43,365 nucleotides of DNA from a virus. Its lineage: Duplodnaviria; Caudoviricetes. The notes beneath the pieces are model-generated. The model saw only the letters and a list, made by a program, of their open reading frames with translations, made no database searches and was not told where the DNA came from. Location of the stretch: positions 1 to 43,365 of the IMG/VR virus record IMGVR_UViG_3300016464_000180. The stretch is one strand, 5' to 3'. Shown here piece after piece: positions 1 to 43,365 of this stretch. Position 1 is the first letter of the stretch. Each line of letters begins with the position of its first letter. Position numbers and translations under genes: made by a program.

Positions 1-398
1 CCTATGGCGCGCCGCATCGCCGGGCCTACTGTCCGCGCCCCGTGCCCCTACTACGCGCGCCCTCCGCCGTCGCCCCCCGCGACGGGGACGCGAGCGCGCC
101 CCGAGCTAGCGTAGGCGCGCGCGCCCCGCCCATCCGCCCCGGCCCCCGATCCGCGCAAGCTTGCGCGCCGCCGTATGCGGTGGCCCGCAACCGATCCGCC
201 CGCGCCGTAGCCGCCCCTAGGGCACCATCGCCTCGCCCACCGCCAAGGCGGACCGCGACATCAGCGCGCACTGAGAGACACGGGAGTTTTGGCCGCTGAA
301 ATAGGGAAACAGTTTCTATCTCAGCAGACTCAATCTGATTTCAGAAACCTGAGCTTAGTTTCCAAACCCGTCTAATATCAGAAAACAGACGGCTCCTA

Positions 399-800
399 TT
401 AGACTGCGCCTTTGATGCGCTCCCAAACAATCGCTTGGCGACCGTAGCGCGTGCGCTTCCGTTCTCCGCTGTCGCGGACAAGTCCTAGCGTCACAAGCTC
501 ACTGCGCCTAGCGCGCAGGCCCGATGGCGATTGCCCAGGAAACATGTGCTGGTTTTGCGACCGAGCCAGCGCATACCAATCCGCGATCTGCTCTTCCGTG
601 CCGCGTCCGTAGTTGCTCAGGACACGCAGCACCGCTTCCCGCTTGGCAGTCAGGGCCTCAAGCGAACGAGCAGCTTCATGGCTAGTCTCAGGATGCTTGC
701 GCCGCGTGTGAACACGCATCAGCGCGTTGGCCATCTCCTGAATTTCGTGAGGATGAGCTTGGCCAGAGTTTGCGATTTCCAGCAGTCGTGCGGGTTGCAT
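399..800 (-). CDS. Putative winged-helix DNA-binding protein
   Basis: Start probably the ATG at 800 (MQPARLL), just after the upstream stop. Contains 'TRRKHPETSHEAA...SPSGLRARRSELVTLGLVRDSGERKRT..GRQAIVW', a common phage wHTH pattern. Confidence 0.6.
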   Translation of the reverse strand: MQPARLLEIANSGQAHPHEIQEMANALMRVHTRRKHPETSHEAARSLEALTAKREAVLRVLSNYGRGTEEQIADWYALARSQNQHMFPGQSPSGLRARRSELVTLGLVRDSGERKRTRYGRQAIVWERIKGAV

Positions 801-801
801 G

Positions 802-954
802 TCAGTCCTTGTCTTTCTTCTTCTTGCGCGCACGCTTGTCAGCCTCGACAAACTCATGCGCAACCGACAACGGGATCTTCTTTTTCTTCCTGATTTCAGG
901 ATTGTGCAGAACAGCCTGCATCAAACGACGTTGGCTTTCAGATTTGCTTGGCAT
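802..954 (-). CDS. Small basic phage protein (50 aa, not in ORF track)
   Basis: Manual translation MPSKSESQRRLMQAVLHNPEIRKKKKIPLSVAHEFVEADKRARKKKKDKD*. It resembles a recurrent 'MPSKS..Q.RLM.AV.HNP..IP.SV..EF..AD' phage family and abuts the next gene. Confidence 0.65.
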   Translation of the reverse strand: MPSKSESQRRLMQAVLHNPEIRKKKKIPLSVAHEFVEADKRARKKKKDKD

Positions 955-956
955 CG

Positions 957-1440
957 AAAAAAAACCAGTGGGTAAGCGAGGTGGTTAGGGAAGAAGGAGA
1001 GCTTAGCTTTTACGCGGTGTCCGCAACCACTGGCGAGTGTAAAACAACCTGGGGGTCCGCCAACACCTGCGGGGTTGATCCATTCCTTTCGGTCAGGTCC
1101 GCATTTGTTACCGCCCAGGCCCCGAGAACATCTCGGGGAATGCGATTAAATTCCCGTAGAAGCAGTGATTCATGCGGCGCAATCGAACACCGTGCCTGGG
1201 ATCTCCCCAGGCAACACTCTGCTCCTACGGGCGGGAGGGGCTAGCGGTCCGCTTGATTTGCTACTTACGCAGCAAACCCCCTCAACCGCTAGCTGGTCTA
1301 ATTCTTAAAGAACTGCTGGGGTTGCCCCCAAACTCAGTAAAAAGTTTGGCCCCAGCCCCAGGGAAAACCTGGGATGGAATCTGGAGCCTAACCGTCTCGG
1401 TCAAGCCGATTAGGCCCCAGCCCCAGAACCATTCTGGGAA
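957..1440 (-). ncRNA. Candidate large structured non-coding RNA
   Basis: Dense stems: 1381-1394/1407-1420, 1153-1165/1219-1231, 1240-1248/1285-1293, 1257-1276, 1120-1138, 1193-1213, 965-971/1027-1033. Mismatches read as G-U only on the minus strand. GNRA loops are present, it ends in U8, and there is no credible ORF. Confidence 0.7.
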
Positions 1441-2213
1441 GATCCTTGGCGACGATGCGAGGCCCAGTCAAACGTGATGACTCGACCTCCATCCTCTCGT
1501 ATTCTGTCAACAACGCGCTCGCCTAGGTAACCTTGGACCTCTTGTTGGTTCAGGTTGCTCAGGATCACGCTTGGTCTGCGGTTCTCATAACGCGCGTTCA
1601 GCACCTCAAACAAGAGGTTTTTCTCAAAATCGCTGCCGAACTGCACACCAATTTCGTCCAGGATCAGGAAGTCTACCTCGGTCATCGAGCGCAACGCATC
1701 GCTTTCGCGTTCTTTCGACTCGCGGTGCCAAGTATCCTTGATCCTGCGCACAGCCCTCTGAACGGTAGCGTAGCGCACCGTGCGACCTTCGCGCATGATG
1801 TGCAGCGCGATGCCCACGGCTAGGTGGGTCTTACCCGTCCCAGGCTTCCCCACGAACACGCAGCTAGTGCCCTTGGCCAACGCACGCGCAAAGTTCTGCG
1901 CGTAGTCTGTCGCGAACGCTAGCGCGCGCTCCTGGCCTAGGCTCTGGCAAACGTAAGTCTCTAGCGTCCGATCCTGAAACCTCAGAGGGATGCCAAAGTC
2001 CTCTAGCTTTGCGTTCCATCGGGCCGCTTCCTCGGATGCCTTTAAAGCCGTCTCCCTGGCTTCCTGTTGCGCGATCTCATCCTGGCTGCATGTAGGGCAG
2101 CCAGTCCAGCGATCGTTCAACAGCGGGCTTGCTAGGTATGCTCCGTGAGTTTCGCACTGCACCTGCCTGGGAGGCTGATGCAGCCGACTAAACGGATTCG
2201 TCCGTGGATTCAT
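1410..2213 (-). CDS. dnaC: DnaC/IstB-like AAA+ helicase loader
   Basis: Walker A GKPGTGKT, Walker B LILDEIG, 'NARYENRRPSVILSNL', 'GERVVDRI', and an N-terminal C..HG..CP.C motif. Confidence 0.92.
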   Translation of the reverse strand: MNPRTNPFSRLHQPPRQVQCETHGAYLASPLLNDRWTGCPTCSQDEIAQQEARETALKASEEAARWNAKLEDFGIPLRFQDRTLETYVCQSLGQERALAFATDYAQNFARALAKGTSCVFVGKPGTGKTHLAVGIALHIMREGRTVRYATVQRAVRRIKDTWHRESKERESDALRSMTEVDFLILDEIGVQFGSDFEKNLLFEVLNARYENRRPSVILSNLNQQEVQGYLGERVVDRIREDGGRVITFDWASHRRQGSSQNGSGAGA

Positions 2214-2958
2214 CGTTGCACCCGCAAGGTTGGCTGATGGTGTCCGTGAACAAGCTACGCTGCGCAGCTTCCTGCTTCAGAAAACTAGCCCAGGACCAGT
2301 TGCGCCCCAGGCCCTTGACCGTGTGCGTGTCCGCGTTCGCCTCAAGGGCCAGCGCGCGTTCCAGCAACTCGGGATGTTCCTGCTGCATCTGAAGAATCTC
2401 ACGCTTGCGCATGGCTGGGCAGAAAAAGCAGGAGGACTTACGCGGAACGGTAAACCCGTGATCCTGAATGATCTTGACGCAAGCGTCACGATCCATTCCC
2501 CACTCCACCAACGGGTAGCGGTAGCGGTATTCTCGGTCCTCGGTCAGCACCGCGCGATGCGACTCGCCCGCGTCGATGCCAATGCACTTCTCGATGCGCT
2601 CGCCAGCCTCCCAGATAGCCTTCGCATCCTCGCGGGTGCGCATGTAGCGATCCATTGGCTGCCTCTTCCACTTGACGCTACAGCCCTTGAACCCGTAGGC
2701 AAGGCTAGGAAGCTCCTTGCGCTTCAGGCAGTTGTCCTCCAGGGAATCGCCCTGCCCACGGTTCGCATTCGTCGTGATGACGAACTCGATCCCACGGGCC
2801 TTGCACCAGTCCTGGATCTCGCGGACATGCTGGTAGGTTTCAGGGAACTCGCCACCAGTGTCCGAGAACAGAATCAGATCAGGAGCCTGTCCACGCTGCA
2901 CCAGTCCCAGGAGCAGCGCGGTGCTGTTGACCCCTCCGCCGAAGCTCAGCACCCTCAC
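2188..2958 (-). CDS. PAPS reductase-family (PP-loop, Cys-rich) protein
   Basis: GTG start at 2958 overlaps the upstream stop (GTGA). Motifs SFGGGVNST, DTGGEFPETY, CSVKWK, GIDAGE, YPL, KSSCFFCP and a C-terminal CGC. Confidence 0.85.
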   Translation of the reverse strand: MRVLSFGGGVNSTALLLGLVQRGQAPDLILFSDTGGEFPETYQHVREIQDWCKARGIEFVITTNANRGQGDSLEDNCLKRKELPSLAYGFKGCSVKWKRQPMDRYMRTREDAKAIWEAGERIEKCIGIDAGESHRAVLTEDREYRYRYPLVEWGMDRDACVKIIQDHGFTVPRKSSCFFCPAMRKREILQMQQEHPELLERALALEANADTHTVKGLGRNWSWASFLKQEAAQRSLFTDTISQPCGCNDESTDESV

Positions 2959-3671
2959 AGGTCGAAGCTCCCATCCGCGTTCTGCTTCCCAAGCCCTGCG
3001 GTGTAGTCCACCGCATCGAATCCGGGCTTCTTGGCTACCCAGTCTGCCTTGAAGCCCTGCCAACCGCGCGTTGCGCATTCCGTGAGTGCTTGTTCCATGG
3101 TCCAGTTCGCCTTCTTAGCCTCGGATCTGATCCCGTCAAGCACTAACTCAGAAACAGGCGCACGCTTGGCCCGACGCAACGCCAGCCACGCCTCCCATGT
3201 GCGCTCCGTGACATCCTCGGGCCTAGTAGTAGCTATACTAGAGCTACTAGTAGTACTCTTCCTCTTCCTAGATCCTATGATCCTAGATCCTAGATCAGGC
3301 TGGAGGACTACAGGAGGACTCTGGAGTTCTCCGGAGTTCTCCGGAGGACTCGGGAGCTTGCTCGGGCTGGAATGGCTAATCTTCTGGTGCTTCAGCCACT
3401 TACAGATCTCCAGGTAGGTAGTGCCTTCGTGGACGTAGCGCACAACCATGCGCTCGCGCTCCAACTCGGCCATCCAACCCTCGATCAGTTCTCCAGCATC
3501 GTCATCAAACGGGTAAAGAAGGCTCCGGAGGACTCTGGAGGACGCGCGAGTTCTCCCGAAATCGTCTACGAGCGTAAACAACTGTAGGAAAAGCAGGCGA
3601 GCTTCCCGAGAGACTCGCCCAACGCTCTCGCTCTGGGGAAACTCAGGCTTGATGCTGCGAATCCTACCCAC
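2955..3671 (-). CDS. Phage replication initiator (lambda O-like role)
   Basis: 'MGRIRSIKPEF...DDFGR...WLKHQKI' N-terminus and 'W..LRRAKRAP...RGWQGFKADW' C-terminus. Lies upstream of dnaC and contains an internal repeat region. Confidence 0.85.
   Translation of the reverse strand: MGRIRSIKPEFPQSESVGRVSREARLLFLQLFTLVDDFGRTRASSRVLRSLLYPFDDDAGELIEGWMAELERERMVVRYVHEGTTYLEICKWLKHQKISHSSPSKLPSPPENSGELQSPPVVLQPDLGSRIIGSRKRKSTTSSSSIATTRPEDVTERTWEAWLALRRAKRAPVSELVLDGIRSEAKKANWTMEQALTECATRGWQGFKADWVAKKPGFDAVDYTAGLGKQNADGSFDL
3222..3356. repeat. Putative replication origin (iteron-like repeats) inside the initiator gene
   Basis: GGAG-starting ~10-bp units at 3302, 3313, 3323, 3333, 3343 and 3353; GATCCTA repeats giving 4 GATC in 3271-3296; a CTAGTAG-rich tract at 3223-3256. 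Confidence 0.7.
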
Positions 3672-3861
3672 GGCGAGCCTCCTGCATCAGCGCGCGGATC
3701 GCCACACGCCGTTGCCGCTCACGGGTCATCGAACAGGCCACGCAGCCACCGTTCGTGACGTAGCGTTCCGTCAGACCGCATCGACGGCACGCAGAACCTA
3801 GATACCTCTTCCGCCCAGCTTCAGCCGCAACTTGGCGAAGCTCCTGCTTTGGTGTGTCCAT
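3664..3861 (-). CDS. Small Cys4 (zinc-finger-like) protein
   Basis: RKRYLGSACRRCGLTERYVTNGGCVAC; first gene after the promoter at 3868-3896. Confidence 0.7.
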   Translation of the reverse strand: MDTPKQELRQVAAEAGRKRYLGSACRRCGLTERYVTNGGCVACSMTRERQRRVAIRALMQEARRG

Positions 3862-3867
3862 GCTTCT

Positions 3868-3896
3868 AAACTAAACCAACACACCCGATACTGCAA
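3868..3896 (-). promoter_or_regulatory. Sigma70-like promoter, leaderless
   Basis: TTGCAG-17 nt-TAGTTT, then 6 nt to the ATG at 3861; no Shine-Dalgarno. Confidence 0.6.
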
Positions 3897-3898
3897 GC

Positions 3899-3945
3899 AG
3901 AAAACGAAACTGCCCCGATGCGGTAGCTAGTCGCATCGGGGCAGT
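3899..3945 (-). terminator. Intrinsic terminator
   Basis: Perfect 14-bp stem 3909-3922/3932-3945 followed on the minus strand by TTCGTTTTCT. Confidence 0.8.
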
Positions 3946-3960
3946 CGCGTGGCCCTGGCC

Positions 3961-4209
3961 TCAGAAGGGAGTGTCGTTGCTCGGCGCGGTGCCCCTCTCG
4001 CGCGGCTCAAACATCGAGATCAGGACGCTTTCTGTAGACTTGCCGTCCTGAACTCCAGCAGGGTTGAACCACTTCGCCAGCATGAGGAACATGCCACCGT
4101 CATCGTTCTGCATGGCGGCCCCGACGTTCTGATAGCGGTTTTTCGTGGTGCCATCTTTCGTCTGGTATTGGCCAATCTTGACTGCGAGATCGTAAATCTT
4201 ACGCGCCAC
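3961..4209 (-). CDS. Small SSB-like protein
   Basis: Beta-rich 82-aa protein ('YQTKDGTTKNRYQNVG') with an SSB-type tail ending in DTPF. Confidence 0.55.
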   Translation of the reverse strand: MARKIYDLAVKIGQYQTKDGTTKNRYQNVGAAMQNDDGGMFLMLAKWFNPAGVQDGKSTESVLISMFEPRERGTAPSNDTPF

Positions 4210-4471
4210 TGTTTTCTCCGTGTTGTTGGGAAGGCTCGATCATAACCGGTGCTTCGCGCATCGCACGACCTTTTTCTTCCTTCTTGCGCAGACGCAGCAG
4301 CTTGATGCTCTTGATCTGGCAAGCTCGGCAGTTTCCAGTGCTGACGTAACGCTCCAAAGCACCGCACTTTTTGCACGGCTTGCCAAGGTAGAACTGGCGA
4401 CCGTCACGCGCCGCGATGAAGCGTGGCGTAAGGGCAGAATCGGTAAGACGCGGCGGCAACTTATCGTCCAT
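4199..4471 (-). CDS. Small Cys4 protein, paralog of 3664-3861
   Basis: Start ATG at 4471; RQFYLGKPCKKCGALERYVSTGNCRAC. Confidence 0.65.
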   Translation of the reverse strand: MDDKLPPRLTDSALTPRFIAARDGRQFYLGKPCKKCGALERYVSTGNCRACQIKSIKLLRLRKKEEKGRAMREAPVMIEPSQQHGENSGA

Positions 4472-4688
4472 ACTTGCGCTCCCAGGGCATCCTAGTCTCA
4501 TCCTGGATTCGATCCGCCAGCGTGCCCAACGCACGGATCTCCTCCATCTTCTCCTGAAATGGAGAAAGGATTTTAGGCCTGCGCGCCTTCGCGCACGGCT
4601 CGCAACGCTCGCTGCTCCGGTAGGCTGGCGCGAGCCAACGGACCCCGCAGTCTGGGCAGCAGTATTCTCTCTTACGTCTAGGTGCCAT
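4461..4688 (-). CDS. Zinc-ribbon hypothetical protein
   Basis: CPDCG...RCEPC; overlaps neighbouring genes in operon fashion. Confidence 0.6.
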   Translation of the reverse strand: MAPRRKREYCCPDCGVRWLAPAYRSSERCEPCAKARRPKILSPFQEKMEEIRALGTLADRIQDETRMPWERKYGR

Positions 4689-5040
4689 CTCTCTCGATCT
4701 CCACTTGAACTACGTTCTTCGTCTCATCGGCTACGCGAATCACCAACGTGGCGAACCGCTTATCGTTGATCCGCAAGCTGTCGCACATCCCATCCAGGCC
4801 CGACTTCATCCTCGCCAGTAGGTTGTCGCGGTCGTAGCTGCGGCGCGTGGGGCGGTAGAAGATCAGGGACAGACACAGCGGCCCGTCCGGTATCTGGCAG
4901 TCCCAAGCTCCGCGCTGCTTCTCCGTTTCCATCTGGCATGTCGCACGGTAGCGCGCCTTGTGTTTAGCTAGCGCGGCCCAGTGCAACCGCGTATTCGGGT
5001 TGAGCGTGCTAGGTGGCCAAGGTAGGAAAATGCGGATCAC
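4678..5040 (-). CDS. rusA: RusA-like Holliday junction resolvase
   Basis: GTG start at 5040; LPWPPS.LNPN...RRSYDRDNLLARMKSGLDG...INDKRF. Confidence 0.85.
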   Translation of the reverse strand: MIRIFLPWPPSTLNPNTRLHWAALAKHKARYRATCQMETEKQRGAWDCQIPDGPLCLSLIFYRPTRRSYDRDNLLARMKSGLDGMCDSLRINDKRFATLVIRVADETKNVVQVEIERDGT

Positions 5041-5046
5041 AGGTGC

Positions 5047-5075
5047 ATCATAACGTCGCAACGTTATGGTTTCAA
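5047..5075 (-). promoter_or_regulatory. Leftward sigma70 promoter with overlapping palindromic operator
   Basis: TTGAAA-17-TATGAT, then 6 nt to GTG. Inverted repeat CATAACGT-cgca-ACGTTATG at 5049-5068. Confidence 0.75.
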
Positions 5076-5114
5076 TGGAGTTGCGAGGCACAAAAAGTTT
5101 TAGTTCGCTACCGC

Positions 5115-5142
5115 TTGAAACGCTGCGCGACGGAGTTAAAAT
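5115..5142 (+). promoter_or_regulatory. Rightward sigma70 promoter, leaderless
   Basis: TTGAAA-16-TAAAAT, then 7 nt to the ATG at 5150. Confidence 0.7.
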
Positions 5143-5149
5143 CCCCGGC

Positions 5150-5392
5150 ATGATCGACGTTGCTATTCATGGAATCACTTCCCTCAAGATGGACACAATT
5201 CACCATTTGAGTGAATCCAAGTCCTACGCCCGCACCATGTGGATCGAAGGCGTGGACTTGAACGGGAACCGCGTTAGGGCGCGCATCCCGATGTTTGGGA
5301 AAACCCGGGAGGCCCTGGAACTGGATCAGGAGCGCGCGCTCCTCAGCCAGCGTCTCGATGAAATCATCACCTGCGTGAAGGAGATCGACTGA
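5150..5392 (+). CDS. Hypothetical protein
   Basis: First gene after the promoter; TGATG coupling to the next gene. Confidence 0.65.
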   Translation: MIDVAIHGITSLKMDTIHHLSESKSYARTMWIEGVDLNGNRVRARIPMFGKTREALELDQERALLSQRLDEIITCVKEID

Positions 5393-5658
5393 TGAAAGCC
5401 TACCTTGACGAGTTCCTGAAGCTGCGCAGCAGCCTCAACAACCTGCTTCATGAGATGTCTGCGGACGAATTCGTCCACCCCGAAGCCATGAAACAGTTTG
5501 ATCGCTACGGCATCGCGGGTCTGAACGCGCTGCAAGACGCGGCAACCCTGTGCTGGTGCATTGGGACTGGTCTGCCTACGCATCAGCATTTGATGCGCGG
5601 CGGGTTGGAGATCGAGCCGCAGAACTACCAACCAAACTACAAGGTTATCCAATTTTGA
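5392..5658 (+). CDS. Hypothetical protein
   Basis: AAGGAG Shine-Dalgarno; translationally coupled on both sides. Confidence 0.7.
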   Translation: MKAYLDEFLKLRSSLNNLLHEMSADEFVHPEAMKQFDRYGIAGLNALQDAATLCWCIGTGLPTHQHLMRGGLEIEPQNYQPNYKVIQF

Positions 5659-6470
5659 GTTTCCGCCCAGCATCCGTAACGTCCGAAGGTGGTCACTGGT
5701 ATGACCGCAGCGGCGTGCAGGTATCTACCGTCATCGGTAGCAAGGGCCAGCAGGTTAAGCCGGACCTCCGCCACGCGCGGAAGTTCGGCTTTGCCCCTGG
5801 TGTCACGACGATTCTGAAGGCTGCGCACAAGGAAAGCCTTGTCCAGTATCGGGAACGTCAAGTCTTGCTTGCGTCTCTGACACTGCCGCAGATCGCGGGA
5901 GAAGGCCAGGACGAGTGGATCAAGCGCATCATGGTCGATGCCAAGACGCACGCGATTGAAGCTGCCGAACGTGGCAGCGAGATCCATGCGCAGATCGAGA
6001 GCGAGCTTAAGACAGAAAGCAGCACGAACCCTTGGGTGCTAGCTGTGCGCAATGCGCTGTCACCGCTTGGCGTAAGCCTGGGAGCTTGGCGTTGCGAGAT
6101 GCCATGCGTCAGCAACTACGGCTATGGCACCAAGAGCGACCTTAGCTGCGATGCTACTGAGGTTGACATGGGCAGCGGCAATGTGCGCAGGCTCCAGGTT
6201 GTCCTGGACTTCAAGACCAAGGACGGAGACTTGTCCGATGTCGCGCTCTACCCTGAGCATCACCAGCAGCTTGCCGCAACGGCACAGGCCCTGGGTCTTC
6301 CTAACGCCCAGTGTGGCATCGTGTTCGTCAGCCGCACCGAGCCTACGGCTTGTCTGCTGATGGCTGATGATGAAGACATCCAGCATGGCTGGCAAGTCTT
6401 CAAGGCTCTCCTGAACTACTGGCAAACCGTGAACAAGTATCGCCCGGAATGGGCTACCAACATCTACTGA
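5655..6470 (+). CDS. PD-(D/E)XK exonuclease (recombination)
   Basis: TTG start overlapping the upstream TGA. Motifs HWYD, GVTTIL, AAERGSEIH, E..C, YGTKSDL, LDFKTK, QLAA. Adjacent to ERF. Confidence 0.85.
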   Translation: MSFRPASVTSEGGHWYDRSGVQVSTVIGSKGQQVKPDLRHARKFGFAPGVTTILKAAHKESLVQYRERQVLLASLTLPQIAGEGQDEWIKRIMVDAKTHAIEAAERGSEIHAQIESELKTESSTNPWVLAVRNALSPLGVSLGAWRCEMPCVSNYGYGTKSDLSCDATEVDMGSGNVRRLQVVLDFKTKDGDLSDVALYPEHHQQLAATAQALGLPNAQCGIVFVSRTEPTACLLMADDEDIQHGWQVFKALLNYWQTVNKYRPEWATNIY

Positions 6471-7066
6471 TGAAGAACCTACTCAAGAGTCTCTTGGCTG
6501 CTCAGGCTGAGATCACCAACCCCGTTAGGAACGCGAGCAACCCGCACTTCCGCAACCGATACGCGGACCTGTCCAGCGTCCTGGAGTCTGTCCAGGAACC
6601 GCTGAACAAGCAGGGCCTAGTGCTGACGCAGACGCTGCGCCAAGAGCCTACTGGCGTGGCTCTGGTCACGACGCTGTGGCACGCTGAGTCTGGCGAGAGC
6701 ATGGAAAGCTGCATCGCGCTCAACCCAGCGAAGACCGATCCGCAGGGTTACGCGGCAGCTTGCACCTACTACCGTCGTCTCAGCATCAAGGCGATGTGCG
6801 GTCTTGCTGAAGTGGACGATGATGGCAACGAAGCCAGCCAGCCGCAGCAGCAACGCAAGGCACCGTCTGCCGCAGCGCAAAAGGTGGTGCAGAAGCTGGG
6901 CGGAGAAGTGATCGACGGGCCTACGCTCGTTGGGCTGATCCGCGAAGCCAAGGATCTTGCTGCGCTGAACGCGCTGGCAGCTAAGGCGAAGGGCTTGCCG
7001 GAAGCTGAGAAAGCGGAAGCGCGCGAAGCCTATGCGGTTCGCCTTGCCACGCTTGAGGGCAAGTGA
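6470..7066 (+). CDS. erf: ERF-family single-strand annealing protein
   Basis: NPHFRNRYADL, TTLWHAESGE, DPQGYAAACTYYRR, DDDGN. Confidence 0.93.
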   Translation: MKNLLKSLLAAQAEITNPVRNASNPHFRNRYADLSSVLESVQEPLNKQGLVLTQTLRQEPTGVALVTTLWHAESGESMESCIALNPAKTDPQGYAAACTYYRRLSIKAMCGLAEVDDDGNEASQPQQQRKAPSAAAQKVVQKLGGEVIDGPTLVGLIREAKDLAALNALAAKAKGLPEAEKAEAREAYAVRLATLEGK

Positions 7067-7269
7067 TGGATGATCTTCTGACAACCGCAGAAGTGGCCAA
7101 GATGCTCAAGGTGCATCAGGTCACTCTGCGCAAGTGGCGTAGCGCGGAGGATGGTCCGCGCTACTTCCTGCTGGGCGACGGGCCTTGCGCTCGTGTTCGG
7201 TATCGCAGGAAGGATGTCGAAGAATGGCTAGGATTTAGGATCGCAAGAGCGCAAGCGAGGGACGTATGA
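7063..7269 (+). CDS. Excisionase/AlpA-like HTH DNA-binding protein
   Basis: LLTTAEVAKMLKVHQVTLRKWR...GP.Y...VRYRRKDVEEWL. Confidence 0.85.
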   Translation: MMDDLLTTAEVAKMLKVHQVTLRKWRSAEDGPRYFLLGDGPCARVRYRRKDVEEWLGFRIARAQARDV

Positions 7270-7481
7270 AACCTACTTACGAAGAGCTTGAAGTAGACAT
7301 CGCATTCCTAAAAGTAGAGATTGCTCAGCTTAAGTATGCGTTGACCGGGCGAACCGTGTCGTGCGACTTCTGCAACCAAGCTGCGAGAGAGCGCGACGAG
7401 GCCCGTGCGATGATGGTGACGCTGTGCCACAAGGTGGCTGAGGCTGCTGCTAAAGAAAACGTACATGATGCCGCCAATTAA
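7266..7481 (+). CDS. Hypothetical protein
   Basis: ATGA overlap with the upstream gene; coiled-coil character; CxxC. Confidence 0.65.
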   Translation: MKPTYEELEVDIAFLKVEIAQLKYALTGRTVSCDFCNQAARERDEARAMMVTLCHKVAEAAAKENVHDAAN

Positions 7482-7821
7482 GGAAGTCCCCATGACAGAC
7501 CAAGCACATAAGCCTTCTTACGAAGACCTGGAAAGGCAGATTCAGTTTGGCAAGACCCACATGGCAAACCTGGAAAAAGAAGTTGCCAGACTCCAGGGAC
7601 AGCGACCAACCGTTGAGCAGGCCAAGCGTGACATGGAATACTGGAACGACATGTGCCAGCATCTCCGAACGCTACTGAAAGAATCACGTTGGGAACTTGA
7701 GAAGCTGACATCCCTCGTCATTCAGTACATGAAGCGAAGCGAGCTGCGGGACTCGGCTGAGTGGCTTAGCATCCACGACAAACTGGTGTTTCTGACGGGG
7801 GTTGTCCTTGACCCCGAGTGA
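7465..7821 (+). CDS. Hypothetical coiled-coil protein
   Basis: Start may be the ATG at 7492 (AAGGA upstream). Shares 'KP(S/T)YE(D/E)LE' with the preceding gene. Confidence 0.65.
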   Translation: MMPPIKEVPMTDQAHKPSYEDLERQIQFGKTHMANLEKEVARLQGQRPTVEQAKRDMEYWNDMCQHLRTLLKESRWELEKLTSLVIQYMKRSELRDSAEWLSIHDKLVFLTGVVLDPE

Positions 7822-7966
7822 CGATGACATCCGAATGCTGTTGGAAACCTACCGCCACTGCCGCAAGTTCGCGCACGCAGGTGAGGTGGGGACCAACGCA
7901 GTTACGCTAATCGCAGCCCTAGAAGAGCTACTTGAACGGAGGCAGAAAGACCGTGAGCAACACTGA
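7808..7966 (+). CDS. Small hypothetical protein (52 aa, not in ORF track)
   Basis: Manual translation from TTG: MTPSDDDIRMLLETYRHCRKFAHAGEVGTNAVTLIAALEELLERRQKDREQH*; fills the operon gap. Confidence 0.45.
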   Translation: MTPSDDDIRMLLETYRHCRKFAHAGEVGTNAVTLIAALEELLERRQKDREQH

Positions 7967-8051
7967 CAAAAAGGACGCAGCATGGATCGAACTCAAGAAG
8001 AAGGCAGCGAAGAAGCTGGGCCTTATCAAGAAGCCGTCCGCTACGAAGTGA
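7953..8051 (+). CDS. Very small Lys-rich protein (32 aa)
   Basis: GGAGG upstream; MSNTDKKDAAWIELKKKAAKKLGLIKKPSATK*; TGATG coupling to the next ORF. Confidence 0.4.
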   Translation: MSNTDKKDAAWIELKKKAAKKLGLIKKPSATK

Positions 8052-8242
8052 TGGCTCCGTTGGAACGGTGGCTGCTGTATTTCTTTGCAGCAGCCGCCGT
8101 TGCCATGGCGATCTATCGGATCGAGAGTCACCGATCAATACGAAGTCAATTCAGTCCAGGTAACAGTGGCACCCCACTGCCAAGTTCCAGTGGCTGGAAC
8201 AGTAGCTCGCAGAACAAACCCTTCTTGGAACGCAAGAATTAG
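8051..8242 (+). CDS. Small putative membrane protein
   Basis: Hydrophobic WLLYFFAAAAVAMAIY segment; its 3' end overlaps the convergent gene. Confidence 0.35.
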   Translation: MAPLERWLLYFFAAAAVAMAIYRIESHRSIRSQFSPGNSGTPLPSSSGWNSSSQNKPFLERKN

Positions 8243-8794
8243 CGGATGTTCGCCACCTGGATCTGCATGAAACAGATCAATAGGCTGTGCTAAATAGTTT
8301 GTGTTTGCAACAGTTCCGATTGAAAACGCATACTGCCCAATAGGTTGAGCATCAAGCGTCTTTGTTCCGCCAGTAAGTGCAGCAGTTGCAGAGTAGCGTA
8401 TATCATTAACAAGAGTTGACGGCATGGAAGTCTTAGCTTTCATGTTGTTGCTCGTCAGCGTGACGGCTGTTCCGCCACTACCAACAGCCGTCCATCCTCT
8501 AGCAACCCACATTTGGGCGTTGGCAAACCCAGCCGTAAAAGCTGTCGCGCTACCAGAGAACCCGTCTAGTGTAACACTAGTAACAACACACAGCTTGCTG
8601 TTGTCTGCCCACCTAAACTGGAAAATCTCTGAGCCAGCCGCAAGTCCAGCAGCCATCGTGCCACTAATCACGGAGCATCGGTAGCTTCCAAGGCCATTAG
8701 GATCAATGGGCCTAAGAGTGGTTCTAACAGAGCGGTAGGTAGTTCCGTCAACCTCACCGATGACACCAGAATATCCTTGAACCTGAATCGCCAT
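8135..8794 (-). CDS. Putative virion/fibre-associated beta-rich protein
   Basis: 219 aa, rich in Thr/Gly/Ala; last gene of the late operon. Confidence 0.55.
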   Translation of the reverse strand: MAIQVQGYSGVIGEVDGTTYRSVRTTLRPIDPNGLGSYRCSVISGTMAAGLAAGSEIFQFRWADNSKLCVVTSVTLDGFSGSATAFTAGFANAQMWVARGWTAVGSGGTAVTLTSNNMKAKTSMPSTLVNDIRYSATAALTGGTKTLDAQPIGQYAFSIGTVANTNYLAQPIDLFHADPGGEHPLILAFQEGFVLRATVPATGTWQWGATVTWTELTSY

Positions 8795-8797
8795 TTT

Positions 8798-9595
8798 TTA
8801 GCTCCATCTCCAAGCAACAGTCCATTGGCCCCAAATCCTAGTTCCTTCGCCGCCAACACTTGGCATAGCAAAACCAGCTTGGTCGCCAACCTTAGCTCTA
8901 AATCCAACTGTGATCGCACCACTCAGTTGTGACGCAACAGTGTTTGTATTCTTTGCGTAGATTGTAAACCCTGCACCAGCCACAGCTGCACCAGGGATAA
9001 CTTGTATAGTCTCTACCACATGTTCATCTGCGCTGTGGTCTGCTGTGTCAGCAGCAACAAGCCAAGCCTGAACTATGGACGTAGGCCCAATAGACGGCTC
9101 GTAAACCGTGACGGCAGCATCTGACAAACCAGGAAACGCACCAAAGTCAATCGTCGTAGTGCCACTGTTTCCGGTAACGCCTGGGATTGAAGCCCATGTG
9201 CTATCGCCACGCAGGTATGTGGTTGAGTTGGCAGATCCACTGCCAAGTTTTGTTGGATCAACTGGTGAGTTAAGAACGATAGATGTCTCACCACCTGACA
9301 CGGTGATGTCTTCATAGACACCATCGACAACTCCACCTCCGCCACCGCCAGTTGAGTCAATCGTAACGTCAACTGTATCGGTGTCCGAGACATCTGTTCC
9401 CGTAAGAGTGACGTTGGTGCCAGCTACGAAGTTAACGTTGCGCCGCTTGCCAACGATAACTCCATCAACGTAGATACTTTCGCGCGCGTCCGTCAGGCGC
9501 GGGTCATCACCACTGCAAGCCTGATTCGATCCACGGCCCAGACTAACTGGGCCTGGAGTCAAAGGGCTACCGTTTGGGCGAGCGCGAAAGACCAT
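8798..9595 (-). CDS. Putative tail fibre-like protein
   Basis: Fibre-type motifs 'GDDPRLTDAR' and 'STTYLRGDSTW', plus a Gly7 hinge. Confidence 0.55.
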   Translation of the reverse strand: MVFRARPNGSPLTPGPVSLGRGSNQACSGDDPRLTDARESIYVDGVIVGKRRNVNFVAGTNVTLTGTDVSDTDTVDVTIDSTGGGGGGVVDGVYEDITVSGGETSIVLNSPVDPTKLGSGSANSTTYLRGDSTWASIPGVTGNSGTTTIDFGAFPGLSDAAVTVYEPSIGPTSIVQAWLVAADTADHSADEHVVETIQVIPGAAVAGAGFTIYAKNTNTVASQLSGAITVGFRAKVGDQAGFAMPSVGGEGTRIWGQWTVAWRWS

Positions 9596-9912
9596 CAGCT
9601 AACCGTAGGAGTAGTGGTAGTAGGGTTGTCTTGCTGCTTCTTCTTGCCAGCAATGGCAAGGATCAGCGCAGCCAGGAATGGCTTAGCCATCGTCACAAGG
9701 CGAGCCGCAGGCGCAAGGCCCAGCAGAGCCAGGACCGTGGCAATTAGATCCAAAGGATCGCCACCGCCAACCTGCGGAAGCTGCAACGGCGGGGCCGGGA
9801 CAGCCGGATCAGCAGGCGGAACTTGCGGTTCCTGGCTTGCAGCCCAGTTGCGCAGGTATTCGCAGGATGCCAGCGGAGCCAGCACAAGAGCCAACAGAAT
9901 GATCTTCTTCAT
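9595..9912 (-). CDS. Lipoprotein with C-terminal hydrophobic segments (u-spanin-like architecture)
   Basis: Lipobox MKKIILLALVLAPLAS|C, a Pro-rich linker, then hydrophobic helices. Confidence 0.55.
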   Translation of the reverse strand: MKKIILLALVLAPLASCEYLRNWAASQEPQVPPADPAVPAPPLQLPQVGGGDPLDLIATVLALLGLAPAARLVTMAKPFLAALILAIAGKKKQQDNPTTTTPTVS

Positions 9913-10190
9913 CGTTGTTCAACCTTAGTTTCAACTCGGGTGATTCGCTGTAGCACTTCGGCCCGCATGGCTTCCACGCTGTTACGAAGCTGCCGTAGTT
10001 CCTCAAGCACAGCACGCACTCCCTGACGGTCGGATTCAATCTGCTGCGCCAGCATGTTGACCTTGCCAGATAATTCGTGAATGTCTTGTCTGGTCTGGAA
10101 GGCCCAACCTATGCCTGGAAGAACGACCGCTGTGCAGCAAACACTTGCCACTTTGATCCAGCGGTCCCAATTTTGATTAGAAAGTGCCAT
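9909..10190 (-). CDS. Single-TM coiled-coil protein (holin or i-spanin-like)
   Basis: N-terminal TM segment (VASVCCTAVVLPGIGWAF) plus coiled coil; overlaps the lipoprotein gene start. Confidence 0.5.
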   Translation of the reverse strand: MALSNQNWDRWIKVASVCCTAVVLPGIGWAFQTRQDIHELSGKVNMLAQQIESDRQGVRAVLEELRQLRNSVEAMRAEVLQRITRVETKVEQR

Positions 10191-10195
10191 GGCGA

Positions 10196-13100
10196 TTACC
10201 TGTTCGTCGGAACTCCAGTCCCGGTCGCCAAACCTCTGGTGTATTCCACAAACTCAGGGAGATACGAATTCCTTGACGAGTAGAAGCCACGGTCCTCGTC
10301 AAGCATGTAACTGGTCGGGCGGGCCAGCACGCTGGTGGGGATGCCAGAGATCATAGCAATAAACGTCGCCCAATCCTTAACGTCTTGGCCACGGATCTCA
10401 CGGCCAGGATCGGTTATGAGATCGTAGACGCTGGCCAAGCCACGGCGCGAGGCCTCAAACGCCCCGAACACAGGAGTCGTTCCCAGCCTGTCGTTGTATC
10501 GCTTGTTGTCAAACGAGTTGATCGCAAGGTTGGCAACCGCACCAATCTGAGGCAGACCACCAGCCACGCCCGAGAGCGGAGCCAGGACCAGCGTGCGGAA
10601 CCAAGTCTCACTCACACCGTCCATGTCCTCGTCATCGCCAATCTCGCCACGCATCGTCTCCGAGATCAGGTTGCCAATGGCCAGCGGCAGATACAGACCG
10701 AAGAACACCAGCCCCATAACCCTGGGGCTAGCGCGCAACATGCCCATGTCTTGCACCAGCGTGCGCGCCTTCCAGCCTGCCGCGTTCATCATCACGATGA
10801 ACACCGTCTGGAACTGCGTGAACAACTGCGCCCAGACCGTGCCAGCTTCCGCCGTGCTAAGATCCTCAGCAAAGCTGCCGCCCTGAGTTAGACGGACGAT
10901 GCTGTCCGCGTCAGCCGCAGCGATCTTCTGAGCTTCCTCAATCGACAGGCCACGGCCCTTCTTCTCCATCGCCTCGTTGAACGCACCAATCCAGGTGATG
11001 CTGTCCACGATGTTTTGCGCGCCAGCCTGGAGAACCATTCCGTTGTTCAACGCCCACTTCTGGAAGTTCTTGTAGGCGTTGGGACTACGGACAACTTCCT
11101 CAAGCTGGTTCATCATCTCGGTCATCTGGTTGTCGAACTTCTCGGCCATGGCCGGAGAAAGGTCCGAGATGAACTTGCGCGCAGCCTTGGGATCCTTGCC
11201 CCAGATCACCAAAGCCTTCGCCAACTGAGCCTTGGGAACTCGGGTCGAGGACACGGACAACCCCGTGAACTGCTGGAACATAACGTTGAGACTCAGAGCC
11301 AGCTTGTCCAAGCCAACGTTGCGGCGGATGCGCCGGACGATCTTGTCCAGCGGGTTGTTCGTAGGAGTCTGCGTAAGCTGACGCACCGTGCGCCCCATCC
11401 ACGGGATGAACACGTTGCGCATGATCGCTGGGTCATACGCATTCAACGCGCCCTGCAAATCTTCCTGGGTGAACACCTTGGAGAGATCATGCAAGATCGG
11501 CTGGAGATGCGTGTAGAACAGCACATCACGGATGTGCATGGGCAGGCTGTTGATGTTGGTTACACGCGGCAGCGCACCCTTCTTGACACGCTCCTTGGTA
11601 AACCCATCACGGGCCTTGGGCATACCATTGGTGAACTGCTCGTTAGCCTGCGCCTTCAGTTCCATGATGTCCCCGATAGGCGTGGCATCCTTGTCCACCG
11701 CTGCCGGGACGTAGCCACCACGAAACGTTCCCAGGCTGTTCACAATCTGGCCATGCTTGACCAGCTTCATGTTATACCCGTTGACGCGGTAGAACGCCTT
11801 GATAGCACCAGGGGTTAGCTGGTCCATCAACTCGAAGATCTGCTCAGCAGCCTTAAAGTGCTGCTCAGTCAAGACCTTCTCCTTAATCATGCGCTCGATG
11901 AAGTTGCGCAGATCGGTCGTATCGAGGTTGCCCTCATCATCATACTTACCCCAAGTCTGCTGGGGATCGTTGACGCGGGTCTTACCCATCACCAACTTCT
12001 CCAAGTTCTCAGGGTTGCCCATGTGCAGGACCACATGCAACAATTCCGAGATCAGAGGGTTGTTGGGATCCTCACCAAAGACATGACCACCAAGCTCAGT
12101 AGCAACAATCTTCTGCCCATGGCGCATGTCAATGTTGGCCAGGATGCCGGACAGTTGCTTGATCTTCTGTGCAAACTCACCACGGGCCTTGACCGCGTTA
12201 TCCTTGACCCAGCGATAGACCAGCAACTGCCACTCGCCTACCTGCTGGCCGTCAAGGTGTTCCATGACATGCTCCGCCCTGGAGGCTAGAGCCGCGTAGC
12301 TCATAATCCCCGAGGCAGACTTGCCAGCCCCAACGGGCTTGTCCATGCGGTCCAGAACCTTGGCCGTAAGCGCAGCCGAGACTTCCTCGACCGAACGCTT
12401 CTGGCCACCAAGCTCCACCACCCGCTCATCGGCAGAACGGTTCCACAGCCCCTTGATGCGATCCATCAACTGCTGCATCTGTTCAACCGTAAGCTCACGG
12501 TAGAGCGGGCCAACTCGGTTGCGCTTGCTGCGACCAGCCGCAGCCCCACGCTTCTGGGCCTGCTGGCTGATCTTCGTCGCCTGCTGCGTAGCCTCAGACA
12601 GCAACTGCTCAACCTGGGTAGCAAGCTCAGGCGCGTAGATCCGCATTGCCTTGACCGCTTCGGTCACAGCCTCAACCTGCTTTTCCGTGCCGAAGCCAAA
12701 CGCAGCCGCGACACCACGGGCCGCGATAGCCATGTTGAAGTCCCGGCTCTTGGCCATGTCCGCACGGCTCATGCGGAACATGTCCTGGATCAACTCCTTG
12801 AAGCTGTCCATTTCCTGCTGGAACGCGGTAGCCTGCTCAGCCATCGCAGCCTGAGTTAGCTCGCCACGCTTCTGCTCAATCGCTTCCAAGCTCTGGCCAC
12901 GGGCCAACGCCTGCGTGGTTCCACGACGGCGCATACGGGCGTTAGCTTCAAAGTAACTGGGCAAGGCATCCTTGACCAAGGTCTTGCCGATTAGCTCAAT
13001 AGCGACCTCCTGGGCCGCGCGCATGATCGTGGCAACCGTGGTCCTAGGCCCTTCCGCCAGACGCTCAGCCTTGCGGATGTGCTTGTTCAGTTGCTTCAGG

Positions 13101-16100
13101 TTGCTGTTAATCTCAGCAAGGCGACCCTTGTTCTGGCCCTCGACAGCCGAAAGCTCAGCCTGCAACGCGGTCATCCGCGCACCATCGTCCGTAGGCTTAC
13201 GCTTCTCCTTGGTGATCTGCTTCTTGATGTCAGTTTCCTTCTGACGCAAGGCATCACGCTCCTCACGGAAAGACTTCTCCGTGTTGAGCAGGCTCTCCAG
13301 TTCCTTCTGCGCCTCCTGCATCTCAGCCATCAACTGCGGCTGGCCTGCGTCAGACTCCTTGCGCAGATTGCGGTCCAGCCCACGAAGCTCGATGGCCACC
13401 ATCTTCTGGCGCATCTTGCTGGAAAGCTGGGCACTGATCTCCTTCTGGATCTTCTTGGGGTCCAGGAGGTGCTTGTATTGCGCCTTCATCTCAGCATCAA
13501 CCAACTCAGAAACCTCAGTCTCCAGAGTAGGCGCGTTCAGCAACTCCATCACCATGCTCTTGGCATCGCTGTAGCCAAGGACCGTAGCAAGCTGGTCCGG
13601 GTCCACACCCTTGCTGTAGAGCATCCCAGTCTTGCCAGTGCCAAGCTCAGCCTCAACACGGGCCAAATTCTCCGGCTCGTCCTTGAACAACTCGCGGACC
13701 ATCTTGAGGTTCAACCGAGACTCGGACATCTCGATGACCGCTGCGGTTTCACCGTTGGTCATCTTGCCAGTGCGGATCAACGCACGGGCCTGATGGACAC
13801 GCTTGCGCTCAATCTCAGGCTGGATGCGCTTGGCAATCTCGTTGCGCTGCTTATCCACCTTCTCCTTGTGCGCGCGCAGCATCCGCATGTTCTTGCTGCT
13901 GAGCCACTCCATGCCACGGATGGTCTGCTCCGTAAGCTCGTCCGTAAGCTCGCCACCCATGCGGCTCTGCAACCGGAGAATCTCCAGCCATTCAGCCTCA
14001 GTGTTGCCCAAGGCAAGCCACTGCTCCTTGGTCATGTGCAGCGACATCAGGCTTTGGAAGTCCTGGTTCAAAGCGATCTGCTCATCCGTGGCCAACATGC
14101 GGTTCATCACTTCCGCGACCTCGGTCGTAAGGATGGGCAAGTCCTCCACAGGCTTACCAAGCTCCTGGAGTTCCTGACGGTAGGCAAGGTTCAACCGCGT
14201 GCGGATGTTGGTCCATGCCTGAGTCAGCCAACGACGGAACTGACGGAAGATGCCACGAAGCTCACGCGACGGGGCTTCTTCGCCAGAGATGAAGCCTTCA
14301 AAGTTGTAGGCCCAGCGTTCGTGGCGCACCGCGCGGTCTTCAGGAGACAGCGCGTTCCACTCGTCAAAGCTCTTGAGTCCAAACCACTTCAGCAGCGTCT
14401 GGGCATCGGCCACGATCTGCTGAGGAACGTTGGCAGTCTGCGCATCACGCATGAGCATGTGCAGCCAGATGTGGCTCATCTCATGCAGGAACGTGCTGAA
14501 GGTTGCATCCTTGGTCAACGTGATCTCCATGGTGGAGAGGTTGACGGTGCCAGCGATGTCTGCGGTTCGGCTGTAACGAATGTCTGGCGACTCTGCCTGG
14601 AATCGCTGCGACAATGAGATGACGTTGCCATCGTCGCCGCGAGTAACAACATCGGATGACTTAATCTGATCGGGAGAAAACACCACCTTGATGTCATCAA
14701 GGGGGCCACCATCGTAGGTGTTTTTGATTATAACGCTGTCGTGACCATTGGCTTGAGCCTCGCGGATAATGTCATAATAGGTTTTGTCACGATACTTCTG
14801 GCCCTTTTGATCGTGAATCAAAGGATTTCGCATTCGTAGCTTGACGCGAATCGTGGCAACATCGGTAACGGATTCAAACTCCGTCTCCCCAATGCTTCTA
14901 TCAAGCGCATTGCGAGCCCGCTCTACAGCCTGCAACACTTCGGCTTCATTGCTGGCCTCGTCTGCGTTGAACTCGACATCATCGAGCACTTCGTTGGCGT
15001 ATCGATAAATACGCTCAACAAAAGCGTCTGGATCAAGCTCATCCATAGAGTCCGCCGAGAAAGCTTCGTCTCCAAGGTCGCGCTCAAAATCCAGGTCTTT
15101 GGACACTCCGGGAGGAACGACATCAAAAACATCGGCAAATGCCGACCGAGCCGCGCTCGAAATATCCGATGATGATTCTTGGTTAAGAGTTTTTTGGCCA
15201 TAAGCGCGAGCTGTTTTCTCTGAGCCAAAAAAGAACCCTAACGAAGCACTAGCTGCGCCAGTGTTTTTCCCGCGCATGGAGGGATCAAACCTTCCTCCCT
15301 CCAAAACGCCAAGTGCCAGACCATGCTCGCCATCTTCATTAAACCCAGCAGCCTTAGCCGCAGCGTCAACCATCTCCTGCGCTGCCTTCATGTCGCCACG
15401 GTTAACAGCATCTAGGTAGGCTGCATCGTTGGATGCAGTGGCTCGGCTACGAAGTGTGTCTTTACCAATCGGCAAAGTTTCAGTAGCCGAAACCTGATCC
15501 CCATTTAGATCAGTCCACTTAGGCTTAACCCATACTTCAGTTTTAGTAACTTTTCCAATAGCCGCTTTTTTAAGAAGCGAAATCAATCGCTTATGCTTTA
15601 CGTTGCCAGATTCTGTGAAATAGAAAACATCTCCAGCATCTAAGTCGCGCGGCTGCTGAAGACCAAAATCCATTAGTTCAATAAGTTCAAATTCTTCATC
15701 GTCGGATAGTTTGCTCCTGTTGAGGACTTGGTTGTTCATCAACCCTTTACCTCCAACGGTGTATCTAATACCTTTGATATATCCGTCTGGAGGAGTAGCA
15801 GTGGCTCGGCTAAACAGCTTTTCGCTCTTCTTGCCGTAGACTGGATTCTTGGCCAAGACAAGAGGCCCAACCTGGAGAACCATCTCTGCCTTGTCAATCG
15901 GCTCGCCAGTCTTGCGGTCCCAGAAGTAGCTGTGGATCTCAGGGTTGAAACCAACCTGCACCCACTCAGGGCTGTTCAAGACTTCCTTGGCCATCGCCTG
16001 GACTTCTTCAGCCGTCATGGGTTGCTTGTCACCGTTGACAACAGCGGTCCAGTCTTTTGTTGTCTTTGCCTGCGCGATGTCAAAAGACTTTTGTTCGCGC

Positions 16101-19100
16101 GAAGCAAAAGTAACGTTGTTAATGGCAACCGCGTTGGTGTAGGCAAAAGGCCCGCGGACGTTTGCACTACCACCCTTAGTAGCTTCGTGAACAGCTACAA
16201 CCCAAGTCTTGTGAAACTGCCACGAAGGAATGTCAAGACGAAGAGCAACGCGCATCCCGTCTTTAATGGTGTCAACCTTGGCAATCTTGGTTTTATCAAG
16301 CCTGCCAACCTTCATCATGGCATCAACGGTTGTGAGGCTTGGGACTTCAGCAAATTCCTTAACAGGCCTCAAGCGAGCAACGGTTGCATCCCATTGGTCG
16401 CGGGTGATCTTTCCAACTGCCAGCTTACGAGCTTCACGCTGAAGTTCCGTAAGCCCTTCTTGGCCAAGAAAAGCTGCCAACTCTTTGGCGTTATACTTAG
16501 ATACGTCTTGTTGCTTCCTCTGCTTCTTTGGCTTTTGCTCCGTTGCCTTAACTTGCTTATTGGCAGCGATAACTTCAAAGCCATATTCCATGCGGATGGC
16601 GTTGATCGCTTTCAGTGCTGGTTCAAAAGCACCAAGATCCGAAGCCGTTTTGATCTCTTCGTCAAAGGCTACATCGTAAAGCTCTTGATCGGTTGGTGCC
16701 CTTCCAAGCTCAGGGAACATCTGAGCATCAAGGTCCAAGCCTAGCTTATTCAGCCTGTCCAACATGCCTTCCAGCTTGGGAAGGTTTTGATCTGGACCGT
16801 AAGCCAAGTAGGTGCCATCAACTGTGCCAGCACCAACTTGCTGCGCAGGCCCAGCAATTCGTTCGTTGGTGTTGACTCGCCCCATGTGGATGGGGATGCC
16901 ACGATTCTGAGCCTCGACAAACAGTTTGCCCCATGCGGCAGTCTTTTCTGCGGAATCAAACTTTCCGATCTTCCAATCGGTTGATCCGCCGATGAACAAC
17001 ACATCGACCAAATCCCACTGGATCTGATCCATCATGTTCTCAAGCCCGTCTTGAGCAGCTAGGGCAACAGGCAGGCCTTGAGACTTGATCCAAGCTGCCC
17101 ACTCGGGAAACTTGGCAAGAGTGGCCGCTGCATCACCAACAACGTCTGGTGCAACGACGAACAACGTCTTGCTCTTGTTGCTTGGATTCGCAGCAATAGT
17201 CTCTACGAGCTTGCGGAACTTGCTCTCACTAAACGGAATAGTTTTGCTAAATACCCCGTTGTCAACCGCGATGAAGCCGTAGTTCTCAGTCTTGTTAACG
17301 TAGCTAGGTATCAAGGGCGTAATCAGAAGACCGATGTCGCCTCGTTCTTTAGCCCTTGCAGCGATGTTATCGTTGTGCTTGCCACTGATGTATCCAGTGC
17401 CAAGACTGTTGGGATTGCCCTGACCTGGAACCTTGTCCCAGGCATCAAGCCCAGGCTTGCGAGTCCAACCTGTATCTTGCTGTTTCTTCTGAGAAATCAG
17501 CTTGCTAGGCTCAAGCTCGTAACGCCATCCGCCGTAGGTTCCGCGTTCAGAAGCTTTCCTACGCCAGACGGCAGTCTTGCCATCTTCTTCGATCTTGCCA
17601 ATAGCATATTGCCAAGCATCGCTTCCGTTGGGAACGGATTGCCATGGCACTTCTGTTCCTTCGACTCCATCGACAAACAGCTTTAGCGGAGCAGCTTCTT
17701 GTTCTTGCTGCTGCTGTTGCTCTTGCACCTGCTGAATCTCTTCTTCAGCAGCTTGCAGGACTTCTTCCGCGATCTGCTCAACCGTAGGGATGACCGGATC
17801 GGCAGCTTGCTCAGGTGCAACCTCAGGCTCTACCTCAGGCACAGCAGGTTCAATCTGCTGCTCCTTCGCCTGCTCTTGCAGCAGGTAGTTGTTCGTATAC
17901 TGCGCCCAAGCCAGCAGGTTCTTGTATTCGTCACTCTCTCGATCCATGCCCTCCAGCAAGGTCTTAGCCTTGTCTAGATCCTGCTCTAGCTCTTCCAGGT
18001 AGGCTTCGCGCGTCAGGCCACGGACACGTTCCGATTCCGTCTTGAGATCAGCCTCCAGGCGCACAAGCTCTTCCTGGCGCACATCAACGCCCTGCAACCG
18101 CTTGGCAGCAGCCGTGCTGAGCGGAGTCTTAGACGCGGCAGACTCCTGGTCAAAAAGCTGCTTGGTGATGCTCTGCCGTTGCGAGTCCTGTTGGAACTTC
18201 AGGCTTTCCGGGGCCACCAGTTCCGTGACCTCTTCCTCAGCCTGCGGGGCCGCTTCAGGCTCAGATTCCTGCTGCGGCTGGGCAGGAGCCGCTTCCTTCG
18301 GCTGCTCCGTGGTGACGGTAGGTTGTGGCGATTGGACTACCGGGGCTGGCTGCTCAGCAAACTTGATCTGCTGGCCCTTTGACTTCGGACCAGTGATCGT
18401 AAACTCATCCTGCTTGTAAGCATCAATGATGCTCATCGGGGCACCTTCCGTGCCCATGCGCTCCGCGCGCACCGCGTAGTAGTCAGCCGTGACCTGGGCC
18501 AAGAACCGACGCTGCTGCCCCGTGTATTGCGGGACCACCTCCAGCTTGCGCTCGATGTCGCGCCTCACCTGATCGTATTGCTTGACATACTTCTGGCCAC
18601 GGCGGGCCTGGATGGACATGGATTGCGTGCGCAACTGCTCCGCAACCATGCGCTGCTTCTGGGCTTCCTCCCATGAAATGCCCGTGTCGCCATCCATCCC
18701 CTCGTCAACAATGCGGCCACGCTTGAGCAGTTCCGTGTGCAGCCCAAACTCGCCACGGGCCATCAGGGCTACGTCTGCCACGCTGATGCGGATGTCCGCA
18801 CCAGTCTTGTCCGCAGCATCCAGTTGCTTGGCAAGATCCGGGAACCTGTCCCGGATGGCCACAACGAAGTCCGACTGCTTCAGGCTGGCATCCTGCTTTT
18901 GCGCTCGCGCGTAAAGCGCAGCCATGGCTTCATCGAACTGCTTGCGGTTTAGAACAAGCTCCGCCATGCCGTTCTTCTCGGCAAGCTCAGCCACCTGATC
19001 CGAGTAGGCATCCGGTGCCAGCCTGGACACATCGGTCCCACGGGTGAGATCAATCGTGTTCATCAAGGCTTGCGCGCGGCCCTCAGCCCGCGACAGCCGG

Positions 19101-20314
19101 GAGTTAGTCGCGGACACATCCAGGGCAAGCCCAGGAAGGCCCAGCAGCGTCATGCCCTGGAACGTCTCGATGGCAACCGCAGCGATGCGTTCCGCGATGC
19201 TCTGCGTCCCCTGGGCTGTCTGGATCGCCTGCTGGTATTCCTCCTTGGAGATCGCGCCAGCCAGACGCTCAGCCAGGACTGCGCTGACTTCCTGGCCAAC
19301 TTCCTCAAAGTCTTCCGCGATTACGCCACCAGCGTATCGGCCCACCGCACCCATCTTGGTGAAGTTGCCGAACAGCATCTTCTTGGCTGGGTCCATGCCC
19401 AGCTTGGTCAGCACCGTGGGAGAGATCGCGCCACGGACAGCCGAACGCAGCGAAGCTGTGGTGACACCGAACACACCAGCCGTAAGAGCCGTGGAAAGGG
19501 CACCGTGGAACAGGCCAGCAGTCTTCGCAGCATCAGGGTCATAACCCTGGTCGATCATGTCCTGAACAACGGAGCCAGCCTCCGTCATAAACGTCTGCTT
19601 GGCGGTGCCAAGCGAAGTGCCCCAGTAGGCACCAGCAGCAGTTCCTCCTGGGCCTGCAAGCGAACCAAGCAAGCCACCCGCCGCAGCCCATGCGACCGTC
19701 TCCGGTCCCATGTTATACATCTGCCCAAGCATCTTGCCTGCGGCAGCGATCCAGTTCCCGTTAGGGCTAGGAAGAATCTGTAGCTGCTTCTTCAGTTGCT
19801 GGTATTGAGTCTCCTCGTCTTCGGACAACTTGAAGTAGTTACGCTTAAACGAGAGCTTTCCGTATTCGTCCTCGACTTGACCACGCTTGGTAGAGCCAGC
19901 GATGCGCTCGCCCATGCTCCAAGCTGCCGTGTCCCTACGCAGCAACTCAGCGTTCTCATAATCCTTGAGACGCTCGAAAAGCACAGGGCTTTCCTTCTGC
20001 ATCGTTGCAAGGTTGACTCGCTGCATGTCCGTGTATTTTTGCATCTCCTGAGCATCGGTAGGCTCAGGCAGGCCAGCCAACCGCTGGCTACGACGGAACG
20101 CCACAAGCTCAGGGCTGTCCTTGCCAGTCTCCTGGAAGCTACGCAGTGCCGCGTTAAAGCTGGCTTGCTGGATCGCTTCCTCGTTGCGAAGCATCTCAGC
20201 AACGCCCTTCATCCCTGGATCGACGTAGGGGATCTCCTTGGGCACTACATCAAAGAGTGCCGTAGGTGACTGCGCGGGCTGCTGGGGAGACTGCGGTTGC
20301 GGCTCTTGGAACAT
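10196..20314 (-). CDS. Giant polyvalent internal virion/ejection protein (~3,370 aa)
   Basis: Start probably the ATG at 20314, right after the upstream stop. Third internal-virion position. Contains a TGT/DpdA-like segment, an ART-PolyVal-like segment, a HEMSH metallopeptidase motif (~14471-14485) and a helical C-terminal region with 'RGGYVP' and 'LFTQFQT'. Confidence 0.85.
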   Translation of the reverse strand: MFQEPQPQSPQQPAQSPTALFDVVPKEIPYVDPGMKGVAEMLRNEEAIQQASFNAALRSFQETGKDSPELVAFRRSQRLAGLPEPTDAQEMQKYTDMQRVNLATMQKESPVLFERLKDYENAELLRRDTAAWSMGERIAGSTKRGQVEDEYGKLSFKRNYFKLSEDEETQYQQLKKQLQILPSPNGNWIAAAGKMLGQMYNMGPETVAWAAAGGLLGSLAGPGGTAAGAYWGTSLGTAKQTFMTEAGSVVQDMIDQGYDPDAAKTAGLFHGALSTALTAGVFGVTTASLRSAVRGAISPTVLTKLGMDPAKKMLFGNFTKMGAVGRYAGGVIAEDFEEVGQEVSAVLAERLAGAISKEEYQQAIQTAQGTQSIAERIAAVAIETFQGMTLLGLPGLALDVSATNSRLSRAEGRAQALMNTIDLTRGTDVSRLAPDAYSDQVAELAEKNGMAELVLNRKQFDEAMAALYARAQKQDASLKQSDFVVAIRDRFPDLAKQLDAADKTGADIRISVADVALMARGEFGLHTELLKRGRIVDEGMDGDTGISWEEAQKQRMVAEQLRTQSMSIQARRGQKYVKQYDQVRRDIERKLEVVPQYTGQQRRFLAQVTADYYAVRAERMGTEGAPMSIIDAYKQDEFTITGPKSKGQQIKFAEQPAPVVQSPQPTVTTEQPKEAAPAQPQQESEPEAAPQAEEEVTELVAPESLKFQQDSQRQSITKQLFDQESAASKTPLSTAAAKRLQGVDVRQEELVRLEADLKTESERVRGLTREAYLEELEQDLDKAKTLLEGMDRESDEYKNLLAWAQYTNNYLLQEQAKEQQIEPAVPEVEPEVAPEQAADPVIPTVEQIAEEVLQAAEEEIQQVQEQQQQQEQEAAPLKLFVDGVEGTEVPWQSVPNGSDAWQYAIGKIEEDGKTAVWRRKASERGTYGGWRYELEPSKLISQKKQQDTGWTRKPGLDAWDKVPGQGNPNSLGTGYISGKHNDNIAARAKERGDIGLLITPLIPSYVNKTENYGFIAVDNGVFSKTIPFSESKFRKLVETIAANPSNKSKTLFVVAPDVVGDAAATLAKFPEWAAWIKSQGLPVALAAQDGLENMMDQIQWDLVDVLFIGGSTDWKIGKFDSAEKTAAWGKLFVEAQNRGIPIHMGRVNTNERIAGPAQQVGAGTVDGTYLAYGPDQNLPKLEGMLDRLNKLGLDLDAQMFPELGRAPTDQELYDVAFDEEIKTASDLGAFEPALKAINAIRMEYGFEVIAANKQVKATEQKPKKQRKQQDVSKYNAKELAAFLGQEGLTELQREARKLAVGKITRDQWDATVARLRPVKEFAEVPSLTTVDAMMKVGRLDKTKIAKVDTIKDGMRVALRLDIPSWQFHKTWVVAVHEATKGGSANVRGPFAYTNAVAINNVTFASREQKSFDIAQAKTTKDWTAVVNGDKQPMTAEEVQAMAKEVLNSPEWVQVGFNPEIHSYFWDRKTGEPIDKAEMVLQVGPLVLAKNPVYGKKSEKLFSRATATPPDGYIKGIRYTVGGKGLMNNQVLNRSKLSDDEEFELIELMDFGLQQPRDLDAGDVFYFTESGNVKHKRLISLLKKAAIGKVTKTEVWVKPKWTDLNGDQVSATETLPIGKDTLRSRATASNDAAYLDAVNRGDMKAAQEMVDAAAKAAGFNEDGEHGLALGVLEGGRFDPSMRGKNTGAASASLGFFFGSEKTARAYGQKTLNQESSSDISSAARSAFADVFDVVPPGVSKDLDFERDLGDEAFSADSMDELDPDAFVERIYRYANEVLDDVEFNADEASNEAEVLQAVERARNALDRSIGETEFESVTDVATIRVKLRMRNPLIHDQKGQKYRDKTYYDIIREAQANGHDSVIIKNTYDGGPLDDIKVVFSPDQIKSSDVVTRGDDGNVISLSQRFQAESPDIRYSRTADIAGTVNLSTMEITLTKDATFSTFLHEMSHIWLHMLMRDAQTANVPQQIVADAQTLLKWFGLKSFDEWNALSPEDRAVRHERWAYNFEGFISGEEAPSRELRGIFRQFRRWLTQAWTNIRTRLNLAYRQELQELGKPVEDLPILTTEVAEVMNRMLATDEQIALNQDFQSLMSLHMTKEQWLALGNTEAEWLEILRLQSRMGGELTDELTEQTIRGMEWLSSKNMRMLRAHKEKVDKQRNEIAKRIQPEIERKRVHQARALIRTGKMTNGETAAVIEMSESRLNLKMVRELFKDEPENLARVEAELGTGKTGMLYSKGVDPDQLATVLGYSDAKSMVMELLNAPTLETEVSELVDAEMKAQYKHLLDPKKIQKEISAQLSSKMRQKMVAIELRGLDRNLRKESDAGQPQLMAEMQEAQKELESLLNTEKSFREERDALRQKETDIKKQITKEKRKPTDDGARMTALQAELSAVEGQNKGRLAEINSNLKQLNKHIRKAERLAEGPRTTVATIMRAAQEVAIELIGKTLVKDALPSYFEANARMRRRGTTQALARGQSLEAIEQKRGELTQAAMAEQATAFQQEMDSFKELIQDMFRMSRADMAKSRDFNMAIAARGVAAAFGFGTEKQVEAVTEAVKAMRIYAPELATQVEQLLSEATQQATKISQQAQKRGAAAGRSKRNRVGPLYRELTVEQMQQLMDRIKGLWNRSADERVVELGGQKRSVEEVSAALTAKVLDRMDKPVGAGKSASGIMSYAALASRAEHVMEHLDGQQVGEWQLLVYRWVKDNAVKARGEFAQKIKQLSGILANIDMRHGQKIVATELGGHVFGEDPNNPLISELLHVVLHMGNPENLEKLVMGKTRVNDPQQTWGKYDDEGNLDTTDLRNFIERMIKEKVLTEQHFKAAEQIFELMDQLTPGAIKAFYRVNGYNMKLVKHGQIVNSLGTFRGGYVPAAVDKDATPIGDIMELKAQANEQFTNGMPKARDGFTKERVKKGALPRVTNINSLPMHIRDVLFYTHLQPILHDLSKVFTQEDLQGALNAYDPAIMRNVFIPWMGRTVRQLTQTPTNNPLDKIVRRIRRNVGLDKLALSLNVMFQQFTGLSVSSTRVPKAQLAKALVIWGKDPKAARKFISDLSPAMAEKFDNQMTEMMNQLEEVVRSPNAYKNFQKWALNNGMVLQAGAQNIVDSITWIGAFNEAMEKKGRGLSIEEAQKIAAADADSIVRLTQGGSFAEDLSTAEAGTVWAQLFTQFQTVFIVMMNAAGWKARTLVQDMGMLRASPRVMGLVFFGLYLPLAIGNLISETMRGEIGDDEDMDGVSETWFRTLVLAPLSGVAGGLPQIGAVANLAINSFDNKRYNDRLGTTPVFGAFEASRRGLASVYDLITDPGREIRGQDVKDWATFIAMISGIPTSVLARPTSYMLDEDRGFYSSRNSYLPEFVEYTRGLATGTGVPTNR
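15435..15812. repeat. 15-bp direct repeat GCAGTGGCTCGGCTA flanking an in-frame 363-bp cassette
   Basis: Identical copies at 15435-15449 and 15798-15812, both encoding S-R-A-T-A. Confidence 0.85.
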
Positions 20315-20315
20315 G

Positions 20316-23300
20316 TTACTTAGGAAGTCCGTTCGGGAAAACCGACTTGTATGCCTTCTCGATAGTATCCTTCTTGGCCCGCCACTGCTCGGCAGCAGAG
20401 TAATCTCCGCTGTTGACAAGCTCGATCATCCGCTCAAGCTCTTCAATAGTTGGCGAACTGTATTGCTGTCGAGGCGAAGATGGAAACTCGTCCGGCTTTG
20501 CCATCTTCTGAATTTGCAGATTCATCTGCTCAGCAGCAATCTCCTTGCGCAGTTCTTCAATTAGCGAAACGCCAATAGGGCTAGGAGGGACCGCATCTCT
20601 GGTAGGAACGGTTGCACCTTTTGGCTTGTATGCCTCGTCTGACCTAAATGGGCCTACAAAGTTCCGCAACGCATCAATAGGCGTGTTGGCAAGGTGCCAC
20701 TCGTAAGAACCTTTGCGCCAAGTTGCTGAACGAACTTGAGCAGCCATCTGCTTGCGCTGCTCAGATGTTACCGCTGAGAGCTGCGCGCTAGCTTGAACGC
20801 TAGCTGTTGCAGCAGGATAGTTGTTGTCCTTAGCGGTGAGTTGCCTATGCCGTGCAACAAGCTCGGGAGGAACTTCAAGCCCCATGCTGTTAGCGACTTG
20901 ATTCAAAACATTAAACGCATCAAGACCTTTAATTGTCTGATACTTTTCTCTGTATCTTTGTTTTCCACCAATATCTGTCCACAAAGGACCAGACGTTTCG
21001 ATTGACCCAAAAAACCTTTGAGCTATTGGGTCGTTTTGTGGAATGCCATTTTTTGCAAAGCTTTCTAACTGAGACTCCGAGTATTTGATCTCTTTAAGAT
21101 CATACTTTGCGCCAGCATCAGAAGTTCTGCCGCGAAGTCCCATAGGTTCTCCGTAAGCTTTGTAAAACTTAAGTGCATCAGCATTAGCAACAATATTTCC
21201 AGCTTCGTTTTGCTTGTAACGATCACCTTCGCGCGTTTTCTCAGCAATACTTTCGCGCAGGCCTGGAATGCGTTTGATCTCGTCAGCGATGTTAAGCTGG
21301 TCAACCAAATCGGGAACAAACACCGACATATCTGGGTTGTCCACAAACCGCTGCATGTATTCACGCAGGCTTGCGGCACCCTGGCCCTTTAGACGCTCGC
21401 CAAGATCCGCCCTGCGACGAACGCGCGTTGCATATTCCTGTGGATCTTTCTCTCGCTGAGAAACGTTTTCGATCCACTTAGTAGCAATAGTCTGCTCATC
21501 AAGAGGGATCGGATCAGCCTTTTGAACGATGTAGCCAGCACCAAGACTTTCTGCTTCGGCCTGAGCATCAGCTACATTCTTGTGTAACGCAGGGTTTCCA
21601 GGACCTCTTTCGTGCAACCGCAACTGCGTAGAACCGTTTTCGTCTTGAACAATCTTGTAGACTCTAAACGGGTTACTATTTGCGTTGCGAATAGATGTGA
21701 CTATTTGATTTCGTTCCCACACTGGAATGTCGGTTGGCAGAACATCGGCATACTTATCAGTGTTAGGAATCGGAATCCTAAATGCTCCAGTCTCACCTTG
21801 AGCAAGCTCGTAAAGACGCTTTTGCTCTCCGTCAACGACAACGGTTGTCTTGTCGCGCTTTGCTAGAAACTCAGCAAACGTGACGTTTTTGTTGGCTGGC
21901 TCACTTTTAAAGGCAGACCACTGGGCCTGAATGTTTTCGTGCCATTTACTAAAGTCTTCTCTTGTTTCAAGAACAGAGCTTGAAAGACCAAACGTATGTC
22001 GATTTTCCTTGCGGAACTGGTCAAACAAAAGATCTCTATCGCTCAACGCTTGACGCTGCTCAGGAGTAGCCGACTTGTTAGACTCGCTAATCCTGGCTTG
22101 GAACAACTTCTGATCTTCGTCAGAAAGTTGATACCTGTAACTCAAATCTACAGGCGTAAGTGAGCTGAACAATTCTGGATCGTTTTCCATCATGTCCAAC
22201 AGCCTTGCACGATCTGCTAGGTTGGTTTTCTGCTGGTAACCTTCGCGCACCCAAGTCTCAAACTTGGTGAGAGACTCCTCATCAAGCTGCATGTAGAGAT
22301 TCTTGTCCAGGCTCAGAAGAGCGTTGCCAGCACTCTGATCCTTTGGGAATCCCTGCCCTTGCGTGGCGGCACGGAAGAACGTCTTGGCGTTGTTAAGCGC
22401 GTTTAGCTGACTTTGTTCCTTGTTGTTCTTTTCTTCTGTGGCCAAGGAATTAATCATGCTAATAGTGCTAGCAAGATCCTCTTGGTCAAGTTGGCCAGCC
22501 ACAAACGCTGCACGGGCAAAGTCCTGCTTGTCCTTGATCGTAGGGAGATCGTCTCGGATGAAGATCGCACGCGCGATGTTGTTGGCTACCTGCTCCTTGC
22601 GAAACTTGGCCAGTGTCTCCTCTACCTTGTAGAGAGTTTCAGGATCAACTCGGCTACGGTTATTTTTGTCAGCAAGGAAGAATCGAGCTGAGTCGATGTC
22701 ATCCCTCTGAACCATACTGTTTAAAACGCCAGTGTAGACTCCGCGCTCGACGTTCTTCAGGTAGAGCTTGCCCTGCTCGTCATCAGGGTTGATGCCCTGA
22801 AACGACAGGTGTTCACGGGCTTGATTCATCAGGCCTGTGAATCGAGTCTGAAAAGCGTCTCGGCTGTCTTGCTTAGCTCCCATGGTGATGGCTTTAGCAG
22901 TCTCATCAGAAACTGCTCCAGTGCCATCAAGCATCTGCACACTCAGGGGAACTCCAGGGTTGTAGACACGCGATCCGAACTGGATCGCATCCTCCGCCAT
23001 GTTGTTGATGCGGCTTTCAGTCTCTTTTACCTTAAAGTTGTAGGCTTCGCGCATCACATGGAAGTTGGCTTGCCTGTCAACGTCCATCATGCGGCGATCC
23101 GCCGCGCTGCGGAAAGCCACCTTCTGCGCAGGGTTGGTCAAGCCAGCTTCGATCTCCTTGCGCTGCTTGGCCAAGTTCTCCTGGAAACTAGCGTAGCCAG
23201 TGATCGCATCCCTACCTTGCAGCGACTGGAACCGGACAGTTTCTTGATTAAGGAAGTTTCTCCACTTGTTGTCCGTTTCCGCCACAACGGAATCGTTCAC

Positions 23301-23486
23301 GATGTCCTGCATCCGCATAGCGATGTTGGACATACCTTCGCCAAACCTGCTCAGAGACTGCCCCATCTCCTGGATCTGCTGGGGGGCAGCGTTGGGCATG
23401 GGCTGGACTCCAGGCCCCTGGAACTCGGGCATCTGGATCGGCTGGACCTGAACGGACGGGACGTTGTAGTCAGGGATACGAGGCAT
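20316..23486 (-). CDS. Internal virion protein (1056 aa)
   Basis: 'MPRIPDYN' Pro/Gln-rich N-terminus and 'LQGRDA' motif typical of this position in BPP-1-like podophages. Confidence 0.75.
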   Translation of the reverse strand: MPRIPDYNVPSVQVQPIQMPEFQGPGVQPMPNAAPQQIQEMGQSLSRFGEGMSNIAMRMQDIVNDSVVAETDNKWRNFLNQETVRFQSLQGRDAITGYASFQENLAKQRKEIEAGLTNPAQKVAFRSAADRRMMDVDRQANFHVMREAYNFKVKETESRINNMAEDAIQFGSRVYNPGVPLSVQMLDGTGAVSDETAKAITMGAKQDSRDAFQTRFTGLMNQAREHLSFQGINPDDEQGKLYLKNVERGVYTGVLNSMVQRDDIDSARFFLADKNNRSRVDPETLYKVEETLAKFRKEQVANNIARAIFIRDDLPTIKDKQDFARAAFVAGQLDQEDLASTISMINSLATEEKNNKEQSQLNALNNAKTFFRAATQGQGFPKDQSAGNALLSLDKNLYMQLDEESLTKFETWVREGYQQKTNLADRARLLDMMENDPELFSSLTPVDLSYRYQLSDEDQKLFQARISESNKSATPEQRQALSDRDLLFDQFRKENRHTFGLSSSVLETREDFSKWHENIQAQWSAFKSEPANKNVTFAEFLAKRDKTTVVVDGEQKRLYELAQGETGAFRIPIPNTDKYADVLPTDIPVWERNQIVTSIRNANSNPFRVYKIVQDENGSTQLRLHERGPGNPALHKNVADAQAEAESLGAGYIVQKADPIPLDEQTIATKWIENVSQREKDPQEYATRVRRRADLGERLKGQGAASLREYMQRFVDNPDMSVFVPDLVDQLNIADEIKRIPGLRESIAEKTREGDRYKQNEAGNIVANADALKFYKAYGEPMGLRGRTSDAGAKYDLKEIKYSESQLESFAKNGIPQNDPIAQRFFGSIETSGPLWTDIGGKQRYREKYQTIKGLDAFNVLNQVANSMGLEVPPELVARHRQLTAKDNNYPAATASVQASAQLSAVTSEQRKQMAAQVRSATWRKGSYEWHLANTPIDALRNFVGPFRSDEAYKPKGATVPTRDAVPPSPIGVSLIEELRKEIAAEQMNLQIQKMAKPDEFPSSPRQQYSSPTIEELERMIELVNSGDYSAAEQWRAKKDTIEKAYKSVFPNGLPK

Positions 23487-24187
23487 CAGACGGCTCCCAT
23501 GTAGTTCATCATGGCCCAGTTAGACGCGACAGGACCAGCACCGCCCAACAAGCTAGAAAAAGCACTAAGTCCAGGACTAATGCTTCCTGCTCCAGATCTA
23601 AGGTTTTGTGCGGACATCCGCCCCATCAAAGCCTGATTCCGATAGTTCACGGCTTGCATCCGGCGCGCTTCCGCAGCCTGGACCGCGTTGGTGTTGATGG
23701 CAAAAACATCAGCTTGCTTGACGTATTCTGCACTAGCTGCAACTTCTCGGGTGCTGCCTACGCCAGCCGCGACTCCTCGCGCACCAAGGCTGGCCCGACG
23801 CGCAGCTTGCTCCTGGCCAGCGCGCATCGTGGCCATGCCAATCGCTTGCTGGCCTGAGCGAAGCACCGACTGCGCCTCGATCTCGGCTGCACGGGCATTC
23901 ATGGATGCCATCCCAGCCTGGAACTCCGCGTTCAGAGCCTGGGACTTGAGTTGGTATTGCTGGCTCTTGGCCGCGTAGAACCCACCGATGGCCGAGTTCA
24001 GCGCGCCAGCTACGGACATGGCTACGCTGAACGCGCCAAGACCGCTCATGCCGCCAGCCGCAGCACCGCCGCCACCACCACCAGTAGTGGCCAAGGAATC
24101 ATAACCACTCTGGAACTGGGTGTTCTGGGACAAAGACCCAGCACCACCGCCACCCCAGAAACCATAACTAGGTCCACCTCCAGCCAT
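23486..24187 (-). CDS. Internal virion protein (Gly/Ala-rich, T7 gp14-like position)
   Basis: Gly/Ala/Gln-rich with 'ARGVAAGVGS'; immediately follows tail tubular B. Confidence 0.75.
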   Translation of the reverse strand: MAGGGPSYGFWGGGGAGSLSQNTQFQSGYDSLATTGGGGGGAAAGGMSGLGAFSVAMSVAGALNSAIGGFYAAKSQQYQLKSQALNAEFQAGMASMNARAAEIEAQSVLRSGQQAIGMATMRAGQEQAARRASLGARGVAAGVGSTREVAASAEYVKQADVFAINTNAVQAAEARRMQAVNYRNQALMGRMSAQNLRSGAGSISPGLSAFSSLLGGAGPVASNWAMMNYMGAV

Positions 24188-24188
24188 G

Positions 24189-27100
24189 TTAGCCTCCGAT
24201 GGAAACTTCCGTGGTCATGCCAAGAACGGTAGTAGGCAGCGGTTCGTCTTGGCGAACGAACACCGTGCCGCTATCCAGCCATGCAGGAGTCATAAGCACT
24301 TGAACCTCGCTGGTCTTCAGTTCTGGGGTAATCTCGTATGGTGAAGCCGGGACAAGGTTATCCGCGTCAGGGCCAACCTTCATGCCCGCAGTCTGGTAAA
24401 CCTTGAGCCACGCCTTGTTGACGTTTTTAGTGCGCCCCTGGCCAAAGCCATCCATCTGCATGGCCACCGGGAGCGTCTCCAGGTCGCAGGTATAGGGCAA
24501 ACCAACCACTAGGTGGACCGCAGGGGGGCTGACCGAGATCGTGCCTCCTGAGACAACCTGAGGTTCCTGGGGCACGCCATCGGCCAACACCCTCACGGTA
24601 AACCCGTTGAGGTGCGCAAGGCCACTGAAGCTGTCGCGCGCCCATGCCCAGCCGTAGATGGCTACGCTACGCAGCGCGGCAGGGATCGTCTTGTTCGGTT
24701 TGGCCGTGGCTACCGTGGCCGAGCTTGTAGCCTGAATGGTCAACCGATACTCCTCACCAGCGGAATCATAAACCACGATCTGGTCGCCTACGTCCGTCGT
24801 GGCCGGGTAGGCAAAGTGGTTATGACTCATCGTGAGGGTCAGAGTCTCGTTAGGAGTCCAGTTGGTGCCACCGGAGATATGCACATGGTGGGAGTTGTTC
24901 GGCTCCGTCCCGTCGAAGCTCAGGGAGCAGTCCAGGCCAACGTAGGTGTTGAGATCCTGGAACTCAAAAGCATCCATGCGCTCAACAAACTGCGATGCGC
25001 CACGGCGGATGACCGCGTAGAGGCGGTCCTCCTCACCTTCCGGGACCGAGCAAACGCTCAGGAACTCGCCTTCCGTATCGTGCCAGTGCCATGCACCAAG
25101 CTGCTCTTCAGGGATGTAGGTAAACCCCAACAGGTTGCCACTGGTTGAAGTAAACCACACTACAGGTTGTGGTGCCTTGCTTAGAGCCATGTCCGTCAAC
25201 TCGTAGTTGTCGAACAAGTGCGCAGCGCGGACCGAGACATCGCCAGTTGCGTAGCTCTGCTGCTGCCAGTTGTAGCCAACCTCGCGGACATGCCCACCAC
25301 GGGAAGCGCAGTAGAGCAAGCTGTTGTTCACAATCTGCGGCTGGACGTTGTTGGCCCCAACGTAGCTCTGCGGACGCACGCTGACCGTGGACGGGGTAAG
25401 CGCGTCCGAGTCGATCGAAGTGATGCGCCATTCAGTTTGGCTAGTCAAAGCTAGCAGGTTGTTCAGCGGAACAAGATGGCGGATCTGGCTGGCCTGACGG
25501 GAAGACACTTTGATCTTGATGCGATCATCAGACTGCGTTGGGATGTGGTAACTAAGATCAGATTCAGAGTTTGATCTAGTTGCCCAAAAAGTTTGCGGCT
25601 CGTTGTTAGTGCCAGCAAACATGCGCCTCTGTTCAAAATAAGTGACAGAAGCTGGGTAGTTGTCAGTCGATGTAAAAGCTGAAGCATCTTCCTGGATTGG
25701 TTGAGTCAATCCAAGATCTGGAGCTATGTTGTCATCTACAAAATAAGCTATCTTTTTATACGTCATGGCACCGGACCCGTATCCAGAGCCAACAAACAAA
25801 TTTGCATTGGCTGACGGAGACAACTTCAAAACAAAGTTGTCATCGTCTAGCTTGTGAACAAAAAAGATATTTGCGTTTTCTCTCGTTGTTCCGTTTAAAA
25901 AAACTTCAAGAGTTGAAGACCAGATAGCTTGGTTTTCTACAAGGCCATGGCCAACTTTGGTCACCTTGCAGTAGAACTCATTTAGAACCGCTCCAACGTA
26001 AACGTTGGAAGATGTAGCAGAGATCAGTTCTTGATCGTAGTTATCAGTTTTGCCAATGTATCCGTAGGATCCATTTGACATCTTGTAGATGTTGTAGCTT
26101 ACGGCATCCGACGATGTATTAATTACGATGCCATTGGCTGCGCCAGTGACATACAAGTTGTTGTCAACAGATACGGACGAGTAGTTGATCGACTCAACAC
26201 CAAACGAGTCAACTGGAGCAATCCGATAGTTGTTGGTTGTATCGAACGCTAAGCTGGCTGGCTGGATAAACGAAGTAAACCTATGGTGCGGCAAATAAGC
26301 AGGAGCTGTATATACTGCCGATGCAGTAGATGTTAGGTTTACACCGTTTCCGTCAAGATACTTTAGCTTGAGGTTGTTGGCTCCGGTTACACCAGCAAGG
26401 TTGACAACGTAGAATCCGCGTTTAAGCGGATATGGAATAGTGCTTAGACCGCTAATCCAAGTGTTAGCGTTTTTGTCAAGCCCACCGTTGAAGTAAACGA
26501 CATCGCCACTATTAAGTTTATGGTCTTCAACACAATTGAAGATTTCGTCAGTTGCCCCATTTGGATTCATAGATCCAATTTGGATGCACCTTCCATAAGA
26601 TGGGATGCACTTAACTTCAGTCGGTGCTGGGATGTTGCTTCCAAACTCAATTGAAACAAAAGCCCATTTGGTTGCCGAATATCGTCGCAACTCTTTAGGC
26701 CAATGGTTTGGATGAACAACTGTAAGAATGTCTCCACTCTGAACGTAGTGAAGATCCATTACATCAAGGTCATCGTATTGAGTTGGAAGTTCCAGAATGC
26801 TGCCACTCAATAAATACCACTGCGAAGCCGGAGGAGTGACGCTATCGTTTTGCCCAATGCAGTAGTAGTTGTTTCCACTGTAACTAACTACATCTCCTTG
26901 CGAATAGCGACGCTTTCCAGTTGTTGTCCCCGTTGGGCTACCAGAAAACAAAAGAACAGATGCAGTTGGATCTTCTTTAATCTGAAAAGATCCAGGGACA
27001 GGATTAGCAACGTAGTAAACTTGACCAGCTACGATACCAGTTGGTAGTGTTCCTCCTGTAAACACTACCTGATCGTCAGTTACTAGGTTATGCGATGCCC

Positions 27101-27464
27101 AGTTAACAACATCGGTTAACACGTTAAACGTTACGGTTACCGATGGAGTAAACGCTGTGATGTTAGTTAGCGTTACTGGCGCACCGTCAAAGTGCAAGCG
27201 AATATACTGCTCGCCAAACTCCAGGACGTATGCCTGATCGTTGTTGAACACAAACGGGATCAGCCGCGTAGGCTTGTCCGCAAACTTGGTGTCGGCAACG
27301 TATTCAAACCCAGGCCTAGAACGCGCAGCACCCTGTGGCTTGACCACAAAGTTGCGCATGGTCTTGGCACCAGTCTGGTAGCGCGAATCGTCGATGCGCC
27401 CAAACATCTCCGGGCTGACTTCGCCACCAGCAAAACTGCGCGTGTAGAGACGAGTATTGGCCAT
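24189..27464 (-). CDS. Tail tubular protein B / nozzle with a large variable insertion
   Basis: SFAGGEVSP..GRID, RLIPFVFN, QSGD, YPASVTYFEQR, AWHWH, VGLPY, QDEPLP. Confidence 0.9.
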   Translation of the reverse strand: MANTRLYTRSFAGGEVSPEMFGRIDDSRYQTGAKTMRNFVVKPQGAARSRPGFEYVADTKFADKPTRLIPFVFNNDQAYVLEFGEQYIRLHFDGAPVTLTNITAFTPSVTVTFNVLTDVVNWASHNLVTDDQVVFTGGTLPTGIVAGQVYYVANPVPGSFQIKEDPTASVLLFSGSPTGTTTGKRRYSQGDVVSYSGNNYYCIGQNDSVTPPASQWYLLSGSILELPTQYDDLDVMDLHYVQSGDILTVVHPNHWPKELRRYSATKWAFVSIEFGSNIPAPTEVKCIPSYGRCIQIGSMNPNGATDEIFNCVEDHKLNSGDVVYFNGGLDKNANTWISGLSTIPYPLKRGFYVVNLAGVTGANNLKLKYLDGNGVNLTSTASAVYTAPAYLPHHRFTSFIQPASLAFDTTNNYRIAPVDSFGVESINYSSVSVDNNLYVTGAANGIVINTSSDAVSYNIYKMSNGSYGYIGKTDNYDQELISATSSNVYVGAVLNEFYCKVTKVGHGLVENQAIWSSTLEVFLNGTTRENANIFFVHKLDDDNFVLKLSPSANANLFVGSGYGSGAMTYKKIAYFVDDNIAPDLGLTQPIQEDASAFTSTDNYPASVTYFEQRRMFAGTNNEPQTFWATRSNSESDLSYHIPTQSDDRIKIKVSSRQASQIRHLVPLNNLLALTSQTEWRITSIDSDALTPSTVSVRPQSYVGANNVQPQIVNNSLLYCASRGGHVREVGYNWQQQSYATGDVSVRAAHLFDNYELTDMALSKAPQPVVWFTSTSGNLLGFTYIPEEQLGAWHWHDTEGEFLSVCSVPEGEEDRLYAVIRRGASQFVERMDAFEFQDLNTYVGLDCSLSFDGTEPNNSHHVHISGGTNWTPNETLTLTMSHNHFAYPATTDVGDQIVVYDSAGEEYRLTIQATSSATVATAKPNKTIPAALRSVAIYGWAWARDSFSGLAHLNGFTVRVLADGVPQEPQVVSGGTISVSPPAVHLVVGLPYTCDLETLPVAMQMDGFGQGRTKNVNKAWLKVYQTAGMKVGPDADNLVPASPYEITPELKTSEVQVLMTPAWLDSGTVFVRQDEPLPTTVLGMTTEVSIGG

Positions 27465-27466
27465 GG

Positions 27467-28486
27467 TCAGCGTCCAGCGATCCAGGAAGTAGGCTTGTCA
27501 GTGTGAACTCGACGAATATCGGAGTCGGACTTACTAGCCTTTCCGATATACATCATCATCATCTGCAAGCACCTCTTGGACTCGTTGGAGCCAACCTCTC
27601 CCTTGATGATTGGACCAGCCAGCAACGAAGCTAGGTGCCATGCAACAGCCATCTGGAACAACGGTGGGAACAAATGCGTCTCCACCACATACTCGGTGTA
27701 GAGCAGCACAGCTTCTGGGCAGTCCGTGTAGAGGCGCGGGACACCTAGCGAGTCAAGCTGCACCGAAAAGTCTTGCGTGTCCTTGTAGTCATCAACGCTA
27801 GACGCTGGGAGGACCGCGATGGCCTTTAGAAAGTGCCTAGGAAGCTCGTAAAAATAATCCCATTCCGAGCAGTCGCAGTGCGTGCCCCACTCATGCGTGT
27901 GCGTAGCGTGTTCTTCGATGTGGTCGATGTCAACCAATGTCAACTCGGCGCGCTTGGTCGAAAACGCCCAGTTGTGCATCTCAAGCGTCCCACGAAGGGC
28001 CATGGGGTAGAACTTGGCGCACAACTGCGCCTGCATACTGGGATCGGGCGGGCTAATGTTGGTAATCTTTGCGGTATCTCCGATCAGGCCCAACGCCATG
28101 TTGCAGATGTCAACGTCGGAAACCTTGTTGGTTTCGCAGGAGTCCACAAAAATGAAGCGTCCCGTGGACACAACGTATTGTTGTCCAAGCGCGTTGGTAG
28201 CCAACAACTTGTAGTAGTAGCGACCAACCGTAGTCGCAGCTTGCAGGCTGTCCATGGCAAACTCAACAACGCCACCAGATGCGTTGGTGATGGTCCCATC
28301 AAGGTGAAACACCTGGGTTGTCACGCCAACGGGATCTTCCAACTCATCAACATCCAGGTCGAAGAGGTAGCCCGTGATGTCAATGGCTTGGCCGTTGGAG
28401 CCGCGAATCGTAAACGTCCACGGAAGCTCATCGCCTTGGTAAACGTAGATGTCGAAGCTGGCTGGACAAATGCTAAGGGCTGGCAT
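27467..28486 (-). CDS. Tail tubular protein A / adaptor with an N-terminal BppU-like Ig domain
   Basis: Start ATG at 28486. Adaptor motifs VDICNMALGLIG, HNWAF, FPPLF..AVAWHLAS, WIAGR. The N-terminal ~120 aa carry 'VYQGD..PWTFTI...IDITG...G.YYYKL'. Confidence 0.85.
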   Translation of the reverse strand: MPALSICPASFDIYVYQGDELPWTFTIRGSNGQAIDITGYLFDLDVDELEDPVGVTTQVFHLDGTITNASGGVVEFAMDSLQAATTVGRYYYKLLATNALGQQYVVSTGRFIFVDSCETNKVSDVDICNMALGLIGDTAKITNISPPDPSMQAQLCAKFYPMALRGTLEMHNWAFSTKRAELTLVDIDHIEEHATHTHEWGTHCDCSEWDYFYELPRHFLKAIAVLPASSVDDYKDTQDFSVQLDSLGVPRLYTDCPEAVLLYTEYVVETHLFPPLFQMAVAWHLASLLAGPIIKGEVGSNESKRCLQMMMMYIGKASKSDSDIRRVHTDKPTSWIAGR

Positions 28487-28488
28487 GG

Positions 28489-30540
28489 TTACACCTTGAT
28501 CCAAACGGCTTCAGAAGGAACCCTGTTGTCATCCAAAACGAACAACATGTAGTAGCCTCTAGGAATCACCAGATCCGTAGCTGGCATTGTAAAGTTGATC
28601 GTGGTCCTGGAGGTAACGCTCTGCGTTGCTGGCTTGTGGTAGTTCTCGGAGAAGTCAATGTGGTGCGTCCGCGAACCAGGAGCCATCAGGACAACATGCG
28701 ACAACGACCGGAACTGCGCAGGCTCTTGGCACGTTACCGTGTAGCTGCTGCCGTAGCTGAGTTGGTAAGCACCGTTGGTCAGCGTGGCGGCAACGCTAAC
28801 GATCTGAGGCCTAGGGAAAGCAACTGACGGGACTTCCGAAGGACGCAGGTAACGAGGGTAAAACACTTCGTAGTCGTAGCCGGGATGCTCAGAAGCTGAC
28901 GGGTTATGCGCGTGCGAAGGCTCGTTAGGATCAATAACAACCATGGAAGCATCGCCACCTCCAGTAAACACGCGCCCGTCTGGCAGCAACATGGCCGTGC
29001 TGTGGTAGTTGCGGTAGGCTTCTGCTGGACTCCAATACAGAAGTTCCCATTCTGACGCGTATCCGGTTGACGCTCCAATCGAAAGCCTCTGGGCTTTTGT
29101 GTGGTAGTCTATGACTGCCCCGGCAATGTCAGGAGGCGTGAAGCTCTTGTAGGTGCCGCCAAACAGGTAGATGTCAGCATCTGGTGTAATAACCAGATTC
29201 TGCTCCATGCTTGAGTAGTTAAGTTCCGGCCCAAGAACCCAGTTTGCGCCAGAGCTATCGGCTTGGATCGTTTGCGTTTCGTCAGTTGTAGTTAGAGTTG
29301 CGCCAAGATAGTTAGCTCCTCCAACACGCAAAACTCGATTGTCTGTTCCGTCCCAATTAGGAAGCAAAACAGACGATCCATACATGCGCTCTTTTTGCCA
29401 TGCGCCCTGAAGCGTGTGGCCTGGAGTAAGAGTCCACTGCCCTGGGTTAGTTCCGTGGTTGGTAAGTCGCGCAGACTTACTTGCCATGCCAGCCATAAAG
29501 AACTGGCCGTTAGTCAGTTGGAAAATGTGCGCGTAGTAGATTAGCGATTCACTGTAAAGCGCAGCATCTGTTGCAGTAGAAATAGCTGGCCCTTTAAAAA
29601 CGCCAGCTTCTCCACCAACTGTAGTGCCAGGATTGTTTCTATTATCTAGAAGTAGGCCAGACGCTCCAATAGTAGCATCTGGAGATCCAGCAACCCAATA
29701 CGCTTCGTATGAATTCCACGAGGGGTTGTCTAGCGGATTATTAAGCGTAAGCGGATCGTCGCTTCCACCAAAAAACAACACGGCTGAGTAAGTAAAAAGC
29801 CCAACCGTATACCGTGGGGTAGTCTTGACGGTTGCATACCACCGAGGTTTTAGCATGGCCCCGTGGTAGACCCAGGCACCAAACGTTGCATAATGCCCAA
29901 CGTTTAGATCTTTAAAAGCTGGCGTTTCCGATACGCCTTGTGGTGCCCACGCAGCACCAGTTGCCGCTGGGTTCCATACCCACAACCCGTCGTAACTGTT
30001 GAGGCCAAAGTTCTCGTTCCAGGAGTTTCCGCCTGCGATCACAAGATCGCCAAACTCTGTCCAGGCATGACCAGCGCAGAACAGCGACGGGTAGTATTCT
30101 AGTCCACCAGATTCGTAAACCTTGGCAATTGGAAGAAGGTAGTTGTAGCAACGCGTTGTAGCTTCTGGATCAAGATCCAAAATCACAATTGCTTGCCAAG
30201 ACCACCATTCTGTTCCGGTAAACGTAGACTTAGCTACTACTGGATCCGTATTCCACAAAAGCAGTTTGCCTCGATGTGGACCCTTTGGAATTACCGAGCA
30301 ATGAGTTGCTTTAAAACGCGTAGGGAATCCCCAAGTCTGGGTAACGCCACCAATTGCTCCAGTCCAGTATTCAAGCCCGGGCCAACCAGCAGCCGGATCT
30401 GTCTCAGTCGAATCGTTGTTAAAACCTTCCTCAAACCAACCATCTTTAATTGGATAGTTAGTAAGGTCGAGAGTTTCTTGAGGAAGGTAGACAGTCGCGT
30501 TGCGGGTCGACTGAACGATGTCAACGTTTCTCTCGACCAT
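28489..30540 (-). CDS. Copper radical oxidase (galactose/glyoxal oxidase, AA5/GlxA-like; Kelch propeller + C-terminal Ig domain)
   Basis: LFCAGH, PRWYAT, RNYHSTAMLLPDGRV, YPRYL, GSRTHH, PRGYYMLFV..VPS. Confidence 0.88.
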   Translation of the reverse strand: MVERNVDIVQSTRNATVYLPQETLDLTNYPIKDGWFEEGFNNDSTETDPAAGWPGLEYWTGAIGGVTQTWGFPTRFKATHCSVIPKGPHRGKLLLWNTDPVVAKSTFTGTEWWSWQAIVILDLDPEATTRCYNYLLPIAKVYESGGLEYYPSLFCAGHAWTEFGDLVIAGGNSWNENFGLNSYDGLWVWNPAATGAAWAPQGVSETPAFKDLNVGHYATFGAWVYHGAMLKPRWYATVKTTPRYTVGLFTYSAVLFFGGSDDPLTLNNPLDNPSWNSYEAYWVAGSPDATIGASGLLLDNRNNPGTTVGGEAGVFKGPAISTATDAALYSESLIYYAHIFQLTNGQFFMAGMASKSARLTNHGTNPGQWTLTPGHTLQGAWQKERMYGSSVLLPNWDGTDNRVLRVGGANYLGATLTTTDETQTIQADSSGANWVLGPELNYSSMEQNLVITPDADIYLFGGTYKSFTPPDIAGAVIDYHTKAQRLSIGASTGYASEWELLYWSPAEAYRNYHSTAMLLPDGRVFTGGGDASMVVIDPNEPSHAHNPSASEHPGYDYEVFYPRYLRPSEVPSVAFPRPQIVSVAATLTNGAYQLSYGSSYTVTCQEPAQFRSLSHVVLMAPGSRTHHIDFSENYHKPATQSVTSRTTINFTMPATDLVIPRGYYMLFVLDDNRVPSEAVWIKV

Positions 30541-30551
30541 GTTGCCCTCGC

Positions 30552-31160
30552 TCAGCTAACCTTCATCGTGCTGGGGTAAAATGGAAGGTCGCAGAAATTG
30601 CTACCAGCACCGCTATCAGCCACTTCAACAATGTCAACATCAATACTTCCGTCAGAAATCAAATCGCCTGGAGTAAACTCCAATGCAGTCGAATTGAATT
30701 CTTCAAAAATGAAATAGGCAGCTTGCTGCATTTCAAAGTTGCCAAAAATATTGATGTCCCACAAACTAAGCGTAGTTACCGGAAAAATATACTTTTTGCC
30801 TGCTGCAAAATTGTTCCCAGTAGTCAGATTGCACGGAATTGCGCCCGTAGTCCCAAGAATTGGCTGCAAACGCGTAGCAATTTGAGCATTAAGTGGAACG
30901 AGTCCACCTAAAGTATTTAGAGCTTCTTGAGTAAATGTTGCGTTTGCTTCAGCAACAAGAGACATTCTAACATACGTCTCACTCTGCTGAGTAATAGGTG
31001 ACTTAATAGTCACGCAGCAATACACAGTCTTGCCACGCCCAAAATCGCGCAATGTTGCGACTGAAAGTTTATTGCTTGGAATTGAAAACCCAGAAAATGG
31101 GCGAGTTCCACTAGCGACTGAAAAGTTGCTAGCCAGTTGTAGCTTCTTATCGAGAATCAT
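30552..31160 (-). CDS. Capsid cement/decoration paralog 3 (Bbp16-like, divergent)
   Basis: MILDKKLQL...LRDFGRGKTVY; AGGAG Shine-Dalgarno. Confidence 0.6.
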   Translation of the reverse strand: MILDKKLQLASNFSVASGTRPFSGFSIPSNKLSVATLRDFGRGKTVYCCVTIKSPITQQSETYVRMSLVAEANATFTQEALNTLGGLVPLNAQIATRLQPILGTTGAIPCNLTTGNNFAAGKKYIFPVTTLSLWDINIFGNFEMQQAAYFIFEEFNSTALEFTPGDLISDGSIDVDIVEVADSGAGSNFCDLPFYPSTMKVS

Positions 31161-31176
31161 GTTGTTCTCCTAAAGC

Positions 31177-31196
31177 GGCCCAGCCGAAGCCGGGCC
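31177..31196 (-). other. UUCG-tetraloop hairpin between cement genes
   Basis: GGCCCGGC-TTCG-GCTGGGCC on the minus strand; only a short U run follows. Confidence 0.7.
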
Positions 31197-31201
31197 TGTG
31201 G

Positions 31202-31666
31202 TCACTGGACGGTAAAGCCCTTTTGGTAGGTATGCTCAGCCATGTTGACTTCGGTAACGATGTCAACAGTCCAAGTGCCGCCAACGGTTGCCGCCGTGTA
31301 AGCAACAAACTGAACCAAGAAATACTTCTTGGTGTTGTTTGGGAGAGTCCCAAGGCGAACCTTAGAAATCGGAGGAATGGGAAGATACAAAACAGTTCCA
31401 GCAGCCGGAACGCTTCCGCCTGAAGAAAGCGGAAACTGAGAAAGCATCACAAAGTTAGAAGCAGCATCGTTATCTGCATACCCAACATTGATGTTTACTC
31501 CGCCAGATGCTTGCGTGTAAGCCGTATCAATACGAATACGGACATACAACGTAGTCCCCATTCCAACATCGCGCAAAGTATCAATGTCAATTGCGCTAGT
31601 TTGAACCGATCCTGCGGTGGCAATCGCTTGCCCGTCAGCCAGCCTGAGAAGTTGATCTGGGATCAT
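31202..31666 (-). CDS. Capsid cement/decoration paralog 2 (Bbp16-like)
   Basis: MIPDQLLRLADGQAI...IDI...RDVGMG..LYV...KKYF.V.F; AAGGAG Shine-Dalgarno. Confidence 0.75.
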   Translation of the reverse strand: MIPDQLLRLADGQAIATAGSVQTSAIDIDTLRDVGMGTTLYVRIRIDTAYTQASGGVNINVGYADNDAASNFVMLSQFPLSSGGSVPAAGTVLYLPIPPISKVRLGTLPNNTKKYFLVQFVAYTAATVGGTWTVDIVTEVNMAEHTYQKGFTVQ

Positions 31667-31682
31667 GTTAGCTCCTTGTAGA

Positions 31683-31704
31683 AGCTGGGGCCGAAGCCCC
31701 AGCT
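31683..31704 (-). other. UUCG-tetraloop hairpin (attenuator/stability element)
   Basis: AGCTGGGGC-TTCG-GCCCCAGCT directly after the stop at 31706. Confidence 0.75.
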
Positions 31705-31705
31705 A

Positions 31706-32233
31706 TTAGGCATCAATATTATCAGGTGCCAAGTAACGAACAAACTTGATGCCTGTATCGTAGTGCTTAGGCAGCGATTGCGGATTAAGCACAATGGAAA
31801 CATTTACGCTTCCAGCACTCGGAGTGCCAGAAACCGAATACCACATGCCAACATAACGCCTGCCACCATTGGTAATGGTCTTTCCCAATTCGTCAGGAGT
31901 CGGCGCAGTGTCCGCGTTTCGTTGACCACGAACATAATTTTCAGTAAGCGGAACAACGATGATTCGCCCCGCAGTCAAACTTGCGACAGGAATGGCTCCA
32001 GAAGATCCAATCGTTTCGTCCGAAGCGTCTACAGTGCTGTTGTCAGAAGCTTTAACCTGAAATTCGACACTAGTGCCACCACTGAACGCAGTCGTGACAG
32101 TCACAACAGCGTAGACGGGGCAACCGGCACCAGCATCATAAATGTTCTTAAGGTCGGCAACATTGGTAGCGACAGCAGAGGTCGTAATCGGACCTTGTGC
32201 GCTAGCAAGCAAAAAATTGATGTCGGTAATCAT
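31706..32233 (-). CDS. Capsid cement/decoration paralog 1 (Bbp16-like)
   Basis: Start ATG at 32233 with GAGG upstream; MITD..AQ..STNV-like..DL..G.G..SSGAIPVASLTAG..RRYV..Y.V.G. Confidence 0.85.
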   Translation of the reverse strand: MITDINFLLASAQGPITTSAVATNVADLKNIYDAGAGCPVYAVVTVTTAFSGGTSVEFQVKASDNSTVDASDETIGSSGAIPVASLTAGRIIVVPLTENYVRGQRNADTAPTPDELGKTITNGGRRYVGMWYSVSGTPSAGSVNVSIVLNPQSLPKHYDTGIKFVRYLAPDNIDA

Positions 32234-32241
32234 GTTATACC

Positions 32242-33309
32242 TCAGGCAATGTAGGTTTCGGCAACGCCAATTGCATCGCACTTGCGAATCGGGATACCAA
32301 GGAACGACAGGTAGCTCTGCGCCGTGCCGAACTCGGTAAGACCCTTTTCGATGCTCATCACGCCCAGCGACTTCTCCATCGCCATGCGCGACAGCGCGCT
32401 GTGGACCGTGCGGTTCATGTAGAACGCACAGCGACCCATTGCCGTATTCGGAATACGGTAAACGGCGCGAGCCATCAAATGGATCAAATTGGTGCCATAC
32501 GCACCAGAGGTCAGAGCTTGCGTATTAGCAAGGCCAACAAGGTCGCTAACATCAACGTTAGCAATACGGACTGCGTAACGCCAGTCCTTGACCATAAGGC
32601 CGCACTTCCACTGGTAACGAGTAACGAGGGCTTGCATGCGATCGCCAGCCGAAGCATAAGCCGTATTGGCAGTAGACGGCGTGTAAACCGTCTGCTCGCC
32701 AAGATCTTCATGGATCAGGCCAGCCTTGCTGCCCTTCGGGAACGGGCAGAACACCGTCTGATCGCCCCAGCAAACAAGGTAAACCGACGTAAGGTCGCCA
32801 ACGGTTCCAGCAGTACCGCTGCTAGCCAGCAGCACATTTTGGCCGTTGCCAGCCGTCGTGCTGTTGTAGCGATTCTTAAAGCCAAGGAACTGCTTTGGAT
32901 CAGTAGCAGGATCACCATCAAAAATGGTTGCCGCCATGCGCTGGTTCATGGCCTCAAGGAACGCAGCGTCTTCCGACAGGCGGAAAGCAGCCGTGTTACC
33001 GTTGAGCATCGCAAGATCCTTATCGACCTCGCTACGCGCTTCCAGGATTGCGCAAGCCTCATCGACCTGGGCGGTCGTGCTCTTGCTGCTCGGGATACCC
33101 TGGTTCAAGCTGCGCCAGTAGACATCCGGCAAGCCCGTGCGGATCACCTCACGGTGGCCCGTAGGAAGGTTCGACTCGCGCCAGACGCAATCCGTCAGGA
33201 TCTCGTTAGTAGTCGAAAGAAGCTCGGCAATCGTCGCAATACGACCCTCGGGGTCGAGTCGCTTGGCATGATCGAGCAGGGTAAGATTATTCGCGCTAAG
33301 GACAGCCAT
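32242..33309 (-). CDS. Major capsid protein (BPP-1 Bbp17-like)
   Basis: TLLDHAKR.DP, RTGLP..WR.LNQG, SEVDKDLA, FRLSED.AFLEAMNQ, DWRYAVRIAN, FLGIPIRKCDAI. Confidence 0.95.
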   Translation of the reverse strand: MAVLSANNLTLLDHAKRLDPEGRIATIAELLSTTNEILTDCVWRESNLPTGHREVIRTGLPDVYWRSLNQGIPSSKSTTAQVDEACAILEARSEVDKDLAMLNGNTAAFRLSEDAAFLEAMNQRMAATIFDGDPATDPKQFLGFKNRYNSTTAGNGQNVLLASSGTAGTVGDLTSVYLVCWGDQTVFCPFPKGSKAGLIHEDLGEQTVYTPSTANTAYASAGDRMQALVTRYQWKCGLMVKDWRYAVRIANVDVSDLVGLANTQALTSGAYGTNLIHLMARAVYRIPNTAMGRCAFYMNRTVHSALSRMAMEKSLGVMSIEKGLTEFGTAQSYLSFLGIPIRKCDAIGVAETYIA

Positions 33310-33318
33310 CTTTCTCTC

Positions 33319-33975
33319 TTATTGGTTAGGGTAAAGGACAGACGCAAGTTCGTTGAAGCCGCGAGGACCGCTAGCCTTTCCAGCGGTAGCCTTGCCTCCA
33401 ACAAAGCGATCTTCACTGATCGCTTTGCCAGCCCTGTAAAGCACCCGGATAATCTCCGGATGGTTTCCAAGACCGGACTCGTTTAGCAGTGCAAGAAGCT
33501 CGGGGGAGCCGTAGGTGTCGAGGGCCTTCTTGGCGACAGCAAGGTTCGCGTCCAGCGATTCACCGCCGAACTCCTTGTCCGCTTTCGATGTGTTGACCCA
33601 CTCTGCCTTCGTTGCCTCGATCTGGCTAATTTGGTTGTCCCGAAGAACGGGAGCCAGCTTATCCAGCATCTTCTGCGCGGCTTCCTGCGTCATGTTCAGC
33701 TCTTTTGCGACGTTGCCATATGCGGACAGCACATTCGCATCGTATTCAGCACCTTCTGGTGACTTGAACTCGTAGCGATCCGGGGCACTCGCTGGTGCCT
33801 TCGTGGCTTGGTCGTTACTCGGCTGGCCAACTTCAGCGGGTTGTCCGCTGCCCTTGGTTTGACTGTCGGTTGCCTGTTGCTGCTGCGGTTGCGCGTTCTG
33901 CGCACCCGTGTTTACAGCCTCAGCACCACTAGTTTGAGTTTGCGCGGTTGCTTGGCTGAGCATCGTTTCGGTCAT
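33319..33975 (-). CDS. Scaffolding protein
   Basis: Start ATG at 33975; APDRYEF, DKEFGG, GLGNHPEIIR...ISED; directly upstream of the capsid gene. Confidence 0.85.
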   Translation of the reverse strand: MTETMLSQATAQTQTSGAEAVNTGAQNAQPQQQQATDSQTKGSGQPAEVGQPSNDQATKAPASAPDRYEFKSPEGAEYDANVLSAYGNVAKELNMTQEAAQKMLDKLAPVLRDNQISQIEATKAEWVNTSKADKEFGGESLDANLAVAKKALDTYGSPELLALLNESGLGNHPEIIRVLYRAGKAISEDRFVGGKATAGKASGPRGFNELASVLYPNQ

Positions 33976-34279
33976 TGTTTTGCTCCTTGACCATCGCTGA
34001 GTAAAGCTCAGGACAGAGCGAATGGATGAGTGCCAGCATTCGATTCCCGAAGTTGCGGTTCCCCTCGGCAAATGCCATGTGCATCGCGTTAGGGTTGAAC
34101 GACAGGCGGAAAACGCCGGACTGATCCAACAATCGCCACACCACGCGGCGACCTCGCTTGCTGGACATGAGCCACTTCACATCGGCCTCCTCGTTCTCAA
34201 GGGCCACACGTTCGCGCACATCCTTATCGGCTTTGGCGCGTTCTTGGCCCTTGATGTCGAGAGGGTCGTAGTTGGTCAC
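33929..34279 (-). CDS. Bbp19-like head-assembly protein
   Basis: DVKWLMSSKRGRRVVWRLL...MAFAEGNRNFG. Confidence 0.85.
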   Translation of the reverse strand: MTNYDPLDIKGQERAKADKDVRERVALENEEADVKWLMSSKRGRRVVWRLLDQSGVFRLSFNPNAMHMAFAEGNRNFGNRMLALIHSLCPELYSAMVKEQNNDRNDAQPSNRANSN

Positions 34280-34285
34280 ACCAAA

Positions 34286-34318
34286 ACACTATTAGTTGTG
34301 GGTGGACCTATGGACCCC
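34286..34318 (-). promoter_or_regulatory. Putative phage late promoter, copy 1
   Basis: GGGGTCCATAGG-15 nt-TAGTGT-6 nt-GTG. Confidence 0.7.
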
Positions 34319-34327
34319 ACCCATCAA

Positions 34328-34762
34328 CTAGCAGCAGTCTTCTTCCGCGTGGTGCGGAACCGCATCCCTAGTGGCGCGGTATGCTAACTCATAAAGCATG
34401 TGGTGGTTGGACTCCCACGCGGCGTAGGCCCGCTCGGCAGTTATGAATGCCGCATCGCACAAGGAATCCAGGATGTTTAGCTGGTGTGTAGGCATCGACT
34501 TTCCATGCTTGTTCAGCATGTTCTTTGCCTTTGCCCAGATGATGTAGGACCAGCCAGCCCTGTCGATGTCTTCCTGAAGGATCTCGTCTACAAGCTCGCT
34601 GAAATCGCGGTCGAACGAAGCATTCCCGTATTCCTTAGCTCCCAGGGCCAAACGGTCCCGGAGAGCCGATAGGAAAACGTGAGGCCTCTGGTTGTTGGTT
34701 TCCTTGACCAGTCTGCTTTTCAAAACATCAACAAACTGGTAACGGTCGGATCGCTCGATCAC
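34328..34762 (-). CDS. Hypothetical protein, possibly MazG-like all-alpha NTP pyrophosphatase fold
   Basis: 'RL..GAKEYG.....ELVDEILQEDID...W' pattern. Confidence 0.45.
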   Translation of the reverse strand: MIERSDRYQFVDVLKSRLVKETNNQRPHVFLSALRDRLALGAKEYGNASFDRDFSELVDEILQEDIDRAGWSYIIWAKAKNMLNKHGKSMPTHQLNILDSLCDAAFITAERAYAAWESNHHMLYELAYRATRDAVPHHAEEDCC

Positions 34763-36633
34763 AACGCCCTCCAGCGAGACTGGGCAATGCTTTTCGGTGC
34801 GCCGAACTTGGTGACAATTGACTGAGCTTCACTATTTTCTGGAATCATAACGCACGCCGTTAGAGTCCAGTAGTCACACGCTCCAGTCACATAAATGTTG
34901 AGGTTGCTTGCGTCGTTTGGGGTTCCAGTAGTAGGCCATTCCCCTTCCGAGAATGGATTACCATTGTTCCATCGAATTGCGTATGCGTGCCACATCGGGG
35001 TTCGGTTGACAAGAAACGAATTGGCCGCGATGTCCGTTGCAAGATCCTTAGCCACGCGCTCAAAGCTAGGATCTTTCAGCACTCGGGACGCTGCCAAGAA
35101 CCCGATAGCAGCGATGGATTCTTGCCACGGTTGCCATCCGATTACCGGGCGGCCATCCGGGTAGTTCCACCCATACTTAGCCTGCTCATGCCCGCCGATG
35201 GTGCGGATCTGAGCCTCAGGAGGCTGCGTTGTGTAGTAGGACTTGAGCATGGCAGCGCGCAGCCCATCCTTCAGGGTCGCAGCCGCTTCCGTAAACCCAA
35301 GCCAAACTTGGTTAGCTCGGGTCAGCGCAAGGCGACCAACCGCGCGCGGGGACAGCAGGTTGTCGCGCTTGATGTTGACATCTAGCTTGTCCAACTCGAT
35401 ATGGTCCTCGATAAGCTGCCGCAGCGCATCGTCGCGCGTCAGCGCGTAGGTCGCGTGCAGGAAGTTATCGGACCTATGCTGATCGTCGCTGGTGGTCCAC
35501 AAGCAGGTATTGGGGCTGGGAATCCAACCGATCTGGTTAACCCCAGGCCAGCCAAGCCTGTCGTTCACACCAAGGTTGAGATCGGGCCGCTGGTTCAGCA
35601 ACTCAGCCTGCGGATGCAACTCAGCTTGCATCGGCATCCCAAACGGCTCCTTGTTCGCGGTAGGCCTTTGGGCGTAGCTCTGACATTGCCACAACGCATC
35701 GTGGATCTCCCACGGTTCGCCAGTGGTCACGGCAAGATCGGACGCGCAACCAAAATCAGACTGCTCTCCGGTAGTGCCAGACTCATGCATTTGCGTTCGC
35801 GGACGCAACGCAGTGTAAGTCCCGCTCTGCGTTTTGTAAGCGCGATACTGCGTAGCCCTAGCACCAATAGTGTCTGGAGTAGCCTTAGGCACAACACCTA
35901 GTGCCATCCACTCTCCGTCCCACCCCGTGTAAAGCCCATACATGACGTATCCTTGGCTACGAGGCTCGTCCCAAGCTGCATGAATTGCACCGCGCGTCTG
36001 GAAACGCACCGCGCGATGCCAGCGCGTCCCGGACGCAACCAGGACATGACGCTTACTTGGCAGGTTGTTCAGACCGTTGCGCGCTGCAAAATCCAGCGTC
36101 ACATCGGCTGCGCACTCCATCGCAAACTCAGGCAGCGTGACAGACTGAAGTTGGCCATCGTTGCGGACATCGCCGTAAACGGCCTCGCAAGTGAAGTCAA
36201 CGTAGGGAATGCCAGAGTAGACGTTGGCCCAGAGATCGACGGTCACGCGATGCTCTGAGCTTTGCGTGCGCAGATGCCACTTCTCTACCGATTCCGATGC
36301 AGACATTGAGACAAGCTGCATCGTCGGAAGATGCTTGGTCCCAATGTAGAAGCTAGGCACTAACCCAATTAGGTTATGGCCAATTGACGGGTGCATAATA
36401 AAATCACCCTTGTCACGCTTCTTGTCCAGGAACTCAAACTTCATCCTAGAGTTTGCAGGGACTGTAGCCAAAAACCTAATGCCGCCATCAACGCACAAGT
36501 AAGGGTAGTAATCCTTACCGTCCGTCAAGTAGCCCTCAACATATGGAGGCATGTGCGACTCAGGCAGACCACAAAAGATCCACTGAGTATGAGCAAGGGA
36601 AGAAACGTTCTGAACAAGAATGGGAGCTTTCAT
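34759..36633 (-). CDS. Large accessory protein (624 aa), possibly a beta-domain + alpha/alpha-barrel carbohydrate-active fold
   Basis: Coupled to the portal stop (TGATG). Aromatic-rich, with motifs DDQH..Y.LT.D, RAVGR and WQPWQ reminiscent of PcRGLX/YetA-like proteins. Confidence 0.55.
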   Translation of the reverse strand: MKAPILVQNVSSLAHTQWIFCGLPESHMPPYVEGYLTDGKDYYPYLCVDGGIRFLATVPANSRMKFEFLDKKRDKGDFIMHPSIGHNLIGLVPSFYIGTKHLPTMQLVSMSASESVEKWHLRTQSSEHRVTVDLWANVYSGIPYVDFTCEAVYGDVRNDGQLQSVTLPEFAMECAADVTLDFAARNGLNNLPSKRHVLVASGTRWHRAVRFQTRGAIHAAWDEPRSQGYVMYGLYTGWDGEWMALGVVPKATPDTIGARATQYRAYKTQSGTYTALRPRTQMHESGTTGEQSDFGCASDLAVTTGEPWEIHDALWQCQSYAQRPTANKEPFGMPMQAELHPQAELLNQRPDLNLGVNDRLGWPGVNQIGWIPSPNTCLWTTSDDQHRSDNFLHATYALTRDDALRQLIEDHIELDKLDVNIKRDNLLSPRAVGRLALTRANQVWLGFTEAAATLKDGLRAAMLKSYYTTQPPEAQIRTIGGHEQAKYGWNYPDGRPVIGWQPWQESIAAIGFLAASRVLKDPSFERVAKDLATDIAANSFLVNRTPMWHAYAIRWNNGNPFSEGEWPTTGTPNDASNLNIYVTGACDYWTLTACVMIPENSEAQSIVTKFGAPKSIAQSRWRAL

Positions 36634-38324
36634 CAGATACCTTGAGGTGCGGGGTTGTTGTAGCCACTAAACATGTTCATCACATCGACGGGTGCATCAG
36701 CAGCAGCAGAAGCAACGTTCTTCACGGTTTGCGATTGCTGCTGCATTGCCTCTGCCTGCTCCTTTGCCGCCATCGCTTGGTTGCGAGATTCGCGCAAGGC
36801 TTGCGCATCCTCGTTGGCAACTAGCAGCTTGGGCGGGACACCAAGCATTTCGGAGTAGGTATCGGCCCACTCGTCCGTGTTGATCTTGTCCAGGACTTCC
36901 GGCTTGAACTGAGCGACCATGCCGACGCTACCGACAAACCTGTCGATCCCGTTGACACCGATTGCACGCTGGGCCTGAGCAAGCACCGAGACAAACTCAA
37001 CGCTGAGATCCATGCCAAGAAGTTCCTCAGGAGGAGGCGGCAAAAGCCCCATCTTGAGCATGTGATTAAACGTGATGTCAATCAGCGGGTTGAGCAACTC
37101 GTTGTGGAGTCGCTCGATAACCGGACCAAGCATCAACAGCTTTTCCTCGTGCCGCTCGGCAACTTCCGTCGCGGTCATGCGCGCGTTGGAACTGTTGGCC
37201 AGCATCAGGAACAGATCCGCGTAGAACGCACCACGGATGCGCTCGCGGACATCCTGAATGTCTTGCAGCAGATAGTTGAGGTTGAGGTTGACCTCAAAAG
37301 CGGTGCGGATGCCAGCTTGCGGCGAGGCCGCGTCAACAAAGCTCACGCCACCGGGAAGCGTTTCGACATCCCGGTTCTTCATGCTGCTCGGAACTTGGAG
37401 CGGTGGCTTCGTCTGGTAGTCAATCGCTTGAGCTTTGCGAAGCTGCTCATGCTGAAGCTGCTTGATGTCACCAAGAGCTTCCATGCCTGGGCAGTGCCCG
37501 TAGATGTCGCCGCCAACGGTGGACCATCGAGGCGTAAGCACCGGGAATTGCTCAAACCCACTCTCGCTCAAGTAGGTATCGGGATCAGATCCGATCTCAA
37601 AGTAGCAACTCTTGAACGGCATGTGCTTAGCCGTGGGGTTGCCAACTTCGCGCTCGCGGTCTGCGCGCGGCTCAATCGCATGGATGATCGTCACCCACTG
37701 GTCCAAAGACCCGCGATCGAACAGATTGCGGACCGTGAGCGAGCAGTTCTTGTAGCCGAATTCTTTGACCAGTTCGCCAACCGTTTTGTCGAACTCGCGG
37801 TAAAGCGTGCAGATGCGGCCCTGGTAGTCGGACGCGATTGCAAACTCGCCAATCGTCAACGGGTAGTGGTGGATGACGTTTTGGAAGTCCGCCAAAACGA
37901 TGCTGGCGGAAGTGCCAAACGCACCAAGCTCCTCGTAAATCTGGTGCAGCGACCTGTAGGTGTTCGACTTCTGAAACACGCGCTGCATCCTTCGCGTCAC
38001 CTCGTCCAGCCAAATCTTGACCGGGTGGTATTGATTCAGCGAAGGATCAGGAGTCCCGAGACGGAACCACGGCCTAGCTGGCGACGTTGCTCCAGCCATC
38101 ATGCCTGCGCCGAGAACACGCAGCGCGCGCGTGCCCGTGTTGTCGTAAATCTGGTTGTGCTTGCGCTCGCCTCGGTTGCGGTCTTGGGAGAAGAACCGAC
38201 CGTTGCGAGGGAGGAGATAGGTGCTGATTTCTTGCCAGTGGCCCCACCAAGACGAGCGTTCCGTCTTGAGTTCGCCCCAGCGAGTCAGCAGCTTGTCACG
38301 ACGCGGTTCTTTCCCGTATTCCAT
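36633..38324 (-). CDS. Portal (head-tail connector)
   Basis: TSPARPWF, FGTS, PRW...YG..PGMEALGD, MTATEVAERHEEKLLMLGPV.ERL. Confidence 0.96.
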   Translation of the reverse strand: MEYGKEPRRDKLLTRWGELKTERSSWWGHWQEISTYLLPRNGRFFSQDRNRGERKHNQIYDNTGTRALRVLGAGMMAGATSPARPWFRLGTPDPSLNQYHPVKIWLDEVTRRMQRVFQKSNTYRSLHQIYEELGAFGTSASIVLADFQNVIHHYPLTIGEFAIASDYQGRICTLYREFDKTVGELVKEFGYKNCSLTVRNLFDRGSLDQWVTIIHAIEPRADREREVGNPTAKHMPFKSCYFEIGSDPDTYLSESGFEQFPVLTPRWSTVGGDIYGHCPGMEALGDIKQLQHEQLRKAQAIDYQTKPPLQVPSSMKNRDVETLPGGVSFVDAASPQAGIRTAFEVNLNLNYLLQDIQDVRERIRGAFYADLFLMLANSSNARMTATEVAERHEEKLLMLGPVIERLHNELLNPLIDITFNHMLKMGLLPPPPEELLGMDLSVEFVSVLAQAQRAIGVNGIDRFVGSVGMVAQFKPEVLDKINTDEWADTYSEMLGVPPKLLVANEDAQALRESRNQAMAAKEQAEAMQQQSQTVKNVASAAADAPVDVMNMFSGYNNPAPQGI

Positions 38325-38325
38325 A

Positions 38326-38634
38326 TTAGCCTCCCAGCAGGGTGTTCTTTTGCATCTGGCCCATGGAGCTAACGCCCATAGGACCAGTAAGCATGGTAGA
38401 CGGACCTTGGATACCTTGATCCTTAAGGATCTGGTTCACATCCGGTGTCTTGCGGTTGGCCTTGCGCATGGCTTCTTCAGACATGCGCTGCTGGCTCATC
38501 GCTTGGTTTGTTGCTTCGCGCTGAGCCTGTTCCTGCGCGCGCAACGCATTCTTTTGTTGCTTGCGCTGTTGCTCGCCTTGGTAAACAGACGTTCCAAGTG
38601 CGGCAACAGCCGCAACTGCTCCGGTGATCGCCAT
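38326..38634 (-). CDS. Small virion-associated protein preceding the portal
   Basis: TGATG coupling; STMLTGPMGV...KNTLLGG C-terminus typical of this slot. Confidence 0.75.
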   Translation of the reverse strand: MAITGAVAAVAALGTSVYQGEQQRKQQKNALRAQEQAQREATNQAMSQQRMSEEAMRKANRKTPDVNQILKDQGIQGPSTMLTGPMGVSSMGQMQKNTLLGG

Positions 38635-39107
38635 CAAAGCACCTTGCTGTAAATGATGTCTTGAACCTTGTAGCCCAGCCGTGGCATCAGTGTGTCGAGG
38701 CTGGTGTTTTCCTTTGCGTGCCACAGCATCATCTCGGCTCCTTTGGCAAACGCTTGCTTCTCGGTTTCCCTGATAAGGTCCAGGCCAACGCGAGTCTTGC
38801 GATGCTCCTCAGCAACAAACAGGAGATCGTTCTGCATGTAGAACATCTCCTTGTAGTGCATGTGGTTGGTGAAGAAGTTGATGCTGTAGCCGATGCACTC
38901 TTCGCCTAGGAACGCACCAAGGCACATAATCATGCCAGCTTGCTCAAGAGCGTAATACCGTTCCCAGTTAGGAAGCAGCTTCATAACGCTCTTGTTCAGC
39001 GCGATCTCCTCGTAGTGTTCCTTGAAGAGATCGTTGCAGTTCTCCTCAAAAAAGCTGACCGGGAGAGTCTCGATACGAATGGACGTAGAAGGCACATGGT
39101 AGACCAT
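38634..39107 (-). CDS. GNAT-family acetyltransferase
   Basis: DLLFVAEEHRKTRVGLDLIRETE...RLGY. The true start may be the GTG at 39095. Confidence 0.85.
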   Translation of the reverse strand: MVYHVPSTSIRIETLPVSFFEENCNDLFKEHYEEIALNKSVMKLLPNWERYYALEQAGMIMCLGAFLGEECIGYSINFFTNHMHYKEMFYMQNDLLFVAEEHRKTRVGLDLIRETEKQAFAKGAEMMLWHAKENTSLDTLMPRLGYKVQDIIYSKVL

Positions 39108-39135
39108 AGGTTTTTCTTATAACCCTATGGACCCC
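39103..39135 (-). promoter_or_regulatory. Putative phage late promoter, copy 2
   Basis: GGGGTCCATAGG-15 nt-TATGGT-7 nt-GTG. Confidence 0.7.
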
Positions 39136-39140
39136 GTGGA

Positions 39141-40676
39141 TCAAAAGCCTGCGTAGGGATCGTAGTCCTTCGCGGTGAATCCCTTCCTAGAGAACACGAC
39201 TTTCCGTTTAGGTGTGGCCATGAGGGCAAGGATTAGTGCGCTACCAAAGTCGGGCGATCTTCCAATCCTGTTTATGATGTCCTCTCGGGACGCGACCGCG
39301 ACGGTGCTTCCGACCATCTGCCAAGTCGGGGCCGTTAGGTCCGCAAGGATTCTGGGATCAGGTGGCAAGGCAATACCGTTGTTGGCATTCGGGTCTAGGG
39401 CTTCCCTCATGCGCCACCACAGTTCGCTGCGCAGGTTGCGGAACCGCATCCGGCCAGACTTGTCCACGCCCATGGCACCTTCCGCCACGTTCACACCCAC
39501 GACTTGCTGGCCTTGCTGGTTCAGGAAATCGTAGGGGCTGCTACCAACACCGATGATGTCGATGTGGATCGGCGCGTTGTCCCGGAGTGCCGCGATGCAG
39601 TAAGCAGCGGTAGTCGGGCCGTCCGGCGTGACGTTGCCCGGGTAGACAATAAGCTCGTCAAACCACATCCCGTGACGGCGCGACAGGATTGTGTTGTCCT
39701 TGCCACCGCGCGCAACGTCCACCCCCATGGAGTCCATTTCTGGGATGACATCCGGCTTCTTCCAGCGAGCTTGCGCGGCCTCGACCCACTTCGTTGGGAT
39801 TACCTGCCACGGGTCATCCTCGATGCCCGCGTTGAAGTCACCATGGAGCATCTGGCTGCGCAACGGCTCAGGCAAGCTCTGAAGCTGCGCCATGTAGCCA
39901 GTGCCCATTAGGTATGGGTTGTCCGAGATCCTACTAGGGACAAACGTCCGGCTAGTCGGGGTTATGAGTTCGCCACCATGGCGGAAGGGAGTCCCATCCG
40001 TGACTTCTAGGTCTTGGCCATCTACCGTTGCGAACCATCGTAGTTCTCCTGGTAGGGCTGGATTCTTGTGGGTCTTATCCAGCCATGGGGCGAAGAATTT
40101 GATAACCCATCGACCTTCGGCACTCGTCGGGGGGTTGAACGTGAGCAGCGCGCGGCACCGCTGATCTGGATCGGTCGTGCGGAGCCAGCCTAGAAGGAAG
40201 CGCACTGCGCTCTCGCGCATGTTACTGGCCTCGTCGAAGACCAGCAGATCATGTGGGCGGCCCTGGTATTTGCGCTCATCATCAGGTGCCGGGAACGAGC
40301 CAAGCTCAATCTGGAGATACTTTCCATCCGCGCGCTTTGTGCGCCAGATGCGTTCCTGGCCATTCCACCCGTCGCGGGTTTTCAGGATCTCGCCAATGCG
40401 ATCCACTACGCCAGTAAGCTCGGTTCCGTTCTGGCGAAAGATGCCAACCTTTTGGTGCTGAGTTAGGGACAGCCCCACCGCGAGATCTGTCTTGCCACCG
40501 CCTGCCGCGCCACCGTAGCCCACGATGGTAGCTTTGCTGCCGTAGGCTTGGGACTGAGGGCCAGGAAGGGGTCGCCAGACTACAGGGTCACTAACCAGCA
40601 GCTTGTCCAGTTCCTCCTGCTCTTGAGGAGTCAGGACCGCCAGAAGCTCAGGCTTGATCTTTTTTGGTTTTGCCAT
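39141..40676 (-). CDS. terL: Terminase large subunit
   Basis: Start ATG at 40676; Walker A YGGAAGGGKT, Walker B FDEA, TFNPP, DNPYL, GVDVARGG.D, RSPD. Confidence 0.95.
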   Translation of the reverse strand: MAKPKKIKPELLAVLTPQEQEELDKLLVSDPVVWRPLPGPQSQAYGSKATIVGYGGAAGGGKTDLAVGLSLTQHQKVGIFRQNGTELTGVVDRIGEILKTRDGWNGQERIWRTKRADGKYLQIELGSFPAPDDERKYQGRPHDLLVFDEASNMRESAVRFLLGWLRTTDPDQRCRALLTFNPPTSAEGRWVIKFFAPWLDKTHKNPALPGELRWFATVDGQDLEVTDGTPFRHGGELITPTSRTFVPSRISDNPYLMGTGYMAQLQSLPEPLRSQMLHGDFNAGIEDDPWQVIPTKWVEAAQARWKKPDVIPEMDSMGVDVARGGKDNTILSRRHGMWFDELIVYPGNVTPDGPTTAAYCIAALRDNAPIHIDIIGVGSSPYDFLNQQGQQVVGVNVAEGAMGVDKSGRMRFRNLRSELWWRMREALDPNANNGIALPPDPRILADLTAPTWQMVGSTVAVASREDIINRIGRSPDFGSALILALMATPKRKVVFSRKGFTAKDYDPYAGF

Positions 40677-41139
40677 TTCTGCGCTCCTTGGCGCGCTCGT
40701 TCTTGCGCTTGATCGCGGCCTTCTTCTTGGCTTCCGATTCCTCGTATCTGCGCACCGCGTCCAAGAACACACAGCAGACTGACGCATTCACGTTAGTCAG
40801 TTCTGATGCAGCCTCGATCAGCGGGTCGCTCATAACGATTGTCTCGTCCTTACCATAATGGGTGACCTTATGGATGGAAGCGTAGACCCACTCGCCCGTG
40901 TAGCGCAGTTGGAGCGCAAACCCTAGATCCCAGAGATACATGGTCATCTCAGGAATCGTGTGCGCGTCATACCCATACATGGGGCAGATACGCCGCAGCA
41001 TGTTGCCTTTCTTCCAACCAGCAGCCTCATAACTGCCAGCCTGGGGCGTGTCCATCCACCTACCCTTGTAGACTCCAGGTTCCCAGCCCATGGTTTGCAT
41101 GATCTCAGCATGGACCGGGGCAAGTGGATCAACTCTCAT
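40648..41139 (-). CDS. Hypothetical protein between terS and terL (possibly phage ABA-sandwich-like)
   Basis: Start ATG at 41139; 'MGW...P.Y..D...W..A...ASVC..FLDAV' pattern; overlaps both neighbours. Confidence 0.5.
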   Translation of the reverse strand: MRVDPLAPVHAEIMQTMGWEPGVYKGRWMDTPQAGSYEAAGWKKGNMLRRICPMYGYDAHTIPEMTMYLWDLGFALQLRYTGEWVYASIHKVTHYGKDETIVMSDPLIEAASELTNVNASVCCVFLDAVRRYEESEAKKKAAIKRKNERAKERRNGKTKKDQA

Positions 41140-41683
41140 TAGGGGTTTCCTCAGTGGTGATGACCTTGGCCTCGATGCGCTTAGGCTCCTCAGCCGCTTC
41201 CAGAAGCCTAGCTTCCGCAGCCCTAAGAATCGCATCAATCCTAGCAGCACGGTCAGTATCCGAGATTTTGATGGCCACACCATCTGGGTCACCAGATACC
41301 TGAACCTTATCTCCATACATCCTAGGCAGCAGCTTGGTCAGTAGCCATTTGCGCGTCTCAATCTGCAACCTAGCCAGATGGACGCTCCCGTAGTCAATTG
41401 CGCCTGTAGGGAGCCTGGGAGGCGGCGCATCCGCAATCTTTAGCAACTGGTCCGCCAGCCTCTCAGCACTTAGCTGCTTGGCCCGGATGAACTCAGTTCC
41501 TAAACCATCACGGTCCTCATAAACCCATCTGCGCACCGAGACACTAGGTGGCATACCCGGTTCGCTACAGATGTCATCTAAGGCCTCTCCGCCAGCTACC
41601 CTATCCAGAATCGCCAGAGCCAAAGCCCTAGAATATGCAACAGGGTGCTCAGGCGTATTTGCTACTCTCACTCGTCTAGCCAT
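41129..41683 (-). CDS. terS: Terminase small subunit
   Basis: GEALDDICSEPGMP...W...IAD...RLQIETRKWLLTKLLPRMYGDK (Sf6 gp1-like). Confidence 0.9.
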   Translation of the reverse strand: MARRVRVANTPEHPVAYSRALALAILDRVAGGEALDDICSEPGMPPSVSVRRWVYEDRDGLGTEFIRAKQLSAERLADQLLKIADAPPPRLPTGAIDYGSVHLARLQIETRKWLLTKLLPRMYGDKVQVSGDPDGVAIKISDTDRAARIDAILRAAEARLLEAAEEPKRIEAKVITTEETPNES

Positions 41684-41948
41684 GTTATGCGTTAGTCCCT
41701 AATAGGGGTCAGAAGATTTTTTTAGAAAAGTCCAGAAATCCGAGACAGATTTCTTTTCGGATTGGCTACAGCTACCAGCGTATAGCTCATCTGAAGTGTA
41801 TAGACGTTAGGGGCCTTGTGAGTTAGTTGGAATCACTTTGATTTGATTTGTGGCAGGGGGAACGACTTTCACGCGGCGAGCGGCGCGTGGGACCCCACCC
41901 GGGGGGTCGGTCGAGTGTGGCCAAGGTCGCCCCGCAAGCCGTGGCCAG

Positions 41949-42248
41949 CTAGCCGTCAGCCCCGCCGTCCGCCTCGCCCGCCACCGTCCGCCAGCCAGCC
42001 GGAACCGTGGCCCGCCGGAGATAGCGGCACCACGCTTTCACCACGCCAACGCTGACCCCGTATTTCCTGGCCAGCCGCCGATAGCCGAGGCCACCGCGTT
42101 CGTGGTCTTGCCGCACCTGCTCGACGAAAGCGTCAGAGTAGCGCGCCCGGTGATGATGCTCGCCCAAGGGGATGCCATCCTCTGACACGGGGACACGTTG
42201 GCCGCTTTTCGCCTTTCTCGGGCGATTCCAGCTAGGAAGGTAGGACAT
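41949..42248 (-). CDS. HTH DNA-binding protein (possible late regulator)
   Basis: Start ATG at 42248; GEHHHRARYSD..VEQVR...GYRRLARKYGVS...V. Confidence 0.7.
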   Translation of the reverse strand: MSYLPSWNRPRKAKSGQRVPVSEDGIPLGEHHHRARYSDAFVEQVRQDHERGGLGYRRLARKYGVSVGVVKAWCRYLRRATVPAGWRTVAGEADGGADG

Positions 42249-42309
42249 ATCCGAGCACCGTAAACAGCAACGCGGACGGCGCAAGGCCCCGCAAGCTAAC
42301 GCTGGCCCC

Positions 42310-42338
42310 TTGCAAGCTCTAACCGCTAACGCTAGGTT
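42310..42338 (+). promoter_or_regulatory. Sigma70-like promoter
   Basis: TTGCAA-17-TAGGTT upstream of 42404. Confidence 0.55.
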
Positions 42339-42403
42339 GGCGCATCGAGGGCCAGCTACTAGCTCGCCCCGCTGGCGCATAGTGCGCCGGATTCTCGAAA
42401 GCC

Positions 42404-42712
42404 ATGAAAGCCACGGAAGCACTAGCTAAGGTCGAAACTCTACTGGCGGAAGCCCGCGCGCATGCTGCGCACGGACGCGAGAACGCCACGAACGGCGCGA
42501 TGCGCCTCGCTTACCTTGCGCATATCGACTGCCTGGACGCTATCGCGGAGGCGCACGGATTCTCCGACGAGGTTTCCGACGCTGAGCTTGCCGAACGCGA
42601 TGCCGCGACGGCTAGCTTCGACGCGGCCACGGCCGAGATCGACGCGCTACTGTCGGGCCGCCCAATCCGCCAGTATTGCCACAACCGCCTCAACCTCGGG
42701 GGTGCGCAGTGA
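42404..42712 (+). CDS. Hypothetical protein
   Basis: Ala-rich helical ORF following a promoter; GTGA coupling to the next gene. Confidence 0.65.
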   Translation: MKATEALAKVETLLAEARAHAAHGRENATNGAMRLAYLAHIDCLDAIAEAHGFSDEVSDAELAERDAATASFDAATAEIDALLSGRPIRQYCHNRLNLGGAQ

Positions 42713-43026
42713 ATCCCGCCGACGCGTCCGCCTACGTCGCGGCATCCGCGCAGCTTTACTGCGCGGCCCTCCGCGAATCCCTCCGTTTCGGAATCGAGCA
42801 CGGCGACAGAGAAGCGACGGCAAGCTATCTCTCCGATGTCGCATCCGATCTCGCGCTCGACGCGCCTAACGTGGCGCGCGTGCTCCCGGCTGTCGGCGGG
42901 ATTCTGGCGCAAGCGTCGCGGATGGCCTTCGATGCCCGCGATGCGGCGCGCGATGCATCCGTGCCCCTCGGAGACTGCGCCCCGCGCATCCGCGCGATCG
43001 AGTCTATGCTTGCCCCGCTGGGCTAA
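42709..43026 (+). CDS. Hypothetical protein
   Basis: GTG start at 42709 with GGGGG upstream. Confidence 0.6.
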   Translation: MNPADASAYVAASAQLYCAALRESLRFGIEHGDREATASYLSDVASDLALDAPNVARVLPAVGGILAQASRMAFDARDAARDASVPLGDCAPRIRAIESMLAPLG

Positions 43027-43041
43027 CCGCCCAGGAAGCCA

Positions 43042-43078
43042 GCGGCCCCCGGCGCGCGCGTAGCGTTCCGGGGGCCGT
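43042..43078. terminator. GC-rich hairpin between convergent genes
   Basis: GCGGCCCCCGG ... CCGGGGGCCGT stem. Confidence 0.6.
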
Positions 43079-43107
43079 TGCATTTCCGGGGGACTACCCG
43101 CCGCGCG

Positions 43108-43314
43108 TTACGGTATCCCCCCGTTGCGCCAACGCGCCACGGTTACCCCGTAGACGCTGGCCAGAAGCTCGCGCGCTTCCCTTGCCACGGCGCGCGACCA
43201 TTCCCCGCGGACGTAGGCCCGGCACACGTTGCCGCAGCTATCGCGCCACGAAAAGCCAACGCCGTGGCGGTGGCCGTTCCATTCCGCGCGCCAGTATACC
43301 GTTGCGCGCGTCAT
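43108..43314 (-). CDS. Hypothetical protein
   Basis: 68 aa with a G-rich Shine-Dalgarno-like tract upstream; converges on the hairpin. Confidence 0.5.
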   Translation of the reverse strand: MTRATVYWRAEWNGHRHGVGFSWRDSCGNVCRAYVRGEWSRAVAREARELLASVYGVTVARWRNGGIP

Positions 43315-43365
43315 GGCTTCCCCCCGTGCGCCAGTTCGGCGGCAAGGGCAAGCCAGCGACGCACG

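What the first reader, a model, noticed from the sequence alone, without database searches (positions are those of the whole stretch)
957..1440. ~480-nt highly structured candidate ncRNA downstream of dnaC
Seen: an otherwise gene-dense phage leaves ~450 nt without a credible ORF, and the region is packed with helices: a 14-bp stem 1381-1394/1407-1420, a 13-bp stem 1153-1165/1219-1231 enclosing a hairpin, a 9-bp stem 1240-1248/1285-1293 enclosing UUUGCUGC-GUAA-GUAGCAAA, and hairpins at 1120-1138, 1357-1373 and 1422-1438. A closing stem 965-971/1027-1033 is followed by U8. Mismatches are G-U wobbles only on the minus strand, which also has GNRA loops (GUAA, GAAA, GCAA), arguing for selection at RNA level. 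Possible pseudoknots: GCUUGA(1401-1406)/UCAAGC(1251-1256) and GAGGGG/CCCCUC. I cannot match it by eye to tRNA, tmRNA, RNase P RNA or an intron. Inference: a possibly undescribed large phage RNA.
Basis: partly seen in the sequence, partly recalled or inferred. Interest (0 to 1): 0.85.

Follow-up and report, generated by a model that had tools for sequence, protein, structure and literature searches.

The report
New large structured phage RNA
A freshwater phage carries, between two of its genes, a roughly 480-letter folded RNA that its close relatives keep, that matches no catalogued RNA family, and whose job is not yet known.

Summary
The helices are real and read best on the minus strand (z -5.65 vs -4.29). 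There is no Rfam, tRNA/tmRNA or BLAST match. The host genome is a BPP-1/DC33-like freshwater podovirus.

No full-length homolog DNA could be fetched. Four indirect lines still show selection on an RNA:
- one two-sided change (A-U to C-G) in the 5' hairpin, read from DnaC tails;
- a 58-nt DNA fragment with a different hairpin but the same loop motif;
- spurious antisense ORFs over homologs, with a 71-codon invariant 3' core, pairing-compatible changes and a replaced GNRA hairpin;
- near-identical copies in runs of 12 studies.

Pseudoknot 1 is conserved in both halves but shows no covariation. Pseudoknot 2 is unsupported. Expression evidence is one short metatranscriptome contig (22).

Best reading: a stand-alone large ncRNA with a variable 5' and an invariant 3' domain, working like GOLLD/ROOL but not a member. 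Main rival: a cis-regulator of the downstream genes. The scan noted other orphan phage RNAs, none like this sequence.

The parts
957..1440 (-). Candidate large ncRNA, about 480 nt (exact ends not mapped)
   Evidence: homolog evidence
1421..1439 (-). P1, 5' hairpin; lies in or just behind the dnaC 3' end; pair 1433-1427 changes A-U to C-G in relatives
   Evidence: diverged 9-bp version in L115
1381..1420 (-). P2, 14-bp stem; loop carries the conserved CUUGAC(CG) motif, the 5' half of pseudoknot 1
   Evidence: stem in P0144 reached by 2 of 100 shuffles under the WC-only test
1315..1373 (-). P3, second hairpin-plus-stem module, a likely tandem duplicate of 1381-1438 (77% over 30 nt, spacing 65); P0144 is 15 codons shorter between the two PK1 halves
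1240..1293 (-). P4, 9-10-bp stem with a GNRA-capped inner hairpin; carries UCAAG (1256-1252), the 3' half of pseudoknot 1
1153..1231 (-). P5 three-way junction (13-bp stem, 8-bp hairpin, 6-bp hairpin with a T-loop-like GUUCGAU); start of the invariant core
1048..1138 (-). P8 hairpin and long irregular P9 hairpin; its tip 1097-1080 can be drawn as a purine-rich internal loop under a GAAA loop (resemblance to a tetraloop receptor is recalled, not confirmed)
957..1034 (-). P10 closing stem with a pyrimidine-rich loop (CUCCUU at 999-994) and a U tract of variable length, 2 nt before the next start codon
1410..2213 (-). DnaC-like helicase loader gene (upstream neighbour, overlaps P1 and part of P2)
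   Evidence: phrog_50 E 1.5e-73
802..954 (-). 50-aa basic protein, DUF3008-like (downstream neighbour)
   Evidence: phrog_16759; atlas 0.92 to a cluster with PF11450 in 37% of members
399..800 (-). 133-aa protein of unknown function, possibly winged-helix; 91-100% identical across the clade
   Evidence: phrog_1123

Best explanation
A stand-alone, protein-noncoding RNA of a freshwater podovirus clade. Shown: the fold, its strand and its conservation. Inferred: it is transcribed as the tail of the replication operon (RusA-like, rep, PAPS reductase, dnaC), cut free near the dnaC stop, and ends at the U tract. It folds into a variable 5' domain closed by a loop-to-internal-loop pseudoknot (PK1) and a nearly invariant 270-nt 3' core. 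It then acts in trans during infection as a compact scaffold or decoy, in the manner proposed for GOLLD and ROOL. PK1 and the GNRA loops could form between copies, giving an RNA oligomer, and the invariant core is the part a host or phage partner recognises. The trans action, the oligomer and the partner are inference only.
For: Minus-strand G-U asymmetry and z -5.65. Two-sided change in P1: of the 6 DnaC proteins whose tail reads through the hairpin, 4 have H..A (C-G) and 2 have N..S (A-U), none mixed; probably one event. L115 DNA has a different 9-bp hairpin and only 5 of 14 identical bases in the P2 5' strand, but the same 8-nt loop motif. P0145: 0 of 71 codons differ over 1005-1217 against 6 of 52 over the antisense of the 50-aa gene (Fisher p 0.005 for the run picked after seeing it; p 0.17 for the whole 965-1235). 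The substitutions at 1221, 1223, 1224 and 1240 all keep pairing on the minus strand (87 with 85). P0145 replaces the inner hairpin by another that can form 7 WC pairs under a GNRA loop (8 of 500 shuffles reach this). Both PK1 halves persist in P0144. Variable 5' and conserved 3' regions are also described for GOLLD (PMC12286853). One 151-nt contig of a metatranscriptome run lies inside it.
Against: No full-length homolog DNA, so no R-scape-type test. Back-translation tests are blurred by codon freedom, and 5 of 7 did not beat shuffles: P4 in P0145 104 of 200, P4 in P0144 83 of 200, P2 with G-U 46 of 100, P0144 inner hairpin 28 of 300; the hairpin tests gave 29 of 300 and 216 of 300. The two substitutions seen in real DNA (1082, 1094; runs X10, X13) break the MFE pairing at the P9 tip and fit only a hand-drawn alternative. 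The RNA contig has depth 2, was found with this query, and may be DNA. No promoter-like site was found in 200-2300 and the U8 end is not called as a terminator. No tRNA genes nearby, unlike GOLLD/ROOL. The neighbouring 133-aa gene is also very conserved, so part of the identity may reflect recent shared ancestry.
Confidence: 0.5

Rival explanations
1. A cis-acting control element (attenuator, antiterminator or translation switch) that sets read-through from the replication operon into the 50-aa and 133-aa genes, and possibly on towards the late genes.
For: P10 and the U tract end 2 nt before the AUG at 954 with no Shine-Dalgarno site between. The DnaC clade and the 133-aa gene occur on contigs of the same lengths, so the position looks fixed. 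The P2 loop has alternative partners by inspection of the sequence. All late genes lie on the same strand.
Against: 480 nt with many stable helices is far larger than an attenuator needs. No clean terminator/antiterminator pair was found. The U tract differs in length among relatives. Sister phages with the same late genes lack the RNA.
Confidence: 0.25
2. Two separate elements: a variable cluster of hairpins protecting or ending the dnaC message (1240-1440), and a smaller conserved RNA of about 270 nt (957-1231).
For: All MFE helices are local to one half. The halves differ sharply in conservation. No pairing between the halves is supported.
Against: The 5' half keeps both PK1 motifs and a GNRA hairpin across homologs, more than mRNA-end hairpins need. 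The RNA contig lies in the 5' half.
Confidence: 0.12
3. A catalytic RNA (self-cleaving or processing ribozyme) of an undescribed fold that trims the operon transcript.
For: Near-invariant core with multi-way junctions; it sits at an operon junction.
Against: No Rfam ribozyme or intron hit at E up to 10. No hammerhead core word. Flanking genes are whole, so it is not an intron.
Confidence: 0.07
4. A structured single-stranded DNA signal (primosome assembly or replication site) next to the helicase loader gene, or a decayed mobile-element remnant.
For: Next to dnaC. G-T pairs are tolerated in DNA too, and the minus strand also folds better with DNA parameters (-112.0 vs -104.8). Short internal repeats.
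Against: A GNRA loop is kept while its stem sequence is replaced. There is one copy per genome. Strong conservation argues against decay. Distant DnaC relatives have a gene directly downstream instead.
Confidence: 0.06

Closest known systems
GOLLD RNA (Rfam RF02032; PMC12286853, passages read)
   Same: Large phage-encoded structured RNA of unknown function; conserved 3' region and less conserved 5' region.
   Different: No model match (the direct search had no positive control). About 480 nt against many members over 800 nt. No tRNA neighbours.
ROOL RNA (PMC12286853, passages read)
   Same: Phage/prophage RNA with pseudoknots or kissing loops, no known protein partner, similar size class (659 nt in the solved example).
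   Different: No Rfam match; different hosts and gene context; oligomer formation untested here.
Polynucleobacter-1 RNA (RF01718; PMC2864571, table row seen)
   Same: Orphan structured RNA from freshwater Burkholderiales, the likely host group of this phage (terL 73% to Limnohabitans phage DC33).
   Different: No match at E up to 10.
tmRNA, RNase P RNA, SRP RNA, group I/II introns, small self-cleaving ribozymes
   Same: Size range, multi-helix fold, a T-loop-like word and GNRA loops.
   Different: No ARAGORN or Rfam hit; it does not interrupt a gene; hammerhead core absent.

Membership tests
GOLLD | Match to the GOLLD covariance model (conserved 3' domain) | tested here: not met
   No hit; one search also empty but without a positive control
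GOLLD / ROOL | Often near tRNA islands | tested here: not met
   0 tRNA or tmRNA genes in the 43,365-nt window
ROOL | Match to the ROOL covariance model | tested here: not met
   No hit among 4227 Rfam families at E up to 10 other than 5 chance miRNA/lncRNA/snoRNA matches
GOLLD / ROOL | RNA-only homo-oligomer (nanocage) | not testable with these tools
   Needs mass photometry or cryo-EM
tmRNA (one- or two-piece) | tRNA-like domain with acceptor stem plus tag reading frame | tested here: not met
   ARAGORN 0 genes; no Rfam hit
RNase P RNA / SRP RNA | Match to the family models | tested here: not met
Group I / II intron | Interrupts a gene; conserved catalytic core | tested here: not met
   dnaC is whole and ends at the same motif in relatives; no Rfam hit
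Hammerhead ribozyme | Conserved core word (recalled) | tested here: not met
   no Rfam hit
HDV-like / theta ribozyme | Nested double-pseudoknot topology with catalytic C | tested here: inconclusive
   A loose descriptor gave 17 overlapping hits, 11 on minus and 6 on plus, so it does not discriminate; no Rfam hit
Polynucleobacter-1 | Match to RF01718 | tested here: not met
Protein-coding gene on the plus strand | Conserved open frame with homologs | tested here: not met
   No Pfam hit; 1 of 4 and 1 of 5 candidates passed; P0145 switches between three window frames
Intrinsic terminator at the 3' end | Short GC-rich hairpin directly before the U tract | tested here: inconclusive
   Not called by the scan; the closing stem encloses 55 nt (85)

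The most novel reading that the evidence does not exclude
A new class of large phage RNA that self-assembles through PK1 and GNRA contacts, is bound by the basic 50-aa DUF3008-like protein encoded 2 nt behind it, and uses its exposed, conserved pyrimidine loop (CUCCUU, complementary to a Shine-Dalgarno site) to sequester host messages or initiation machinery at the switch from replication to late expression.
Probability: 0.1. Interest if true: 0.9.

Novelty: new variant of a known kind. Interest (0 to 1): 0.68.

Why it matters
Large, highly structured bacterial and phage RNAs are rare, and the described classes (GOLLD, ROOL, OLE) remain poorly understood in function while showing unexpected RNA-only assemblies (PMC12286853). 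A further class in a small podovirus without tRNAs, with a near-invariant 270-nt core and a fixed place between the replication genes and two unknown genes, is a ready target for in vitro folding, cleavage and cryo-EM tests. The phage group is widespread in fresh water: 20 of 24 listed runs, from 12 studies, hold part of the stretch.

Tried and rejected
Searches for homolog DNA that found nothing usable:
- blastn against phages and plasmids: no match.
- Exact or gapped DNA patterns in viral contigs: 4 hits, 37 hits, 112 hits, none a homolog by nhmmer, stem check or folding (part of the output was cut from view). Metagenome pattern: 0 (17). Genome patterns: 120 hits with no nhmmer match below E 0.24, 0 (84), 0 (114).
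- Neighbour proteins as bait: DnaC, 50-aa protein, 133-aa protein, terL, antisense frame. Only L115 belongs to the clade on the RNA side, and it ends 58 nt after the dnaC stop. Eighteen of the 23 distant DnaC loci were inspected downstream; all have ordinary gene-dense sequence.
- Covariance model R1 was built from the window sequence alone (aligned to its own copy L024), so it is insensitive. It hit only the window among 50 records and 59 sources; many records are fragments.

Rejected or left open:
- PK2: both halves are absent in P0145 and position 1236 changes in P0144/P0164.
- A third 6-bp pairing, 1044-1039/1013-1008, is at chance level.
- The tetraloop-receptor resemblance at the P9 tip is recalled; four papers searched for the motif letters did not print them.
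- A sigma-70 promoter at the P2 loop: none found.
- Lack of RNA-run coverage on the flanking genes is not evidence.
- Resemblances by eye to RNase P, SRP, group I P4-P6 and permuted tmRNA were dropped for lack of model hits.

Literature: searches found no description of this RNA (listings only). Fremin 2023 (PMC10690425): abstract, methods and supplement list read; three motif words and DnaC were not found in the 3 of 6 supplementary files searched, and the alignment archives could not be read, so a fragment of this RNA could be in them. Subscription journals are not covered.

Full report
Setting. The window is a 43,365-nt virus record. PHROG hits give a podovirus gene set: terminase, head-tail adaptor/portal, major head, tail and internal virion proteins. 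TerL is 73% identical to Limnohabitans phage DC33 and 60% to Bordetella phage BPP-1, so a freshwater betaproteobacterial host is likely (inference). The minus-strand operon runs RusA-like, small ORFs, replication initiator, PAPS reductase, DnaC-like loader (1410-2213), then the element, a 50-aa basic protein (802-954) and a 133-aa protein (399-800).

Observation. Folding z is -5.65 on minus and -4.29 on plus. The window 1241-1440 is the lowest of 216 genome windows, although the whole minus strand is biased low and other windows come close. Rfam, ARAGORN and BLAST find nothing. The 5' part holds two 58-nt modules of the same shape, 65 nt apart, probably a duplication. Pseudoknot-sized complementarities are at chance level in one sequence.

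Homologs. The clade is almost absent from the scannable collections (see Tried and rejected), so the evidence is indirect. First, close DnaC relatives at 73-83% identity exist. Most stop before the first hairpin, but six read through it. Four of these have His and Ala where the window and P0124 have Asn and Ser. The first bases of those codons are 1433 and 1427, which pair in P1. The code fixes those bases, so this is an A-U to C-G change on both sides, probably a single event.

Second, L115 (DnaC 81% identical) ends 58 nt after its stop codon. Those bases fold into a 9-bp hairpin of different sequence, followed by a diverged P2 strand and the same CUUGACCG motif.

Third, gene callers have annotated spurious antisense ORFs over homologs (P0144, P0145, P0164). 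P0145 matches the window translation over 71 codons (1005-1217), while 6 of 52 codons differ over the adjacent 50-aa gene, where the antisense frame exposes synonymous sites. The run was chosen after seeing it, third positions are not visible, and the test over all of 965-1235 gives p 0.17. The substitutions that fall in stems (1221, 1223, 1224, 1240) turn C-G into U-G or U-A, A-U into G-U or G-C, and G-U into A-U on the minus strand. In P0145 the GUAA hairpin is replaced by a different sequence able to form 7 WC pairs under a GNRA loop (8 of 500 shuffles). P0144 keeps both PK1 halves, 32 codons apart instead of 47, and its P2 region can form 13 WC pairs (2 of 100 shuffles). Five other tests and both did not clear the shuffles.

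Fourth, 20 of 24 listed sequencing runs, from 12 studies, hold part of the stretch. Four runs were laid. X10 covers 300-1865 with 77 differences and X13 covers 584-1396 with 14; only 40 of 112 difference rows were shown. The shown ones inside the element are 1082 and 1094, plus small deletions at 957 and 1002 and one just outside at 955. The two substitutions break the MFE pairing at the P9 tip. They fit an alternative drawing with a purine-rich internal loop under a GAAA loop; that drawing is mine and is not among the 8 lowest-energy folds. The metatranscriptome run X20 has one 151-nt contig at 1233-1380, depth 2: a weak hint only.

Architecture. The result is a variable 5' domain (P1-P4) with conserved PK1 motifs, and a near-invariant 3' core (P5-P10) that ends in a U tract 2 nt before the next gene. 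PK2 is not kept. A single-sequence covariance model finds no copy in 49 other phage records chosen by terL, DnaC or 133-aa similarity, nor in DC33 or zth2-2, and DC33 has no gap of this size. The RNA therefore looks restricted to one clade, within the limits of an insensitive model.

Mechanism. Nothing here shows function. I favour (0.5) a stand-alone RNA processed from the end of the replication operon and acting in trans as a scaffold or decoy. The reasons are its size, the sequence-level constraint on a 270-nt core, and the parallel with GOLLD's conserved 3' and variable 5' regions (PMC12286853, passages). Cis control of the downstream genes is the main rival (0.25), because P10 and the U tract abut a start codon that has no Shine-Dalgarno site. 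Two separate elements (0.12), a ribozyme (0.07) and a DNA signal (0.06) follow.

Known or new. It fails every membership test that could be run. It is best described as a new family within the broad kind of large orphan phage RNAs. Four literature searches (listings only) did not find it, and the alignment supplements of Fremin 2023 (PMC10690425) could not be read. Papers seen: PMC10690425 (abstract, methods, supplement list, 3 supplement files searched); PMC12286853, PMC2864571 and PMC3494683 (passages); PMC11571812, PMC2275092 and PMC7913685 (word searches only). Earlier scan notes describe other orphan phage RNAs but none similar in sequence.

Verdict. A real, conserved, structured minus-strand RNA element (my estimate about 0.85), probably undescribed, function open. 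Interest 0.68.

Noticed in passing
window 41900-43365 and 1-290: GC-rich segment (0.68 and 0.77 against 0.56-0.61 nearby) with short plus-strand ORFs, between the 133-aa gene and terS if the genome is circular. The close relative L035 has a GC-rich run of short ORFs at the same place, with no blastn match to the window there.
   Followed up: partly
window 10196-20419: 3407-aa protein with only weak Pfam hits, ART-PolyVal (E 0.0013) and Phage_L5_gp82; possibly a polyvalent virion-delivered protein.
   Followed up: no
window 2188-3078: PAPS-reductase-family gene wedged between the replication initiator and dnaC, overlapping both; perhaps a DNA-modification gene.
   Followed up: no
window 802-954; L039, L042, L048 and others: The 50-aa DUF3008-like gene lies downstream of terL in sister phages but behind the RNA here; the same sequence forms the N-terminus of two PHROG virion structural families.
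   Followed up: partly
window 3664-3861 and 4199-4534: Two small cysteine-rich paralogous ORFs hitting the same PHROGs (1081, 15231, 23777).
   Followed up: no
window 31641-31840, 31241-31440, 17441-17640, 8041-8240, 36241-36440: Other minus-strand windows with folding z of -5.6 to -6.0 (12 shuffles each).
   Followed up: no
window 28489-30540: 683-aa protein in the tail region with a C-terminal galactose-oxidase-like early-set domain.
   Followed up: no
L355 (PQ492659.1): Limnohabitans phage DC33 is filed under Inoviridae although it is 39 kb and encodes a terminase 73% identical to this podovirus; probably a misclassification.
   Followed up: no
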